DNA from: Spirochaetia bacterium
GTDB taxonomy: Bacteria; Spirochaetota; Spirochaetia; SZUA-6; Bin103
DNA: 64,000 nt
Assembly: GCA_965203905.1 (NCBI GenBank)
Contig: CBDBDQ010000005.1
Span: forward strand, 1,088,001 to 1,152,000
Reading direction: 5' to 3'
Program-made: the position numbers and the translations under genes
Shown: positions 1 through 64,000 of the stretch, one piece after another
How positions within the stretch are numbered: the stretch's first letter is position 1
Layout of the letters: each line of letters starts with the position of its first letter
Notes under the pieces: model-generated
Told to the model about the DNA's origin: nothing
Seen by the model: the letters and a program-made list of their open reading frames with translations, nothing else
The model's database searches: none

Positions 1-129
1 CCTACTCGGAGTAGCCTGTGATCTCGTTGATCGATCTCCTGCTTGGTATAGCTCCGGCTGACCGCCGACTATCGTACCGGTGCGCGTAATGGAACGTGGC
101 AAACCCACAGGAGACAAGGAGATACATGG

Positions 130-2862
130 ATGAGGCGCAGGAAGCCGCCTAGACGCTCGGACAACTACCGCCACCCGGAAGCGGGGGCGTTGCTGCGGCC
201 AGATGTCGGCATCCAGCCGCAGTTTCGCAAAAAGAAGCCTTCAGCCGCGTATCGCTACGACTCTTCGCTGGCGCCCTCGCTCGAGTGGGACGGGCAGAAT
301 CCAGCACGTGAGCAGGGCGAAGCAGAGATCGCGGCGCTGGAGGAGCGCATAACGCGACTGTTGGCTATCCTCGATAGAGCGGACTCCGAGCCACTGTCGG
401 AGGAAGATCGCACCTCGGCACGCCACGAGCTCGCCACCGCGCAGCGTCACCTCGCCGAGCTGCGAGCGCTTTCCAAGCCGTTCCTCAACTGGGCGGGCAA
501 AGCTGAGCGGCTGTCCTTCGAGGTTCCCACGCTGCCGCTGTTCGTGCACGAACGGCTGTCCACCGCCGCCATCCTGGAGACGCTGAAGGGGCACCGGCGT
601 GACGACCAGCCGACGCAGTTCGAGTTGTTCGGGGAGAGCGATCTGCCCATTCACGACCGACTGCTCAAGGCCTACGAGCACCGCAACGGGTGGGTGAATC
701 GGCTGATCCTCGGTGATTCGCTGGTGGTGATGAACTCGCTGCTCGGGTTCGAGGGCCTTGGCGGGCAGGTGCAGACGATCTACATGGATCCACCCTACGC
801 AGTGAAGTTCGGCTCGAACTTTCAACCGTTCGTACGCAAGCGAGAAGTCAGGCACAACGACGACGACGACATGATCCGCGAGCCAGAGATGGTACAAGCG
901 TACCGCGACACCTGGGAGTTGGGGATCCACTCGTTCCTGACCTACCTGCGCGACCGGTTGCTGGTGGCGCGGGAGCTGCTGCATCCCTCGGGCAGCATCT
1001 TCGTCCAGATGTCGGACACCAACGTGCATCACGTACGCGAGCTGCTGGACGAAGTATTCGGCCCCGAATGCTTCGTGTCGCAAATCAGTTTTCAGACCAC
1101 CTCGGGGTTTCAGACCAAGACCCTCGCTACCCTCGGCGATTACCTGCTCTGGTACGCCCGTGACCGTGACCGGCTGAAGGTAAGAAAGCTGTTCGACGAA
1201 CAGCCGCTGATCCCGGGTGAGGGCAATGCCCGTTGGGTGCTACTGCCTGATGGTAGCTACCGTGGCGTGAGCGCTGAGGAGCGGCGGCGGGCCGCTGCTA
1301 TCCCCGAAGGCGCCAAGCTCTACAAGCCGGGGGACATGCAATCCCAAGGTGCGTCGCGCGAGCCGCAGCCCTTCGAATTTAACGGCAGGGTCTATCAGCC
1401 CAGCGCCAACTCCCACTGGAAAGCCAACTACCCAGAGGGCTTGAAGCGTTTGGCTGCGGACGGACGCATCCACGTAGCCGCAAACAGCATCCAGTATCGG
1501 CGGTTCGCGTCCGATTTTCCGTACCGGGAGCGAGGGAACTTCTGGACCGACACCCTGACCGGCAGCTTTACGGAAGAAAAGCGCTACGTGGTTCAGACCA
1601 ACCCCAAGGTGATCGAACGCTGCATCCTGCTCACTTCCGACCCCGGCGACCTGGTGCTCGATCCCACCTGTGGCTCCGGCACTACCGCATGGTGCGCGGA
1701 GAAGTGGGGACGGCGCTGGATCACCATCGACACTTCGCGCGTCCCGTTGGCGATTGCTCGCCAACGCTTGCTCACCGCCAGACTGGACTACTACCGACTC
1801 AAAGAGCCGGTGCGCGGCCCGGCGGGCGGCTTCGAGTACCAGCGCCGGCAGAACGCCAAGGGCGAGGAAGTCGGCGGCATCGTGCCCCACATCACACTGG
1901 AGTCGATTGCCAACGACGAACCGGCCAAGGAGGAGGTGCTGGTCGACCGCCCCGAGCGCGACGACAACGTTACGCGCGTGTGCGGCCCGTTCTGTGTGGA
2001 GGCGACAATTCCGGCTCCAACCGACTGGGACGATGACGAGACGGCCGCGGAAGCCGCACACGATGACGGTTACGATGATCACGTCGAGCGCATGATCGAA
2101 GTGCTGCGCCGCTCACCGGTCCTGCGTCTCGGGGGTGGGCGCACGGTCACCCTCTCCGGCGTGCGCCGCCCCGCGCGCACCATCAGCCTTTCAGCCGAGG
2201 CGAAGATCGAGGGCGAGGACGACCAGATCGCGGCTATCGTCTTCGGTCCCGAAAACGGCGCGGTGTCGCAGAACCTGGTGTTCGAGGCCGCGAAAGAGGG
2301 CAACGTGAAGGGCTACCGGCACCTGTACGTGTTCGGCTTTGCCATTCAGCCGGATGCGAGGAGCCTGATCGAGCTCAGTGACCGCGTGCTGGGTATTCCA
2401 GCCACCTACGCGCAGGCGAGCCCCGACCTCACCATGGGTGACCTGCTCAAGAACATGCGCTCCAGCCAGATCTTTTCGGTGTGCGGACTGCCCGAGGTGC
2501 GGATCGAGCGAGCCGATGACCACGCGTACCGCGTGCATCTGTCCGGGCTCGACGTTTTCGATCCCGCTACGATGGAAACCGACCATCGCGACGGCGCCGA
2601 CGTGCCGGCATGGTTTCTGGACACCGACTACAACGGCCTCTGCTTCCACGTGTGTCAGGCATTCTTTCCACGTACGTCCGCCTGGGAGGGGCTCAAGCGA
2701 TCGCTCCGTGGCGACTTCGAGGCGAGCGTCTGGCAACATCTTGCTGGGGCGAGCAGTGCGCCGTTCACCGCTGCCGGCCACGAGCAGATCGCCGTGAAGG
2801 TGATCGACGACCGGGGCAACGAACTGCTGGTGGTGAAGCATCTCGCGGAAGCTGACACTTGA
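130..2862 (+). CDS. mod: Type III-like restriction-modification methyltransferase (Mod), N6-adenine, beta class
   Basis: DPPY catalytic motif (IYMDPPY) precedes the SAM-binding motif (VLDPTCGSGTT). AGGAGA RBS upstream. Lies upstream of a Res helicase-nuclease. Confidence 0.9.
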   Translation: MRRRKPPRRSDNYRHPEAGALLRPDVGIQPQFRKKKPSAAYRYDSSLAPSLEWDGQNPAREQGEAEIAALEERITRLLAILDRADSEPLSEEDRTSARHELATAQRHLAELRALSKPFLNWAGKAERLSFEVPTLPLFVHERLSTAAILETLKGHRRDDQPTQFELFGESDLPIHDRLLKAYEHRNGWVNRLILGDSLVVMNSLLGFEGLGGQVQTIYMDPPYAVKFGSNFQPFVRKREVRHNDDDDMIREPEMVQAYRDTWELGIHSFLTYLRDRLLVARELLHPSGSIFVQMSDTNVHHVRELLDEVFGPECFVSQISFQTTSGFQTKTLATLGDYLLWYARDRDRLKVRKLFDEQPLIPGEGNARWVLLPDGSYRGVSAEERRRAAAIPEGAKLYKPGDMQSQGASREPQPFEFNGRVYQPSANSHWKANYPEGLKRLAADGRIHVAANSIQYRRFASDFPYRERGNFWTDTLTGSFTEEKRYVVQTNPKVIERCILLTSDPGDLVLDPTCGSGTTAWCAEKWGRRWITIDTSRVPLAIARQRLLTARLDYYRLKEPVRGPAGGFEYQRRQNAKGEEVGGIVPHITLESIANDEPAKEEVLVDRPERDDNVTRVCGPFCVEATIPAPTDWDDDETAAEAAHDDGYDDHVERMIEVLRRSPVLRLGGGRTVTLSGVRRPARTISLSAEAKIEGEDDQIAAIVFGPENGAVSQNLVFEAAKEGNVKGYRHLYVFGFAIQPDARSLIELSDRVLGIPATYAQASPDLTMGDLLKNMRSSQIFSVCGLPEVRIERADDHAYRVHLSGLDVFDPATMETDHRDGADVPAWFLDTDYNGLCFHVCQAFFPRTSAWEGLKRSLRGDFEASVWQHLAGASSAPFTAAGHEQIAVKVIDDRGNELLVVKHLAEADT

Positions 2863-4511
2863 TCCGGTCGGTTCGCATTCGCGGTTTCAAGCGGTTTCGG
2901 GAGATCGAGTTCCGCCTGCCCGGACACGTCGTGCTTGCCGGCCCCAACAACACCGGCAAGACCACCCTGCTGCAGGCGATCGCCTCGTGGGCGCTCGCCC
3001 TGCGCCGCTGGCGCGAACTCAACGACTTCAATCGCCGGAACGGATACCGGAGGGTACCAATCGCCCGGCAGGCGTTCGCAGCGGTGCCGCTCGGCAGCTT
3101 CGACCTGTTGTGGACCGACCGCCGGTATCACGGACAGATCGAGATCGAGTTGCGCCATGACGATGGGTGGGAGGTGACCATGGAGTTCATCGCCGACAGC
3201 ACCGAGCAGATCTACGTGCGGCCGGCGTGGGATTCGTCAGGCGACCTGCGGGAGATCGACCTGCAGGCGCTGTTTGTGCCGCCGATGACCGGCCTCGGCG
3301 TTGATGAACCGGTGTATCAGTGGCCCAAGATCGAACAGCTCCTGGGCCTTGGGCGGCCGGGGGAAGTGCTCCGCAATCTGCTCGCCGACGCCAGCCGCGA
3401 CGAGGCAGCGTGGGAGGCGCTGCAGGCAACCATCGACAAGCTGTTCGGGTACCGGTTGCTGCCGCCCGACACCGCCGGGGCGCACATCCGCGCCGAGTAC
3501 GAGGTGACCGGGCAGGGCCCGCCGTTCGACGTTGCGAGCGCCGGCAGCGGGTTCCAGCAGGTGTTGATGCTGCTGGCGTTCCTCAATACACGCCACGGCG
3601 CCGTGTTGCTGCTGGACGAACCGGACGCGCACCTGCACGTGATCCTGCAAGATGCCATCTACCATGAGCTCAGGAGCGCCGCCGCCCGACACGGTTCGCA
3701 GCTCATCGTCGCTACCCACTCCGAAGTGGTCATCAACGCCGTCGAGCCGCGCGAGCTCATGGTCACACTGAGCACTCCGCGGTTGGCCGCCGACAGCGAC
3801 GAGCGCAGCCGTCTCATTTCGTCGCTGCGCGTTCTCAGCAACGCAGATGTTATGCAGGCTTTGGACCTGCGCGGGATTCTCTACGTCGAGGATTACACCG
3901 ACATCAACATTCTGCGTGCGTGGGCCGAGACGCTGCAGCATCGGGCATTGGTTCTGCTGGTGAAGGAGTTGATGTGGAAACCAGTCGCGTTTCAGATACG
4001 GGAGGGGCAGCCGGGGAGGGGGATCACCCCGCGTGAGCACTTTCCGGCATTGCAACTGGTGCGCGACGACTTCGCCGGTCTGGAACTGCGCGACGGCGAC
4101 GCACAACCGGGGGCCGGGAATACGCAGATCACGGGCAGCGGATTACAACGCCTGCGCTGGAGGCGCTATGAAATTGAGAGCTACCTGCTCCATCCGGACG
4201 CCCTTGCGCGCTTCGTCACCGCCCAGGTTGGCGTCGGTGCAGCACGGCCACACGTCGAAGACATGCTTGCCTGGTGGCGACGTGAGTTTCCGCCGGGTCT
4301 CACAGAAGCACCACTCGGCGATCACCCGTTTGTGAACAACACCAAGGCGCGTACCGAGCTCCTGCCGCCTCTCCTGGAAGCCGCCGAGATCTTCGACCTG
4401 CCGTACACGCGCTACCATGAAATCGCTGCAGTGATGCTCCCAGAGGAGATCCATCCCGAAGTACTGGAAAAACTGGATGCGATCTGCCGGGCGTTCGGAG
4501 TCGAGCCGTGA
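2859..4511 (+). CDS. ABC-type ATPase fused to a C-terminal TOPRIM-like domain (OLD/PARIS AriAB-like)
   Basis: Walker A GPNNTGKT, signature-like SAGSGFQQ, Walker B/D-loop LLLDEPDAHLH, H-loop ATHSE. C-terminal YVEDYTD, DGD (DxD) and EIESYL motifs. Start overlaps the mod stop (TTGA) and stop overlaps the res start (GTGA). Confidence 0.8.
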   Translation: MIRSVRIRGFKRFREIEFRLPGHVVLAGPNNTGKTTLLQAIASWALALRRWRELNDFNRRNGYRRVPIARQAFAAVPLGSFDLLWTDRRYHGQIEIELRHDDGWEVTMEFIADSTEQIYVRPAWDSSGDLREIDLQALFVPPMTGLGVDEPVYQWPKIEQLLGLGRPGEVLRNLLADASRDEAAWEALQATIDKLFGYRLLPPDTAGAHIRAEYEVTGQGPPFDVASAGSGFQQVLMLLAFLNTRHGAVLLLDEPDAHLHVILQDAIYHELRSAAARHGSQLIVATHSEVVINAVEPRELMVTLSTPRLAADSDERSRLISSLRVLSNADVMQALDLRGILYVEDYTDINILRAWAETLQHRALVLLVKELMWKPVAFQIREGQPGRGITPREHFPALQLVRDDFAGLELRDGDAQPGAGNTQITGSGLQRLRWRRYEIESYLLHPDALARFVTAQVGVGAARPHVEDMLAWWRREFPPGLTEAPLGDHPFVNNTKARTELLPPLLEAAEIFDLPYTRYHEIAAVMLPEEIHPEVLEKLDAICRAFGVEP

Positions 4512-7500
4512 ACGTACGCGAAGTCCCCGAGCCGATCCTCAACTCGCCGTTCGAGGAGCCCAGGGAGCACTGGCGGATCACCGAACACGAGCCGCCTCAG
4601 CGGGTGCCCGGCCGCCGTCCGGCCATGTACTTCTACCGCCCGGCCGGGCATGAGTCGTCCGCTGAGCAGCAGGGAGTGGGGACGGCGATCGGACTGAAGT
4701 TGGTCAACCGGATCCGTGCCAAGCTCGCCGAGTGGCGGCCGATGGCGCTGCGCGGCGAGGGCGGCGTGAGCCGTACCACCATGGAATTGCTGCGCTACTG
4801 GCGCCGCGAGGGGCGCGGGCACCGTTTGTTCTTTGCCCAGCTCGAAGCCGCCGAAACGGTGATCTTCCTGACCGAGGCGCGCCGGGACTTCCTGCAGGGG
4901 ATCGACATCCCGCTCGACGAACCGGGTCCCGAGGCGCAGGCCAACGGGTTCCGCGCCTTCACGCGCTATGCCTGCAAGATGGCAACCGGCACCGGAAAGA
5001 CCACCGTCATGGGTATGCTTGCCGCGTGGAGCATCCTCAACAAGGTCGCTGCCCGTGGAGATCGCCGTTATTCGGATACCGTGCTGGTGGTGTGTCCGAA
5101 CGTTACGATTCGCAATCGGCTGGAAGAACTCAAACCGCAGGGGGGCGCGGCCAGCCTGTACCGCACGCGGGATCTGGTGCCGCCGCATCTCATGTCGTCG
5201 CTGGCGCAGGGCAGTGTGCTGGTAATGAACTGGCACGTGTTCGAGCCGAAGAGTGCGCACGCCGACGGCCAATCGGGCCGGGTGATCCGCACTGGGCAGG
5301 AGATCCGAACGCGGGAGACGATCCGCATTGGCACCAAGTCGACCACCATGCGCGGATCGCGCTATCTCACGCTGGACGATCTGAAGCGGCAGGTCGATCT
5401 CGGACTCGTTACCATTCTTGGTGAGCAGCGCGACCGGCAGGGCAGCCTCAAGTCGGTCGCAGTCGAGTCGGTTCGCTACGTGGAAAGCGATAGCAAACTC
5501 GTTGACCGTGTGCTTGCACGCGAAGTGGGCAGCAAGGGAAACATCCTCCTGATGAACGATGAAGCGCATCACGCCTACCGGATTCGCCACGCCGAGCCCG
5601 ACGACGGCGAGGAGGATCTGTACGGAGATGCCGATCAGACCGAGGAGTTCTTTCGCGAAGCGACCGTCTGGATCGACGGCCTGGACCGCATCCACAAGCT
5701 GCGCGGCATCAACCTGTGCGTCGACCTGTCCGCCACCCCCTACTACCTGGGACGTGTCGGGCAGGATGCGAATCGGCCGTTCCCCTGGGTCGTGAGCGAT
5801 TTCGGGTTGGTCGACGCCATCGAGTCGGGGCTCGTGAAGATACCGCAGCTCGCGGTGCGCGACACGAGCGGGGCCGCAATCCCCGGCTACTTCAACATCT
5901 GGCGATGGATTCTACCACGGCTCACTCCGGCCGAACGAGGCGGCCGCCGGGGGAGCGTGAAGCCGGAAGCGATCCTCAAGCATGCGCACGTTCCCATCGC
6001 GATGCTGGGCGGACTGTGGGAGCTGCTTCGCGACGAATGGGCACGGCGCCACGAGTCGGACCGCCCGCCGGTGTTCATCATCGTGTGCAAGAACACTGCA
6101 CTCGCCAAGGTCATCCATCGCTGGCTGGGCCATGACGAGGCGCCGGTCGGGATTCCGCCGGCGCGTCTCGATGGACTGCGCAATACCGATGGAGACAACT
6201 ACACGATACGGGTGGACTCCAAGGTCGTGCAGGAGTCGGACGGTGGGGAGGCCCGGTCCGACGCGGACCGATGGATGCGTTTGACGCTCGACACCATCGG
6301 CAAGACGGCGTGGCCGCAGGACGCTCAGGCGCGCCCCCTCTACCCCGAAGGATTCGAGGCGCTCGCGGAGAAACTGGAAAAGCCGTTGCATCCACCGGGG
6401 CGGGACGTGCGTTGCATCGTCAGCGTCGGCATGCTCACCGAAGGGTGGGACTGCAATACGGTAACGCACATCATCGGTCTGCGGCCATTCATGTCGCAGT
6501 TGCTGTGCGAGCAGGTGGTGGGCAGGGGGTTGCGTCGGCTGAGCTATGCAGTGGAGGAGGACGGCAGACTCGGCGAGGAGGTGGCGAAGATCTTCGGGGT
6601 GCCATTCGAGGTGATCCCGCTGAAGACCAACCCTCCCGGCGTGCCCAAGCCACCGCCGCAGACGTGGCGCATCCATGCCCTGCCGGAGCGCGCCGATCTG
6701 GAGATCAAGTTCCCGCGCGTCGAGGGATACACCTCTCGAATCCGCAATCGAATCCGTGTCGACTGGGACAGCATCGCGCCGCTGGAGCTTGATCCTCTGC
6801 ACATTCCGCCCGAGGTGGAGATGAAGGCCGGGTTGCCGAGCAACACCGGGCGACCCTCATTGATCGGTCCCGGGCGCCTGGAGCAGGTCGATCTCAACCC
6901 GTACCGTCGAGGTCGACGCCCGCAGCGTCTGGTGTTCGAGATGGCTCGCGATCTCACCCGCAACTACCGCCAGTCGCCCGACTGTGCGGCGCCCGCCCAC
7001 GTCCTGTTCCCTCAACTCGTGACGGTAGTGCAACGTTACCTCGATCAGAACGTGCGGCCCATCCCGCCGGCGCAAGACGTCGATGCATTCCTCTCACCCT
7101 GGTATGGCTGGCTCGTGGAACGCCTTCTGGAAGCGATCCATCCAGCGGCAGACGACGGGGACCAGGGCGAGTCACCGCGCTACGAGACCAACCGGAGACC
7201 GGGATCTACCGAAGAGGTCGACTTCGAGACCAGACGCGAGCCCTACCCGGTGACCAGGAGCCACGTCAACGCGGTCGTCCCCGACACCGCCAAGTGGGAG
7301 CAGTCGGCTGCCTACCAGATAGATCGCCACAAACAGGTAAAGTCATTCGTCAAGAACGCAGGCCTCGGATTCGCCATCCCCTACCTGCACAACGGCGAAC
7401 ATCACGAGTACATTCCCGACTTCATCATCCAGCTCGCCGACGACGAGCCGCGTTACCTCATCCTGGAGACCAAGGGCTTCGATCCGCTCCGCGAGGTGAA

Positions 7501-7633
7501 GGAGCAAGCGGCCCTACGCTGGGTTCGCGCAGTGAACGGTACAGCCAGCTTCGGTCACTGGGCTTACGCCATGGTCACCGAAATCGCCGCTGTGGACGAA
7601 GTGATTTCGAGAGTATCTGCTACGGCATCGTGA
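4508..7633 (+). CDS. res: Type III-like restriction endonuclease Res subunit (SF2 helicase + PD-(D/E)XK nuclease)
   Basis: MATGTGKT, NDEAHH, SAT, MLTEGWD and QVVGRGLR helicase motifs. C-terminal PDF...LETKG nuclease motif. Confidence 0.9.
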   Translation: MNVREVPEPILNSPFEEPREHWRITEHEPPQRVPGRRPAMYFYRPAGHESSAEQQGVGTAIGLKLVNRIRAKLAEWRPMALRGEGGVSRTTMELLRYWRREGRGHRLFFAQLEAAETVIFLTEARRDFLQGIDIPLDEPGPEAQANGFRAFTRYACKMATGTGKTTVMGMLAAWSILNKVAARGDRRYSDTVLVVCPNVTIRNRLEELKPQGGAASLYRTRDLVPPHLMSSLAQGSVLVMNWHVFEPKSAHADGQSGRVIRTGQEIRTRETIRIGTKSTTMRGSRYLTLDDLKRQVDLGLVTILGEQRDRQGSLKSVAVESVRYVESDSKLVDRVLAREVGSKGNILLMNDEAHHAYRIRHAEPDDGEEDLYGDADQTEEFFREATVWIDGLDRIHKLRGINLCVDLSATPYYLGRVGQDANRPFPWVVSDFGLVDAIESGLVKIPQLAVRDTSGAAIPGYFNIWRWILPRLTPAERGGRRGSVKPEAILKHAHVPIAMLGGLWELLRDEWARRHESDRPPVFIIVCKNTALAKVIHRWLGHDEAPVGIPPARLDGLRNTDGDNYTIRVDSKVVQESDGGEARSDADRWMRLTLDTIGKTAWPQDAQARPLYPEGFEALAEKLEKPLHPPGRDVRCIVSVGMLTEGWDCNTVTHIIGLRPFMSQLLCEQVVGRGLRRLSYAVEEDGRLGEEVAKIFGVPFEVIPLKTNPPGVPKPPPQTWRIHALPERADLEIKFPRVEGYTSRIRNRIRVDWDSIAPLELDPLHIPPEVEMKAGLPSNTGRPSLIGPGRLEQVDLNPYRRGRRPQRLVFEMARDLTRNYRQSPDCAAPAHVLFPQLVTVVQRYLDQNVRPIPPAQDVDAFLSPWYGWLVERLLEAIHPAADDGDQGESPRYETNRRPGSTEEVDFETRREPYPVTRSHVNAVVPDTAKWEQSAAYQIDRHKQVKSFVKNAGLGFAIPYLHNGEHHEYIPDFIIQLADDEPRYLILETKGFDPLREVKEQAALRWVRAVNGTASFGHWAYAMVTEIAAVDEVISRVSATAS

Positions 7634-7992
7634 TGAGAAAGGCCACAGAAACTGGAACGGTTAACGCCGACCGAGAAGCTGTCGGCGAACTCTGGGATCG
7701 AGATCTTCTGAGGCTCTGGGGCCGTTCGTTCAACGAATAGCGGACGGCGAGGATATGTTTATTGTGACGACGGAAAAACACCTTCATGAGACTACGACAT
7801 GCGTCAAGACCTGGCATACAATCGATTCGTCCACGCACGGAAAGCCGATGGTTATGTTCGGCCCATGAACGCAGTTGCAGTTCTGAACGGCGAACGGTGA
7901 TCATGGTCAGTGTCTATTCTCAGCTCCACTTTCGGCCGTCAGAATGAATTTCTAGTTTCGTGACAACTTATGAACAATGGGAAACCGAATCG

Positions 7993-8634
7993 ATGCCTGA
8001 ATTCGTAACTACGTGCCCCTACTGCAAGGCTGAACAAACCGCGTTCTTTTTTGGTGGAGAAGTGCGGACAGAACAATTTGTCTGGGTCACTCTTTGGGTA
8101 TGCCGGAGATGTTCCGAAGGGATCGTGGTTAGGCTGGAGCAACCTCATGAGTTCGCCGGAAGGACCGTCGAGCACCCGCCTAGTACGATAGATCGAGAGA
8201 TTTGCTCTTGCGGATACAGGGTGCTCAGCTCTCACCCAAGACCGGCAAGAGTACAAGCTCCTGACCATGTTCCCCAAGGAGTTGCACAGAGTTACGTAGA
8301 AGCGCTTGATAGCTTAGATAGGCGCAACTTCAATGCTGCAGGAGCAATGTGTAGAGCAACTCTCGACAAGGCAACGAAGCTACTACTACCTGATGGCGAA
8401 GATTCTTCCAAAATGTCGTTGTACAGGAGAATCGAAAGACTGGCTGAATTACGCATCTTGACGAGTGCTCTACAAGAGTGGGCTCACATCGTCCGTGATG
8501 AAGGTAACGAAGCTCTTCATGCTCTACACGAGACCGACGAAATTACTGCGAGAGACCTGTGCCATTTTACAGAGATGTTTCTCTACTACGCCTACACCAT
8601 GCCAGGATATGTCTCCGCATATCGAGGAGAATAG
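7993..8634 (+). CDS. DUF4145 (HEPN-like) domain protein with N-terminal zinc ribbon
   Basis: CPYC...CRRC, then 'AAGAMCRATLD...LYRRIERL...VRDEGNEALH', typical of DUF4145. Visibly lower GC than core. Alternative start at 7960. Confidence 0.75.
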   Translation: MPEFVTTCPYCKAEQTAFFFGGEVRTEQFVWVTLWVCRRCSEGIVVRLEQPHEFAGRTVEHPPSTIDREICSCGYRVLSSHPRPARVQAPDHVPQGVAQSYVEALDSLDRRNFNAAGAMCRATLDKATKLLLPDGEDSSKMSLYRRIERLAELRILTSALQEWAHIVRDEGNEALHALHETDEITARDLCHFTEMFLYYAYTMPGYVSAYRGE

Positions 8635-8767
8635 GATGCAAGCAGAGAGCGACCAATAGATTGGTGACGAATGCATGCTGTGACGCTACGTTCGCGCTCC
8701 TGGATAATCGGATAATCCTGCTGCAACGGTTGTTCCGTTGTTCACACGTGCCGCATTCTCATTGGTG

Positions 8768-9517
8768 CTATGGTGAGGGCCCTCGGGAGACCGACCGGTT
8801 TCTGACGGGGTCGCGCCACCAACGGCTGGCCGTGTCGCGGCGTGCCGGCACCTGGACGATGCGGTCCTCCTCCAGCAGGTAGGCGCTGAGGCGGCCGCCG
8901 AAGACGCAGGCGCTGTCGAGGCCGACCAGGTAGGGGCGGGCATCGGGACCGGCGCCGGGCGGGCGCTTTATCACCAGGCCGCCGGGGGCGTCGTGGCCGA
9001 ACACGATCAGCTTACCGCCGGGGGCAACGTGGTCGTGCCAGCGCGGGCCCTCGATTCCATCGGTCGGGGGCCAGGTGCGGATCACCACCAGTTCGTCGGG
9101 GGTGCTGCCGGCCAGGCCAGCCTCGGGGTTGATGCCGGCGTGGACCAGCAGGAAGCGCGGCTCGTGGATCGCCAGCGGCAGCCGCTCCAGCCAGGCGGTA
9201 AGCTCGGCGGCGTGCGGCAGCAGATCGCGCAACCGCGGCCCGCGGGACTGCTTCAGCCCATCCGGGGAGCCGCCGGCGACGATGGCCTGCAGTTGCGGCA
9301 GCAGCCAGGTCTCGTGGTTGCCGAGCACCATCTCGGCGCCGGTGGCGCGGATCGCCAGCCACACGCCGAGCGGATCGGGGCCGCGGGTGAAGGCGTCGCC
9401 GGTCAGCAGCAGGCGATCGCGGCCTGGCGCGAACGCCACCGCCTTGAGCAGAGCCTCGAACTCGGCGCAGCAGCCGTGGATGTCGCCGACGAAGATGGTA
9501 CGCGCGGGTGGGGCCAT
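8768..9517 (-). CDS. Metallophosphoesterase (ApaH/PrpA-like), second copy
   Basis: GDIHG, GD..TRG, GNHE, HAG and GH motifs. Nearly identical to 13941..14672 except for the C-terminal tail. Confidence 0.85.
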   Translation of the reverse strand: MAPPARTIFVGDIHGCCAEFEALLKAVAFAPGRDRLLLTGDAFTRGPDPLGVWLAIRATGAEMVLGNHETWLLPQLQAIVAGGSPDGLKQSRGPRLRDLLPHAAELTAWLERLPLAIHEPRFLLVHAGINPEAGLAGSTPDELVVIRTWPPTDGIEGPRWHDHVAPGGKLIVFGHDAPGGLVIKRPPGAGPDARPYLVGLDSACVFGGRLSAYLLEEDRIVQVPARRDTASRWWRDPVRNRSVSRGPSP

Positions 9518-10413
9518 GGAATCGGTTGCGACTTGGCCGGCGACTACCGGCCGCGGGAGCCGGCCGCGGTCTGCGCCAGGATGAAGGCGCGCAGCGCCGC
9601 GAAGCTGGGCTCCAGGGGCGTGGCCTGCTTGGGGCGCTCCAGCAGTTCCTGCAGCGGCGCCGGCACCGGCGGCACCACGCCGGTGGCACGCTGCACGGTC
9701 TCCGGGAACTTGCCGGCATCGGCGGTGGCGAGCACCACCACGGGCGAGCCCGGGGCCCCGAACACGGCGCCCTGCTCGCGCAGTCGGCGGGCGGCGGCGA
9801 TCCCGACCGCGGTGTGCGGGTCGATCAGCCGGCCATCGCGGTCATGGGCCCGGCGCATGGTGGCCAGGGTCTCGTCCTCGCCGACCGCACAGCCCTTGAG
9901 GTGGGCGCTGACGGCGGCGTGATCGTGGTTCCAGCGCGCCAGGATGCGCTCGAAGTTGGAGGGGTTGCCCACGTCCATGGCGTTGGACAGGGTGGCGACG
10001 CTGGCGCGAGGGTCCAGGGCGCCGGTGTCGAGGTAGTTCGGGACCACGTCGTTGCGGTTGGTTGCGGCCCAGAAGCCCGCCACCGGCAGTCCCCACTGGG
10101 CCGCGTACACGCCGGCGGTGAGGTTGCCGAAGTTGCCGCTCGGGACGCAGAACAGCGGCGAGCCGGCGGCGCGCAGGCGCAGGCCGGCGAAGATGTAGTA
10201 GAACGCCTGCGGCAGCAGCCGCCCGAGGCTGATCGAGTTGGCCGGGCACAGGCGCGCCGCGGCGACCAGCTCGCGGTCGATCAGCGCCTGCTTCACCAGC
10301 CGTTCGCAGTCGTCGAACGAGCCGCGATCCCGACGGCGTGGATCTTGTGACCGAGGGTGGTGAGCTGCTACTCCTGCAGGCGGCTGAAGCGCTCGGAGGG
10401 GTACAGCAGCACC
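8816..10413. repeat. Direct repeat, copy A (~1.6 kb; 3' thrC + metallophosphoesterase)
   Basis: Aligns to 13971..15569 at offset 5155 bp (ATG 9517 vs 14672; stop 9544 vs 14699). Centre nearly identical, ends diverged. Confidence 0.95.
9544..10413 (-). pseudogene. thrC: 5'-truncated threonine synthase copy
   Basis: Matches the C-terminal half of thrC 14699..16066 and lacks the PLP-lysine (SAFKD) region. Segment ~10303-10413 carries an indel and a CAG-to-TAG change. Confidence 0.9.
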
Positions 10414-10478
10414 GCGAGCGCATTGCAGAGGAAGGTCGAATCAGCTGCCCAGCCCCGATCGAGCATGGCACAATCGAG

Positions 10479-10496
10479 TACCCCCGATCGGGGGTA
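10479..10496. other. Perfect 18-bp palindrome TACCCCCGATCGGGGGTA
   Basis: Read directly. Lies ~25 bp downstream of the 10521..11276 gene and ~65 bp from the repeat edge; may be a terminator or operator. Confidence 0.6.
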
Positions 10497-10520
10497 GCAT
10501 GCGTAGATTCCGCGTAGCCC

Positions 10521-11276
10521 TTACCCTACCCAAGGGTCCTCAGCAAAGACGATGGGTCTCGCATAGCTGCCAACACCGACGATGATGCCATCGACGGTGT
10601 CCAGACAACGCTCGACAAATCCCTTGGTCATGTAGAAAAACCAAGGCTGGTTATCTGACTCAGCGCGGGAGAAGTAACTTGCCCAACCATCTGAATCGAC
10701 GCGCTTGGCGAAACTGGCAAGGTCCGCGTCCGGCCACTCGAGGCCGAAGTGAAACATCTTGTTCCGATACGCAAAGAGAGCTGGCGCCGTCGTACCCAAG
10801 TCGTCGGGCACGTGACGCCTCAAGTCGATGTTGTCGGCGATCTGCAAAAATGCGTTGGCGATGCCGAACCTACGTCGGCTCTCTTTCCATATCTGCGCGT
10901 CCTTGAAGTAGGTGACGGTTTGGCAGAACAGGGACTCTATGAGTGGCGCGATCAGACCGACAGCCGCCATACTATGTGCAGCTTCGAGGAAAGTCCAGTC
11001 GTGCATCTGGGTGTCCCAGTGGTGATCCGCCCAATGTTGTGGGTAGCGGTGCCCGCGGATGTCGGCTTGGAGTTCACGGATCCGAGCCGCTGCTTGTTCT
11101 TCGGCATCTTGGTTGCGTTGCAGGACACTTCGGATTGCGACACACTGAGATTCGTAGTTCGGGGTTAGGATTGATAGCCCGATGTCTCGGTCGGTAACGG
11201 TATCGAACCCAACTCCAGCATATTCGCACAGGAACTCCAAATGCTCCCGTACTGACACTAGCTGTAGATCACTCAT
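10521..11276 (-). CDS. Hypothetical protein with HEPN-type RX4H motif
   Basis: Mostly helical protein with ALFAYRNKMFHFG (R-x4-H). Lower GC. The ORF is open from 11381. Confidence 0.6.
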   Translation of the reverse strand: MSDLQLVSVREHLEFLCEYAGVGFDTVTDRDIGLSILTPNYESQCVAIRSVLQRNQDAEEQAAARIRELQADIRGHRYPQHWADHHWDTQMHDWTFLEAAHSMAAVGLIAPLIESLFCQTVTYFKDAQIWKESRRRFGIANAFLQIADNIDLRRHVPDDLGTTAPALFAYRNKMFHFGLEWPDADLASFAKRVDSDGWASYFSRAESDNQPWFFYMTKGFVERCLDTVDGIIVGVGSYARPIVFAEDPWVG

Positions 11277-11951
11277 TTCCGATCGGATCGGCGGATAGTT
11301 GAAGAGTGGCGACGATAAACGATCTGCTTTCCCACGGGGACGCTCCTCTGCCGCTTGCCAAGCATGGGGGCAGTTCGCCACCCCAAAACGGTTGAGTTGT
11401 GCGACCGATTTCTTCGCATGCTGCCAACGGCCTGTGACAAGATGGGCCGTCCGCGATCAGTGGGTCGGTTTGTTCCATAATACACCGTGCCCTTTAGATC
11501 GCCTGCTGTACCACAGCCACACGCCATCACAATCCGACCTGATAGCTATCAGTCCCCAAGAAGCCACAGTCCAGACTACTCAGACCGCCCATTAAACTCT
11601 TGTTCACTCCACCAGCGTCCTTGTAGTAACAGCGAGTTCCCGTTCCTGACCCAGCGACAAGTCGGCAGCTCGCGGATCTACTTGGCATCGACCAGAGGTC
11701 GGCCGTGGAGGAATTCCGCCAAGATCAGACGAATGGGAAGTTCACGATGCTGATTCCCATCGGCTACCAATTTCTCGCGCGATCTTAGCACAGGACCATA
11801 GCACCTCACGCGAGTATAGTTCGTTGCGTCCGGTTCATCCCAAGATTGTTAAGCTGATCCCAGATTGCCGCAACTTTCAGCTGTGGCATGAAGCTCCGTC
11901 ACGTCGCCGTCCGACCGTCTGTCTTACTTCGACTCATAAAGCCGTCTATAG

Positions 11952-12565
11952 TCAACTTAGGTTCGTATTTTGAAACAGTGTCGCTCGCGAATGCCCGTCC
12001 GTCCTATTTTTCATTAACACGATTATCATTTGATCATCACCGGCAAGGACGATTTGATGATGATTCAGGAGTCTTATGATTTTGTTCATCCAATGTGGAG
12101 CATCTTGAAGGAATCGATGCGCGTCAGCAGCTTGCTGTGGAGAAAACGGATTACGTGTGTGTAGTAGCTTCGAGCAGTGGTCATATAGTGTCTTGAAGTT
12201 GTCGAGTGTGAGGAAGCCTCTCTCTATTTCCTTATTCTCAAAGTAGCCTTTCCGCACCTCATTTTGAATCGTAGGAACCGGATAGAATCCGGGATTTACT
12301 TCCTTAATTCGGTCCAGAATCTTTTTTGCTTGCCAGTGTGTGGCGAAATTCGCATGTTGTCGTCCATATTCGTCTTTATTAGCTATCAGTGAAGCGAGAG
12401 CGATGAGTTCAAGTATTTTCCGGATTGTAACGCAACGGACTCGGCAGTAGGCACATCGTACTTTGCGTTACAAAGACGACTAATGAAACATGTCACTACT
12501 TCTGTACGCTTTTTTATTTCTTCCATCTGGTCGCAATACAGGCGTAGGCTACGTTCGTCTGGCAT
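11952..12565 (-). pseudogene. Frameshifted low-GC helical protein, possibly HEPN-like
   Basis: MPDERSLRLYCDQMEEIKKR...ESVALQ continues after a 1-nt shift near 12423 as RKILELIALASLIANKDEY...NPGFYPVP...LYDHCSKLLHTRNPF, joining the two listed ORFs. Confidence 0.65.
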
Positions 12566-12995
12566 CCGGGTGGATTTTCCTGCTACAATAATATGCAATC
12601 GCTCGTTCGGAGTCAAAGATTCCGATGTGTCCATTCCTTCTGGGTCGTCAGCCGTCGCTTGCTCAGTCCTTGTATTGACTACGTTGGCGTACACCATGGT
12701 GCCCAACGCTCACGCCCAGTAGGCAACGTGGTCAATAATGCGGATGAGTACGGATCAATTGACGGCCTCATCCTCGGTACATGACCTGTTTCCGGCCGCT
12801 TTGGCGTCTCGGGCGACTCTCGTGAGAGGAAGCGTTCCGTGACGCGCCCGGGAATGATCGCCAAAGTTGCGCCCGCGCTGACGCGCAATGAATTCCGCAG
12901 CTGGAGAGGAAGATCATCAAGCTTCGAGCGAGCCGGAGACCGAGCGCGCGGTGAGGGGAGTGGATCGTCCCTGCTGGCGTCGGCAGGACTATACA

Positions 12996-13890
12996 ATGGC
13001 ACGAACCGTTTCCGACGTCCGATCACGTCGCGCTGGAACTGGAATGCGTCGACCGCATGTACCTGAACGTCTACGTGCCGCTGTTGCAGCGCCCAGAGGG
13101 CGTGGCCCACTACCTGCGTGATGTGTGCGGCTACCAGGTGCCATCGTCGGCGCTGCTGGGGCCCGGACGCACGCCTTCGTGAGGGCCATCTAGTTCTGCT
13201 CCTATTTCGCGTTCAACGCCAAGCTGTGCCTCGACGGCCACGAGTACCTGAAGTGGCAGTTGGCCCGTCGTGGCATCGCCTTCGAGGCACTGGACAACGG
13301 CATCCTCGGTTGTGCCGACCCACAGCTCATGCAGGCGCTGGCTGACGGGCTCAGCGCCGCGCGTATCGACAGATTGCTGCGCAAGTGCCCGCCTGCCCCA
13401 TCCGTACAGCGCCGCCGGCCGGCCCGCCGGCATCGGCTACGAGTTGTCGATCCTGCAGGCCGAGTTTCGCGCTCACCCAGGTGCTCGACCACCGCTGCAC
13501 GGTCGTGCGTTCTTCGAGGGACGTGATCCGTGAATCTGGACCTGGGGCGTCCCGACCAGGTGCGGTTGATCTTGGAGGCGTCGCTGCACGTCGATTACAA
13601 GCACTCGCGCATCAAGCAGTATCAAAAGGAAGGGTGTGCGCTCCGCACCGAGACGGCTATCAACGATAGCAACGACTTCGGCATCGGCTGACGGCTGAGC
13701 AACTTCGATCAGCTCAGAGGACTGGGGTTTCCACCAACCGACGCCTGTTGCGCGACCAACGCATCAGCCATAACTGCCAGATCGGAGACGCTGCCTTTGA
13801 TGTTCTGCAGCAGTCGCGGGTGGCAGCCGCCAGCGACCAGCGCACTGCTGGCCTGCGCCTCGGCTGCGCACGGGTGCAAGCGTTGCTAAA
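12996..13890 (+). mobile_element. Degenerate transposase-like gene (multiple frameshifts, stops and deletions)
   Basis: Fragments in alternating frames: DHVALELECVDRMYLNVYVPLLQ, AKLCLDGHEYLKWQLARRGIAFEALDNG, YELSILQAEF, DLGRPDQV, SLHVDYKHSRIKQY..ALRTETAIND..DFGIG. I recall this pattern from a widespread multicopy IS-like family; family name not assigned. Confidence 0.6.
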
Positions 13891-13940
13891 GCGCGAGCTG
13901 CCACCGCTAGTCGTAACGTGCAAGCGGTACGTGCTTGGCA

Positions 13941-14672
13941 TTAGGTCGACCGGGCGCCAGGACTGCCCATCCACCAGCGGACAGCCGCGGCGCGGCGCGC
14001 CGGGACCTGGACGATGCGGTCTTCCTCCAGCAGGTAGGCGCTGAGGTGGCCGCCGAAGACGCACGCGCTGTCGAGGCCGACCAGGTAGGGGCGGGCATCG
14101 GGGCCGGCGCCGGGCGGACGCTTTACCACCAGGCCGCCGGGGGCGTCATGGCCGAACACGATCAGCTTGCCGCCGGGGGCCACGTGGTCGTGCCAGCGCG
14201 GGCCCTCGATTCCGCCGACCGGCGGCCAGGTGCGGATGGCGACCAGCTCGTCGGGGGTGCTGCCGGCCAGGCCGGCCTCGGGGTTGATGCCGGCGTGAAC
14301 GAGCAGGAAGCGCGGCTCGTCGATCGCCAGCGGCAGCCCTTCCAGCCAGGCGGTAAGCTCGGCGGCGTGCGGAAGCAGATCGCGCAACCGCGGCCCGCGG
14401 GACTGCTTCAGCGCATCCGGGGAGCCGCCGGCGACGATGGCCTGCAGTTGCGGCAGCAGCCAGGTCTCGTGGTTGCCGAGCACCATCTCGGCGCCGGTGG
14501 CGCGGATCGCCAGCCACACGCCGAGCGGATCGGGGCCGCGGGTGAAGGCGTCGCCGGTCAGCAGCAGGCGGTCGCGGCCTGGCGCGAACCCGACCGCCTT
14601 GAGCAGAGCCTCGAACTCGGCGCAGCAGCCGTGGATGTCGCCGACGAAGATGGTACGCGCGGGTGGGGCCAT
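13941..14672 (-). CDS. Metallophosphoesterase (ApaH/PrpA-like), thr-operon copy
   Basis: GDIHG, GNHE, HAG and FGHD motifs. Directly downstream of intact thrC. Confidence 0.85.
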   Translation of the reverse strand: MAPPARTIFVGDIHGCCAEFEALLKAVGFAPGRDRLLLTGDAFTRGPDPLGVWLAIRATGAEMVLGNHETWLLPQLQAIVAGGSPDALKQSRGPRLRDLLPHAAELTAWLEGLPLAIDEPRFLLVHAGINPEAGLAGSTPDELVAIRTWPPVGGIEGPRWHDHVAPGGKLIVFGHDAPGGLVVKRPPGAGPDARPYLVGLDSACVFGGHLSAYLLEEDRIVQVPARRAAAVRWWMGSPGARST

Positions 14673-15569
14673 GGAATCGGCTGCGACTTGGCCGGCGACT
14701 ACCGGCCGCGTGAGCCGGCCGCGGTCTGCGCCAGGATGAAGGCGCGTAGGGCCGGCAAGCTGGGCTCCAGGGGCGTGGCCTGCTTGGGGCGCTCCAGCAG
14801 CTCCTGCAGCGGCGCCGGCACCGGCGGCACCACGCCGGTGGCACGCTGCACGGTCTCCGGGAACTTGCCGGCATCGGCGGTGGCGAGCACCACCACGGGC
14901 GAGCCCGGGGCCCCGAACACGGCGCCCTGCTCGCGCAGTCGCCGGGCGGCGGCGACCCCGACCGCGGTGTGCGGGTCGATCAGCCGGCCATCCCGGTCAT
15001 GGACCTGGCGCATGGTGGCCAGGGTCTCGTCCTCGCCGATCGCACAGCCCTTGAGGTGGGCGCTGACGGCGGCGTGATCGTGGTTCCAGCGCGCCAGGAT
15101 GCGCTCGAAGTTGGAGGGGTTGCCCACGTCCATGGCGTTGGACAGGGTGGCGACGCTGGCGCGAGGGTCCAGGGCGCCGGTGTCGAGGTAGTTCGGGACC
15201 ACGTCGTTGCGGTTGGTTGCGGCCCAGAAGCCCGCCACCGGCAGTCCCCACTGGGCCGCATACACGCCGGCGGTCAGGTTGCCGAAGTTGCCGCTCGGGA
15301 CGCAGAACAGCGGCGTGCCGGCGGCGCGCAGGCGCAGGCCGGCGAAGATGTAGTAGAACGCCTGCGGCAGCAGCCGCCCGAGGCTGATCGAGTTGGCCGG
15401 GCACAGGCGCGCCGCGGCGACCAGCTCGCGGTCGATCAGCGCCTGCTTCACCAGCCGCTGGCAGTCGTCGAACGAGCCGGCGATCTCGACCGCGTGGATG
15501 TTGTCGCCGAGGGCGGTGAGCTGCTGCTCCTGCAGGCGGCTGATGCGCCCGGAGGGGTAGAGCAGCACC
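13971..15569. repeat. Direct repeat, copy B (native locus)
   Basis: Aligns to 8816..10413. Confidence 0.95.
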
Positions 15570-16066
15570 ACCTCGACACCGCCGCGACGCCAGAACGCGC
15601 GCGCCACCGCGCCGCCGGTGTCGCCGGAGGTGGCGACCAGCACCACCACGGGAGCGCCGTCCGGCTCGCTGGCGAGCCGGCGCTCCAGAATCGTGGCCAG
15701 GAACGAGGCGCCGAAATCCTTGAACGCGCTGGTGGGGCCGTGATACAGCTCCAGCAGGGCAATGCCATCGTCCAGCCAGCTCAGCGCCGGGGCAAAGGGA
15801 AAGGCAGTCGCGGCCACCTCGCGAGCCGCGGCCCGCGCGTTGCCGCCCGCGCCGCCGGCAGCCAGCTCGTCGGCCAGCAGCGCTTCGGTCATTGCCCCCG
15901 CGAGCTCCACGAACGGGGCGTCGCCGGGCAGGCCGGCGATGACGTCGCCCAGCTCGGGCGCGGGACACGGCTGGTAGAGGCCGCCTCCGGGCGGCAACCC
16001 GGCCAGCAGCGACTCGCCGAACGACAGCCGTATGGCGGGATCGCGCGTGGAGCAGACGGTCAACAT
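14699..16066 (-). CDS. thrC: Threonine synthase
   Basis: LELYHGPTSAFKDFG, ATSGDTG, VPSGNFGN and DPHTAV motifs. Confidence 0.95.
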   Translation of the reverse strand: MLTVCSTRDPAIRLSFGESLLAGLPPGGGLYQPCPAPELGDVIAGLPGDAPFVELAGAMTEALLADELAAGGAGGNARAAAREVAATAFPFAPALSWLDDGIALLELYHGPTSAFKDFGASFLATILERRLASEPDGAPVVVLVATSGDTGGAVARAFWRRGGVEVVLLYPSGRISRLQEQQLTALGDNIHAVEIAGSFDDCQRLVKQALIDRELVAAARLCPANSISLGRLLPQAFYYIFAGLRLRAAGTPLFCVPSGNFGNLTAGVYAAQWGLPVAGFWAATNRNDVVPNYLDTGALDPRASVATLSNAMDVGNPSNFERILARWNHDHAAVSAHLKGCAIGEDETLATMRQVHDRDGRLIDPHTAVGVAAARRLREQGAVFGAPGSPVVVLATADAGKFPETVQRATGVVPPVPAPLQELLERPKQATPLEPSLPALRAFILAQTAAGSRGR

Positions 16067-17004
16067 TCGGCGACGATCCGCGGCCCGGCGCGGCCGATCT
16101 CCGACACGTAGGCGGCGGCGGTCAGCCCGGCGGCTGCAAACGCCTCCCGCATCCCCTCGGCCACGGAACCCGCCTGCGCCACGGAGGCGGCCAGGGCGAA
16201 CACCGCGGGACCGGCTCCGGATATGGAGCAGCCGATGGCGCCACCGTCCAGGGCGGCCTTCTTGACCGCCGCGAAACCGGGAATCAGGACCGCCCGCACC
16301 GGCTCGGCGATCAGGTCATCCAGCGAGCGGCCCATGAGCGCCAGGTCGCCGGCGTACAGCGATGCCACCAGGGCGGCGAGGTTGCCCCACTGCGAGACGG
16401 CGTCGGCCAGCGGGATCTGCTTGCGCAGGATGCGCCGCGCCGCCTCGGTGGGGATCTCCACGTCGGGGCTGAGCAGCGCCACCGCCAGGCCGTCCGGCAC
16501 CGGCAGGCGCACCAGGTCCAAAGGCGCGACGCTGCGGATCAGCACGAACCCGCCCATCAGGGCCGGCGCCGCGTTGTCCGCGTGTCCGGCACCGGCCGCG
16601 ACCTGCTCGGCGGCAAGGGCGCAGGGCAGCAGCTCCTTCGCCGCCAGCGGGTCGCCGGCCAACCGGTTGACGGCGGCCAGGGCCGCGGCGGCACTGGCCG
16701 CGGAGCTGCCGAGGCCGGAGGCCAGGGGCATACCCTTGTGCAGAACCAGGTCCACGCCGAACGGCTCGCCGAGCCGCTCCAGCAGCCTGCCGGCGGCCAC
16801 CACCGCGGTGTTGCTGTCGCCGCGCGGCAGGCGGCCGCCGTCGCCGTTGACCTCCAGCAGGGTGACCCCGCCACCCGCCCGCCGGCGCGCCTCCACGGTG
16901 TCTCCGGGCCGTTCCACGGCGAATCCCAGCACGTCGAACCCCGACCCCACGTTGGCGACCGTGGCCGGCGCAAAGGCGGTCACCCGCCGCGGCAAGGCGC
17001 TCAT
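16060..17004 (-). CDS. thrB: Homoserine kinase
   Basis: APATVANVGSGFDVLG, GHMP motif PLASGLGSSAAS, HADNAAP, SGAGP. Confidence 0.95.
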   Translation of the reverse strand: MSALPRRVTAFAPATVANVGSGFDVLGFAVERPGDTVEARRRAGGGVTLLEVNGDGGRLPRGDSNTAVVAAGRLLERLGEPFGVDLVLHKGMPLASGLGSSAASAAAALAAVNRLAGDPLAAKELLPCALAAEQVAAGAGHADNAAPALMGGFVLIRSVAPLDLVRLPVPDGLAVALLSPDVEIPTEAARRILRKQIPLADAVSQWGNLAALVASLYAGDLALMGRSLDDLIAEPVRAVLIPGFAAVKKAALDGGAIGCSISGAGPAVFALAASVAQAGSVAEGMREAFAAAGLTAAAYVSEIGRAGPRIVAEC

Positions 17005-18387
17005 CTACTTCAGGAACGCGCTGTGGATCACCTGCAGCGCGCGGCGTTCATCGGCGGCGGTCACGACCAGGGAAATGTTCCGCTCCGACGATCCCTGGGC
17101 GATGGCCAGCACGTTGATGCCGTGGGCTCCGAGGGCCCCAAACAACTTGCCGGCGATGCCGGGGGTACCGCGCATGTTCTCGCCGATGATGGCGACGATG
17201 GCGAGCGCGCGGCGCAGGTCGAAGGTGTCGATGCGCCTGGTTTCCAGCTCCAGCGCCAGCTCCGAGCGCAGCGCGGCCAGCGCGGCATCCGCCCCCGCGT
17301 CATCCAGCACCAGGCAGATGCTGTGCTCGGAGGAAGCCTGGGAGATCATCATCACGTTGACCTCGGCCCGCGCCAGCGCCCCCAGCACCCGCGCCGCGAT
17401 GCCGCGCATGCCCAGCATGCCGCCGCCCTCCACGTTGATCAGGGCGATGGAGTCGACCGACGCAATGCCGGTTATGGCGCGCTCGGAACCGCTGGACTGA
17501 TCGCTGACGCGGGTGCCCGGCTGCTGCGGCTGCAGGGTGTTCCTGATGCGGATCGGAATGGCGCGCTCCACCACCGGCACCATGGTGTAGGGATGGATCA
17601 CGCGCGCCCCGAAGTAGGACATCTCCATCGCTTCCTGGTAGCTGAGCTGGCCGATCACGAACGCCTCCGGCACGTAGCGCGGATCGGCGCTCATGACCCC
17701 GTCGACGTCGGTCCAGATCTCCAGCTCGTCGGCATCCAGCGCGGCGGCGATCAGCGACGCGGTATAGTCGGACCCGTCGCGACCGAGGGTGGTGGTGACG
17801 CCGTCCGCGGTAGCGCCGATGAAGCCGGGCACCACGCAGGCGATCCGCGCCAGCGGTTGCAACGCCGCGCGCACGCGGCCGTAGGTGGCGTCGAACTGCA
17901 CCGCGGCGCTGCCGTGGTGGGAGTCGGTGAGGATCAGCTCGCGCGCGTCGACCAGGCGGGTGTCCAGGTCCAGGTCGGCCAGCAGGCGGCTGGTGATGGT
18001 GGTCATCAGCCGTTCGCCGAAACTCATCACCAGGTCCAGGGTACGCGGCGAGCACTCGCGCAGCAGGTTCACGCCGTGCAGCACCTCGTCCAGCTCGGCG
18101 AGCAGAAGCTGCAGCCTGGTCAGGATCAGCGCCTGGCCGCGCGGCGGGCACAGGTCGCGCACCACCCCCACGTGGCGGGCGCGGAGTTCTTCCACCGCCG
18201 CGCGTGGATCTCCGCCGCCGGCCGCCTCCCGCGCCGCACCGATCAGCACGTCGGTGGTTCCACCCATGGCGGAGAACACCGCCACACCGCCCGCCTCCAG
18301 CCGCTGCCGGGCAATCTGCATGGCGCGCTGCAGCCGTTCGCTGTCCGCGAGCGAACTGCCGCCGAATTTCACTACTCTGCCGCTCAC
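17005..18387 (-). CDS. Aspartate kinase with two ACT domains (no homoserine dehydrogenase domain)
   Basis: VVKFGGSS, SAMGGTTD, TLGRDGSDYTA, WTDVDGV and two ACT repeats (SQASSE, AQGSSE). Start set at GTG 18387. Confidence 0.92.
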   Translation of the reverse strand: MSGRVVKFGGSSLADSERLQRAMQIARQRLEAGGVAVFSAMGGTTDVLIGAAREAAGGGDPRAAVEELRARHVGVVRDLCPPRGQALILTRLQLLLAELDEVLHGVNLLRECSPRTLDLVMSFGERLMTTITSRLLADLDLDTRLVDARELILTDSHHGSAAVQFDATYGRVRAALQPLARIACVVPGFIGATADGVTTTLGRDGSDYTASLIAAALDADELEIWTDVDGVMSADPRYVPEAFVIGQLSYQEAMEMSYFGARVIHPYTMVPVVERAIPIRIRNTLQPQQPGTRVSDQSSGSERAITGIASVDSIALINVEGGGMLGMRGIAARVLGALARAEVNVMMISQASSEHSICLVLDDAGADAALAALRSELALELETRRIDTFDLRRALAIVAIIGENMRGTPGIAGKLFGALGAHGINVLAIAQGSSERNISLVVTAADERRALQVIHSAFLK

Positions 18388-18491
18388 CGCCGTCCTGTGC
18401 CCCGCGAAGGTAACCATAGCGGCGGGGAAAGTCTTGCCGCCGCCGCGATCGCCGTTGCCGAAGGCGCGCACTTCGGGCGAGGCTGGGGCCG

Positions 18492-19535
18492 ATGGCTGCA
18501 ACCGATTCGGTCCTGACGCGACGCCTGCTGCAACAGATCGAGGCGACGGTGACGGCGACGCTGCCGAGCGCGCCGGCCGGGCGCGCCGCCGCCGCGGAAC
18601 TGGGCGAGGATCCGCAGTTGCCGGAGATCGAAGCGCCGGGACGCGACCTGCTGGAACGCGGCGGCAAGCGCTGGCGGCCATTGCTGCTGGCGCTGACCTG
18701 CCGCCTGTGCAACGGTCCCGAAGCGGCCGCGGTGGCGCTCGCTCCGCTGGTGGAGCTGGCGCACACCGGCAGCCTGATCATCGACGACATCGAAGATGGC
18801 GCCGACCTGCGCCGCGGCGCGCCGGCGGCCCACATCCGCCACGGTCTGGACCTCGCGATCAACGCGGGCAACCTGCTCTATTTCCTGCCGGAGACCAGTA
18901 TCGCGGCCGCACACCTGGATCCCGCGACCGAGCTGCAGGTGTACCGCCTCTACCTGCGCGCGATGCTGCGCCTGCACTACGGGCAGGGGCTGGACATCCT
19001 CTGGCACCGGGAGCCGGAGCGGGTCCCCGCGCCGGCCGAGTACTTCACCATGTGCCGCTGCAAGTCCGGCAGCCTGGCGGGGCTCGCCACCGGCCTCGGC
19101 GCCGTGCTCGCCGGCGCCCCCGCCGAACTCGCCGCGCTCCTGCGCCGGGCCGGGGAGGAGTTCGGAGTCTGCTTCCAGATCATCGACGACGTACGCAACC
19201 TGACCACCGGCAATCCCGGCAAGCGCCGCGGCGACGACCTGCTGGAGGGCAAGAAGAGTCTGCCGGTGATTCTCTACTGCAACCGTGACGCCGCTTCCCG
19301 CCGCCGCATGGTGGACCGCCTGGCCGCCTGCTCGACCGCGGGCGCGGGCGCGGGCGACGACGCGGTGGAAGAGACGATCGTGCTGCTCGAGCGCGCCGGA
19401 GCCATCGAGCAGGCCCGCAGCGAGGCGCGCAGCCGCTACGGGGAGGTCATGCGCGGCCTGGAGCGGGAGGCGAAGATCGCCGGCGCGGAGTCCTGGACGG
19501 CGCTGAAGGCGGTCACCGACGCGCTCATCGGCTGA
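18492..19535 (+). CDS. Polyprenyl diphosphate synthase (GGPP synthase-like)
   Basis: GGKRWRP, FARM DDIEDGADLRRG, GQGLD, FQIIDD and DDLLEGKKS. Confidence 0.9.
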   Translation: MAATDSVLTRRLLQQIEATVTATLPSAPAGRAAAAELGEDPQLPEIEAPGRDLLERGGKRWRPLLLALTCRLCNGPEAAAVALAPLVELAHTGSLIIDDIEDGADLRRGAPAAHIRHGLDLAINAGNLLYFLPETSIAAAHLDPATELQVYRLYLRAMLRLHYGQGLDILWHREPERVPAPAEYFTMCRCKSGSLAGLATGLGAVLAGAPAELAALLRRAGEEFGVCFQIIDDVRNLTTGNPGKRRGDDLLEGKKSLPVILYCNRDAASRRRMVDRLAACSTAGAGAGDDAVEETIVLLERAGAIEQARSEARSRYGEVMRGLEREAKIAGAESWTALKAVTDALIG

Positions 19536-19587
19536 TGCGCACCGCGGCGGCGAGCCCGGGAAGCACCACGCGACGCCGCTCGGACGC

Positions 19588-20256
19588 GTGCCGTTTGCCT
19601 CCGCGGCGAGCCGGCTGGTACCTTCTGTCAACATGAGGAGCGGCCGGCGCCAACTCCTGGCCTACCGTTACTACAACGCCACCATGGCACTCATCATAGC
19701 CAACGTGGCGGTGTTCCTGCTGGAGTTCACCAGCCGCAGCGTGATCCGCGATTTCGCGCTGATTCCCCCGGAGGCGGTCAGCGGGCGCTGGTGGACCCTC
19801 GTCACCTACATGTTCCTGCACTCCACCGGTTCGCTGTACCACATCATCTTCAACATGCTCGGGCTGATGTGGTTCGGCACCCCCGTGGAACGCCACATCG
19901 GCAGCCACGAGTTCCTCGCCCTCTACCTCGTCTGCGGGGTGGCGGCCGGCCTCTTCGCCATGCTGTTCTCGATCGATCGGGCGGTGGCCATCATCGGTGC
20001 CTCCGGCGCCCTGTTCGCGGTCATGCTCACCTTTGCCACGCTGTATCCCGACTCGGTGATCTATGCGTTCTGGTTCGTGCCCATGCGGGCTCCGCTGGCG
20101 GTGCTGATTTTCGCCGGCATCGCGGTATTCGGAACCATGACCGGGTTCTCTCCCGGCGTTTCCCACCTGACTCATCTCGGCGGCCTGATCGCCGGCTTTC
20201 TGTACGTGTTGCTGCGTCTCGGCAGGAACCCCCTCGATGCATTCTTCCGGCGTTGA
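19588..20256 (+). CDS. Rhomboid intramembrane serine protease
   Basis: HIIFNM, GASG catalytic serine, HLTHLGG and hydrophobic helices. Confidence 0.9.
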   Translation: MPFASAASRLVPSVNMRSGRRQLLAYRYYNATMALIIANVAVFLLEFTSRSVIRDFALIPPEAVSGRWWTLVTYMFLHSTGSLYHIIFNMLGLMWFGTPVERHIGSHEFLALYLVCGVAAGLFAMLFSIDRAVAIIGASGALFAVMLTFATLYPDSVIYAFWFVPMRAPLAVLIFAGIAVFGTMTGFSPGVSHLTHLGGLIAGFLYVLLRLGRNPLDAFFRR

Positions 20257-21865
20257 TAGGGCGGCGCGCACCGCCGCGTGCAGCGTCCTGCTGGCGGCGA
20301 TGTGCCTGGGCGGTCCCGGGCTGGCCGCCCAGACCGATACCCTGGCGGCCGACACCCTGGTGGTGGCCTATCCGCCGCAGCAGTTCTCGCTCGATCCGCT
20401 GCACACCTTCTCCACCACCGAGGCGCAGCTCTTCACCGCCGTCTACGAGGGACTGGTGGCCTACGATCCCATCACCCTGAACCCGGTCGCCGGCCAGGCG
20501 GAGCGCTGGGAAATCTCGCGCGACCGTACCACCTACACCTTCCACCTGCGCGCCGACGCGCGCTTCTCGAACGGCGACCCGCTGCGCGCCGAGGACTTCC
20601 GCGCCTCCTGGCTGCGCATTCTCGATCCCGGCGCCGCGGCCGAGTACTCATTCCTGTTCGACGTCATCAAGGGAGTCGCCGAGTACCGCAGCGGCGAGCT
20701 GAACGATCCGGGGCGCGTGGGCATCCGCGCGCTGAGCGACCGGGTGCTGGAAGTGGAGCTCACGGAGCCCGCGGACCACTTCCTCAAGGTCCTGGCGCAC
20801 CACAGCTTCTCCGCCATCCACTCCGGCTACCTCGGCGCCCTGAACTGGGACCGCGCCGGGCAGCTCATCGGCAACGGTCCGTTCCGGGTGAGCTCCTGGA
20901 CCGACCGCGAGCTGGTGCTGGAGCGCAACGAGTACTACTGGGGCAGCTCGCAGGTGGAGATCGAGCGGTTGGTGGTGCGCTTCTACGACAACCCGGAGGA
21001 GGTCACGCGCGCCTTCCTGCAGGGCGAGATCCACTGGGCGAACATCTGGGCCCCCAGCGGCGAGCTGAGACCTTACGTGGTCGCCAACCCCCTGTTCGCG
21101 ACCACCTACTTCTACTTCCGCAGCGACCGCGAGCCGTTCGACGACGAGCGGGTACGCCAGGGCCTGGCGTTGCTGCTGCCGTGGGACCGGATCCGCGACA
21201 CCTCGCAGATGTTTTTCCCCAGTGACGTGCTGGTGCCGGACATCGCCGACTATCCCGAGGTGGTCGGAATCCGCGAGCGGGACGAGCGGCGCGGGCTGAA
21301 GCTGCTCGATCAGGCCGGCCACGCGCGCGGCAGCGGGCTGCCACCGATCAGCATCAAGGTGGCGGCCGGCAGCGTGGCGGTGCCGGTGGCGGAGGTGATG
21401 CAGGAGACCTGGGAGGGACTGCTGGGAGTGGAAGTGTCGGTCCAGGAGTTCCAGTACCGCGACCTGCTGGAGGAGATCCGCGGCGGCGACTTCACCCTCG
21501 CCCACCAGACCTGGGTGGGCGACTTTGCCGATCCCCTCACCTTCCTGCAGATGTGGATGCGCTCCAGCAACCTCAATGACGCGGCTTACGTCAGCAGGCA
21601 GTACGACCGCGCGGTACAGCGTGCGTTGCGCGCGGCCGGGCCGGAGCGCCTGCAGGCGCTGGCGCAGGCCGAGGAGATGTTGCTGGAGGAGGCGGTGATC
21701 CTCCCCATCAGCCACATGGTCGCCTTCAACCTGGTGAACCGCGGCTGGATCGACGGCTGGTATCCCAACGCCCTCGACATCCATCCGTTCCGCTTCATCC
21801 GCTTTCGGGCGCTGCAGGGACCGCGCGGCGTGGCGCGGGCGCCGGCCACGGGCGCGCCCGGCTAG
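20237..21865 (+). CDS. Peptide ABC transporter substrate-binding protein (OppA family)
   Basis: Signal peptide; YEGLV, YTFHLRADARFSNGDPLRAEDF, NGPF and WVGDFADP. Confidence 0.9.
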   Translation: MHSSGVDRAARTAACSVLLAAMCLGGPGLAAQTDTLAADTLVVAYPPQQFSLDPLHTFSTTEAQLFTAVYEGLVAYDPITLNPVAGQAERWEISRDRTTYTFHLRADARFSNGDPLRAEDFRASWLRILDPGAAAEYSFLFDVIKGVAEYRSGELNDPGRVGIRALSDRVLEVELTEPADHFLKVLAHHSFSAIHSGYLGALNWDRAGQLIGNGPFRVSSWTDRELVLERNEYYWGSSQVEIERLVVRFYDNPEEVTRAFLQGEIHWANIWAPSGELRPYVVANPLFATTYFYFRSDREPFDDERVRQGLALLLPWDRIRDTSQMFFPSDVLVPDIADYPEVVGIRERDERRGLKLLDQAGHARGSGLPPISIKVAAGSVAVPVAEVMQETWEGLLGVEVSVQEFQYRDLLEEIRGGDFTLAHQTWVGDFADPLTFLQMWMRSSNLNDAAYVSRQYDRAVQRALRAAGPERLQALAQAEEMLLEEAVILPISHMVAFNLVNRGWIDGWYPNALDIHPFRFIRFRALQGPRGVARAPATGAPG

Positions 21866-21886
21866 CGCCCGTCTTGCCTTTCCTGG

Positions 21887-22630
21887 TCAATTCTCGGGTT
21901 CGCTCGTGCGCGCTGCCTCGCCGCCGGCGGCGAACCGCTCCAGCAGCGCGGTGAGGCGCTTGCGGAACAGCACGCCGATGCCGAACAGCACCACCGCCAA
22001 CGCCATCACCACGCCGGCAAACAGCCAGCGCTCCCCGGCCGCGGCGTCGCCCATCACCACGCTGCCCACGATTCCCGGCAGGCGGCCAACGGTGGAGATG
22101 GCAATGAACACGGCAAAGCGCATGCGTGACAACCCGGCGACGTAGCACAGAATGTCCTTGGGGATGCCCGGTATCAGGAAGAACAGGAAAAAGGTGATGG
22201 TAGCCCGCGGCGATGCCGCGACCTGGCGCATCCGGTCGAGTTGCTCGTGGCGCAGGATGGCGCTCAGGAAGTCGATTCCCAGCAGGCGTGAGGCCATGAA
22301 GGCTATTCCCGAGCCGATGGCGATCCCCAACGAGGTAAGGGCCAAGCCGCCGGCAATCCCGAACAGGTAGCCGCTGGCGATCTGCGGCACTTCGCCGGGA
22401 ACGATGAAGATGACCACCTGCACGATCTGGACGGCGATGAACGCCAGCGGGGCCACGACCCCGAACCCGCGCACCCAGGCGCGCAGCTCGTCCGGTGCCG
22501 TGGCCACGGCCCAGAGCTGCTCACGAAACAGCAGGATCAGCACCAGCATGGTGACGAACAGGAGCGGATAGGCCAGCAGCGCCACCAGGCGCCGGGCGAG
22601 TGATGTGGGGGGCCGATGTTCGGCAGCCAT
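21887..22630 (-). CDS. TVP38/TMEM64 (VTT/DedA) membrane protein
   Basis: QVVIFIVPGE, GYLFG and LIPGIPKDILCYVAGLS motifs. Confidence 0.85.
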   Translation of the reverse strand: MAAEHRPPTSLARRLVALLAYPLLFVTMLVLILLFREQLWAVATAPDELRAWVRGFGVVAPLAFIAVQIVQVVIFIVPGEVPQIASGYLFGIAGGLALTSLGIAIGSGIAFMASRLLGIDFLSAILRHEQLDRMRQVAASPRATITFFLFFLIPGIPKDILCYVAGLSRMRFAVFIAISTVGRLPGIVGSVVMGDAAAGERWLFAGVVMALAVVLFGIGVLFRKRLTALLERFAAGGEAARTSEPEN

Positions 22631-22685
22631 GCTGCGCCTAATATAGCGCCTCAGGAGCATCAGGAGCGGCCCGTTTGCACGGCGC

Positions 22686-23660
22686 ATGGTCTGTCGTTAT
22701 ATTTCCGCGGTGATGTTGACGTTGCGTGCACTCGGGGACGCGCCGAACCGGTTGGCGAGTGTCAGGGCTGCCTCGATTCCCGAGTTCAGCGCCGCGCGTA
22801 CCGCGGCCTCCGCTTCTGCCTCGACCGTTGCTCCGGCGGCCGATGCCGCGCCGTCACCGAAGGTTCCCACGGCCGAGACGCCGGCAGCGGAGCCCGAAGC
22901 CGCCACCACGCCAGCGGCAAAGCCGAGCGGCAAGCGCACTTCCAAGGCCCCCGCCAAGTCCGAGCCGAGCAGGAAGAAGAAGGCGGCCGCCACCAAGCCC
23001 GGCAAGGCCGCTGCCAAGGAGACCACCGCCACCGGTACCAAGACTGCGTCCACCAGGACCAGCGCCAAGGCCGCGGCGAAGACCGAGGCGAAGAGCGAGG
23101 CGGCGTCCGCCGCCAAGACCGCCGCCGGCAAGGGCAAGAGCACCCGCAAGAGCACCAGGAAGCGCCGCCTGCAGTACAAGGTGGGCCAGCAACTCGTCTA
23201 CCCCCTGCAGGGAGTGGGCCAGGTGCGCAACATCGAGGAGCGGCCGTTCCGCGATCAGACGCTGCTCTACTACGTGGTCTACCTCGAAGTGTCGGACATG
23301 ACCATCATGGTACCGGTAGACAAGGCCGACGAGCTGGGAATCCGCGCCATCGTGCCGCGCACCGAGGCGCGCAGCGCGCTGACCCTGATCGGCGAGGATT
23401 ACGAGCCGATTCCCACCGACTGGAAGCTGCGCTACCAGATGAACCTGGACCTGCTCAAGGCCGGGGCGGTGAGCGACATCGCCACCGTGGTGCGCGCGCT
23501 GTACCACCGCAGCCGGATCAAGGAGCTGCCGATCCTCGAGCGCAAGCTGTACGACAACGCGCGCTCGCTGCTGGTGGACGAGCTGTCGTTCTCGTTGGGC
23601 AAGGATAAGGCCAAGGTCGAAGAGCTGATCAACTCGCGCCTGGAAGTGGGCGTGAAGTAA
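22686..23660 (+). CDS. carD: CarD/CdnL family transcription factor with long Lys/Ala-rich N-terminal extension
   Basis: YKVGQQLVYPLQGVG RNAP-interaction domain and conserved Trp in TDWKLRY, preceded by ~160 aa of low-complexity A/K/T/P sequence. Exact start uncertain (22686 or 22713). Confidence 0.85.
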   Translation: MVCRYISAVMLTLRALGDAPNRLASVRAASIPEFSAARTAASASASTVAPAADAAPSPKVPTAETPAAEPEAATTPAAKPSGKRTSKAPAKSEPSRKKKAAATKPGKAAAKETTATGTKTASTRTSAKAAAKTEAKSEAASAAKTAAGKGKSTRKSTRKRRLQYKVGQQLVYPLQGVGQVRNIEERPFRDQTLLYYVVYLEVSDMTIMVPVDKADELGIRAIVPRTEARSALTLIGEDYEPIPTDWKLRYQMNLDLLKAGAVSDIATVVRALYHRSRIKELPILERKLYDNARSLLVDELSFSLGKDKAKVEELINSRLEVGVK

Positions 23661-23663
23661 CGG

Positions 23664-24323
23664 GTGGCGCGCCGGCGCATCCCCTGGAAGCGCACGCTCG
23701 ACACCTTTGCGCGGGGGGTGGGAAGAGCCGTTCCGGCGGTCACCGAGCTGGCCAGCGAACGGCGCGACCCGTTCCAGGTGCTGGTCTCCACGGTCATATC
23801 GCTGCGCACCAAGGACGAGGTCACGGGACCGGCGTCGCGCCGGCTGCTGGCCCGCGCCCCGACGGTGCCCGCCCTGGCCGCGGTACCCGCCGCGGAAATC
23901 TCCAGGCTGATCTACCCCGCCGGCTTCTACCGCACCAAGGGCCGCCAGCTGCGTGAGATCGCCGCCATCCTGATACGCGACCACGGTGCCGCCGTGCCCG
24001 ACTCCCTGGCGGCGCTGTTACGGCTGCCGGGGGTGGGCCGCAAGACCGCGAACCTGGTGCTGGGCCTGGGGTTCGGCATACCGGCAATCTGCGTGGACAC
24101 CCACGTGCACCGGATCTGCAACCGCCTCGGCTGGGTGCGCACGCGCACTCCCGACGACACCGAGCTGGCGCTCGCGCGCTCGCTGCCGCGGCAGTACTGG
24201 ATTCCCATCAACGGCATCATGGTGGGCTACGGCCAGCAGGTGTGCACCCCCGTCGCCCCACACTGCTCCCGCTGCCCGCTGCGTGACACCTGCCCGCGGC
24301 ACGGGGTCACCCGCCACCGCTGA
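23664..24323 (+). CDS. nth: Endonuclease III
   Basis: HhH motif LPGVGRKTA, VDTHVHR and C-terminal [4Fe-4S] motif C-x6-C-x2-C-x5-C. Confidence 0.95.
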   Translation: MARRRIPWKRTLDTFARGVGRAVPAVTELASERRDPFQVLVSTVISLRTKDEVTGPASRRLLARAPTVPALAAVPAAEISRLIYPAGFYRTKGRQLREIAAILIRDHGAAVPDSLAALLRLPGVGRKTANLVLGLGFGIPAICVDTHVHRICNRLGWVRTRTPDDTELALARSLPRQYWIPINGIMVGYGQQVCTPVAPHCSRCPLRDTCPRHGVTRHR

Positions 24324-24332
24324 GCGCGCCGT

Positions 24333-25562
24333 TCAAGGCAGACGCCGGATGCGCGGCAGCCCGGCCGCCGTCGCCGCGCTCGCCCCCAGCAGCACCGTAC
24401 CGCTGACGAACAACGCCCACGGGGCGCCGATGGCGCCGGCCAGGGCACCGAGCCCGAGGTGTCCCACCGGCGCCACGCCGATGCTCAGGGTCCACGCGCC
24501 CATGGCGCGGCCGCGCTCGTGCTCGGCAACGTTCTCCTGCATCAGCGTCATGTGCAACGTATCCACGCACATCGCGCAAGCGGTCGCCAGCGACAGCACG
24601 GCCACGTAGTACACCACGTCCGTAACCAGCACCAGGGCCATGAGGCAGACGCCGAAGGCGGCCATGACGGCGAACATCAGCATGCCCTTGCGGCGGAAGT
24701 TGCCGAGCGCCGCAAGCCCGACCTGGCCGGCGATTCCGCCCACCTGGCGCACTCCGGTAAGCACTCCCAGACCCACCGCCCCCAGCCCCAGCACCTCCTT
24801 GGCGAGCACCGGCAGCAGGCTCATGTGGGTGAACCCGAACAGCTCGTTGATCCCGGTCAACAGCATCAGCGTGACCAGGATCCGATTGCGGCGCATGATG
24901 CCGACGTATTCCGCCAGGACGCGTACCACCGATTGCGGCGGGTGTTCCCGGGTCCCGGCAGCGGCGCGGATGAACAGCGCGAATCCGCCGGAAGCCAGGT
25001 ACACCAGGCCGATGACGAGAAACTGCCCGCCGGCCCCGATCGCGGAGATGATGATCCCGGAAAGCAGCGACCCGCACACCAGCCCCACCTGCATGCTTAC
25101 CGAGTTCAGCGACATCCCGTTGAGCGCCAGCTTCGCCCCCACGATGTCGTAGGTAAGCGACTGGCGCGTGGTCATCAGGAAGGCGGTGGCGCAGCCGTTG
25201 AGAGCCGTCAGCGCCAGGATGTGCCAGAGCCGCGCCAGGTCCGCCAGCAGCGCCGCCGCCATCACGCCGGACGTCACGGCGGCGGCCACGGTCACGATGC
25301 GCAACAGGCGGCTGCGATTCATCCGGTCCGCCACCGCGCCGGTCACGGCGCCCAGGAAGAAGAACGGGACCATCGAGATGGCGGACGCCGCCGCGGTCAC
25401 AAACGCGGAACCGGTGAGCTCGAACACCAGCCAACCGGTGACCACCCAGTTCATCCCCACGGCTGCCGATTGCAGCAGCACGCACAACCACAGCAGCCGA
25501 AAGTCGGGGAACTGCAACGAGCGCGCCCACCCGGGACCGATCACCCCGCTGCCGCGCCTCAT
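24333..25562 (-). CDS. MFS transporter
   Basis: About 12 hydrophobic helices; GAVADRMNRSR motif A; ERGRAMG. Confidence 0.88.
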   Translation of the reverse strand: MRRGSGVIGPGWARSLQFPDFRLLWLCVLLQSAAVGMNWVVTGWLVFELTGSAFVTAAASAISMVPFFFLGAVTGAVADRMNRSRLLRIVTVAAAVTSGVMAAALLADLARLWHILALTALNGCATAFLMTTRQSLTYDIVGAKLALNGMSLNSVSMQVGLVCGSLLSGIIISAIGAGGQFLVIGLVYLASGGFALFIRAAAGTREHPPQSVVRVLAEYVGIMRRNRILVTLMLLTGINELFGFTHMSLLPVLAKEVLGLGAVGLGVLTGVRQVGGIAGQVGLAALGNFRRKGMLMFAVMAAFGVCLMALVLVTDVVYYVAVLSLATACAMCVDTLHMTLMQENVAEHERGRAMGAWTLSIGVAPVGHLGLGALAGAIGAPWALFVSGTVLLGASAATAAGLPRIRRLP

Positions 25563-25607
25563 GGGTACTGTGGCGTCGCCTGCCGGCCCATTGCGGGCCG
25601 CCGGCGG

Positions 25608-26180
25608 TCAGTCCTTCTCCAGCTCGTTGATGCGGTCGCGCAGCTTGGCGGCCTGCTCGTAATCTTCGTCCTGGACCGCGGCATCGAGCTCGCGGCGCAA
25701 CTCGGCAAGCTGGGAGGTGTCCATGCCGGAGGACTCCTCCTTGGACTGCGCCGGACGGCCGTCGTCATCGACTCCCGCCACCGAGCTCACCGGCATGCCG
25801 GCGTGATTGATGACGTCCTCGTCGATGAAGATCGGACACTTCACCCGTACCGCGAGCGCGATGCAGTCGGACGGGCGGGCATCGACCACCATCTCCTCGT
25901 CGTCCTGCAGCAGAATCAGGCGGGCATAGAAAATGGCGTCGTTGATGGCGGTAATCTCGATGCGATTCACCTCCGCATCGAGCCGCTGGAGGACCGACAG
26001 GAACAGATCATGGGTCAGTGGCCGGGCCGCGTTGACGTCGCCCAGCCCCATGACGATGGAGTGCGCGATGCTGGGATCGACGAAGATCGGTACCACCGAG
26101 TCGGTACCCGTGGGACGGATCAACACGGCGTTGCCGTCCTGGGCCTTGACCACGGTCCAGATGTCAGCCGGGACCAACAC
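25608..26180 (-). CDS. Bifunctional nuclease family (DUF151) with C-terminal UVR domain
   Basis: RPLTHDL and DARPSDCIALA; C-terminal AVQDEDYEQAAKLRDRI. Confidence 0.9.
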   Translation of the reverse strand: MLVPADIWTVVKAQDGNAVLIRPTGTDSVVPIFVDPSIAHSIVMGLGDVNAARPLTHDLFLSVLQRLDAEVNRIEITAINDAIFYARLILLQDDEEMVVDARPSDCIALAVRVKCPIFIDEDVINHAGMPVSSVAGVDDDGRPAQSKEESSGMDTSQLAELRRELDAAVQDEDYEQAAKLRDRINELEKD

Positions 26181-26227
26181 TCAGCTGCTCGCGGGGCACC
26201 CAATGCCCAGTGCGCGGACCGTGCCCA

Positions 26228-27478
26228 TTACGCGGACTTCTTCTCGCCCAGCAGCGTGACCGCCGGCGACTCCGCGTTCTGCACTACTTCGCGGGTCACG
26301 ACGACGCGCTTCTGTCCCTTCAGTGAAGGCACGTCGTACATGATGTCAACCATGATGTCTTCTATGATCGAGCGCAATCCGCGGGCGCCGGTCTTGCGCT
26401 GCACGGCCTTGCGTGCGATCGCGTCGATCGCCTCCTCCTCGAAGATGAGCTCGACATCGTCCAGCTTGAGCGACGCCTGGTACTGCTTGACCACGGAGTT
26501 GCGCGGTTCCACGATGATTCGCTTGAGCGAGTCCACGGAAAGCTGCTCCAGCGTCACCACCACCGGCAGCCGGCCGATGAACTCCGGGATCAAGCCATAG
26601 TGGATCAGATCGTCCGGCTCCAGGTGGGAGAACAGTTGCACCAGATCCTTCTCCTGAAAGTTCTGGATTTCGGCGCCGAAGCCGAGCGGGTTCTGCGCTA
26701 CCCGCGCCTCCACCACGGCATCCAGCCCCACGAACGCGCCGCCGCAGATGATCAGGATGTTGCTGGTGTCGATCTTCAGCATCTCCTGGTTCGGATGCTT
26801 GCGGCCCCCCTGGGGAGGTACCGAGGCCACGGTCCCCTCGATGATCTTGAGCAGTGCCTGCTGGACGCCTTCGCCCGACACGTCACGGGTAATGGAGACG
26901 TTCTCCCCCTTCTTGGCGATCTTGTCGATCTCGTCGATGTAGATGATGCCACGCTCGGCGTGGGCGATGTTGCTGCCCGCGTTCTGGATCAGCTTGAGCA
27001 GGATGTTCTCCACATCCTCGCCCACGTAGCCGGCCTCGGTGAGCGTGGTGGCATCGGCGATGGCGAACGGCACCTTCAGCTTGCGCGCCAGGGTTTCTGC
27101 CAGCAGCGTCTTGCCGACTCCGGTGGGACCGATCAGCAGCACGTTGGACTTGTCCAGCTCCACGTCGCTGTCGCCCTGGTGCCGCATGGCGATGCGCTTG
27201 TAGTGACTGTACACCGCGACCGACAGCACTTTCTTGGCCTCTTCCTGGCCGATTACGTACTGGTCCAGGTAGCGCTTGATCTCTTTCGGCTTGGGGATCT
27301 CCTCCTGGAACTCGGCAGTGAGGTTCTCTTCCTCGTCATCCAGGATTTTCTTGCAGACGGTGACGCATTCGTCGCAGATGTAGACGCCGGGACCGGCAAT
27401 CAGTCGGCGCGCCGTATCGGCGCTCTTGCCGCAGAACGAGCACAGCTTCTGTCCATTGGCCTTACTGGTCTTCGCCAC
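26228..27478 (-). CDS. clpX: ATP-dependent Clp protease ATP-binding subunit ClpX
   Basis: CSFC...CDEC zinc finger, [29 protein letters not shown] and LGF loop. Confidence 0.98.
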
Positions 27479-27555
27479 CTGCAGCTCCGGCCATCAGTCG
27501 ATCAGCTTCCGAACAGCTCAATGTCCCCAAGCAACTCATCTGTCCCCGTCCGCCG

Positions 27556-28176
27556 CTATCCGTTATCGCCGTCCTCACCATCACCCCGAGTCATCACGCG
27601 GTCGATGAGCCCATACGCCTGGGCCTCGTCGGAAGACATATAATAGTCGCGTTCCAGATCGGAAGCAATCACGTCGTCCTCCTTGCGGGCGTGGATGGCG
27701 AAGTAGTGGATGATCAGTTTCTTGAGGCGGATCAACTCCCGTGCCTGGATGCCGATGTCCGCCGCCTGCCCCTGGACGCCGCCCCACGGCTGGTGAATCA
27801 GGACCCGCGCCGAGGGCAGCGCGAAGCGCTTGCCGTGGGTACCGGCGGCCAGCAGCAGCGCTCCCATCGATGCCGCCTGCCCCAGGCACACCGTCTGGAT
27901 GTCGGGGCGCACGTACTGCATGGTGTCATAGATGGCCAGACCGGCGGTCACCGAGCCGCCGGGGGAATTGATGTAGAGCTGAATGTCGCGATCGGGGTCC
28001 TGCGACTGCAGGAACAGGAGCTGCGCCACCACCAGGTCGGCGGTAACGTCGAAGATCTCACCGTCGATGAAGATGATGCGGTCCTTGAGGAGCCGCGAGT
28101 AGATGTCGTAGGAACGTTCGCCCCGGCCGGTCTGCTCGATGACGATGGGTACCAGGGTGTTGAGCTGTTCGTCCAT
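27556..28176 (-). CDS. clpP: Clp protease proteolytic subunit
   Basis: [25 protein letters not shown] and IHQP. Start at ATG 28176. Confidence 0.97.
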
Positions 28177-28220
28177 GGTGGGCTGCGCTACACCCGCCAG
28201 CGGCGGGTAGCAGCGGTAAT

Positions 28221-29594
28221 TTACTGGTTCGCCCCGATCAAGTCCACATACGAAGTCTCGGCCCCCGGGGAAACCGCGCTGGCGGCGATGAGATGGTCGT
28301 ACAGCTTCTCGTGGCGTAGTTCGTTGCGCACGTAGTCCAGCGCGTTCTGGCGCTCGTACTGTGCCCTCAGTTCCTCCGCGTCGACCCCTCGGGCCTCCGC
28401 CTGCTGCGCCAGGTGGCGCTCCAGATCCTCGTCGCCGATCTCGATGCCCTCCGCCTGCGCCAGCTTGTCCCGCACCAGCGTGAAGCGCGCGCGCCGCTCG
28501 ACGTGCGGGCGGCTCAGCTCCATCAGCTGCTCCCTGCTCTCCCCGCGCGCCGCCAGCGCCGCCTCGAAGCGCTGGGCATCGCCGCTGCCGGAGCGAGCCA
28601 CCAGGTTGCGCCACTCGCCCTCCAGCTCGGCGGCAATCATCGACTTCGGCAGGGGTACCTGCGAGGTCTCCACCACCTTGTCCATCAACTCGCCGATGAG
28701 CCGTGCCCGCACCCGCTGGTCAGCGTCGCCCTGCAGCCGGCTGCGCAGGTCGCTCTTGAGGTCGTCGAGCGTCTCGAAGCGGTCACTGATGTCCTGGGCG
28801 AGCTCGTCGTCGAGGTCGGGGAGCTGCTTCTCCTTGACCGAGGTTACGGTGACCTCGAGCGTGACCGTGCGCCCGGCCAGATCGGAGTACTGGTAGTCGG
28901 CGGGATACGACTTGGTGATTACCTTGTCCGCCCCGCGCGCCATTCCCACCAGCTCCTCGTCCATCTGGTAGACGTTGTACTCGGTACCGACCTCGAACAC
29001 GAAGTCGCGACGCTCGCTCCCGGCGACCGGCTGACCGGCGTCATCCTGTTCGACGTAGTTGACGGTCACCACGTCTCCCTGCGCCACCACCACCTGTCCG
29101 GAGTCGTCCGCCGGCTTGTCCATCACCACCGCGTTCTGCTCCTGCAGGCGGCTGAGCTCCCGCTCCAGGTCGGCATCCGCGATGCTTACCTGGGGTCGTT
29201 CCAGCGGCAGGTCGCGGTACGGGCCGAGTTCTACCTGGGGGAAGGTGTCGTAGGTTACGGTAAAGGTGAGGTCTTCTCCCAGGACCAGTTGCGGCGCGGA
29301 ATCGAGCGCCGGCGGCGCGAACGGCAGCGGCTTGTGCTCGATCTCGCCGATCACCTGCTCCAGGCCTTCCCTGATCACCTGCTCGGTGGCCTGAGCCAGC
29401 AGCGCCGGTCCGAACTTGCGGATCAGCACCTCGCGCGGTGCCTTGCCGCGCCGGAAGCCCTTGAGCCGGGCATTGCGGCGCAGATCGGCGACTATGCTGT
29501 CATAGGTCTCCCGAACGCTGTCGCCGGCCACCGTGAGGGTGAGCCGCACTTCACTGTCGTCCGAGACGGATAGCTCCCGGGTGGTTACGTTCAC
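28221..29594 (-). CDS. tig: Trigger factor
   Basis: GFRRGKAP ribosome-binding loop, FKBP-like middle domain and tig-clpP-clpX synteny. Confidence 0.95.
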
Positions 29595-29616
29595 TGATGT
29601 TGCCTGGATTGTAACG

Positions 29617-29688
29617 AGCGGGAAACGGGACTCGAACCCGCGACTTCCACCTTGGCAAGGTGGAGCTCTACCACTGAGCTATTCCCGC
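29617..29688 (-). tRNA. tRNA-Gly(GCC)
   Basis: GCGGGAATAGCTCAGTGGTAGAGC...CCACC-TT-GCC-AA-GGTGG...GGTTCGAGTCCC cloverleaf. Confidence 0.95.
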
Positions 29689-29693
29689 TAGTA

Positions 29694-29775
<82 letters not shown>

Positions 29776-29845
29776 TACACCGGAGCTTGCCGCACGATCC
29801 CCCGCGTCGCGGACTGCCGGATCCGCACCCGCCAACCTGTCATGC

Positions 29846-29918
29846 TGAGCCGTGAAGGGATCGAACCTTCGACCCGCAGATTAAGAGTCTGCTGCTCTAC
29901 CAGCTGAGCTAACGGCCC
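29846..29918 (-). tRNA. tRNA-Lys(CTT)
   Basis: GGGCCGTTAGCTCAGCTGGTAGAGC; anticodon arm GCAGA-CT-CTT-AA-TCTGC. Confidence 0.95.
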
Positions 29919-30066
29919 TCGATGTCCTGCCGCCAAGCGGTCCTCTCGTTGCCACCGGCGCAGCCGCAGAACCTTCACCTCCTCGCCGTACGCAACCCCG
30001 CAGCGGACCAACCCCGTAGCGGGAGCAGCACTACCTGGCTTCCGAGGGGCCGACAGCGTTCGGCTC

Positions 30067-30140
<74 letters not shown>

Positions 30141-30251
30141 CTCTTGCTGAAGACCGCTGCGCGACTTCCGCTCCGGCTGAACACCATCACCCTTGGTCCG
30201 TGCCGCGAGCCGGCCCGTCCGCAGAACGCCGCTACCACCGGAACGTGGGCG

Positions 30252-30324
30252 GGTGGGTGATGGGGCTTGAACCCACAACTTCCAGATCCACAGTCTGGTG
30301 CTCTACCATTGAACTACACCCACC
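30252..30324 (-). tRNA. tRNA-His(GTG)
   Basis: Anticodon arm CCAGA-CT-GTG-GA-TCTGG; encoded G-1 opposite C73. Confidence 0.95.
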
Positions 30325-30429
30325 GAGTGGTGCGACCCGTCCGCTCGCGCGTACGTCGTATCGCGAAGCATAGGGTACGCACACCGATCTGGCGCTGTCA
30401 ACCCAACGCCGCCGGCCGTGCCGGCTGGG

Positions 30430-30861
30430 TCAGCGCCGCTGCAGGTCCAGAGCCGCGGAGTTGATGCAGTAGCGCAGGCCGGTGGGTGCCGGTCCGTCCT
30501 CGAATACGTGCCCCAGGTGCGCCTCGCAGCGGCTGCACAGCACCTCGGTACGGCGCATGAACAGGCTGTTGTCCGCTTCGGTGCGCACCCGCTCCTCGGC
30601 GACCGGAGTGGTAAAGCTGGGCCAGCCGGTGCCCGAGTCGAACTTGCTCGTGGAGTCGAACAGCTCGTTGCCGCAGGCGACGCAGCGATAGGTGCCGGCG
30701 TCCTTGCTCTTCCAGTACGCGCCCGTGAACGGCGGCTCGGTGCCCTTCCTGCGGGTGACCTGGTACTGCTCGGGCGTGAGCTCGCGGCGCCATTCTGCAT
30801 CGCTCTTGCGCACCTCCGGCTCGGACTTGAGATCACCGCTCATCGGTTTCCTCTTCCTCAT
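30430..30861 (-). CDS. msrB: Peptide-methionine (R)-S-oxide reductase
   Basis: [23 protein letters not shown] and RYCINS, with two CxxC zinc pairs. Confidence 0.97.
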
Positions 30862-30901
30862 GCTGCCTCCTCATGCCGCCCGCTGGCGGCTCCTGCGCCT
30901 G

Positions 30902-31459
30902 CTACAGGCCGATCTCGTCCGCCACTTCCCGCATCGCCAGGATGACGGTACGAATCAGATCATCCAGCTCCGCCCCCAGCATCTGCGCCCCGCGCACGAT
31001 CACCTCGCGGTCGACCCCGGCGGCGAAGTTGGCGCTCTTCCACTTCTTCCGGACCGACTTCACCTCCAGGTCGCGTACGCTCTTGGAGGGGCGCACCAGC
31101 GCGCAGGCGGTAATGAACCCGGTCAACTCGTCCACCGCGTACAGCGTTTTCTCCAGCTCGCTGCGCGGCTCCACGTCGGTGCAGATCTGCCAGCCGTGGG
31201 ACAGCACCGCGCGCACGTAGTCGGAGGGCCAGCCGCTGGCATTCAGGATCTGCTCGGTCTTCTGGCAATGCTGCTCGGGGAACTTCTCCCAGTCCAGGTC
31301 GTGTACCAGGCCGATGACCGCCCACCGTTCCGGGTCCTCACCGCGGTCGCGGGCGATGTAGTCCATGGTGGCGGCCACCGCGCGACAGTGGTTGCGCAGC
31401 GCCGGACTGTCGATGTAGCGCTGCAGGAGCTCCTCGGCGTCTTTCCGCGTGGGTACCAT
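30902..31459 (-). CDS. HD-domain (HDIG-like) hydrolase
   Basis: LRNHC, GLVHDLDWE, AVDELTGFI and RPSKS...FAAGVDRE. Start at ATG 31459 within a longer open frame. Confidence 0.88.
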   Translation of the reverse strand: MVPTRKDAEELLQRYIDSPALRNHCRAVAATMDYIARDRGEDPERWAVIGLVHDLDWEKFPEQHCQKTEQILNASGWPSDYVRAVLSHGWQICTDVEPRSELEKTLYAVDELTGFITACALVRPSKSVRDLEVKSVRKKWKSANFAAGVDREVIVRGAQMLGAELDDLIRTVILAMREVADEIGL

Positions 31460-31558
31460 GGCGCCGATTGTACGCGTCCGCGGCCGCCTTGGCAGCCGCC
31501 CGCCGCCGGTTTCCGCGGGTGACACGAAGCGCAACGCACAGTATGTTTCGCGGACTCC

Positions 31559-33100
31559 ATGGCCAATCTTCTCAGCTCCTACCTGGCGGCGACGCCCGCT
31601 GCCGAAGTAACCGCGCCGATGGCGGGCTACGTCGCCGCTCTCGATCAACTCTGCGACAGCACGCCGGAAGTGGCCGCAGCCGTGGTGCAGGAGCTGGCCG
31701 ATCAGCGTGCCCACCTGAAGCTGATCGCCAGCGAGAACTACGCCTCGCTCGCGGTGCAGGCGGCCATGGGCAACCTGCTCACCGACAAGTACGCCGAGGG
31801 GGTGCCCGGGCACCGCTTCTACGCCGGCTGTGCCAACGTGGACGAGGTGGAGCGGCGGGCCGCGAAGTTGGCCTGCGACCTGTTCGGCGCGGAGCACGCT
31901 TACGTGCAGCCGCACAGCGGCGCCGATGCCAACCTGGTGGCCTACTGGGCGATCCTGGCGGTACGCGTGGAACAGCCACGGCTGACACAGCTCGCGGTGA
32001 AGTCGCCCCTGGCACTCGAGGCGGCGGACTGGCAGCGGCTGCGCAGCGAGCTGGGCAACCAGCGCCTGCTGGGGATGGACCTCGGTTCCGGCGGCCACCT
32101 CACGCACGGCTACCGGCCCAACGTCTCCGGCCGCATGTTCGAGTGCCACGGCTACGGGGTGGACGCCGCCACGGGTGTGCTGGACTACACGGAGCTGGAG
32201 CGCCGGGCCCGGCAGGTGCGCCCGCTGATCCTCCTGGCCGGCTACAGCGCCTACCCGCGCGCCCTCGACTTTCGCCGCTTGCGGCGGATCGCCGATGCCG
32301 TGGGTGCCGTGCTGATGGTGGACATGGCCCACTTCGCCGGCCTGGTCGCCGGAGGCGTGCTCCGCGGCGACTACGATCCCGTGCCGTTTGCCGACGTGTT
32401 GACCTCCACCACCCACAAGACGCTGCGCGGCCCCCGCGGGGGGCTGATCCTGTGTCGCAAGGAGTTCGCCGAAGCGGTCGACCGCGGCTGTCCGCTGGTG
32501 CTCGGCGGGCCGCTGCCGCACGTGATTGCCGCCAAGGCGGTGGCCTTCACCGAAGCGGCGCAGCCCGCGTTCGCCAGCTACGCCCGCCGCATCGTGGGCA
32601 ACGCCCAGGCCCTGGCCGCGGCGTGCACCGGCAACGGCCTGGAGGTGGTAACCGGCGGCACCGACAACCACCTGCTGCTGCTGGACGTGACGCGCTGCGG
32701 ACTCACCGGGCGCCAGGCCGAGTCCGCGCTCCGCGACGCCGGGATCATGGCCAATCGCAATGCCCTCCCGGACGATCGCCACGGCCCCTGGTACACCTCC
32801 GGGTTGCGCCTGGGCACCCCGGCGCTCACCACGCTGGGCATGGGCGAGGCGGAGATGGCCGAAGTCGGGGCGGCGATCGCACGCGTGCTCGCCGCCGCCG
32901 AAGCGGCCACCATCACCAGGGGACGCCGGGCCGGCGCCGCGAGCCGCACCCACTACCGCATCGACCCGGAGGTCCGGTCGGCCGTGAGTCGGGATGTGGC
33001 ACGGCTGCTGCAGGGGTTTGCGGCCTATCCCGCCCTGGATCTGACGGTGCTGCAGCGCCTCATGGCGGGTGCCGAACGCCCGCGGCCGGCACCCGCCTGA
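31559..33100 (+). CDS. glyA: Serine hydroxymethyltransferase (long form)
   Basis: [30 protein letters not shown] (PLP lysine) and GTDNHL. Confidence 0.97.
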
Positions 33101-33105
33101 GCCGT

Positions 33106-33179
33106 CGCGTCCAGCGCGACTCGAACGCGCGACCCGCAGCTTAGAAGGCTGCTGCTCTATCCAGCTGAGCTATGGACGC
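33106..33179 (-). tRNA. tRNA-Arg(TCT)
   Basis: GCGTCCATAGCTCAGCTGGATAGAGC; anticodon arm GCAGC-CT-TCT-AA-GCTGC. Confidence 0.95.
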
Positions 33180-33258
33180 AAGGAGCGGCGCAATGCTATC
33201 GGCAGCGGCGCGTTCCGGCAACGCGTGCAGCAACGCAGCCAACGCAGCAGCGCCGCCG

Positions 33259-33801
33259 TTACAAGCTTGGGCGCCGCTCGGGGGGCAGATCGACCGGGGA
33301 AAAGCGGAACCCGGCTCGGTCCAGGTATTCTTCGGCGCGCGCGCGTTCCGCGGGCTGCTCCAGCGCGGCTGCCAGCTCGGCGGTCACGCACAGGTAGACG
33401 TGACTGCGCAGGTCCCCGCCCCGCATCAGGAAGAACGGCTCCGCAACCTCGCGCGCCGGATCGTACCGGCGACACTCGCGCCCCGCTGCAGCGGCCATCT
33501 CGTCGGCGGTCGTCGCTTCGTGGTGCAGCATCATCACGACCAGGTACTCGCCACCGGACGGGAACGGCGCCGACGCGGAGTGCGGCCAGGTCCGAAGGTA
33601 CCCCTCGATCATGTACAGTCCGACGATGCCACCGGGCCACGTGGCCTCGGGGTCCGGTTCGTTGACCCAGGCAATGACCGAAGGTGCGTTGTGTTCCCGC
33701 CCTTCGGCGTCCCAGGTTGTGGAGCGTTCCAGCCAGCGAGTTGAGGGACATGCGGTCAACAGCAGCGCGGCTACTGCCAACAAGGGGGCCGCAGCCTTCA
33801 T
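33259..33801 (-). CDS. Hypothetical lipoprotein
   Basis: MKAAAPLLAVAALLLTAC signal peptide ending in a lipobox. Sits between two tRNA genes. Confidence 0.6.
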   Translation of the reverse strand: MKAAAPLLAVAALLLTACPSTRWLERSTTWDAEGREHNAPSVIAWVNEPDPEATWPGGIVGLYMIEGYLRTWPHSASAPFPSGGEYLVVMMLHHEATTADEMAAAAGRECRRYDPAREVAEPFFLMRGGDLRSHVYLCVTAELAAALEQPAERARAEEYLDRAGFRFSPVDLPPERRPSL

Positions 33802-33977
33802 GACGCTCCGTGCGACGCTTGGCTCGGTGGACATCTCACACCTCCATGATACTGATAACGGTAAGCACAGGTGACGCGCTCGGGTCAAGGACTCACCCGC
33901 GATCCCGCGATTCCGGCAATTCGTACCGTATCCGCATCACGTGCGAGGCGGGAACCCGATGCCTGCGTACCGGCAGA

Positions 33978-34050
33978 TCGGGATGAGAGGACTCGAACCT
34001 CCGATCTCCTGCTCCCAAAGCAGGTGCCCTAGCCGCTGGGCTACATCCCG
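33978..34050 (-). tRNA. tRNA-Pro(TGG)
   Basis: CGGGATGTAGCCCAG...; anticodon arm CCTGC-TT-TGG-GA-GCAGG. Confidence 0.95.
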
Positions 34051-34153
34051 GCACACTGGTCGCTGTCCAGTACTTCAATCCAGACTATAAAAATGACCCC
34101 CACCCGCGGTCAATGGGCGGAACGCCGCCCCGGACGCGCTGACGGCGGCCGAG

Positions 34154-35386
34154 CTACACGAAATCGCGCACCGTCACCGGCCGGACACCGCGTTCACCAC
34201 GGCCCACCAGGTGTGCCGCCAGGGCCGCGGTGGTAACGTCCAGCAGCACGGCCGTGCTCACCAGCAGCGGCGCGATCGGCTGCATGATCAGATAGCCCTC
34301 GCGCAGGCCATGTCCGGACATGGTCCACAGCAGCGCCAAGCCGACCATGGCGCCCTGACCGGGGGCGGTGCCGACCACGAAGGAGACGAGGAAGCTGAAC
34401 AACGCGGCCCACAGCACCTGCTCCGCGGTCACCCCGAAGCTGGTGTAGGAACGCAGCACCATGAGGTAGCTCAGGCCCATGACGAGGCCGGTGCCCGCGC
34501 GGCCGAACAGCGCGAACAGGGGGAACACCGCCGAGGTGACCGTGCGCGGCAGTCCGAACGACCCGCGACCGTGAACCAGCAGCGATCCCAGGCTGACGTA
34601 GGCATCACCGGTCAGGGCTCCGGCAAGCGCCGGACCGAGAGCGGCGTACAGCCAGCGGTAGGGGTTGGTGCGCTCACCGAGCACGTAGAGCAGGCCGGGG
34701 AACACGCCGACGTAGAGGACGATGACGACGAGGACGAGGATGATGATCAGCTCCCGGTAGAGCGCCAGCTCCGCCGCTCCGAGCGAGATCAGCGTTGCCG
34801 CGCCGATCACCACGACGGCGATCCAGAACACCTCCACGATCAGGGAGTTGATCTGGAAGAAGACCCGCGCCAGGGAGTCGGTGAGCTGAATCACCGGGCC
34901 CGTGATGGTGGTGTCGAAGTCGAGACTGAAACCGATCACCAGTGCCAGCACCACCAGCGGCAGGAGCAGCGGTCCGTCGCTGACGAACGCCCGGAACAGG
35001 TTGGCGGGGAGGGTCGCGGTCGCGCTGTCCAGCAGGCTGGGAAGCGCGTAGGTCGCCGGGTCGACGATCACCACGATGGGAATGCGCTCCGGCACCAGCA
35101 GCAGCACGGCCGCAATGCCGATGCCAACGAGCAGGGCCGTGCTGCCGGCCAGGTAGAGCACCAGGCGCCGGTAGACGCGCGGCGCCGCGCCCGCCGCACG
35201 CAACTGGTGGGTGCCGATGACCAGCCCGAAGAATACGCACGGGAATACCGCGTAACCGCCGAACTGGGTCGCGATGCGCGCCAGTGAAGACGCCAACTCG
35301 GCGACCTGGCCGTCGCGCCGGGCCAGCAGGGCTCCGATCAGGAGCCCTGCGGCGGCGGCCAGGACGGTCTTGAGCCAGATCTTCAT
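34154..35386 (-). CDS. Dicarboxylate/amino acid:cation symporter family protein
   Basis: MKIWLK start, PANLF and FGRAGT motifs, multiple transmembrane helices. Confidence 0.7.
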   Translation of the reverse strand: MKIWLKTVLAAAAGLLIGALLARRDGQVAELASSLARIATQFGGYAVFPCVFFGLVIGTHQLRAAGAAPRVYRRLVLYLAGSTALLVGIGIAAVLLLVPERIPIVVIVDPATYALPSLLDSATATLPANLFRAFVSDGPLLLPLVVLALVIGFSLDFDTTITGPVIQLTDSLARVFFQINSLIVEVFWIAVVVIGAATLISLGAAELALYRELIIILVLVVIVLYVGVFPGLLYVLGERTNPYRWLYAALGPALAGALTGDAYVSLGSLLVHGRGSFGLPRTVTSAVFPLFALFGRAGTGLVMGLSYLMVLRSYTSFGVTAEQVLWAALFSFLVSFVVGTAPGQGAMVGLALLWTMSGHGLREGYLIMQPIAPLLVSTAVLLDVTTAALAAHLVGRGERGVRPVTVRDFV

Positions 35387-35462
35387 CGTGCCCAGGGTTG
35401 CCGAGGCAATGCGTGGCAGTCAACGGCTACCGCGGGGGAGGCGGGGGAGGCCGCGGCGGCGT

Positions 35463-36350
35463 TCAGCCGCCTCCTGCCGCCGGAGGCGCGGGTGGGCCGT
35501 CCGGGGCGTCGCGCCAGCGGCACGCCAGGGCTTCGTAGTTGCGGGCCTCGGCGAGCCGGCCGCGCTTGCGACAGCCGGCGGCGTAGATCCGCGCCTTGCG
35601 CACCAGCTCCTCGCAGGCGGCGCGGTGCCGGGATGCGACGCCGAAATGACCGGCCGCGACCAGGTCGTGCAGCGCCCGCAGGCGGAAGATCTCGATCTGT
35701 CCATACCGTTCCGAAAGCTGATCCGGGTGGCCGGCGCGCTTGATCACCAGTTCCTGATCCACGTAGCCCACCGGGTAGCGCGCCGTCAGGCGCAGCCACA
35801 GTTCGTAATCCTCGGCGATCTCGAGGTCCTCGCGGAAGCCGCCGGTCCGCGCGAACACGGCGCGGGGCAACAGCACGGTCGATGGCCCGATCACGCACTT
35901 GCGCAGCGAATCCGCGAACAGGTCGCCGCTGCGACGGTGCCGTTGCGAGCGCTGCGATATCACCCTGCCGGAACGTACCCAGCGCTCCCGCGTGTGCCAG
36001 ATCGAGGTGCCGGACTCCAGCGCGGCCGCCACCTGCGATTCCAGCTTGGGCGGCTGCCACAGGTCGTCGGAATCCAGGAATGCCAGGTACTCGCCGCGCG
36101 CCAGCCGGGCACCGGCGTTGCGTACCTGGCCCGGCATTCCAGTGTGCGGCTGGCTCAGCAGGCGCAGCTCCGGCCGGCCCGCCAGACCCGCCAGAGTGGT
36201 GCCGGTGGCGTCGGTGGAACCATCGTCCACCACGATCAGTTCCAGCGGCCGATAGCTCTGTGCCAGCACCGAGGCCACCGCCTCCTGTACCAGCCGGGCG
36301 CGGTTGTAGGTGGGGATCACCACCGTGACCAGCGGCCTGCTGCTGCCCAT
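35463..36350 (-). CDS. Glycosyltransferase family 2
   Basis: VVIPTYNR, VVDDGSTD, FLDSDD and EDYELW. Confidence 0.92.
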   Translation of the reverse strand: MGSSRPLVTVVIPTYNRARLVQEAVASVLAQSYRPLELIVVDDGSTDATGTTLAGLAGRPELRLLSQPHTGMPGQVRNAGARLARGEYLAFLDSDDLWQPPKLESQVAAALESGTSIWHTRERWVRSGRVISQRSQRHRRSGDLFADSLRKCVIGPSTVLLPRAVFARTGGFREDLEIAEDYELWLRLTARYPVGYVDQELVIKRAGHPDQLSERYGQIEIFRLRALHDLVAAGHFGVASRHRAACEELVRKARIYAAGCRKRGRLAEARNYEALACRWRDAPDGPPAPPAAGGG

Positions 36351-36476
36351 GGGGCGATGCTATCGTCAGCCTGCGGCAGCCGCTACCGGGCCCGGCGGCC
36401 GGGTCGGGACGGCGCTAGGACGGCGCCGGGCTCGGCTTGCGGAAACTGCGTCCACACGGCAGGCTCGGTGGGCGCC

Positions 36477-36977
36477 ATGGCAACGCCCGATCGAATCGCG
36501 CTGGTGGGTTTCATGGGCTCCGGCAAGAGCACCGTGGGGGGGCTGCTTGCCGCTGCGGTCGGCTACCGGCTGGTGGACGTGGACCTCCTGATCGAGGAAC
36601 GGGCGGGGATGTCGATTCCCGAAATCTTCCGCCGCGACGGCGAGACGTGCTTCAGGGAGCTGGAGTCGCGACTGCTGTTGGGGCTGGGACAGCGGCGCGG
36701 GCTGGTGATCGCCACCGGCGGCGGCGCGCCGATGCAGCCTGCCAACCACGAGTTCCTGCGCACCCGCTGCCGCACCTTCTACCTGGAGATCAGCGCTGCC
36801 GAGGTGCGCCGCCGCATTGGCGCCGATCGGGGACGGCCGAAGCTCGCTGCCACGCAGGAGGGGGTCGAGGAACTGCTCGCGGCGCGCCGCCCCCGGTACG
36901 AGGCGGTGGGCGACACCGTGACGGTGGAGGGACGAACGCCGGCGCAGGTGGTGGCGACGATTCGCGCGCTGCTGTAG
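36477..36977 (+). CDS. aroK: Shikimate kinase
   Basis: GFMGSGKSTVG, IPEIF...GETCFRELE and ATGGG. Start at ATG 36477. Confidence 0.93.
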   Translation: MATPDRIALVGFMGSGKSTVGGLLAAAVGYRLVDVDLLIEERAGMSIPEIFRRDGETCFRELESRLLLGLGQRRGLVIATGGGAPMQPANHEFLRTRCRTFYLEISAAEVRRRIGADRGRPKLAATQEGVEELLAARRPRYEAVGDTVTVEGRTPAQVVATIRALL

Positions 36978-36996
36978 CACCGCGGCCGCCGCGCGC

Positions 36997-37560
36997 TCAG
37001 CGGACGCGTGCGGCAAGCACCTCCAGCACCTGGTCCAGCGCTACCTCCTCGGCGACCAGCAGCACCAGCAGGTGGTAGAGCAGGTCGGCCGCCTCGCCGG
37101 CAACCTCGGCCGCGGAAGCGGCGGTGATCACCTCGATCGCCTCCTCGCCGAGCTTCTTGCGAATCCTGGAAACGCCCTCGCGAAACAGGTAGCTGGTATA
37201 GGAATCCTCCGGCAGGGTCCGGCGCCGCTCGCGGATGAGCTGCTCCAGGTCGTGCAGCGGGCCGCCGGCGGATTGCTGCAGCGGGGCCGGCGCCGACTGC
37301 GGCTCGGCGCGGCCGGAGCCGCAGTGCGCCGGCTCCGTCTCCAGCCGCGCCTCGTACCAGCCGTCACCTTCGCACACCCGTACCGGCCGGCCCCGAGTCG
37401 CCGCGTGCGGCAGCACCCGGCCCTCCCGCCAGACCCACAGCTCGCCGCTTTCGAGGCTCTTGCGGAACGCCTTGGCGTCCATCCTGGCCACGGCGCACAC
37501 CCGTCCGTCCGCATCGAGCACGACCGCGGGCCTTGCCGCGGCCGGAGACTCGCTCACCAT
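36997..37560 (-). CDS. hisE: Phosphoribosyl-ATP pyrophosphatase with degenerate N-terminal HisI-like segment
   Basis: SYTSYLF...KKLGEEAIEV...EAADLLYHLLV. The N-terminus resembles HisI but lacks its Cys/Asp motifs. Confidence 0.85.
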   Translation of the reverse strand: MVSESPAAARPAVVLDADGRVCAVARMDAKAFRKSLESGELWVWREGRVLPHAATRGRPVRVCEGDGWYEARLETEPAHCGSGRAEPQSAPAPLQQSAGGPLHDLEQLIRERRRTLPEDSYTSYLFREGVSRIRKKLGEEAIEVITAASAAEVAGEAADLLYHLLVLLVAEEVALDQVLEVLAARVR

Positions 37561-38297
37561 CGCGCCTGCTCCTGCGCCTGCGGATACCGCTCCAGGAGGT
37601 CCGCGAGATCGACCCGTCCCTCGATCCACGCCTTGCCGATGATCACGCCGATCACCCCGGCCGCGGCGCGCGCCGCCACCGCCGCGACGTGTGCCTCGGA
37701 GCCGATGCCGCCGGACAGGATCACCGGCCGCGCGGCGGCGCGGGCCACGGCGCCGGTGCGCTCGAGGTCAGGCCCGGCCAGGGTGCCGTCGCGCGCGATG
37801 TTGGTATACACGATGCCGCGCACCGGCTGCGTGCTCATCCGAGCCGCAAGCTCGGTGTCCGCGAGGCCGCCGCGCTGCTGCCAGCCGTGGGTCTTGACCA
37901 CCCCGTCGTAGGCGTCGATACCGGCCACCAGCCGGTCCCCCACCTGCCCCGCCCAGCGGGAGGGCAGCTCGGGGTCGCGCGCCAGGGCGGAGCCGACCAC
38001 GACGCGGTCCACTCCCATCTCCACCAGCAGGCGGGCGTCGGCCAGTGTGCGTACCCCGCCGCCCACCTGCAGCCGCAGCCCCACGGCGGCGCGGATGGCG
38101 CCGATCAGCGCGCGGTTGTCGCCGCCGCCGCGGGCGGCATCGAGGTCGACGACGTGCAGCCACGCGGCGCCCATCGCTTCCAGCTCGGCGGCGCTAGCGA
38201 CCGCGTCGCGGGCATAGTCGGTGGCGGCGCCGAAATCGCCGCGCGTGAGACGCACGGGACGACCGTCGAGCAGGTCGATGGCGGGCAGGATCAACAC
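37554..38297 (-). CDS. hisA: ProFAR isomerase
   Basis: ILPAIDL, HVVDLDAA, QVGGGVR, TNIARDGTLAGP and SGGI. Confidence 0.95.
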   Translation of the reverse strand: MLILPAIDLLDGRPVRLTRGDFGAATDYARDAVASAAELEAMGAAWLHVVDLDAARGGGDNRALIGAIRAAVGLRLQVGGGVRTLADARLLVEMGVDRVVVGSALARDPELPSRWAGQVGDRLVAGIDAYDGVVKTHGWQQRGGLADTELAARMSTQPVRGIVYTNIARDGTLAGPDLERTGAVARAAARPVILSGGIGSEAHVAAVAARAAAGVIGVIIGKAWIEGRVDLADLLERYPQAQEQARW

Positions 38298-38331
38298 GTA
38301 GCGGGCAGCAGCACGAACCGGGGTAGCGGCG

Positions 38332-38832
38332 TCACCGATCGCCGGGCGGCGTGCCGCGGGTGGCGGAGTTGCGCGCCACTTCTTCCTGGAACGCGAAACA
38401 GATCTGTTCCTGCAACTCCTGTTCCGTCATGTCGCGGGCCAGCAGGTCCTTGAAGAAGTCGCGCTTGCTGAGGCGGCAGATGCCGGACAGGGCGGTGAGG
38501 TAGTCGCGATGCCGGTCCGGAGGCGTGGCCAGGACGAACAACAGCTTGACCGGCTGACCGTCGACGGCGTGGTAGTCGATGCCGATGCGCGAGATGCCAA
38601 GCGCTATGGTGACTTCGCTGACGCCGTCGGTCTGGCCGTGGGCCGCGGCCACGCCGTGGCCGATACCGGTGCTCTGGATGTGCTCGCGGCGCATCACCGC
38701 CTGCTCCACGGCGGCGCGCTGCTGGCCGTTGGCGAACACGCCGGCGCGTCCCACCACCTCGTGAATCGCCGCGAACTTGTTCGTGTTCCGCAGGTTGTCG
38801 ACCACGGTACCTGTCTCGAAGCAGCGCAGCAT
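38332..38832 (-). CDS. PTS EIIA (fructose/mannitol/Ntr-type) domain protein
   Basis: REHIQSTGIGHGVAAAHG with phospho-His; GIDYHAVDGQPVKLLF. Start approximate. Confidence 0.85.
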   Translation of the reverse strand: MLRCFETGTVVDNLRNTNKFAAIHEVVGRAGVFANGQQRAAVEQAVMRREHIQSTGIGHGVAAAHGQTDGVSEVTIALGISRIGIDYHAVDGQPVKLLFVLATPPDRHRDYLTALSGICRLSKRDFFKDLLARDMTEQELQEQICFAFQEEVARNSATRGTPPGDR

Positions 38833-38953
38833 TGAGCGATCCAATTCCAAGCTATCAATCGGCTTGTAAGCCGTCAAGCTGAATCCTTCGCAGGCAAAAT
38901 CGACGCTCGATGGCTGCTTCGCCGCCGGTCTGGTAGGCTTCGCCCGAAATTGC

Positions 38954-41900
38954 ATGCGCGTTGAGGTCTGGTATCGCGACGAGATCGGGGACGGGCGGGC
39001 GGCGCGCTTGCTGGCATCCCTGCGCGCCGGTGCGCTGCCGGCGTTGGCCGCGGTACGGATTCGCGACGTGTACCTGGTAACCGGGGTGGCCGGCCTGGAG
39101 GCGCGCCGGCTCCAGGAACTGGTGTGCGACCGGGTGGCGCAGGAGACTGCCGTGGTGCCGGCGCGGGACCCGGAAGCGGGAGCCGAGCCGGACTGGGACC
39201 TGCTGCTGGAGGTGGCGGTAAAGCCCGGAGTGGCCGATCCGGTGGCCGGCACCCTGCGCGCCGCGCTGCGCACGGTGCTGGAGTTGGCGGTGCCGGAAGC
39301 GGCGCTGGTGCAGACGGCGCGCCAGTACCGGTTCTCGATGCGCTCGGGGACGCTCGACCGCACGGCTCTCGGTGCCTTGTTCAATCCCCTGATCCAGAGC
39401 GGACTTGTGCTCAGCGCGGATGATTGGCGGCGGGGGAAACGCCCGCCGCAGCAATATCCCGGTATCGGCGGCAACGGCGCCGGCCGCACCACCCCGGCGG
39501 AACGGGTCGCCCGCTTCGCCATCGCCGGCATGTCGGACCGGCAACTCACCGATCTCTCCGCGCAGCGTCTGCTGGCCCTGTCCCTGAGCGAGCTGCACGC
39601 GGTGCGCGACTACTACCGCTCGCCCACCGTGCGCGCGCAGCGGCGCGCCGCCGGACTCGATGCGGCGGCCACCGACGTCGAGCTGGAGATGATCGCCCAG
39701 ACCTGGTCCGAGCACTGCAAGCACAAGATCTTCAACGCCACCATCGAATACCACGAGGGCGGCCACGGCGAGACCATCCGCTCCCTGTTCGACCGCTACA
39801 TCCGCGCGACCACGCACGAGGTCGATCCCGGCGACGGCTTCCTGCGATCGGTCTTTCATGACAACTCGGGGGTGATCGAGTTCGACGCCGAGACCCTGCT
39901 CTGTTTCAAGGCCGAAACCCACAACTCGCCGTCGGCGCTCGACCCGTACGGCGGCGCCATCACCGGGATCGTAGGCGTGAACCGCGACATCCTCGGCACC
40001 GGCCGCGGCGCACGTCCGATCTTCAACACCAACGTGCTGTGCTTCGCGCCGCCACGGATGGCGGAGGTGCCGAACGGCCTGCTGTCGCCGCGCACGGTGC
40101 TGGAGGGAGTGCATCGCGGCATCGTCGACGGCGGCAACCAGTCGGGCATTCCCACGGTGGCGGGCGCGGTGCTGTTCGATCCCAGCTTCGTCGGCAAGCC
40201 GCTGGTGTTCTGCGGCACCGGCGGCATCATGCCGGCGAGTCTGCTGGGAGCGCCGGCCTGGGAAGCGGAGCCGTGCGCCGGCGATCTGGCGGTGATGGTG
40301 GGCGGACGCATCGGCCGCGACGGTATCCACGGGGCCACCTTTTCCTCGCTGGCCCTGGACGAGTCCTCGCCCCTGTCCGCGGTGCAGATCGGCGATCCCA
40401 TCACCCAGAAGAAGATGTCCGACTTCCTGCTGGAGGCGCGTGACCGGGGTCTGTATCGTGCCATCACCGACAACGGCGCCGGCGGCCTGTCCTCGTCCTT
40501 CGGCGAGATGGCGCGCGCCTGCGGCGGGGTGCGGCTGGAGCTGGAGCGCGCGCCGCTCAAGTACCACGGCCTGGAGCCGTGGGAGATTCTGGTGTCGGAG
40601 TCGCAGGAGCGGATGAGCCTGGCGGTGGCGCCGGAGCACTACGCCGCCTTCGCCGACCTGGCACGGCGGCGCGAGGTGGAGGTCACGGCGGTGGGTGAGT
40701 TCACCGCGGACGGCACGGTGGAGGTACGCTACGCGGATCGGCTGGTCGCTCTGATCGAACTGGAATTCCTCCACGACGGGCTCCCCGAAATGGTGCTGCA
40801 GGCACGCTGGGAGGCGCCCCGCGCCGCACGCTCGGCCCCGCCTCCGGCGCCGCCGCCGGCCGCCGTGCTGCCGCGGCTGCTGGCCGACCCCAACATCGCC
40901 TCCAAGGAAGCGTTGGTGCGGCAGTACGACCACGAGGTGCAGGCACTGACCGTCGGCAAGCCGTTCGTGGGCCGCTGCATGGATGGTCCGAGCGACGGCG
41001 CGGTGCTGCAGCCGCGCCCCGACTCGCTGCGCGGCATCACGGTGACGCACGGGATCTGTCCCTGGTACTCGGCCTGGGACACCTGGCACATGGCGATGTG
41101 CGCGGTGGACGAGGCGGTGCGCGCCCACGTCGCCTGCGGCGGCGACCCCGACCGCATGGCGGCGCTGGACAACTTCTGCTGGCCCGATCCGATCGCCGGC
41201 CCCGACAACCCCGACGGCGCGCACAAGCTGGCGCAACTGGTGCGCGCCGCGCGCGGGCTGCGCGCCGCCTGCCTGGCCTACCGGCTGCCGCTGATCTCCG
41301 GCAAGGACTCGATGAAGAACGACGCGGTGGTGGAGGGTCGCCGCATTTCCGTGCTGCCGACGCTGCTGGTGTCGGTGCTGGGGATCATCGAAGACCTGCG
41401 CCGCTCGGTCAGCTCCGACTTCAAGCGCGCCGGAGACCGCATCTTCATCGTCGGTGCGGACCGTGGCGAGCTCGGTGGTTCCGCCTATGCGCGGCTGCTC
41501 GCCGGCTCCAGCGGCGGTGTGGCGACGGCTGCCTGGCCCTGCCCCACGGTCGACGCGCCGGCGGCGATGCGCCGGTACCGGCGGCTGCACGCCGCAATTC
41601 GTGCCGGCATGGTGGCTTCCGCCCACGACCTCTCCGACGGGGGCCTGGCAGTGGCGCTGGCCGAAAGCGCCATCGGCGGCCGCCTCGGCGCCCGCCTGGA
41701 CCTGGCGCGGGTTCCGGTGACCAGCGCTGCGCGCCCGGAAGCCGGCGACCAGCGCGCAACAGCCGATCCGGCCGCCCTGGACCGCATCGCAGGCCAGGCC
41801 GCCGCCGGCGCGGTACGCGTCGCCACGGCCGCGGCACCGGCGCCGGCTGCGGAGGACACTGCCTCACGGCACGGCGCGTTGCTGTTCAGCGAGACCGCCG

Positions 41901-42085
41901 GCCGGCTGCTGGTCAGCGTGCCGCCGGCCGCCGCCGAGCGGATGTGCGAGCATTTTGCGGGCCACGATTGCGCTGCGGTAGGTGAGGTGACCGGCGACGG
42001 CCGCGTGACCGTGGTGGACGGGGCCGCCACGGTCGCCGGGTGGCAGGTCGAGGAACTGTTACGAGCGTGGCAGACCGCGTTATGA
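38954..42085 (+). CDS. purL: Phosphoribosylformylglycinamidine synthase, PurS-like N-terminus fused to PurL
   Basis: KPGVADP (PurS-like), QTWSEHCKHKIF, ETHNSPS, DNGAGG, SESQERM and HDLSDGGL. Confidence 0.93.
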   Translation: MRVEVWYRDEIGDGRAARLLASLRAGALPALAAVRIRDVYLVTGVAGLEARRLQELVCDRVAQETAVVPARDPEAGAEPDWDLLLEVAVKPGVADPVAGTLRAALRTVLELAVPEAALVQTARQYRFSMRSGTLDRTALGALFNPLIQSGLVLSADDWRRGKRPPQQYPGIGGNGAGRTTPAERVARFAIAGMSDRQLTDLSAQRLLALSLSELHAVRDYYRSPTVRAQRRAAGLDAAATDVELEMIAQTWSEHCKHKIFNATIEYHEGGHGETIRSLFDRYIRATTHEVDPGDGFLRSVFHDNSGVIEFDAETLLCFKAETHNSPSALDPYGGAITGIVGVNRDILGTGRGARPIFNTNVLCFAPPRMAEVPNGLLSPRTVLEGVHRGIVDGGNQSGIPTVAGAVLFDPSFVGKPLVFCGTGGIMPASLLGAPAWEAEPCAGDLAVMVGGRIGRDGIHGATFSSLALDESSPLSAVQIGDPITQKKMSDFLLEARDRGLYRAITDNGAGGLSSSFGEMARACGGVRLELERAPLKYHGLEPWEILVSESQERMSLAVAPEHYAAFADLARRREVEVTAVGEFTADGTVEVRYADRLVALIELEFLHDGLPEMVLQARWEAPRAARSAPPPAPPPAAVLPRLLADPNIASKEALVRQYDHEVQALTVGKPFVGRCMDGPSDGAVLQPRPDSLRGITVTHGICPWYSAWDTWHMAMCAVDEAVRAHVACGGDPDRMAALDNFCWPDPIAGPDNPDGAHKLAQLVRAARGLRAACLAYRLPLISGKDSMKNDAVVEGRRISVLPTLLVSVLGIIEDLRRSVSSDFKRAGDRIFIVGADRGELGGSAYARLLAGSSGGVATAAWPCPTVDAPAAMRRYRRLHAAIRAGMVASAHDLSDGGLAVALAESAIGGRLGARLDLARVPVTSAARPEAGDQRATADPAALDRIAGQAAAGAVRVATAAAPAPAAEDTASRHGALLFSETAGRLLVSVPPAAAERMCEHFAGHDCAAVGEVTGDGRVTVVDGAATVAGWQVEELLRAWQTAL

Positions 42086-42924
42086 CCGTACGCGTCTGCA
42101 TCGTTACCGGGTTCGGAATCAATACCGAACGCGAGATGGCCCTGGCGTTCGAGCTGGCCGGGGCGCGTGCCGTCTGTCTCCACGTCAACGACCTGATCGC
42201 CGCTCCGGAGCGCCTCGCCGAATTCGGGATCTTCGTGCTGCCGGGCGGCTTCTCCTTCGGCGACCACATCGGCTCCGGAGCCATGCTGGCGGCGCTCATG
42301 GCGCGCACCCTGCGTGAGCCACTGGCGGCGTTCATCGATCGCGGCGGCCTGGTGCTCGGCGTGTGCAACGGTTTTCAGGTGCTGGCACGCATGGGACTGG
42401 TGCCCGGCGTCGACGGCTGGGCACAGTCCGTGGCCCTGGTGCACAACGACTCCGGCCGCTTCGAGGATCGCTGGGTCGACGTGCGGTTCGACCCGGCCTC
42501 GCCGTGCCTGTGGACTCGGGGGATCGAGCGGCTGGCGCTCCCCGTGCGGCATGGCGAAGGCAAGCTGGTCGCCCCTGCCGACCTCCTGCAGCGAGTCGAC
42601 GCCGCCCACCTCGGGGCCGCCCGCTACACCACGCCGGCAGGCCAGGCCGATTCCGGCTCGGCAACGGTCCCCTATCCCGCCAACCCCAACGGCTCGCTGC
42701 GCAACCTGGCGGGACTGTGCGATCCGAGCGGCCAGGTGTTCGGCCTCATGCCGCACCCCGAAGCGTTCCTGCACCGGCACCATCACCCCACCTGGCGCGG
42801 CGCGCCGCCGGAGCAGCTTACGGCCATGGACGACGGCGCCCTGCAGCTATTCCGCAACGCCGTGAACCATGCCACCAGGCGGCAGCTCGTCAATCCGCTC
42901 GCCCTCAATGCAGAGAGACTTTGA
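42082..42924 (+). CDS. purQ: FGAM synthase glutaminase subunit
   Basis: PGGFSFGD, GVCNGFQ, HGEG, NPNGS and MPHPE. Start overlaps the purL stop (ATGA). Confidence 0.95.
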   Translation: MTVRVCIVTGFGINTEREMALAFELAGARAVCLHVNDLIAAPERLAEFGIFVLPGGFSFGDHIGSGAMLAALMARTLREPLAAFIDRGGLVLGVCNGFQVLARMGLVPGVDGWAQSVALVHNDSGRFEDRWVDVRFDPASPCLWTRGIERLALPVRHGEGKLVAPADLLQRVDAAHLGAARYTTPAGQADSGSATVPYPANPNGSLRNLAGLCDPSGQVFGLMPHPEAFLHRHHHPTWRGAPPEQLTAMDDGALQLFRNAVNHATRRQLVNPLALNAERL

Positions 42925-43153
42925 GCACCGGTATCCGAGCAGTGTCTTATCTACGTCCTCTGGCATGCCGCGGAGAGCCTGGAGCATCGCGCGCAGATCC
43001 TCTCTCAGCCGCGCGACGGCTTCGGCGCGGGATCGAGTCCACACTCACCGAGCACAAGCGGATACGCAGCCGCTCCTGATCCCCGAGGTAGACATCGGGC
43101 ACTCTGCCGGTCCCCACGGATTCTCTCGCGTTCATTGGGTCCCTCCCTATGGC

Positions 43154-43660
43154 CTATGGCAGGGAATGTGCCGTCGTGTGGGTCACCGTCAGAAACTCCA
43201 GCCCGGCGGAGGTTGAGGAGCCGGCGAGGTCGTCCACCAGCAGGTAGCGTGCCTCGGTCCCGGTGTCGAGCAGGGCGCAGAGACTGGCTGCCGGGTCACC
43301 GGCCCAGACCACGCGGATCTCTTCCAACTCTTCCAGCTCTTCCAGCACCACGGCCCACTCGTCAACTGGCCCCGTGGAAGAGCGGCCATAGCGTACCAGG
43401 CGCTCGTAGAAGACATGGCCGCAGAGGTCATGCAGGTCGTACCCACGCTGCTCGCCAGCGAACGGGACCGCCGCCGGTGATGGGCCGCACCATTCTGGCG
43501 GGGTTGATCCGAGGCACGTTGACGGTGACGCCAGCCAGTGCAACCCATCCGGCGTTGCGAGCAGCGCACTGTGATGCGGCATGGCCGTCGCGCGCTCCTG
43601 GGCGCAAACCGTGGCGACGGCGGAAGAGATCGCTAGCGCGAGAAGGATGATCGTTTTCAT
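43154..43660 (-). CDS. Hypothetical secreted protein
   Basis: GGAGG RBS and signal peptide MKTIILLALAISSAVATVCA. Confidence 0.55.
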   Translation of the reverse strand: MKTIILLALAISSAVATVCAQERATAMPHHSALLATPDGLHWLASPSTCLGSTPPEWCGPSPAAVPFAGEQRGYDLHDLCGHVFYERLVRYGRSSTGPVDEWAVVLEELEELEEIRVVWAGDPAASLCALLDTGTEARYLLVDDLAGSSTSAGLEFLTVTHTTAHSLP

Positions 43661-43836
43661 TCCACACCTCCACGATTGGGGGTTATCGGCCAGTTTAGAG
43701 CATCGCGCTACTTCGGTCATCGATTCACCGCCGAACCGCCGAACCCGCCGAACTACGGCGACCGGGGACCATCGCTCCCCTCGGGCCCTCACGTCGAGGG
43801 GATACTCTCCATCCCGTACGCAGGCGCTCGTGCTGG

Positions 43837-44040
43837 TCAGAACCGGTAGACGAGCGGCTGGTCGGCGGCGAGAGCCGGGTGGAAGAGAAGCAGGACGGTG
43901 CCGGAGTCCTGGCCGTAGGCTGCCCGGTAGCGCTCCCTGATCGGCGCGAGATCGAAGCGGAGCTGCCTGGTCGGATAGGCCTTCGCAGGGGTTGGCGTCA
44001 TGGGTGAGCACCACAGGCAGTTGGACGGGGGAAGACTCCT
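43837..44040 (-). pseudogene. 3' remnant of a gene, frameshifted
   Basis: Reads ESSPVQLPVVLTHDANPCE/AYPTRQLRFDLAPIRERYRAAYGQDSGTVLLL...VYRF* with a 1-nt shift. High GC3 and no 5' part. Confidence 0.5.
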
Positions 44041-44134
44041 ATCCCACGCTGCGCGACAAGCCGGCTACCGATCGTTGCTCCCGCTGCCCTCGGACCGACA
44101 CCCGACCGCCCAACTCGCACCCGGCGCGCGCCGA

Positions 44135-45748
44135 TCACGTTGCCCCGCCTGGCGGCGATCCGTACTCCCGATGCCGGAAGCGGTGGTGGGCAGAACAATG
44201 TAGCCTCAAGTTCCCGGGCTCCGCACCGCCGCCGAGGGCGAAGGGAACGATGTGGTCGAGCTCCAGCAGGAAGCGGGAGCCGCAGCGCCGCCCGCTGTGC
44301 GGATCGACGTAACTGCAGCAGCCGCCGTCGCGCTGCCACACCTCGCGCCGCACGGGTGCCGGAATGTAGCGGGATCGGCGCGCCCGGTGGGGCGGCTGCG
44401 CGCTGCCTCCGGACGGGCCGGCTGCCGCCGCCTGCTGCCGCGAACGGCCATCGAGCTGCGCTCCTGCCGGCTTTGCCGCCCCTGCCCGCTGCGCCGCCCC
44501 TGCCCGCTTCGCTGGCGAAGGAGCGTGGCGACCGCGATCCACCGCTGCCGTCGCGGTCGGCCTGCTCTGGTCTGCCGGCGGCGTCGGTACGGTGGCGTGG
44601 GACCCACGATCGGCCACCGACTTCGGCGCCGAAGTAGTGGTGCCGGGCGCCGCCGCCGCTGGCTTGGCACTCACCACGGTGCCGCCGCCGCAAGTCTCGC
44701 GCCCCGCCGGCGGCGCGGACAGCGCCGCCACCGCCGAGGTGCCGGCGCCGCCAATCCCGCGCGCGGGTTCCGCTGCGGTCAGCGCTGCCGGCGCCGGGGT
44801 GCTGCCACCGGCGCTCGTGCCCTCCGGCGTCGGCGGCACTCCGGGTTGTTCCTGCGCGCCCCGCTTCGCCAGCGAAGTCGCCCCGCCTGCCGGCCCTTCC
44901 TGTTCCTTCGGCTCCGGCGCCTGGCCCGCGCTTGCCTCCCGGCGCCCACCTCTGCGTCCGCGCGGCGGCCGCCCCGGGTCGTAGCGCTGCAGGCCGTCCT
45001 GCACCAGCCGCTCCACCAGTTGCCCCAGCGTCAGGTGCGGGTCCACGTGCGACAGCAGTGCCCGTAACTGCTCGATCCCGCGCTGACAGGCAGAGTCGAT
45101 CTCCACCTTCAACTCCCAGCGGTCCTCGCCCAGCGCCCGCATGCGATCCGCCGGCCGGGCCAGCTCGGGAGCCACCCCGGCCAACAACTGCTTCACCTCG
45201 CGGGTGCTTTTGCCGCTCGCCTGCGCCACCAGCTCCTGCCGCTGCGCCGCGTCCAGCGCCGGCACCGGTCCCGCCGCCGCCGCTGCCGCGGTCCCCGCAG
45301 CCCCCGCCTCCGGCGCCGGACCCGTGCCGCCCGGCAGCAGCTCCGCTGCCGCCGGTGCCGAGCCGGGGGCCGCGGCGGCGGTGGCCGTGCGCTGCAGGAG
45401 ATCGAAGGTGTTCTGCAACTGCGCCGCGGCGCTCAGGGAGAGCGAGCCGTCCTGCAGCCGCTCGCGTGACCCGGCGGTCTCGGAGCACAGGCGCATGGCC
45501 TTTATGCGGCGCCAGGCGGCGCCTTCGCTGTAGCCCAGCTCGCGCACGGCGTAGTCGAACAGGCTGGAGAACCCGAGGCGCAGGTGCAGGTGGCGCGCCT
45601 GGATCTCGCGCAGGTGGTCGAGGACGGCGAGCTGCAGCGCCTGCTCGTGCAGGACGAGGGACCTGGTATGCGCCAGCAGCACCTGGTCGGGGAGCCCGGA
45701 GAGGGAGGAGGAGAAGCCGGGAGCGGTCGCGGTGGCCACAGTAGCCAT
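44135..45748 (-). CDS. HNH endonuclease with DUF222-like N-terminal region
   Basis: C-terminal YIPAPVRREVWQRDGGCCSY...C...LELDHIVPFALGG...NLRLHCSAHH. N-terminal GFSSLFDY...LGYSEGAAWRRI. Long Ala/Pro/Gly linkers. Confidence 0.88.
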   Translation of the reverse strand: MATVATATAPGFSSSLSGLPDQVLLAHTRSLVLHEQALQLAVLDHLREIQARHLHLRLGFSSLFDYAVRELGYSEGAAWRRIKAMRLCSETAGSRERLQDGSLSLSAAAQLQNTFDLLQRTATAAAAPGSAPAAAELLPGGTGPAPEAGAAGTAAAAAAGPVPALDAAQRQELVAQASGKSTREVKQLLAGVAPELARPADRMRALGEDRWELKVEIDSACQRGIEQLRALLSHVDPHLTLGQLVERLVQDGLQRYDPGRPPRGRRGGRREASAGQAPEPKEQEGPAGGATSLAKRGAQEQPGVPPTPEGTSAGGSTPAPAALTAAEPARGIGGAGTSAVAALSAPPAGRETCGGGTVVSAKPAAAAPGTTTSAPKSVADRGSHATVPTPPADQSRPTATAAVDRGRHAPSPAKRAGAAQRAGAAKPAGAQLDGRSRQQAAAAGPSGGSAQPPHRARRSRYIPAPVRREVWQRDGGCCSYVDPHSGRRCGSRFLLELDHIVPFALGGGAEPGNLRLHCSAHHRFRHREYGSPPGGAT

Positions 45749-46219
45749 GGCGTAAATATAAGCATGGCTGAGAAATAACCGGTTTCGGTGAGTCCCGGAC
45801 CGGCCCTGGGAAAGGCTCAGGCCGGCGCTGGCGGGGTGCTGGCGGGCCTGGAGGGCGTGGGCGGATGTTCGAAGGGTCGGAGGGGCCGGAACGTGCGGCA
45901 GGAGGCCGTCACGAGCAGCGCCAAACCCGTCAAGTGCTCAGCGCGTTTTTTTGGCACTTTTTCGCAGAATCCTGCGAATCCTGCACCGCGGCGCCGACGT
46001 GGAAGCAACGCATCAACGCATCGGCGGAGACCGGCGTTGCGGGAGGCGGCAACCCGTTCATTTATGGACACCTCGTACAGCGAACGACCCCATGCATCTG
46101 AAGGAGGCGCCCTGGCAGGCTCCGGGGCAATCACCGCCGCTCGGCCACTACTGCCAGAACATCCCTTGCCCACACCGGATTCAGACGTCGTTCAGCATGG
46201 ATGGCTTTGGACGTTGTGA

Positions 46220-46577
46220 GGCCGGAGTCGCGTCAACCGGCGCTGCCGGCGTGGGGCAACTCCACCACCAGGTAATCAGCTTGATGCCGAAACGATCGAA
46301 CGCTCCTTCCATCACCAGGCTGGTGACGTTGGCCTGCGCCGCCTGGGCCGCACTAATGTGGTACAGGTCCTTGACGGAGTCGATCTCGTTGTGCAGGTCG
46401 CAGTCGATGATCGCGGGTCGCGCCGGCGCGGCTGCCTCGGCGACGGCTACACGCCGGCCCATCGATCGGCACTGCGGTTGCGGTCTGGCTCATGCTCTCG
46501 CCTCCTCGCAGATGGTAACGGCTGCGCGTATCCTGACCGTTACCCTGCACTGAAACCGGCGCTGTGTACCAGCAGCG
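46220..46577 (-). pseudogene. Internally deleted copy of the amidohydrolase-Rieske module at 56045..57727
   Basis: Three colinear blocks: 46220-46274 = 56045-56099, 46275-46362 = 56876-56963, 46363-46493 ~ 57516-57660. The upstream motif is also shared. Confidence 0.92.
46546..46577 (-). promoter_or_regulatory. Conserved upstream motif shared with 57696..57727 (candidate extended -10 promoter)
   Basis: Minus strand CTGGTACACAGCGCCGGTTTC versus CTGGAACACTGCGCCGGTTTC. The DNA between motif and RBS is not conserved. Confidence 0.45.
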
Positions 46578-46767
46578 CAGGGCAGCCCTTGCGCAGCCGC
46601 TCGTCGCGAGCGCCGGGCACGGGTGTTGCCGGCCACGGCGGCGCCCCCATGGCGGACGTCCTTGGCAGGGTGCCACACATGGCATTGCCCGCCTCGACGG
46701 CGCCGGGCGACCCTACGGAACGGCGCGGCCGGGCCAGAGCGACGCCGACCGCCGCCGGCTTCGGACG

Positions 46768-47124
46768 CTACAGGTCCACGTAGATCCAGCCGTCGCGGAC
46801 CGCCGCCGGGTAGAGCTTGAGGCGCTGCTTGACCGGGAGCACCGGGCGGCCGGTGTCGAGGAAGAACTCCCAGTGGTGCCACGGGCAGCGCAGCACCTTG
46901 CGCGAGTGGTCCACCCGCAGCGGTTCGCCGGGCAGGGTGATCGGTGCGAAGCTCTCGAGTTGCCCGCGGCAGATCGGCGCGCCCTTGTGGGGGCAGTAGT
47001 CGAGCACCGCCCGCACCGCGGCGCCGCTGCGGTAGAGGCCGATCGACTTGCCCTGCACCTCGACCAGCGCCGGGGCGCCGTCGGAGGCGAGCCGATCCGC
47101 GCGCAGCACCCGGTGCCAGCTCAT
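46768..47124 (-). CDS. Small Rieske [2Fe-2S] ferredoxin
   Basis: CPHKGAPIC...CPWHHWEF. Start overlaps the upstream stop (ATGA). Confidence 0.92.
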   Translation of the reverse strand: MSWHRVLRADRLASDGAPALVEVQGKSIGLYRSGAAVRAVLDYCPHKGAPICRGQLESFAPITLPGEPLRVDHSRKVLRCPWHHWEFFLDTGRPVLPVKQRLKLYPAAVRDGWIYVDL

Positions 47125-48248
47125 GCCGAGGCGGCCGGTGCGGAGGCCTGTGCGGCGGCCGCCTCGGCGGCGCCTGACTCCTCCATCGTCTCCTCCAGGG
47201 CGAACAGCTCCATCGCATTGCGCCAGTAGATGCGCTCCAGCACCTCCGGCCCCAACTGCTTCGGCAGGCAGCCCGGTTCGTCGGCGTCGAAGTGCGGGTA
47301 GTCGCTGGCGAACAGCAGGGTGCGGGCGGCGTCGACCATCTCGTAGATCTGCACGAGCTGCCGCGCCTGCGGCGGTTCCTCGATCGGCTGCGTGGTCAGG
47401 CGCACGTGGTCGCGCACGTAGGCGCTGGGCAGCCGGCGCAGGAACGGAGCCTCGTGGCGCAGCGCCTGGTACTCCTTGTCCATGCGCCACATCACGTGCG
47501 GCAGCCAGGACACGCCTCCCTCCACCAGGATCACGCGCAGGCCGGGGAAGCGTTCGAACACCCCCTCCAGCACCAGGCTCACCAAGTCGGACATGTAGAA
47601 CTGCGGCAGGCAGGTGTGCGACTGCAGGTAGTTGGTGGCCATGCCGGTGGGCAGCGAGGCGGCGTTGGCGATCACCGAGGTGGTGGACGGGTGGATGTGC
47701 AGCGGCATCGCGGCGCGCTCGGCGGCGGCGAACAGCGGCCAGTAGAAGCGCTGGCCGAGCGGGATGCGGTGCGCGGTGGCGAAGATGCCCGCCGCCACCA
47801 CGCGCGGGTGGCCGCCGAGCCGTTCCACCTCCGCGGCCGCCTGCTGCGGGTCCTGCAGCGCCACGCAGGCGGTCATCAGGTAGCGGTCGTCCGCCGCCAG
47901 CCAGTAGGCGAGCGCGGCGTCGTTGGTGGCGCGGCACACGGCGGCGGCGTAGTCGGGGTCCGGGATGCCGGCCACGGCACCCGAGTTGTGCGACAGCACC
48001 GCGCGCGCGATGCCGCGCCGGTCCAGGTGGTCCTCCGCGGTCCAGGCTGGATCGGAGCCGCCGCGGCGGCCATCGGATGCGGTGGCGTCGGCACGCGAGC
48101 CGCCGTCCTCCCAGCGGATGCCGGGGAACAGCTTGCGATACCCGAAGCGCGCCACCTCGCTGCGGTAGGGCTCGTCCAGGTAATCGAGCACCACTTCCAT
48201 GGGGCTGGAGTTGTGTACGTCACAGTCGAATATCATCTGTCCCTTCAC
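47121..48248 (-). CDS. Amidohydrolase_2 family protein, probable dinuclear oxygenase
   Basis: DCDVH, HIHP, VEGG, TQPIEEP and SDYPHFD. Coupled to a Rieske gene. Confidence 0.85.
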   Translation of the reverse strand: MKGQMIFDCDVHNSSPMEVVLDYLDEPYRSEVARFGYRKLFPGIRWEDGGSRADATASDGRRGGSDPAWTAEDHLDRRGIARAVLSHNSGAVAGIPDPDYAAAVCRATNDAALAYWLAADDRYLMTACVALQDPQQAAAEVERLGGHPRVVAAGIFATAHRIPLGQRFYWPLFAAAERAAMPLHIHPSTTSVIANAASLPTGMATNYLQSHTCLPQFYMSDLVSLVLEGVFERFPGLRVILVEGGVSWLPHVMWRMDKEYQALRHEAPFLRRLPSAYVRDHVRLTTQPIEEPPQARQLVQIYEMVDAARTLLFASDYPHFDADEPGCLPKQLGPEVLERIYWRNAMELFALEETMEESGAAEAAAAQASAPAASA

Positions 48249-48490
48249 TGCCGAGGCGCCGCGCGGCGACCGGCGTTCGCGGCAGGAGACCGGCCGTGCG
48301 ACCGGCGGCCCCGGGCGCCAGGTCGGCGCACGGTGCGCAGCGTGCTGCGCCCCGCACGGAGCGGAGAGCGGTTACGCCCCCCGCTCCGCGGCACCCTCCT
48401 CCGTGCGGTCGTAGCGGCGCGTCTTACCGCCCCGCCGACCGTACGGAGTCCTGTCGGATCTGCCGCTGACGCGCCACTCCGCCAAGCGCC

Positions 48491-49972
48491 CTACAGCCCG
48501 CGCTCGCGCCGGTAGATTTCCGTCGCCTGCTCCTGCCAAGTCGCGCCGCCCTCCTGCAGCCAGCGGTCGACGAAGCGCCGGTACTCCGCTTCCAGGTCGC
48601 CCTCGGTCGCGATCAGGGTCGCCAGGGCCTCGTATTCGAGATCCGTCAGCGTCGTGCCCAGGTCGCGCTGGATCGGCGGGGTGGCGAAGATGAAGGCGTC
48701 CTCGATGGTGTTGTCCAGCCCCATCTGCAGCGCCGCCCGCGTCTGCGGGTTCATGGTCAGGGTCTCCGCGTCGCCGAGCATGCGGCGGTGCAGTCCCCAG
48801 TAGATAAAGCCCCCGGCGGTACGCTGCGTCGCCGAGTCGTTGTAGGGCTCCAGGTACTCGAACTTGCCGGCCTCCTTGTCGAGCCACCGGTAATAGGTAC
48901 CCTCGATGCCGAAGTAGAGGAGCTGGTTGCCGTCGTCGGTGTGGAAGTAATCCATCAGCTTCACTGCGGCCTCGGCCACCCCGGAGGTCGCATTCACGGA
49001 GGTGATCCCGGTGCCGTACATTGCCAGCGATCCGCCGTGGCCCTCCGGTCCCTTGATCAGGGCGAAGTCGAAGGTCGGGATCGGGTCCTCGGTGTAGCGC
49101 CCGATCCAGTTGTTGGTGGTGCCGACCGCGGTGAAGTCGAACGATCCGTAGATGCCGTTCCACAGCTTCTCGAACGTCGGCAGGGCGGTGAGGGTGGCGA
49201 AGTCCGGCTCCATCAATCCCTCGCGATAGAGCCGCCGGTAGTAGCGGATCGCGTCCAGGTAGTTCTCGTGCAGCAGGAACGAGGTGACCACCCCGTCCTG
49301 GTAGATCGGATAGAAGGCCGGAATGCCGAAGGCGGCGAAGATCGATCCCCAGCAGACCCGCTGTCTCAGGTAGAGGCCGAGGCCGATGGTGTCCTGCTGG
49401 CCGTCGCCGTCCGGGTCGTCGTAGGTCAGCGCCCGCAACACCTCGTACAGCGAGTCGAGATCGGTGGGCAGCTCCATCCCCAGGTTGTCGAGCCAGTCGG
49501 TGCGGAAGGCGAAGTTGTTGGGATACCAACCCGGCCGCGGAATGCCCCAGATCGTGCCCTCGGCGTTGATGCCGTTGCGGATCACGTGCCCCTTGTCGGC
49601 CAGGATGTTGGGGCCATGCTGCTCCAGCAGCTCGTCGAGCGCCAGCAGCAGGCCGTTGTCCCGGTACTTCTCCTGGTCGGCTACGGTGCCGACGCCGAAC
49701 ATGTCCGGCACCGTGCGCGACGCGATCATGCTGTTGAACTTGGTGATGTAGTCCTGGCCGGGCACGGCGATAACCTCGTACCTGATCCCGGTACGGGCCT
49801 CGATTTCCTGCAGCACCGGGTTGTCGTCGGCCGGCGTGGTGGCCACGGAGTGGATCGCCGTCACGACGGGAGTCACGTCCGCGGCCCCTTCGCCGGCTCC
49901 ACCGGCGCTCGCCCATGTCGCACCGAGCAGCAGCACGGCCGCCATGGTGATCACTGTCAGTCGTTGTTTCAC
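48491..49972 (-). CDS. Carbohydrate ABC transporter substrate-binding protein (LplA-like)
   Basis: GGGAGG RBS + GTG; signal peptide ending SAGGAGE; RTDWLDNLGMELPT, DPDGDGQQDTIG and FGIEGTYY. Confidence 0.9.
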   Translation of the reverse strand: MKQRLTVITMAAVLLLGATWASAGGAGEGAADVTPVVTAIHSVATTPADDNPVLQEIEARTGIRYEVIAVPGQDYITKFNSMIASRTVPDMFGVGTVADQEKYRDNGLLLALDELLEQHGPNILADKGHVIRNGINAEGTIWGIPRPGWYPNNFAFRTDWLDNLGMELPTDLDSLYEVLRALTYDDPDGDGQQDTIGLGLYLRQRVCWGSIFAAFGIPAFYPIYQDGVVTSFLLHENYLDAIRYYRRLYREGLMEPDFATLTALPTFEKLWNGIYGSFDFTAVGTTNNWIGRYTEDPIPTFDFALIKGPEGHGGSLAMYGTGITSVNATSGVAEAAVKLMDYFHTDDGNQLLYFGIEGTYYRWLDKEAGKFEYLEPYNDSATQRTAGGFIYWGLHRRMLGDAETLTMNPQTRAALQMGLDNTIEDAFIFATPPIQRDLGTTLTDLEYEALATLIATEGDLEAEYRRFVDRWLQEGGATWQEQATEIYRRERGL

Positions 49973-50049
49973 GTTCAACCTCCCTGATTGACGCGTTTCG
50001 GTCCAGTTCGAGAATCGTGTCCGGCGGGCGTCCCTGCCGGACCACGGTT

Positions 50050-50928
50050 TCAGCCCTTGATCGATCCGATCATCACCCCCTTGACGTAGTACTTCTGCAG
50101 CCACGGGTAGACCAGCAGCACCGGCACCATGGAGGCGCCGACCGTGGCCATCAGCATGGTCTGCTCGGTCATCCCCTCGGTCGCCGTAAAGTCGTCCAGG
50201 TTGTTCAACTGCGCCAGCGAGCTGCCCGACAGCATGGCACGCAGGAACACCTGCAGAATCTGCTTGCGCGACTGGTCGATGTAGAGCACCCCGTCGATGT
50301 AGTAGTTCCAGTGGAACACGCCGTAGAACATGGCCACCGCCGCGATCACCGGCATCGACACCGGGATGATGATGGAGAACAGCGTGCGCAGGGGCGTGGC
50401 GCCGTCGATGTTGGCCGATTCCTCCAGGCTGTCGGGGAGATGCTGGAAGTAGTTCCGCATGATGAACACGTTGTAGGGCGCCACCAGCACCGGCAGGATC
50501 AGCGCCCAGCGGGAGTTCAGCAGGCCGAGATTGGCGACCACCAGGTAGAGCGGTATCAGACCGCCCTGGAACAGCATCGGAATGAACACGCCCATGGTGA
50601 TGATGTTGCGTCCCTTGAGCCGGCGCCGCGACAACGGATAGGCGAGCATCGCGGTCACCACGATACCCAGGCTGGTGCCGACGCCGGTGCGGAAGACGGT
50701 GTTGCCGTAGGCGGTGAAGATGGCGCCGCTGCGGAACATCAGCCCATAGGCGGCGAAATTCAGTTCGCGCGGCCACAGGAACAGGCCTCCCGACATCGCC
50801 GGCTGCGAATCGGACAGCGAGTACATGATCACGTGCCAGAACGGATACAGCGTGATCACCATGATCACGAACAGCAGCGCGTAGACCACGATGCGGCCGA
50901 CCCGTTCGCCGCGGGCGAGGGCAATCAT
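50050..50928 (-). CDS. Carbohydrate ABC transporter permease (LplC/MalG-like)
   Basis: GGLIPLYL, EAA loop LEESANIDGA and QKYYVKGVMIGSIKG. Confidence 0.93.
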   Translation of the reverse strand: MIALARGERVGRIVVYALLFVIMVITLYPFWHVIMYSLSDSQPAMSGGLFLWPRELNFAAYGLMFRSGAIFTAYGNTVFRTGVGTSLGIVVTAMLAYPLSRRRLKGRNIITMGVFIPMLFQGGLIPLYLVVANLGLLNSRWALILPVLVAPYNVFIMRNYFQHLPDSLEESANIDGATPLRTLFSIIIPVSMPVIAAVAMFYGVFHWNYYIDGVLYIDQSRKQILQVFLRAMLSGSSLAQLNNLDDFTATEGMTEQTMLMATVGASMVPVLLVYPWLQKYYVKGVMIGSIKG

Positions 50929-50935
50929 GCGGCCC

Positions 50936-51889
50936 TCATATCAGCCCGCTCTCGCGGTCGATGCGCTTGGCCACCCAGTTGGCTCCCAGCACCATCACCA
51001 GACCGATCACCGACTTGAACAGGCCGGCCGCGGTCGCCAGCGAGAAGTTGCGATCGACCAGGCCGACCTTGTACACGTAGGTGTCGATGATCTCGGCCAC
51101 CTCGTAGACCAGCGGATTGTAGATGGCGAAGATCTGCTCGAAGCCCGCCTCCATCAGGTCGCCGACGCGCAGGATCAGCAGGATGATGATGGTCAGCCGC
51201 AACGACGGCAGGGTGATGGAGAAGAGCTGGCGCCAGCGCCCGGCGCCGTCGATGGTCGCCGCCTCGTACAGTTGCGGGTCGATGCTGGCGATCGCTGCCA
51301 GGTAGATGATGGTTCCCACGCCCCACTGACGCCAGACGTAGGTGGCGACGATGACGCCGCGGAAGTGCTCCTTGGAGGCCATCAGGTTGACGATGCGGCC
51401 GCGGTAGCCGAACCACTCCAGGGCCGCCTGCAGCACGCCGGAGTTGGGTGACAGGATGGCCAGCATCAGGCCGCCGATTATCACCCAGGAGATGAACGAG
51501 GGCAGCAGCACCGAGGTCTGCACCAGCTTCTTGTAGTGGCGGTGCGCCACTTCGTTGATCAGCAGCGAGAGGATGATCGGCGCGGGAAAGCCGAATATCA
51601 GCTTGGCGAAGCTGATGATGACGTTGTTGCGGAAGGCGCGCCAGAACCCGGGCAGGGAAAACAGCCGCTCGAACGCTTCCGTGCCCATCCACGGCGCGGC
51701 GCCGGTGAAGATGTTGTAGTCGCGGAAGGCGAAGCTGACGCCGTAGATCGGCCAGTACTTGAAGGTGAGGAAGTAGATGATGCCCGGCACCATCATGGCG
51801 TAGAACATCCAGTCGCGGCGCAGGTAGGACCAGATGCTGCGCCGGTTGAGCGGTACCGCCGTGTCGCTGCGGGTCAGGTTCGAGGCCAC
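50936..51889 (-). CDS. Carbohydrate ABC transporter permease (LplB/MalF-like)
   Basis: PSFISWV, EAA loop LYEAATIDGAGR and IIDTYVY. Start approximate. Confidence 0.93.
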   Translation of the reverse strand: MASNLTRSDTAVPLNRRSIWSYLRRDWMFYAMMVPGIIYFLTFKYWPIYGVSFAFRDYNIFTGAAPWMGTEAFERLFSLPGFWRAFRNNVIISFAKLIFGFPAPIILSLLINEVAHRHYKKLVQTSVLLPSFISWVIIGGLMLAILSPNSGVLQAALEWFGYRGRIVNLMASKEHFRGVIVATYVWRQWGVGTIIYLAAIASIDPQLYEAATIDGAGRWRQLFSITLPSLRLTIIILLILRVGDLMEAGFEQIFAIYNPLVYEVAEIIDTYVYKVGLVDRNFSLATAAGLFKSVIGLVMVLGANWVAKRIDRESGLI

Positions 51890-51890
51890 T

Positions 51891-54218
51891 TCATCGCTCC
51901 AGCGTCGCCACGAGCCGTGCGCTCGCGGTGAGCTCGGTGATCTCGATGGTCTCGTCATCGTGGCGCCGGTGTGACGCGCCATCCAGCGTCAGCGCCGCGA
52001 TGCGGCGGAGGTCCGGATGCCGCAGGCGCAGGAAGGTGCGGGCAGGCGGGTGGTGCCACTCGACGGCAATGCTGGCACCCAGCCGGCCGGCGCCGCCGGG
52101 ATCGCCGACGCCCGTGCTGGCGATGACCAGGGACACGAATCCGAAGATGGTCGCCGCGCGCTTGACTTCCAGCCTCTGACCCGGCGCCAGCCACTCGCGC
52201 GGCGTAGCCCGACCCAGCCACAGGGTGTCGCCTTCCTCCTGCACCAGCAGCATGCGCACCATGCGCAGGAGCTGCGCCAGCGAGTGCAGGTGCGGTTGCG
52301 GCATCGCGCACCAATCGAAGCGCCTGCTCGCGGGCGTGTAGGGTCCCTCGCCGGTGGTGATCAGCGAGCACTCCGGCGGCGCGAAGGTTCCCTTCGACAT
52401 GCCGTACGCCATCAGGCCGCGGTAGGTGAGCAGGTAGCGGGCGACGCGGTCGTGGCGCAGGTTGGTCAGGGCGTAGCCGTAGACGAAGTGGGCGTCGATG
52501 CCGAGCTCCGCGTGCTCCGCTCCCGGCGCCCGCCGGCGGCTGGGGAAGTTGCCCTGGAACGTGGACAGCCCCAGCACCAGCCCGCCGCGGGCCTCCAGGA
52601 AGTCGGCCACCACCAGCGCCAGTTCGTCGTCGTGCGGGAACAGCTCCGCCTCCAGCATGCGCGGCGCGAGGATGGCGTAGTAGTTGCCCTCGCGGCTGTC
52701 CGGCAGGTAGCCGTAGGCGTGCTCGCGGCCGGGCACCAGCGGCAGAAACGGCTGCGTTCCAGGCTCCAGGGCGCGCCGCATGGAGGCGAGCAGGTCGTCG
52801 CGGTAGGACTGCGCCTCGGCGCGGATGCGGCCGGCCGTGGCCGCGCCGAAGCGGGCCAACGCGGTCGCGGCCTCCTGCAGACCGGCCCAGTTGAGGGCGT
52901 CGGCGAGGTAGTCCTGGGCCACGGTGAGGCTGGCCACCTCGTCGACGCAGTACAGGTGGGCGGGCAGCAGCCCCCAGGTGAGCGGCCGCGACCCGTCGGC
53001 CTCCGGTTGCATGCTCTTGCGGCGCTCCCTGACGATCCACTCGCAGGCCCGCTCCACGTGGGGCAGCACGGTCGCGAACCAGGCGCGGTCGTCGCTCATC
53101 AGGTACAGCCGGCACAGCTCGCGCAACATGCTGCCGTGCTGATGGCTCACCCGCCGCTCGCCGGAGAACATGCCGTCCGGACGCTGCCACGCCAGCACCG
53201 ACGCGGCCACCAGCCGGGCCTCCTCGAAGTCGCCGCGGAACGCGAGCGTGTGCAGGTAGCAGGCGGCGGCGTGGCCGTAGAAGTGCTCGTAGAAGTCGGG
53301 CGCGTCGTGCGGCTCGACGCGCCCCTGCTCGCGCCCGCTCAGCAGCGCGCCGTAGATCGCCCAGGCGCGAAACGCGGCGCAGGTCTCCCGATCCGGGAGC
53401 TCGAGCTGCGCTCCGCGCTGCAGCCAGCCGCGCCAACTGCGCCTCGTGGCGGCCACCACCGCGCCGAACTCGGGGTCGGTGAGCGTGGCCCGCTGCGCCG
53501 GCGCCAGCGGCCGGCGGGCGAGCCGCAGCTCGACGCGGGCGCAGCCACCGGCCGGGACCGCCAGCACGCCCGCCAGGGTGTGGCCGCGCCACTCGGCGGT
53601 GGCGGCGAACGCCGCGTCGCAGGCGGCGATCATGCCGCCCTGATCCCACTCCACGAAGCGACCGTCGCGCACCAGCGCGTGGTCGCCGAAAGCGGCGGCC
53701 TCGGCGGCGCGCGCCTGCTGCAGCGTGAGGGCACGCTCGAAGGCAAAGCCAAGACGGACGCTGGCAGCGGCCCCGTTCGGATTGCATACCTCGAGCCGGG
53801 CCAGCGCCAGCAACGGGCGGTCGGGCGAGAGTTCCTCGCTGTAGCCGACCACGGTCTGCCGCAGCTCCAGGCCGGCGTGGCGCAGCGTGGTCACCACCAC
53901 CGGCAGGTAGCCGTCGAGCAACTCGTGGGTCGGCTCCGCTTCCAGCTCCCGCCACGGCCTCAACTCCTCCCCGAGCGCCATCCGCACCTGGGCGACGCCG
54001 ACGCTGACCAGGGTGCCGTCCCAGCACACGTGGATGCGGTCGCGGTGATGGGCTACCCCGACGATGGTGGAGTGGTAGCGGAGGGGAGGGAACGCCGCCG
54101 CCACCGCGTCCGCGCCCGGATCCTCTCCGGCGGCCGCCGCCCGCTCCAGCTCCGCTACCCGTTGCCGGGTCGGCCGGTCGAGAGACTGCATCAGCCGGTT
54201 GTCCGTTGCCGCGCACAT
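51891..54218 (-). CDS. Uncharacterised 775-aa protein, probable (alpha/alpha)6 six-hairpin glycosidase-like
   Basis: LLDGYLPVV beta-rich N-terminus, helical core (ACEWIVRERR...GLLP...DALNWAGL) and C-terminal beta-sandwich. Directly upstream of the sugar ABC permeases. Confidence 0.6.
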   Translation of the reverse strand: MCAATDNRLMQSLDRPTRQRVAELERAAAAGEDPGADAVAAAFPPLRYHSTIVGVAHHRDRIHVCWDGTLVSVGVAQVRMALGEELRPWRELEAEPTHELLDGYLPVVVTTLRHAGLELRQTVVGYSEELSPDRPLLALARLEVCNPNGAAASVRLGFAFERALTLQQARAAEAAAFGDHALVRDGRFVEWDQGGMIAACDAAFAATAEWRGHTLAGVLAVPAGGCARVELRLARRPLAPAQRATLTDPEFGAVVAATRRSWRGWLQRGAQLELPDRETCAAFRAWAIYGALLSGREQGRVEPHDAPDFYEHFYGHAAACYLHTLAFRGDFEEARLVAASVLAWQRPDGMFSGERRVSHQHGSMLRELCRLYLMSDDRAWFATVLPHVERACEWIVRERRKSMQPEADGSRPLTWGLLPAHLYCVDEVASLTVAQDYLADALNWAGLQEAATALARFGAATAGRIRAEAQSYRDDLLASMRRALEPGTQPFLPLVPGREHAYGYLPDSREGNYYAILAPRMLEAELFPHDDELALVVADFLEARGGLVLGLSTFQGNFPSRRRAPGAEHAELGIDAHFVYGYALTNLRHDRVARYLLTYRGLMAYGMSKGTFAPPECSLITTGEGPYTPASRRFDWCAMPQPHLHSLAQLLRMVRMLLVQEEGDTLWLGRATPREWLAPGQRLEVKRAATIFGFVSLVIASTGVGDPGGAGRLGASIAVEWHHPPARTFLRLRHPDLRRIAALTLDGASHRRHDDETIEITELTASARLVATLER

Positions 54219-54374
54219 GCTGCTAGTCGGGGCTGCGGGCGCCGTGGCCCGCGCTCCCTACGGTGGCACACGGCGCGGTTACGGCGCAACCGCCGCTCCT
54301 GAGGATGCGCGGCACTCGCACGCGCGGTGGACGTAAGGTTGGCCTGAGGATATGTTCGGCTGAGGGGTGCGGCG

Positions 54375-55976
54375 GTGCGCAGATTCAACACGGAAGGCCC
54401 GGTCCGGCCCGAACGGCACTACTGCATTCCGCCGCTGGCGCGGCTGGACGACGTGGACCGGGTGCTCGAACTGGTGCACGACATGCGCTACTTCGTGCTG
54501 CACGCGCCCCGGCAGACCGGCAAGACCTCTGCCCTGCTGGCCCTGCGCGACCTCCTGAACAGCGGCGCTGCCGGCGACCTGCACTGTGTGTACGTGAACA
54601 TCGAGCCGGCTCAGGCGCAACGCGAGAACGTGGAGCGGGCCATGCGCGTGATCGTCGGCCAAGTGGCGTCGCGCGCCCGTGCCTCCGGCGACGAGTTCCT
54701 GTACGGCGTCTGGACCGGCATCTTCGCGGCCTTTGGCGACGGTTCCCTGCAGGAGGCGTTGTCGCGCTGGGCCGAGGAGTCGCCCAGGCCCCTGGTGCTG
54801 CTCATCGACGAGATCGACACCCTGGTCGGGGACACCCTGATATCGGTGCTGCGGCAGCTCCGTGCGGGTTACGACCAGCGCCCCGAGCGCTACCCGCAGT
54901 GCGTGGTGCTGTGCGGGGTTCGCGACGTGCGCGACTACCGCATCCGGTCCAGCTCCGGCGAGATCATCACCGGGGGCAGTGCGTTCAACATCAAGGCGGA
55001 GTCGTTGCGGATCGGCGACTTCTCGGAGACCGAGACACGGGCCTTGCTGGCCCAACACACCGAGGAGACCGGCCAGGCGTTCACCGCGGGCGCCAGCGCG
55101 GCGGTGTGGCGGCAGACGCAAGGCCAGCCGTGGCTGGTGAACGCGCTGTGCGAGCGTGCCTGCTTCCGCGGCGAAGCGCGCCGCGACCGCAGCCGTCCGG
55201 TCACGGAGGACACCATCCTCGAAGCGCAGGAGCAACTGATCCTGGCACGCGAGACGCACCTCGACCAGCTTGCCGACAAGCTCGACGAGGACCGGGTGCG
55301 GCGGGTGATCGAGCCGCTGCTGCGGGGCGACGACGAAGGCGAGTTCGCGGCGGCGAACCTGGAACATGCGCGCGACATTGAGTACGTGCGCGACCTGGGC
55401 CTGATCGCCCGCCAGGACCCGGTGCGCATGGCCAACCCGATCTACGCCGAGGTGGTGCCGCGCGAGCTGTCCTACGCAACGCAGGCGCGGCTGGTGCAGG
55501 AGGTGGCGTGGTACGTGCGGCCGGATGGGGACCTGGACGTAAACAAGCTGATGGGAGCGTTCCAGACCTTCTTCCGCGAGCACTCCGAGCATTGGCTGGG
55601 GCGGTTCGACTATCGGGAGGCGGGGCCGCAGCTTCTGTTGCAGGCGTTTCTGCAGCGGCTCGTGAACGGGGGCGGGCGCATCGAGCGCGAGTACGGCCTG
55701 GGGTACGGCCGCACGGACCTGCTGATCGTATGGCCCTTCGGAGCCGGCGAGGTAACCCGGACCGTGATCGAGTGCAAGGTGCTGCACCGGCGCCACGGGT
55801 TGGAGACGACCATCGCGCATGGCCTGGAGCAGACCGCACGGTACATGGACCGCTGCGGCTCGCGGGTGGGGCACCTGGTCATCTTCGACCCGAGCCCCGA
55901 CAAGAGCTGGGACGAGAAGATATATCGGCGGGACGAGAGCTTCGGCGGGAGCTCGATCGTCGTGTGGGGGATGTAG
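54375..55976 (+). CDS. AAA-type ATPase with C-terminal PD-(D/E)XK-like domain
   Basis: MRRFNTEGP, APRQTGKTS, LLIDEID and SAFNIK; C-terminal REY..G.GRTDL...IECK. Confidence 0.85.
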   Translation: MRRFNTEGPVRPERHYCIPPLARLDDVDRVLELVHDMRYFVLHAPRQTGKTSALLALRDLLNSGAAGDLHCVYVNIEPAQAQRENVERAMRVIVGQVASRARASGDEFLYGVWTGIFAAFGDGSLQEALSRWAEESPRPLVLLIDEIDTLVGDTLISVLRQLRAGYDQRPERYPQCVVLCGVRDVRDYRIRSSSGEIITGGSAFNIKAESLRIGDFSETETRALLAQHTEETGQAFTAGASAAVWRQTQGQPWLVNALCERACFRGEARRDRSRPVTEDTILEAQEQLILARETHLDQLADKLDEDRVRRVIEPLLRGDDEGEFAAANLEHARDIEYVRDLGLIARQDPVRMANPIYAEVVPRELSYATQARLVQEVAWYVRPDGDLDVNKLMGAFQTFFREHSEHWLGRFDYREAGPQLLLQAFLQRLVNGGGRIEREYGLGYGRTDLLIVWPFGAGEVTRTVIECKVLHRRHGLETTIAHGLEQTARYMDRCGSRVGHLVIFDPSPDKSWDEKIYRRDESFGGSSIVVWGM

Positions 55977-56057
55977 GACCAACGGGGAGACCGGCGTGGC
56001 CGTCGGCCCGCTCGTTGCCACGGCGGAACGCGGAAAGGCCGCGCGGCCGGAGTCAGG

Positions 56058-56543
56058 TCACCCGGTGCTGCCGGCGCGGGGCAACTCCACCACCAGGTAG
56101 GCGCCCTCGCGCGCCACCGGGTAGGTCTCTGCTACGTAGGGGCCCTTGACCATGCCCGGAGCCGGTGCCTCGGGGTCGGCCGGCAACTCCGCACCGTCCA
56201 CCAGCGCCACCTCGTAGCGGCTCACCTTGAGGCGCTCGGGGGCGCACCACGACTGCCCGCTGCGCAAGTGGAACTCCCAGCCGTGCCACGGACAGGCCAC
56301 CACCTCGCGGCTCTCCCGGTACCGGTACTCGCCCGGCAGCGACGACTCCAGCACGCCCCAGAGCTGGCCCTCGCACAGCGCGCCGCCCTGGTGCGGACAG
56401 CGGTTGCGCAGCGCGAAGAACTCGCCGTCCACGTTGAATACGCCGATGGAGCGCCCGGCCACGGTCACGATCTTGCGCTCGCCCGGAGCGATCTCGCCTG
56501 CCGCGGCGACGACGTGGCGCGTGGTCTGTTGCCTACAGCCCAT
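56058..56543 (-). CDS. Small Rieske [2Fe-2S] ferredoxin
   Basis: NRCPHQGGALC...ACPWHGWEF. Confidence 0.92.
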   Translation of the reverse strand: MGCRQQTTRHVVAAAGEIAPGERKIVTVAGRSIGVFNVDGEFFALRNRCPHQGGALCEGQLWGVLESSLPGEYRYRESREVVACPWHGWEFHLRSGQSWCAPERLKVSRYEVALVDGAELPADPEAPAPGMVKGPYVAETYPVAREGAYLVVELPRAGSTG

Positions 56544-57660
56544 ACAGCGCGCGTGCGTTGTGGTACCGGATCCCCGCCTTGAGCTCCTCGGACAGGTTGT
56601 GCGGCAGCACCACGTCGGGATTGTCGCTGTCCCAATGCGGATAGTCGCTCGCCAGCATCAGGTGATCCGCCAGCGTCCCGAACTGCGCCAGCAGACGCTG
56701 GAAGTCGGCCGCGTGCGGCGGCTCCTCGATCGGCTGGGTCGAGAGGTAGAGATGCTCGGCGATGGTCTCGGACGGCAGCCGCGTCACGTGCGGCACCTCG
56801 GCGCGCAGCAGCTTCAAGGCCGCGTCCAGCCGCCACATCAGCGGCGGCACCCACGCGAACCCGCTCTCGATCGAGATCAGCTTGATGCCGAAACGATCGA
56901 ACGCGCCCTCCATCACCAGGCTGGTGACGTTGGCTTGCGCCGCCTGGGCCGCACTGATGTGGTCCTCGATGTAGTAGGAGGCATGGCCGGCGCCGGTAAC
57001 CGGCTGGCCGTAGGCACCGAAGGCGTGGGTGGCGACGTGCAGCCCTTCCTCGGCGCACGCCTCGTAGATCGGCCAGTACCGGCGCCGGCCCATCGGCTCC
57101 ACGTGGCGGCCCTGGAACAACACCTGCACGAAGCGGCGGTCGCGGGCCCGGCGGCGCACCTCGGCGGCGGCCGCCACCGGATCCTCCACCGCCACCATGA
57201 TCGAGGCGCGCAGCCGCGGGTCGCGGTCCAGCCACTCCGCGACCTGCCAGTCGTTGGTGGCCCGCGCCAGGGCCGTGGCCAACTCCAGGTCCCGCGCGAG
57301 ACAGGCGGCCGTCACCGGATTCAGCACCGCCCAGGCAACGCGGTAGGGATCGAGGAAGTGCCGGCGCGTGAACTCCAGCTCCGAGCCGGGACGGCGGCCG
57401 GACGGCGGGCGCGCATCCTCGCGCGGCCCCATGAAACGCGGGTAGTAGCCGCCGTTGGCGGTGCGCAGGCCGAACGTATCGAGATGATCGCGCCAGCGCC
57501 GCGAGAGGTATGGGTACAGGTCCTTGAGGGAGTCGATCTCGTTGTGCAGGTCGCAGTCGATGATCGCGGGTCGCGTCGGCGCGGCTGCCTCGGCGACGGC
57601 TGCCTCGGCGGCGGCTGCGGCCCGCCCATCGATCAGCGCTGCGGTTGCGGTCTGGCTCAT
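56533..57660 (-). CDS. Amidohydrolase_2 family protein, probable dinuclear oxygenase catalytic subunit
   Basis: DCDLH, ATHAF, IESG, TQPIEEP and SDYPHWD. GAGGAGG RBS. Overlaps the Rieske gene. Confidence 0.85.
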   Translation of the reverse strand: MSQTATAALIDGRAAAAAEAAVAEAAAPTRPAIIDCDLHNEIDSLKDLYPYLSRRWRDHLDTFGLRTANGGYYPRFMGPREDARPPSGRRPGSELEFTRRHFLDPYRVAWAVLNPVTAACLARDLELATALARATNDWQVAEWLDRDPRLRASIMVAVEDPVAAAAEVRRRARDRRFVQVLFQGRHVEPMGRRRYWPIYEACAEEGLHVATHAFGAYGQPVTGAGHASYYIEDHISAAQAAQANVTSLVMEGAFDRFGIKLISIESGFAWVPPLMWRLDAALKLLRAEVPHVTRLPSETIAEHLYLSTQPIEEPPHAADFQRLLAQFGTLADHLMLASDYPHWDSDNPDVVLPHNLSEELKAGIRYHNARALYGL

Positions 57661-57763
57661 GCTATTGCCTCCTCACCCCGGGCCGACCGCCAGCTTGCAT
57701 CGAAACCGGCGCAGTGTTCCAGTAACGATCCCGGCGCCAGTCGGAGCCGGGCAGCGGTGCTAG

Positions 57764-58453
57764 CTACTGGCCGCCGAACAGGCGCTGCGGCACCTGGAAT
57801 ACGGCGATCAGGTAGTAGAGGGAAATCGCGATCATCGCCGCGCCCGCGATGCGGTTGATCGGTGACTTGTAGCGGGTGAGGAAGCCGATCACCGTCCTGC
57901 CGAAGGTCGCGCCGGCCACCGCCAGCACCAGCAGCGGCGTCCCGATGCCGAGGGCGAAGATCACCGAGTTGAGCACGTTGAGACCGAAGTCGCCGACCGA
58001 GAGCGCCAGTTGCTTGGAGAAGAAGGCGCCGATGAAGCCGGGGTTGCAGGGCAGGATGATGAAGGCGAAGAAGGCGCCGTAGCCGAACGCGGCCGCCACG
58101 GGACGGCTGCTGCTCGGCGCCCGCACCACCGGGAACAGGCGGCTGAAGTCGACGTTGGCCAGCAGCAGCGCGCCGATCACCGCCAGCAGCGCGAAGGCGA
58201 TCGGCGAGGCGATGCCGGCGACGCCGGTGAGCGACAGCTCCAGCAGGGTGGAGAACACCAGCCCGATCGCCACCATGCAGGCGACCACGCCGGCCACCAC
58301 CGCCAGGCCGAGCAGCAGCGGAGAGCGCTGGTCGCCCTCCTGCCGGCGGTTGGACAGGAAGGCGATGAAGCCGGGGTAGAGCGGCAGCACGCACACCGCG
58401 GTCAGCGGCGTCGCGAGTCCGAGCAGATAGCTGGCGGCGAGGTTGGCGAGCAA
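57764..58453 (-). CDS. CcdA/DsbD-type transmembrane disulfide transfer protein
   Basis: About six transmembrane helices with two cysteine motifs, CVLPLYP and LPCNPG. Confidence 0.85.
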   Translation of the reverse strand: MLANLAASYLLGLATPLTAVCVLPLYPGFIAFLSNRRQEGDQRSPLLLGLAVVAGVVACMVAIGLVFSTLLELSLTGVAGIASPIAFALLAVIGALLLANVDFSRLFPVVRAPSSSRPVAAAFGYGAFFAFIILPCNPGFIGAFFSKQLALSVGDFGLNVLNSVIFALGIGTPLLVLAVAGATFGRTVIGFLTRYKSPINRIAGAAMIAISLYYLIAVFQVPQRLFGGQ

Positions 58454-58975
58454 TCAGGTCGCCGCAGCAGCGCAGGTGGCCACCTGCTCCTCGAGGAAGT
58501 TCACCCGCTTCACGCCGCGCCGCAGCATCTCGCGGACGTTCTGGTCGGGACAGATCAGCACCATCGGGGCGGACGGCGCATTCAGTATGCCGACACCGAA
58601 CTCCTCCTTCAGGGCGAGGATCAGCTCGACCGGTGCGACCGCGTAGTGCCAGTCGAAGCCGTGGCGCCCAAGGTGTGCGGCGACCTTGGCGCGGTCTTCG
58701 TTGGGGTCGGTGTTGAGAGCAATCGAAACCACCTCGTCGCCCACCTTCTCGTGCAGGGCGCGCACCTGTTTCTGCTGGTTGGTGCAGATCGGACACCAGA
58801 CCGCAAAGCTCTCCAGCAGCACCGGGGTGCCCGCGAACTCGGCAATGGTAAACGACTCACCGGTGCGGACATCGGTCAGCTCGATCGCCAGCCATTCGGC
58901 TGCCGCCTCCTCGTCGGTCGCCCAAGCGGTCGCGGCCAGAACAACAGTCAAGATAATTACAACGGTGGCTCGCAT
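58454..58975 (-). CDS. Exported TlpA/ResA-like thioredoxin
   Basis: Signal peptide and WCPIC active site. AGGAG RBS. Adjacent to ccdA. Confidence 0.85.
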   Translation of the reverse strand: MRATVVIILTVVLAATAWATDEEAAAEWLAIELTDVRTGESFTIAEFAGTPVLLESFAVWCPICTNQQKQVRALHEKVGDEVVSIALNTDPNEDRAKVAAHLGRHGFDWHYAVAPVELILALKEEFGVGILNAPSAPMVLICPDQNVREMLRRGVKRVNFLEEQVATCAAAAT

Positions 58976-59098
58976 AAGCTCCTACCCCCTACCGGTCTGA
59001 CGACTCGCAGGAGCGTTGATCTTACGCGGCGATCCGAGCACAGCGAACCACGACGAAGACGGCTTGCATCTTGCTGTCATTAGCAGCATACTGCATGC

Positions 59099-59335
59099 AT
59101 GGGGCGGTCAGTTACCATTCGCGATGTGCCCGACGCTGCGTGCGTGGAGCTTGCTTCCCGGGCCGCGGCGTCCGGGCGGTCGCTGCAGGAGTACCTCAGA
59201 ATGCAGCTCATCGAGTTGGCCGGACGCCCCGATCCCGAAGCGCTGGTGGCGCGCATCCGGGAACGCAAGCGGCATACCGGCACCCGGTTGCCGGCGGAGG
59301 CGATCCTCCGTCACCGGAACGCGGACCGGCGATGA
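59099..59335 (+). CDS. vapB: FitA/VapB-like ribbon-helix-helix antitoxin
   Basis: SVTIRDVPD...LASRAAASGRSLQEYLR. Stop overlaps the PIN gene start (ATGA). Confidence 0.85.
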   Translation: MGRSVTIRDVPDAACVELASRAAASGRSLQEYLRMQLIELAGRPDPEALVARIRERKRHTGTRLPAEAILRHRNADRR

Positions 59336-59730
59336 GCCTGGTCGCGGACGCCGGGTTCGTCGTGGCGGCCCTGGTGGACGGCGGCAAGGACGGCCTCTGG
59401 GCGGACGAGCTGCTGGCCGGAACCGACCTCGCGGCGCCGCACCTGATGCCGGTGGAAGCTGCCAACATCCTGCGGCGGGCGGCCCTCGCCGGGGATATCT
59501 CGCAGGACGTGGCAGCGTTGGCCCATATCGACCTGCTCGAACTGAGAGTCTCCCTCTTTCCTTATGCCCCCTTGGCCGAACGAGTCTGGGAACTGCGCGG
59601 GAACCTTACGGCCTACGATGCCTGGTACGTGGCCCTGGCGGAGGCCCTGGACTGCGAACTGGCCACCGTCGACCTTCGCCTGTCGCGAGCGCCGGGTTGC
59701 GGATGCGCGTTCCTGACCCCTCCCCGGTAG
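59332..59730 (+). CDS. vapC: PIN-domain toxin
   Basis: LVADAG, APHLMPVE, TAYDAWYVALAE and LATVD acidic PIN residues. Confidence 0.9.
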   Translation: MSLVADAGFVVAALVDGGKDGLWADELLAGTDLAAPHLMPVEAANILRRAALAGDISQDVAALAHIDLLELRVSLFPYAPLAERVWELRGNLTAYDAWYVALAEALDCELATVDLRLSRAPGCGCAFLTPPR

Positions 59731-59748
59731 GGGCCGAGGCCGGCTGCC

Positions 59749-60771
59749 TCACAGCCGGTATAGGGCGCGGGCGTTTTCGCTCCTGATCATCTCCTGCAAT
59801 GAGGGAGTGAGGTGCGGCAGCAGCGCGCTGTCGGGGTCGGCGACGTGGAGGTGGGGGTAGTCGCTGGTGTAGAGCAGCATCTGGTCGCCGCCGAGTTGGT
59901 CGACCACTTCCAGCAGCTGGCTGGCCGCCGGCGGGGCGTCGAGCGGCTGGATCCCCAGGCGCACGTACTCGCGCACGTACTCCGACGGGGGGCGGCGCAC
60001 CCACGGCACCAGCCGGCGCAGGTGCTTCCACTCCTTGTCCATGCGCCAGAGGTGGGCCGGCAGCCAGGTGAAGCCCGACTCCAGGAACGCCACCCGCAGC
60101 CGGGGGAAGGCGTCGAACACGCCCTCGACGATGATGCTGGAGAGCTGGGTGGCGAACACCTGGGCCATGGCCGCGTATTCCTCGATGAAGTAGGAGGGCC
60201 AGCCGGTTGGCGTCGGTGGCATCACCGGGGCGCCGCCGAAGTGAATCCCGGCCACCAGCCCGTGGCGTTCGACGCACTCCCACAGCGGGTGGAACAGCCG
60301 GCTCCCCAGCGGATGCTCGGTGCGCGCGGGAATCAGCACCTGGACGAATCCCGGCCGCTCCGCGACGCGATCGATCTCGGCCGCGGCCAGCGCGGGAATC
60401 TGGATCGGCACCACGATCGAACCACGCAGCCGCGGCTCCGGCTCAAGCCACTCGTGCGTCAGCCAGTCGTTCAGCGCCCGTGCCAGCGCCGCCGCCACGT
60501 CGGGGTTGTGCACGCTGTCCACCGCGTACAGGCAACTGCTGACCGCCACTTCCACCCCGGCGCTGTCGAACAGGTCGGTGCGCAGCCGTTGCAGGCTGCC
60601 GCCGGCCTCGCCGTCACCGCTGATCGGCGCCGCCTTGGGGTAGTAGTACTGGTTGGGTCCCTTGTCGAGGGTCTGGGAGAAGTGCTCGACCCAGTGCGCC
60701 GAAAGGTAGGGGAACAGCTCTTCGATGCGCGGGGTACGGATGTGGACGTCGGCGTCGACGAGCGAACCCAC
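59749..60771 (-). CDS. Amidohydrolase_2 family protein, probable partner subunit
   Basis: DADVH, GIHFGG and LESG, but QPLDAP and SDYPHLH instead of QPIEEP and DYPH(W/F)D. Confidence 0.85.
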   Translation of the reverse strand: MGSLVDADVHIRTPRIEELFPYLSAHWVEHFSQTLDKGPNQYYYPKAAPISGDGEAGGSLQRLRTDLFDSAGVEVAVSSCLYAVDSVHNPDVAAALARALNDWLTHEWLEPEPRLRGSIVVPIQIPALAAAEIDRVAERPGFVQVLIPARTEHPLGSRLFHPLWECVERHGLVAGIHFGGAPVMPPTPTGWPSYFIEEYAAMAQVFATQLSSIIVEGVFDAFPRLRVAFLESGFTWLPAHLWRMDKEWKHLRRLVPWVRRPPSEYVREYVRLGIQPLDAPPAASQLLEVVDQLGGDQMLLYTSDYPHLHVADPDSALLPHLTPSLQEMIRSENARALYRL

Positions 60772-60779
60772 GAGCGCGT

Positions 60780-61892
60780 TCAGTCCCCAGCCTCCGCGGC
60801 GCGGAGCACGTTGTGCAACGGCTCGATGACCGGCGCCGGCGACGCTTCAGGCAGGGTCACCGAACGCCGCTGCAGGGCGCTGCGGTAGGCGGCCAGCAGC
60901 ACCGCGTATTGCTCGGTCGCGCGCTCCAGCGCCAGTGGATGCCGGTAGTCCGGCTGCTCGATCCAGTGCAGCACCGAGCCCACCAGGGCCGCCTGCGCCG
61001 GCCCGTCCTGCTCCCAGTAGTCGTGCCTGCCGCGCTGCAGCCGGCCGTCGCACAGCGTCTCCCAGGACCACATGGTCCAGGTCGCGTGGCCGCGCTCGCC
61101 GTAGACGGCGATGCGCTTGTGCGCCCATACCTGCTCGCGGGCCGCGGGCGGCGCGTCGGCTTGGCGCGGGGCGCCGCTGCCGCAGCGCAGCACGGCGCGC
61201 AGGCCGCCGCTGAAGTCGATCGCCGCCAGCAGGTCGTCGGGGGCGTAGTGGGCGCGCGGCGTGGTCTGCAGGCCGTCCGTGCCGGCGGCCTGGGCCAGCA
61301 CCGCGGTCGGGCGCGCGGCGCCGGCGAAGGCGAACACCGCCTGCAGGCTGTGGGTCCCCTGGTAGGCGGCGTTCAGGCCGCTGCCGGCGTCGATCAGGCG
61401 CAGCTCGCCGAGGGCGCCGTCCGCAACCAGGCGCTGCAGGCGGCGGCGCGGGGCGTGGTAGTGGAGCTGGTGGTTGACCGCCACCTGCAGCGGGGAGCTG
61501 CGCGCAAAGGCGGCCAGCGCGGCGCAATCGGGACCGTCGATGGCGACCGGCTTCTCGACGATCGCCGCCGGCACACCGGCCGCGGCCACCTGCTCCAGCA
61601 CCTCCAGCCGCGCGTTCGGAGGGGTGTTGACGTGCACCAGGTCGGGCCGCTCGCGGGCCAGCATCTCGCGGTAGTCGTCGTAGCGCGCGGCGACGCCGTA
61701 GTCGGCGGCCAGCTTGTCGCGCGGCTCCGCGGTGCGCGCCGACACCGCCACCAGCCGGGCGCGCGCCTGGTAGCGGTAGGCCAGCGCGTGATGGCGCGCG
61801 CGCCCGCCACTGGCGCCGATGATCACGCTCCGATAGTCACCTCTCACAACCGCTACTGTAGCACACACCGCGCACCTTCCCCGGTTCCGCAT
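60780..61892 (-). CDS. Gfo/Idh/MocA family NAD(P)-dependent oxidoreductase
   Basis: Rossmann start SVIIGASG, YDDYREML, VEKP and AVNHQ. Start uncertain. Confidence 0.85.
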   Translation of the reverse strand: MRNRGRCAVCATVAVVRGDYRSVIIGASGGRARHHALAYRYQARARLVAVSARTAEPRDKLAADYGVAARYDDYREMLARERPDLVHVNTPPNARLEVLEQVAAAGVPAAIVEKPVAIDGPDCAALAAFARSSPLQVAVNHQLHYHAPRRRLQRLVADGALGELRLIDAGSGLNAAYQGTHSLQAVFAFAGAARPTAVLAQAAGTDGLQTTPRAHYAPDDLLAAIDFSGGLRAVLRCGSGAPRQADAPPAAREQVWAHKRIAVYGERGHATWTMWSWETLCDGRLQRGRHDYWEQDGPAQAALVGSVLHWIEQPDYRHPLALERATEQYAVLLAAYRSALQRRSVTLPEASPAPVIEPLHNVLRAAEAGD

Positions 61893-62039
61893 GAGCGGGC
61901 CACTTCAGCCTGCGGCCATCTCGACACGCCTCCGCGGTCCGGCACCGAGGCGGCGGCGGTCCCGACCCGCCGGCTCCCGCGGTTGCCGGCCGGCGGCGGC
62001 GCGCCGTAAGCTGCGCTGCAAGCAGGAGGCGGATACTTC

Positions 62040-62786
62040 ATGGGGGATTTCGAGGACAAGGTCGCGCTGATCACCGGCGGCGGCACCGGCATCGGGCGCG
62101 CAACGGCGCTGCAGCTCGCGGCGGAGGGGGCGGCGGTAGCGGTGAACTACTCGCGCTCGCAGCAGGAGGCCGAGGACACCGTGGCCGAGCTGCGCTCCGG
62201 CGGGGCGCGTGCCTGCGCGCTGAAGGCGGACGTGGCGGACGACGCCCAGGTGCGCGCCATGGTGGCCGCCGCGGTGGCGGAGCTCGGCGGCCTCGACATC
62301 CTGGTGAACAGCGCCGGCATTACCCGGGCGGTGCCGCTGCCCAATCTCGACGGCATCCGTGAGGAGGACTACCAGGACATCTTCGGCGTCAATTTCCTGG
62401 GGGTCCTGTTCTCCTGCCGCGCCGCGATACCGGAGATGAAGCGCCGCGGTGGCGGCCACATCGTCAACGTCGGTTCCATAGCCGGGCTCAACGGGCTGGG
62501 CAGCTCGCTGCTCTACTCCGCCAGCAAGGCGGCGGTGATGAACCTCACCCGCGGCATGGCGCACAGCCAGGCGCCCGCGGTGCAGGTGAACTGCGTGGTG
62601 CCCGGTCTGGTGGAGACGCGCTGGACCGCGACCGTGAGCGAGGAGTTCGCGCAGAGCAACCGCGACGCCACCCCGATGGGACGCGCCGCCAAGGCGGAAG
62701 ACGTGGCCACGGCGATCGTCGGCCTGCTGAAGAGCAGGTTCATCACCGGGGCCAGCCTGGTGGTGGACGGCGGCAGGACCATCTAA
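62040..62786 (+). CDS. Short-chain dehydrogenase/reductase
   Basis: TGGGTGIG, NSAG, YSASK and PG motifs. AGGAGG RBS. Confidence 0.93.
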   Translation: MGDFEDKVALITGGGTGIGRATALQLAAEGAAVAVNYSRSQQEAEDTVAELRSGGARACALKADVADDAQVRAMVAAAVAELGGLDILVNSAGITRAVPLPNLDGIREEDYQDIFGVNFLGVLFSCRAAIPEMKRRGGGHIVNVGSIAGLNGLGSSLLYSASKAAVMNLTRGMAHSQAPAVQVNCVVPGLVETRWTATVSEEFAQSNRDATPMGRAAKAEDVATAIVGLLKSRFITGASLVVDGGRTI

Positions 62787-62799
62787 GCGGCGCACGGGC

Positions 62800-64000
62800 A
62801 TGGACGGCATACCCTTCTACGGCAGGCTCAGGGAGGTGAACGTCAGCGACCTGGGCGCGGCGGTGCGCCTGGGCTGCGGCACCATGCAGAGCGTGTTCAA
62901 CGCCGACGACCGCGACATCCCCTTCTTCAGCTCCGAGGTGCGGCCGCGGGCCGAGCTCGGATTCAGCGCCGTGCACAGCGAGTCGCACGTTCCCGGCCGC
63001 CACCTCAACGCGCTGCTCAACGCCGAGGACGCGCTCGGCATCGAGCTCGACGAGAGCGCGGTGCGCAAGCACGCCGCGGCCGCCTACTTCTCGTTCAGCG
63101 GCGCGCTGCCGGTGCCGCTCAACCGGAGCCGGGTGGACGGACCGCTGGACAGCTTCGTGACCCACAACCTGCGCGAGGGCCTGCACGCGCTCTACGCCCT
63201 GGTCGCCTATCGCGGCGAGGAGCGCACCCACGACCTGGCCGAGGCGTGCATCGCGGCGCTGCTGGAGCTGTGGTCGCCGGAGCGGGGCTGGGACCGCGCA
63301 GGCTGTCTCGAGCGCGGCGTCGACCCCTCGGAGCTCACCTTCATCTACGGCATCCCACGGATGCTCGGGCCCCTGGTGAAGTACTACCGGGTGACCGCTT
63401 CTGCTCCCGCGCTCGAACTCGCGCTGCGCGTGTGCGAGCGCCTGCTGGTGGACGCCTTCGCCGCCGACGGCCGCTACCGGCCGCGGGTGCACGGCGGTCA
63501 CACCCACTCCACCACCTGCGTCATGTCATCCCTCGCCCAACTCGCCGAGCTGACCGGCGACAACGCGCTGCTGCAGCGCGTCAAGGCATTCTACGACCAT
63601 GGCCTGCCGGCAATCAGCGACTGGCTGGGATGGGTCATTGAAAACAGCGGCGCGGAGAGTCCGCCGGACCGCGGCGAGGTCAACAACACCGGCGACATCG
63701 TCGAGACCGCCCTGATCCTGGGCCGGGCCGGCTACCCGCAGTACCTGGAGGATGCCGAGCGCATCGTGCGCTGCCACATGCTGCCGTCCCAGCTCCGCGA
63801 CGTCGGCTTCATCGCCGAGCCGCCGAATCCGGATGGCGCGGACGGCCGCCGCAACCTCGCCGCGCGCCACCGGGGCGCATTCGGGTTCCCCGCTCCCTAC
63901 GGTCACGAACCGCTCGGCGTCGACCGGGTGAGCTTCAACATGGATATCGTGGGCGGGGCGGTGGGGTCGCTGTGCGAGGTGTACCGCGCCGCCACCACCC
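62800..64000 (+). CDS. Partial CDS, GH127/GH146-like (alpha/alpha)6 protein (runs off the window)
   Basis: Open frame from ATG 62800 (MDGIPFYGRL...) to the window end, with GHTHS and RGEVNNTGD...YLEDAERIVRCHMLPSQ. Absent from the ORF track because it has no stop. Confidence 0.7.
   Translation, partial: MDGIPFYGRLREVNVSDLGAAVRLGCGTMQSVFNADDRDIPFFSSEVRPRAELGFSAVHSESHVPGRHLNALLNAEDALGIELDESAVRKHAAAAYFSFSGALPVPLNRSRVDGPLDSFVTHNLREGLHALYALVAYRGEERTHDLAEACIAALLELWSPERGWDRAGCLERGVDPSELTFIYGIPRMLGPLVKYYRVTASAPALELALRVCERLLVDAFAADGRYRPRVHGGHTHSTTCVMSSLAQLAELTGDNALLQRVKAFYDHGLPAISDWLGWVIENSGAESPPDRGEVNNTGDIVETALILGRAGYPQYLEDAERIVRCHMLPSQLRDVGFIAEPPNPDGADGRRNLAARHRGAFGFPAPYGHEPLGVDRVSFNMDIVGGAVGSLCEVYRAATT

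Follow-up and report, generated by a model that had tools for sequence, protein, structure and literature searches.

Background

Defence genes can be nested in modification-based systems, as PrrC is in type I restriction-modification (R-M) loci, where it is held by EcoprrI. Classical type III R-M systems recognise an asymmetric site, use two inversely oriented sites and cleave 25-27 bp away. The hosts named in connection with "guilt by embedding" are Hma, BREX, DISARM and type I R-M, type III not being among those named, and HEC-04 is given as a validated ATPase-Toprim fusion embedded in Hma systems (bioRxiv 10.1101/2024.01.29.577857). In P2 Old the ATPase dimer senses DNA ends, after which tRNA is cut (PMC13648713). 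In PARIS, Ocr is sensed by AriA, whereupon AriB is set free and cleaves tRNA-Lys (PMC11464382). OLD-type modules also work within larger systems, namely MADS (PMC13662399), Gabija and retrons (PMC10568477).

Here we describe a gene, called X below, found in a window of 64,000 nucleotides from a Spirochaetia bacterium (contig CBDBDQ010000005.1). We think it likely that X acts against phage on its own, as an OLD-family gene, and that it is carried as a cassette nested in a type III-like BPTD_3080 operon, where it separates mod from res. A first, sequence-only reading of the locus knew of no characterised type III example, and literature searches likewise found none.

Results

The genes mod, X and res are chained by 4-base overlaps at both junctions, and X is translationally coupled to both neighbours (Table 1). 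GC content (0.637-0.644) and GC3 (0.80) are equal across the three genes. Full mod, X and res are present at 25 of the 56 X-seeded loci, where the junctions were compared. X and res overlap at all 25, by 4 bases in 21 and by a computed, approximate 8 bases in 4, whereas mod and X overlap at 15 (by 4 bases) and are separated by 18-480 bases at nine loci and by 3102 bases at one.

The product of mod is a type III-like DNA methyltransferase (Pfam N6_N4_Mtase, 3.4e-26; PADLOC MTase_III PDLC03632, 3.7e-140). As in type III enzymes, DPPY precedes motif I and the target-recognition region lies between them; D220, P221, P222, Y223, D511, P512, T513, G515, G517 and T518 are invariant among 41 sequences. 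The product of res is an SF2 helicase-nuclease that scores 1012 bits (cut-off 800) against NCBIfam NF046055, "BPTD_3080 family restriction endonuclease". It joins a DEAH SF2 helicase to a PD-(D/E)xK nuclease and follows mod, again the type III arrangement, and its motif residues are invariant among 46 sequences. Because the classical REase_III models match res weakly (PADLOC REase_III, 7e-09; the Pfam ResIII match is 1e-05), we label the operon type III-like. Four PADLOC families match res; all are restriction enzymes, with no GajB and no mad among them.

Table 1. Features of the mod-X-res operon (positions in the window) and occupants of the mod-res slot at related loci lacking X
Feature	Position or locus	Residues	Strand	Basis or remark
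mod	130..2862		+	ORF, 910 aa
mod motif IV DPPY	787-798	220-223	+	precedes motif I
mod motif I DPTCGSGT	1660-1683	511-518	+	C-terminal extension of ~370 aa beyond
TTGA overlap mod/X	2859..2862		+	X start TTG and mod stop TGA share bases (read directly)
X	2859..4511		+	ORF, 550 aa, TTG start; embedded cassette
X ABC ATPase head, Rad50/SMC-like	2859..3833	1-325	+	Pfam, fold, conservation
X Walker A GPNNTGKT	2940-2963	28-35	+	translation
X signature-like SAGSGF		227-232	+	translation
X Walker B and D-loop LLLDEPDAHL		250-259 (D253/E254)	+	translation
X H-loop ATHS		285-288 (H287)	+	translation
X Toprim domain and helical tail	3834..4508	326-550	+	fold, motifs
X VEDYTD	3888-3890 (E344)	342-347	+	translation; D348 next to motif
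X DGD (D412-G413-D414)	4092-4100	412-414	+	translation
X EIESYL	4170-4178 (E438/E440)	438-443	+	translation
GTGA overlap X/res	4508..4511		+	res start GTG and X stop TGA share bases (read directly)
res	4508..7633		+	ORF, 1041 aa, GTG start
res motif I ATGTGKT		159-165	+	SF2 helicase
res DEAH		351-354	+	SF2 helicase
res C-terminal PD...ExK	7415-7474	P970 D971 ... E987 K989	+	nuclease motif
HEC-01A and HEC-01B/DUF4276	L086, L134			slot occupant, res-seeded loci
PDC-M30A	L123			slot occupant, res-seeded loci
PDC-S11	L111			slot occupant, res-seeded loci
PDC-S01/DUF4143	L143			slot occupant, res-seeded loci
IS200	L083			slot occupant, res-seeded loci

The N-terminal part of X carries the elements of an OLD ABC ATPase: Walker A, a signature-like motif, Walker B and an H-loop. 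It matches Pfam AAA_21 (7.6e-22) and AAA_15 (2.1e-15), and in VIA-align comparisons of model residues 1 to ~325 it reaches Z 18-20 to PtuA, to SMC and Rad50 heads and to AriA. Among 78 aligned relatives, the most distant at 29% identity, N30, K34, D256, H287, D348 and D412 are invariant, and at D253, E254, E344, E438 and E440 conservation is 90% or more, a degree of motif conservation that, judged from the alignment, exceeds chance.

The C-terminal 266 aa of X match no Pfam family at E ≤ 10, DUF4435 and OLD-like_TOPRIM (PF20469) included, and no PADLOC model at the same threshold; one of the 78 relatives matches OLD-like_TOPRIM (6.1e-4) and one matches DUF4435 (7.1e-6). Since this domain fails Pfam by sequence, its family placement rests on fold and motifs. 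The AlphaFold model of full-length X has a pLDDT of 94.2 and that of the Toprim region 89.8. In VIA-align the best structural match of the Toprim region is AriB (8v46_D; Z 10.4, 193 aligned, rmsd 3.9); the C-terminal region of B. pseudomallei OLD reaches Z 8.6 (6nk8_B; 168 aligned, rmsd 4.1), and retron Eco8, T. scotoductus OLD (Z 6.5) and GajA fall at Z 6.4-6.8. Foldseek gives 6nk8_A a probability of 0.98. For the full-length protein, Thermus scotoductus OLD (6p74) comes first both in Foldseek (E 3e-13) and in a profile search of solved structures (2.4e-17). The Toprim fold lies C-terminally in the same chain, as in OLD, with a conserved Glu and DxD at the predicted metal site. E344, D348, D412/D414 and E438/E440 are conserved and may correspond to the two-metal residues of OLD reported by Schiltz et al. 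2019. X is a single-chain ABC ATPase-Toprim protein that is OLD-family-like.

The sequence-only reading had described the three genes as a coupled unit, and both 4-base overlaps hold and recur in related loci. The Walker A, Walker B, D-loop and H-loop that it saw in X were all located and are conserved across the 78 relatives. Its Toprim-like C-terminus is borne out by the AriB and OLD fold matches and the conserved acidic residues, and profile, structure and fold matches agree with its single-chain ABC-ATPase and Toprim of the OLD/PARIS kind. Of the comparisons that it proposed for the C-terminus, AriB and OLD match in fold, but DUF4435 finds no match by sequence.

Among described systems, class 1 OLD (P2 Old; T. 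scotoductus OLD) provides the top full-length match to X and, like X with its orphans and paralogues, is able to stand alone. However, class 1 OLD genes are single genes (PMC10568477), whereas X usually lies between mod and res, and its Toprim fold is nearer to AriB than to T. scotoductus OLD. The logic of ATPase plus Toprim is common to X and PARIS, in which AriA (ABC ATPase) and AriB (DUF4435 Toprim) are occasionally fused, and the best PADLOC match of X is the AriA model (7.3e-25). That model (PDLC02980) covers only residues 140-293 and the 694-position AriAB model (PDLC02981) only 244-318, so X has no full-length AriA or fused AriAB match in PADLOC; nor does it have DUF4435 by sequence (E ≤ 10), and its 550 aa compare with ~770 aa for AriA plus AriB. 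Because PARIS frees AriB from an AriA hexamer, X, a fused chain, could not do likewise.

Like the embedded defence genes HEC-01, HEC-04 and PrrC, X is nested on the same strand in a modification-based system, and its slot is variable and shared with HEC-01 and PDC families. HEC-01A models match its ATPase part at 1.6e-14 and weaker, and HEC-04 is absent among the best 25 of the 137 PADLOC families that match X. Unlike embedded cases in print, X appears to have an old, mostly vertical association within its operon lineage. In MADS (MAD3-MAD4) and Gabija (GajA-GajB), OLD-related modules stand beside a methyltransferase and a helicase, respectively. The mad3 (1.9e-17) and GajA (3.9e-16) models of PADLOC match X over short ATPase segments only, the locus contains neither a UvrD-like GajB nor a further mad gene, and its Res is a type III-like SF2 helicase-nuclease. 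No PADLOC model, among the matches listed, spans X end to end.

The mod-X-res order recurs in a neighbourhood survey of the kind that the sequence-only reading proposed. At least one of mod and res surrounds X in 34 of the 56 X-seeded loci, a set that is by design blind to loss of X. Of the 69 res-seeded metagenome loci that offer 300 bases or more upstream, 38 have X adjoining res and 31 are without X. Close homologues are found mostly in R-M loci, not away from them. Where X is missing, either nothing lies between mod and res or another candidate defence cassette takes its place: mod directly abuts res in 18 X-less rows of the res tree, and all nameable alternative occupants are candidate defence families or a transposase (Table 1). 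Six other BPTD_3080 res loci are without X, five in genomes of the same phylum and one at a second locus in this genome. X has more than 4600 relatives in the database, mostly from uncultured bacteria; it is patchily distributed, has been lost repeatedly and occurs in different phyla at 66-84% identity. X shows the marks of an embedded cassette, a same-strand gene between system genes that is absent or replaced in related copies and is found outside them too.

Among the X-seeded loci, 12 intact X genes have no mod or res. The orphan state calls for nine changes on the X tree, eight of these being forced by well-supported branches, and 10 of the 11 orphans checked retain all catalytic residues. 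Orphan X genes appear to persist under purifying selection without R-M genes: dN/dS is 0.19-0.21 in the orphan clade L010/L023/L024, a single clade assumed to have descended from an orphan ancestor, compared with 0.11-0.22 in embedded pairs. Paralogues of X in its own genome (30-35% identity) also stand alone. An upstream PALP gene is common to L010 and L023 and absent at L024.

In a res tree rooted with six X-less outgroup sequences, X occurs in 45 of the 46 rows of the first five ingroup offshoots, and a single clade for the 31 X-less rows is rejected (p-AU 6e-7). X was probably gained once, early, in the operon lineage, and then lost or replaced several times. Distances between X genes correlate with those between res genes at r 0.91 (1485 pairs, 55 loci), a value inflated by related rows, and with those between mod genes at r 0.78. 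The association of X with the operon, as read from these trees and distances, appears old and mostly vertical, and outlasts that of a casual neighbour. Co-inheritance, equal GC and the conserved X-res overlap would fit a working partnership too.

Exchange within the slot can be seen at finer scale. Between L145 and L148 the 3' end of mod is 97-99% identical and res is mostly 92-99% identical (81-86% over its first 600 bases), whereas the DNA of X is no more than 52-70% identical, with break points at the gene borders. One X allele was exchanged here, precisely from border to border, and the mod and res on either side are near-identical. At L134, HEC-01 stands in place of X within an X-bearing clade of short branches, which makes a co-adapted interface unlikely.

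Discussion

X most likely gives the cell a second line of anti-phage defence that is expressed together with the operon. By analogy with P2 Old and PARIS, its ATPase heads would dimerise on ATP and sense an infection cue, which may be DNA ends that persist, the P2 Old case, or an anti-restriction protein that mimics DNA, the PARIS case. Binding or hydrolysis of ATP would then allow the Toprim domain to cleave its nucleic acid target (tRNA or DNA), with growth arrest or loss of the phage as the outcome. Nesting would bring co-expression and co-transfer with the R-M genes, so that a phage that gets past restriction would meet a second layer. A nested cassette of this sort would require no contact between X and Mod or Res. 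A PARIS-like trigger by anti-restriction proteins, likewise without such contact, is possible on the same analogy; as an anti-anti-restriction system (PMC11464382), PARIS would suit an R-M host.

A "restriction-primed alarm", in which the cuts made by Res provide the ends, seems to us unlikely; the pairing of X with res would then be functional and more than a convenience. Because Res cuts phage DNA and X would be an OLD-type end sensor, restriction would itself make the signal; ends would persist when the phage prevents them from being degraded or mends the one type III cut, X would sense them, its Toprim would turn on and infection would be aborted. This would explain why X has been kept beside res since the base of the lineage, yet is able to act alone.

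The sequence-only reading went further and had X monitor the type III Mod/Res complex. In this PrrC-like scheme Mod/Res binds and silences X until an anti-restriction block unleashes it, with abortive infection as the result. The position of X inside the operon, its 4-base overlaps on both sides, its long co-inheritance with res (r 0.91) and the precedent of PrrC in type I loci all speak for such a guard, and ABC-ATPase defences triggered by anti-defence proteins are known (bioRxiv 10.1101/2024.01.29.577857). If Mod/Res were all that restrained the nuclease, however, X on its own should be toxic or useless, and so the 12 intact orphans, with catalytic residues kept in 10 of 11 checked and apparent purifying selection in the clade tested, count against it. 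The orphan state arose in at least eight events, many operons do without X, the DNA of X matches at no more than 52-70% where the flanking mod and res genes are mostly 92-99% identical, and HEC-01 replaces X in L134. We consider a guard quite improbable, and the comparisons lend this part of the reading no support.

An integral third subunit is less probable again. Mod, X and Res would form one machine, with X either an ATP-driven nuclease module in the manner of MAD3-MAD4 or the partner of Res in an OLD-plus-helicase pair like GajA-GajB, Mod marking self. Such a machine would accord with a single gain of X at the base of the res clade and its retention in most lineages, with its closer tie to res than to mod (25/25 against 15/25 overlaps; r 0.91 against 0.78) and with the matches of mad3 and GajA models to its ATPase part, and OLD-type modules do work in MADS (PMC13662399), Gabija and retrons (PMC10568477). 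But mod and res are intact in the 31 of 69 res-seeded loci that lack X, with mod abutting res in 18, the six other BPTD_3080 res loci lack it as well, X orphans persist, and the four PADLOC families of res include no GajB or mad.

That X is instead a repair or chromosome-maintenance ABC ATPase-nuclease hitch-hiking in a mobile R-M cassette, or an addiction element, is very improbable: its head is as close to Rad50 and SMC heads as to PtuA or AriA (ties at Z 18-20), but its best full-length and Toprim matches are the defence nucleases OLD, AriB, retron Eco8 and GajA, the nameable alternative occupants of its slot are all candidate defence families or a transposase, and a patchy, phylum-crossing (66-84% identity), repeatedly lost gene is typical of defence and not of housekeeping repair.

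Conclusion

Since the principle of nesting is already in print and the function of X is predicted, the practical gain from a nested OLD-family cassette is modest. If restriction did prime X, mod-X-res would be a new class of OLD systems, defined by context. As a nested cassette, X would extend "guilt by embedding" to a new host, type III-like restriction operons. The gap between mod and res in BPTD_3080 operons is a variable slot, and its contents at other loci may point to more candidate defence genes. The comparison also defines a widespread OLD-like family whose Toprim domain escapes Pfam and PADLOC, and in which embedded, orphaned and swapped copies offer a natural experiment on how far an embedded gene depends on its host system.

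Operon structure and neighbouring genes

The methylase gene mod, the ABC ATPase-Toprim gene X and the restriction gene res are three overlapping ORFs. The mod stop and the X start share the bases TTGA at 2859-2862, and the X stop and the res start share GTGA at 4508-4511; direct reading of the sequence thus agrees with the layout proposed in the sequence-only reading. An AGGAG-rich stretch stands ahead of mod, GGAAG ahead of X and GGAG ahead of res. The GC contents of mod, X and res (0.637, 0.644 and 0.644) are slightly under the window mean of 0.679, and GC3 is 0.80 in all three. A promoter and terminator scan of 1-9000 was uninformative: it counted no more sites than the mean of shuffled sequence and placed no promoter-like site inside 130-7633. 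A tRNA scan of 1-20000 found none. Searches gave no match among phages and a best identity of 26% among plasmids.

Coordinates of the operon, its neighbours and the X paralogues of the same genome
Feature	Position	Strand	Product	Remarks
mod	130-2862	+	910 aa	ORF
X	2859-4511	+	550 aa	ORF, TTG start
res	4508-7633	+	1041 aa	ORF, GTG start
DUF4145 gene	7960-8634	+	224 aa	just downstream of res
Upstream ORF	L071:4577-10015		1812 aa	stops 115 bases short of mod, immediately upstream of the window
X paralogue	C5:1176638-1178050			apparently standalone
X paralogue	C5:4350505-4352199			apparently standalone
X paralogue	C5:123275-124375			apparently standalone

In Mod, the motif DPPY (residues 220-223) precedes DPTCGSGT (511-518), and the protein matches Pfam N6_N4_Mtase and the PADLOC model MTase_III (3.7e-140). 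Res carries ATGTGKT, DEAH and a C-terminal PD...ExK, and scores 1012 bits, against a cut-off of 800, on the NCBIfam model NF046055, "BPTD_3080 family restriction endonuclease"; a literature search for the term BPTD_3080 found no paper. Because classical type III Res models match Res weakly (7e-09), we call the pair type III-like.

Two neighbouring genes were considered as members of the system. The 1812-aa upstream ORF has no match in Pfam at E<=1e-4. Its conservation is limited to L001, the nearest relative, where residues 399-1812 are 70% identical; it therefore lies outside the conserved unit, and a four-gene system including it was rejected. The DUF4145 gene, which sits within a low-GC patch (0.52 at 7501-8500), was rejected since a search of 136 related loci showed no counterpart beside res. 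Assignment of the locus to Hma, MADS or Gabija was considered and dropped after a PADLOC search.

Domain architecture of X

The ABC ATPase head of X spans residues 1 to about 325 and matches Pfam AAA_21 and AAA_15. In a structure model built from an alignment of 78 relatives (pLDDT 94.2), the head is effectively tied in its similarity to the PtuA, SMC and Rad50 heads and to AriA (Z 18-20). Its most variable blocks, residues 51-150 and 176-225, lie between Walker A and the signature motif.

The C-terminal 266 residues gave no Pfam or PADLOC match at E<=10, nor did their profile match solved structures at that threshold, and residues 301-550 were therefore folded alone (pLDDT 89.8). Among 48,161 representative chains, the top-ranked was AriB (8v46_D, Z 10.4, 193 residues aligned, rmsd 3.9), followed by the C-terminal region of Burkholderia pseudomallei OLD (Z 8.6), PH0156 (7.7), retron Eco8 (6.8), Thermus scotoductus OLD (6.5), GajA (6.4) and retron Eco2 (6.3); unrelated folds scored lower than all of these. 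Foldseek concurred with weak E-values (8ux9_A, 1.3e-2; 6nk8_A, probability 0.98). For the whole chain the best match was T. scotoductus OLD, 6p74 (Foldseek 3e-13, profile HMM 2.4e-17). The acidic motifs pointed out in the sequence-only reading (VEDYTD, DGD and EIESYL) are real and conserved across relatives: E344 and D348 lie in YVEDYTD, D412-G413-D414 forms a DxD, and E438 and E440 fall within EIESY.

From these fold, motif and profile results we conclude that X is an OLD-family-like ATPase-Toprim protein of class 1 architecture with an AriB-like Toprim. The ATPase and Toprim identity that the sequence-only reading gave to X thus holds. The suggested kinship of the C-terminus with OLD and AriB is found in the fold, whereas Pfam DUF4435, also named there for comparison, was reached by one of the 78 relatives (7.1e-6) and by X itself not at all at E<=10; one relative reached Pfam OLD-like_TOPRIM (6.1e-4). 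Judged by sequence, X appears to fall outside the curated families.

Recurrence of the mod-X-res order

Seeding a scan with X, and admitting a single genome for each species, gave 56 loci. The full mod, X and res are present in order in 25, seven more are cut by contig ends yet consistent with that order, and in two either mod or res is frameshifted or broken. Twelve (orphans) have X intact but lack both mod and res: seven show no remnant, and five (L011, L012, L016, L022 and L044) show mod or res remnants. X is broken in nine, none of which adjoins an intact mod or res, and the remaining locus, L035, is too short for judgement. A second scan, seeded with res and therefore blind to X, gave 80 metagenome loci at 58-67% identity, of which 69 had at least 300 bases upstream. 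X adjoins res in 38 of these and is absent from 31. The 38 comprise 37 with a score of adjacency and L116, in which the alignment was split and the adjacency thereby masked. The expectation of a recurring mod-X-res order is borne out by both scans, and by these counts homologues of X are therefore not found mostly away from restriction-modification loci, a distribution that the sequence-only reading had named as contrary to its view.

Identity across the genomes of L001-L056 is 66-84% for X and 72-91% for Mod and Res. Their labels include Spirochaetota, Gammaproteobacteria, Alphaproteobacteria, Binatia, Latescibacterota and Bryobacterales, and many name sponge-associated candidate families. 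Such high identity across phyla points to recent transfer of the mod-X-res unit between them.

The slot between mod and res

Where X is missing, the gap between mod and res is either closed or otherwise filled. In 18 X-less rows of the res tree mod abuts res directly. The slot holds HEC-01A (1.3e-177) and HEC-01B/DUF4276 (2.9e-65) in L086, the same pair by Pfam in L134, PDC-M30A (1e-96) in L123, PDC-S11 in L111, PDC-S01/DUF4143 in L143, a weak STAND-like match in L125 and an IS200 transposase in L083; further X-less slots hold several genes without a named family. The more distant BPTD_3080 systems, one at a second locus in the own genome and the others in five further genomes from the phylum, likewise have no X. 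These X-less loci argue that the mod-res pair may be workable without X.

In one of these distant systems of the phylum, the gap is taken up by genes for a KilA-N protein and for a PDDEXK_3 nuclease (L074:4432-5681, minus strand), a further type of cassette for the slot. At the second locus of the own genome (L067, G000:C5:3564000-3583000), a res of the BPTD_3080 family (1332 bits) is followed on the same strand by two small ORFs, an HEC-01A-type ABC ATPase (6.3e-156) and a 982-aa N6_N4 methylase, with a TIR-domain gene in between on the opposite strand. This is another restriction operon that nests defence-like genes.

Gain, loss and exchange of X

The res tree was rooted with six X-less outgroup sequences. 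In its first five ingroup offshoots X is present in 45 of 46 rows, counts that the inclusion of X-seeded rows biases toward X, and the X-less rows are nested. At least six changes of X state are needed on the FastTree tree, five of them forced by starred branches, and nine on a quick IQ-TREE tree. A single clade of the 31 X-less rows was rejected (log-likelihood difference 235.6, p-AU 6e-7) in a test framed after the first tree was seen. The trees suggest that X was gained once and lost several times.

Distances of X correlate with those of res (r = 0.91) and of mod (r = 0.78). Among the outliers are L145 and L148, two operons with a Res distance of 0.04 and an X distance of 0.34. At the DNA level they are 97-99% identical at the mod 3' end and mostly 92-99% in res, but 81-86% over its first 600 bases, and merely 52-70% in X, with break points at the borders of the X gene. 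The X allele of L145 (L145:500-2140) has thus been swapped at its gene borders relative to L146 as well as L148, operons that are near-identical to it outside X, and L150 shows the same pattern against L039 and L040 (X distance 0.55-0.57, Res distance 0.20-0.21).

X without mod and res

The orphan state of the 12 loci requires nine changes on the X tree, eight of them forced. In an orphan clade (L010, L023 and L024) dN/dS is 0.19-0.21 at dS 0.22-0.31, compared with 0.11-0.22 for pairs of embedded X genes, and all examined sites are kept in 10 of the 11 orphans checked. The genome itself encodes three X paralogues at 30-35% identity, none beside restriction-modification genes. Orphans, dN/dS and paralogues together argue that X persists, and is probably under selection, without mod and res.

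The orphan of L031 (L031:7001-8668) carries the Walker B change E254Q, its other checked sites being intact; in ABC ATPases, replacement of this Glu by Gln usually blocks hydrolysis and keeps ATP binding. Behind one of the X paralogues, L070, comes a coupled 204-aa ORF that has no assigned family. Directly downstream of the orphan in L044, an AAA_21 ATPase and DUF4276 pair, HEC-01-like by domain (L044:8804-10608), makes this a small defence island.

Where mod has decayed (L011, L016, L022, L044 and L052), the surviving piece is always its last 140-190 codons, which abut X or sit just upstream, with a 4-base overlap in L044 and L011. That the remnant serves as a protein partner of X was dropped on two grounds: the same C-terminal region occurs in Mods without X, and the L044 remnant is just 40% identical to Mod. 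It is simpler to suppose that the mod 3' end was retained because it keeps a reading frame open ahead of X, to which translation of X can be coupled; this would account for the pattern.

Role of X

We read these data as suggesting that X behaves as a cassette and not as a subunit or tethered guard. The sequence-only reading was right about the identity and position of X; its claim that X monitors Mod/Res is not supported, given intact orphans, with purifying selection in the clade analysed, mod-res loci without X, and allele exchange. A PrrC-like guard would be a nuclease silenced by Mod/Res, and one silenced by these alone should not persist, intact and selected, after their loss; nor would it be expected to be exchanged between near-identical hosts. 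Orphan persistence and the exchangeability of X therefore make such a guard improbable, and an integral subunit of a Mod-X-Res complex, against which mod-res loci without X, orphan X genes and allele exchange all stand, slightly more improbable still.

How X might fire can be proposed from its relatives. Dimers of P2 Old detect DNA ends that persist, by means of a channel that spans the ATPase heads, and go on to cut tRNA (PMC13648713), and AriA senses Ocr and frees AriB, which cuts tRNA-Lys (PMC11464382); an OLD-related DNA nuclease, MAD3-MAD4, acts in a methylation-associated system (PMC13662399). By analogy, X may respond to DNA ends or to an Ocr-like cue. Either trigger would complement restriction, the data favouring neither, and the sensor surface would be expected at the variable ATPase blocks, 51-150 and 176-225.

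Defence genes nested inside modification-based systems have been described (bioRxiv 10.1101/2024.01.29.577857). Among them are ABC ATPases that have Toprim partners and HEC-04, a fusion of ATPase and Toprim that has been validated. That preprint gives Hma, BREX, DISARM and type I systems as hosts, whereas the host here is a type III-like operon; "type III" occurs once in its main text, for DRT type III. Menshen operons have been reported as neighbours of type III systems (PMC12065111), and OLD classes have been defined by genomic context, namely a lone gene, a pairing with a UvrD-like helicase, or residence in a retron (PMC10568477). In our literature search no OLD- or PARIS-like gene came up that has been characterised within a type III operon, in line with the sequence-only reading, which knew of no such example. 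The principle of nesting is thus already published, and relative to the preprint's main text the type III-like host is an addition. The picture that remains is that X would be an autonomous OLD-type module sharing the expression and mobility of the operon.
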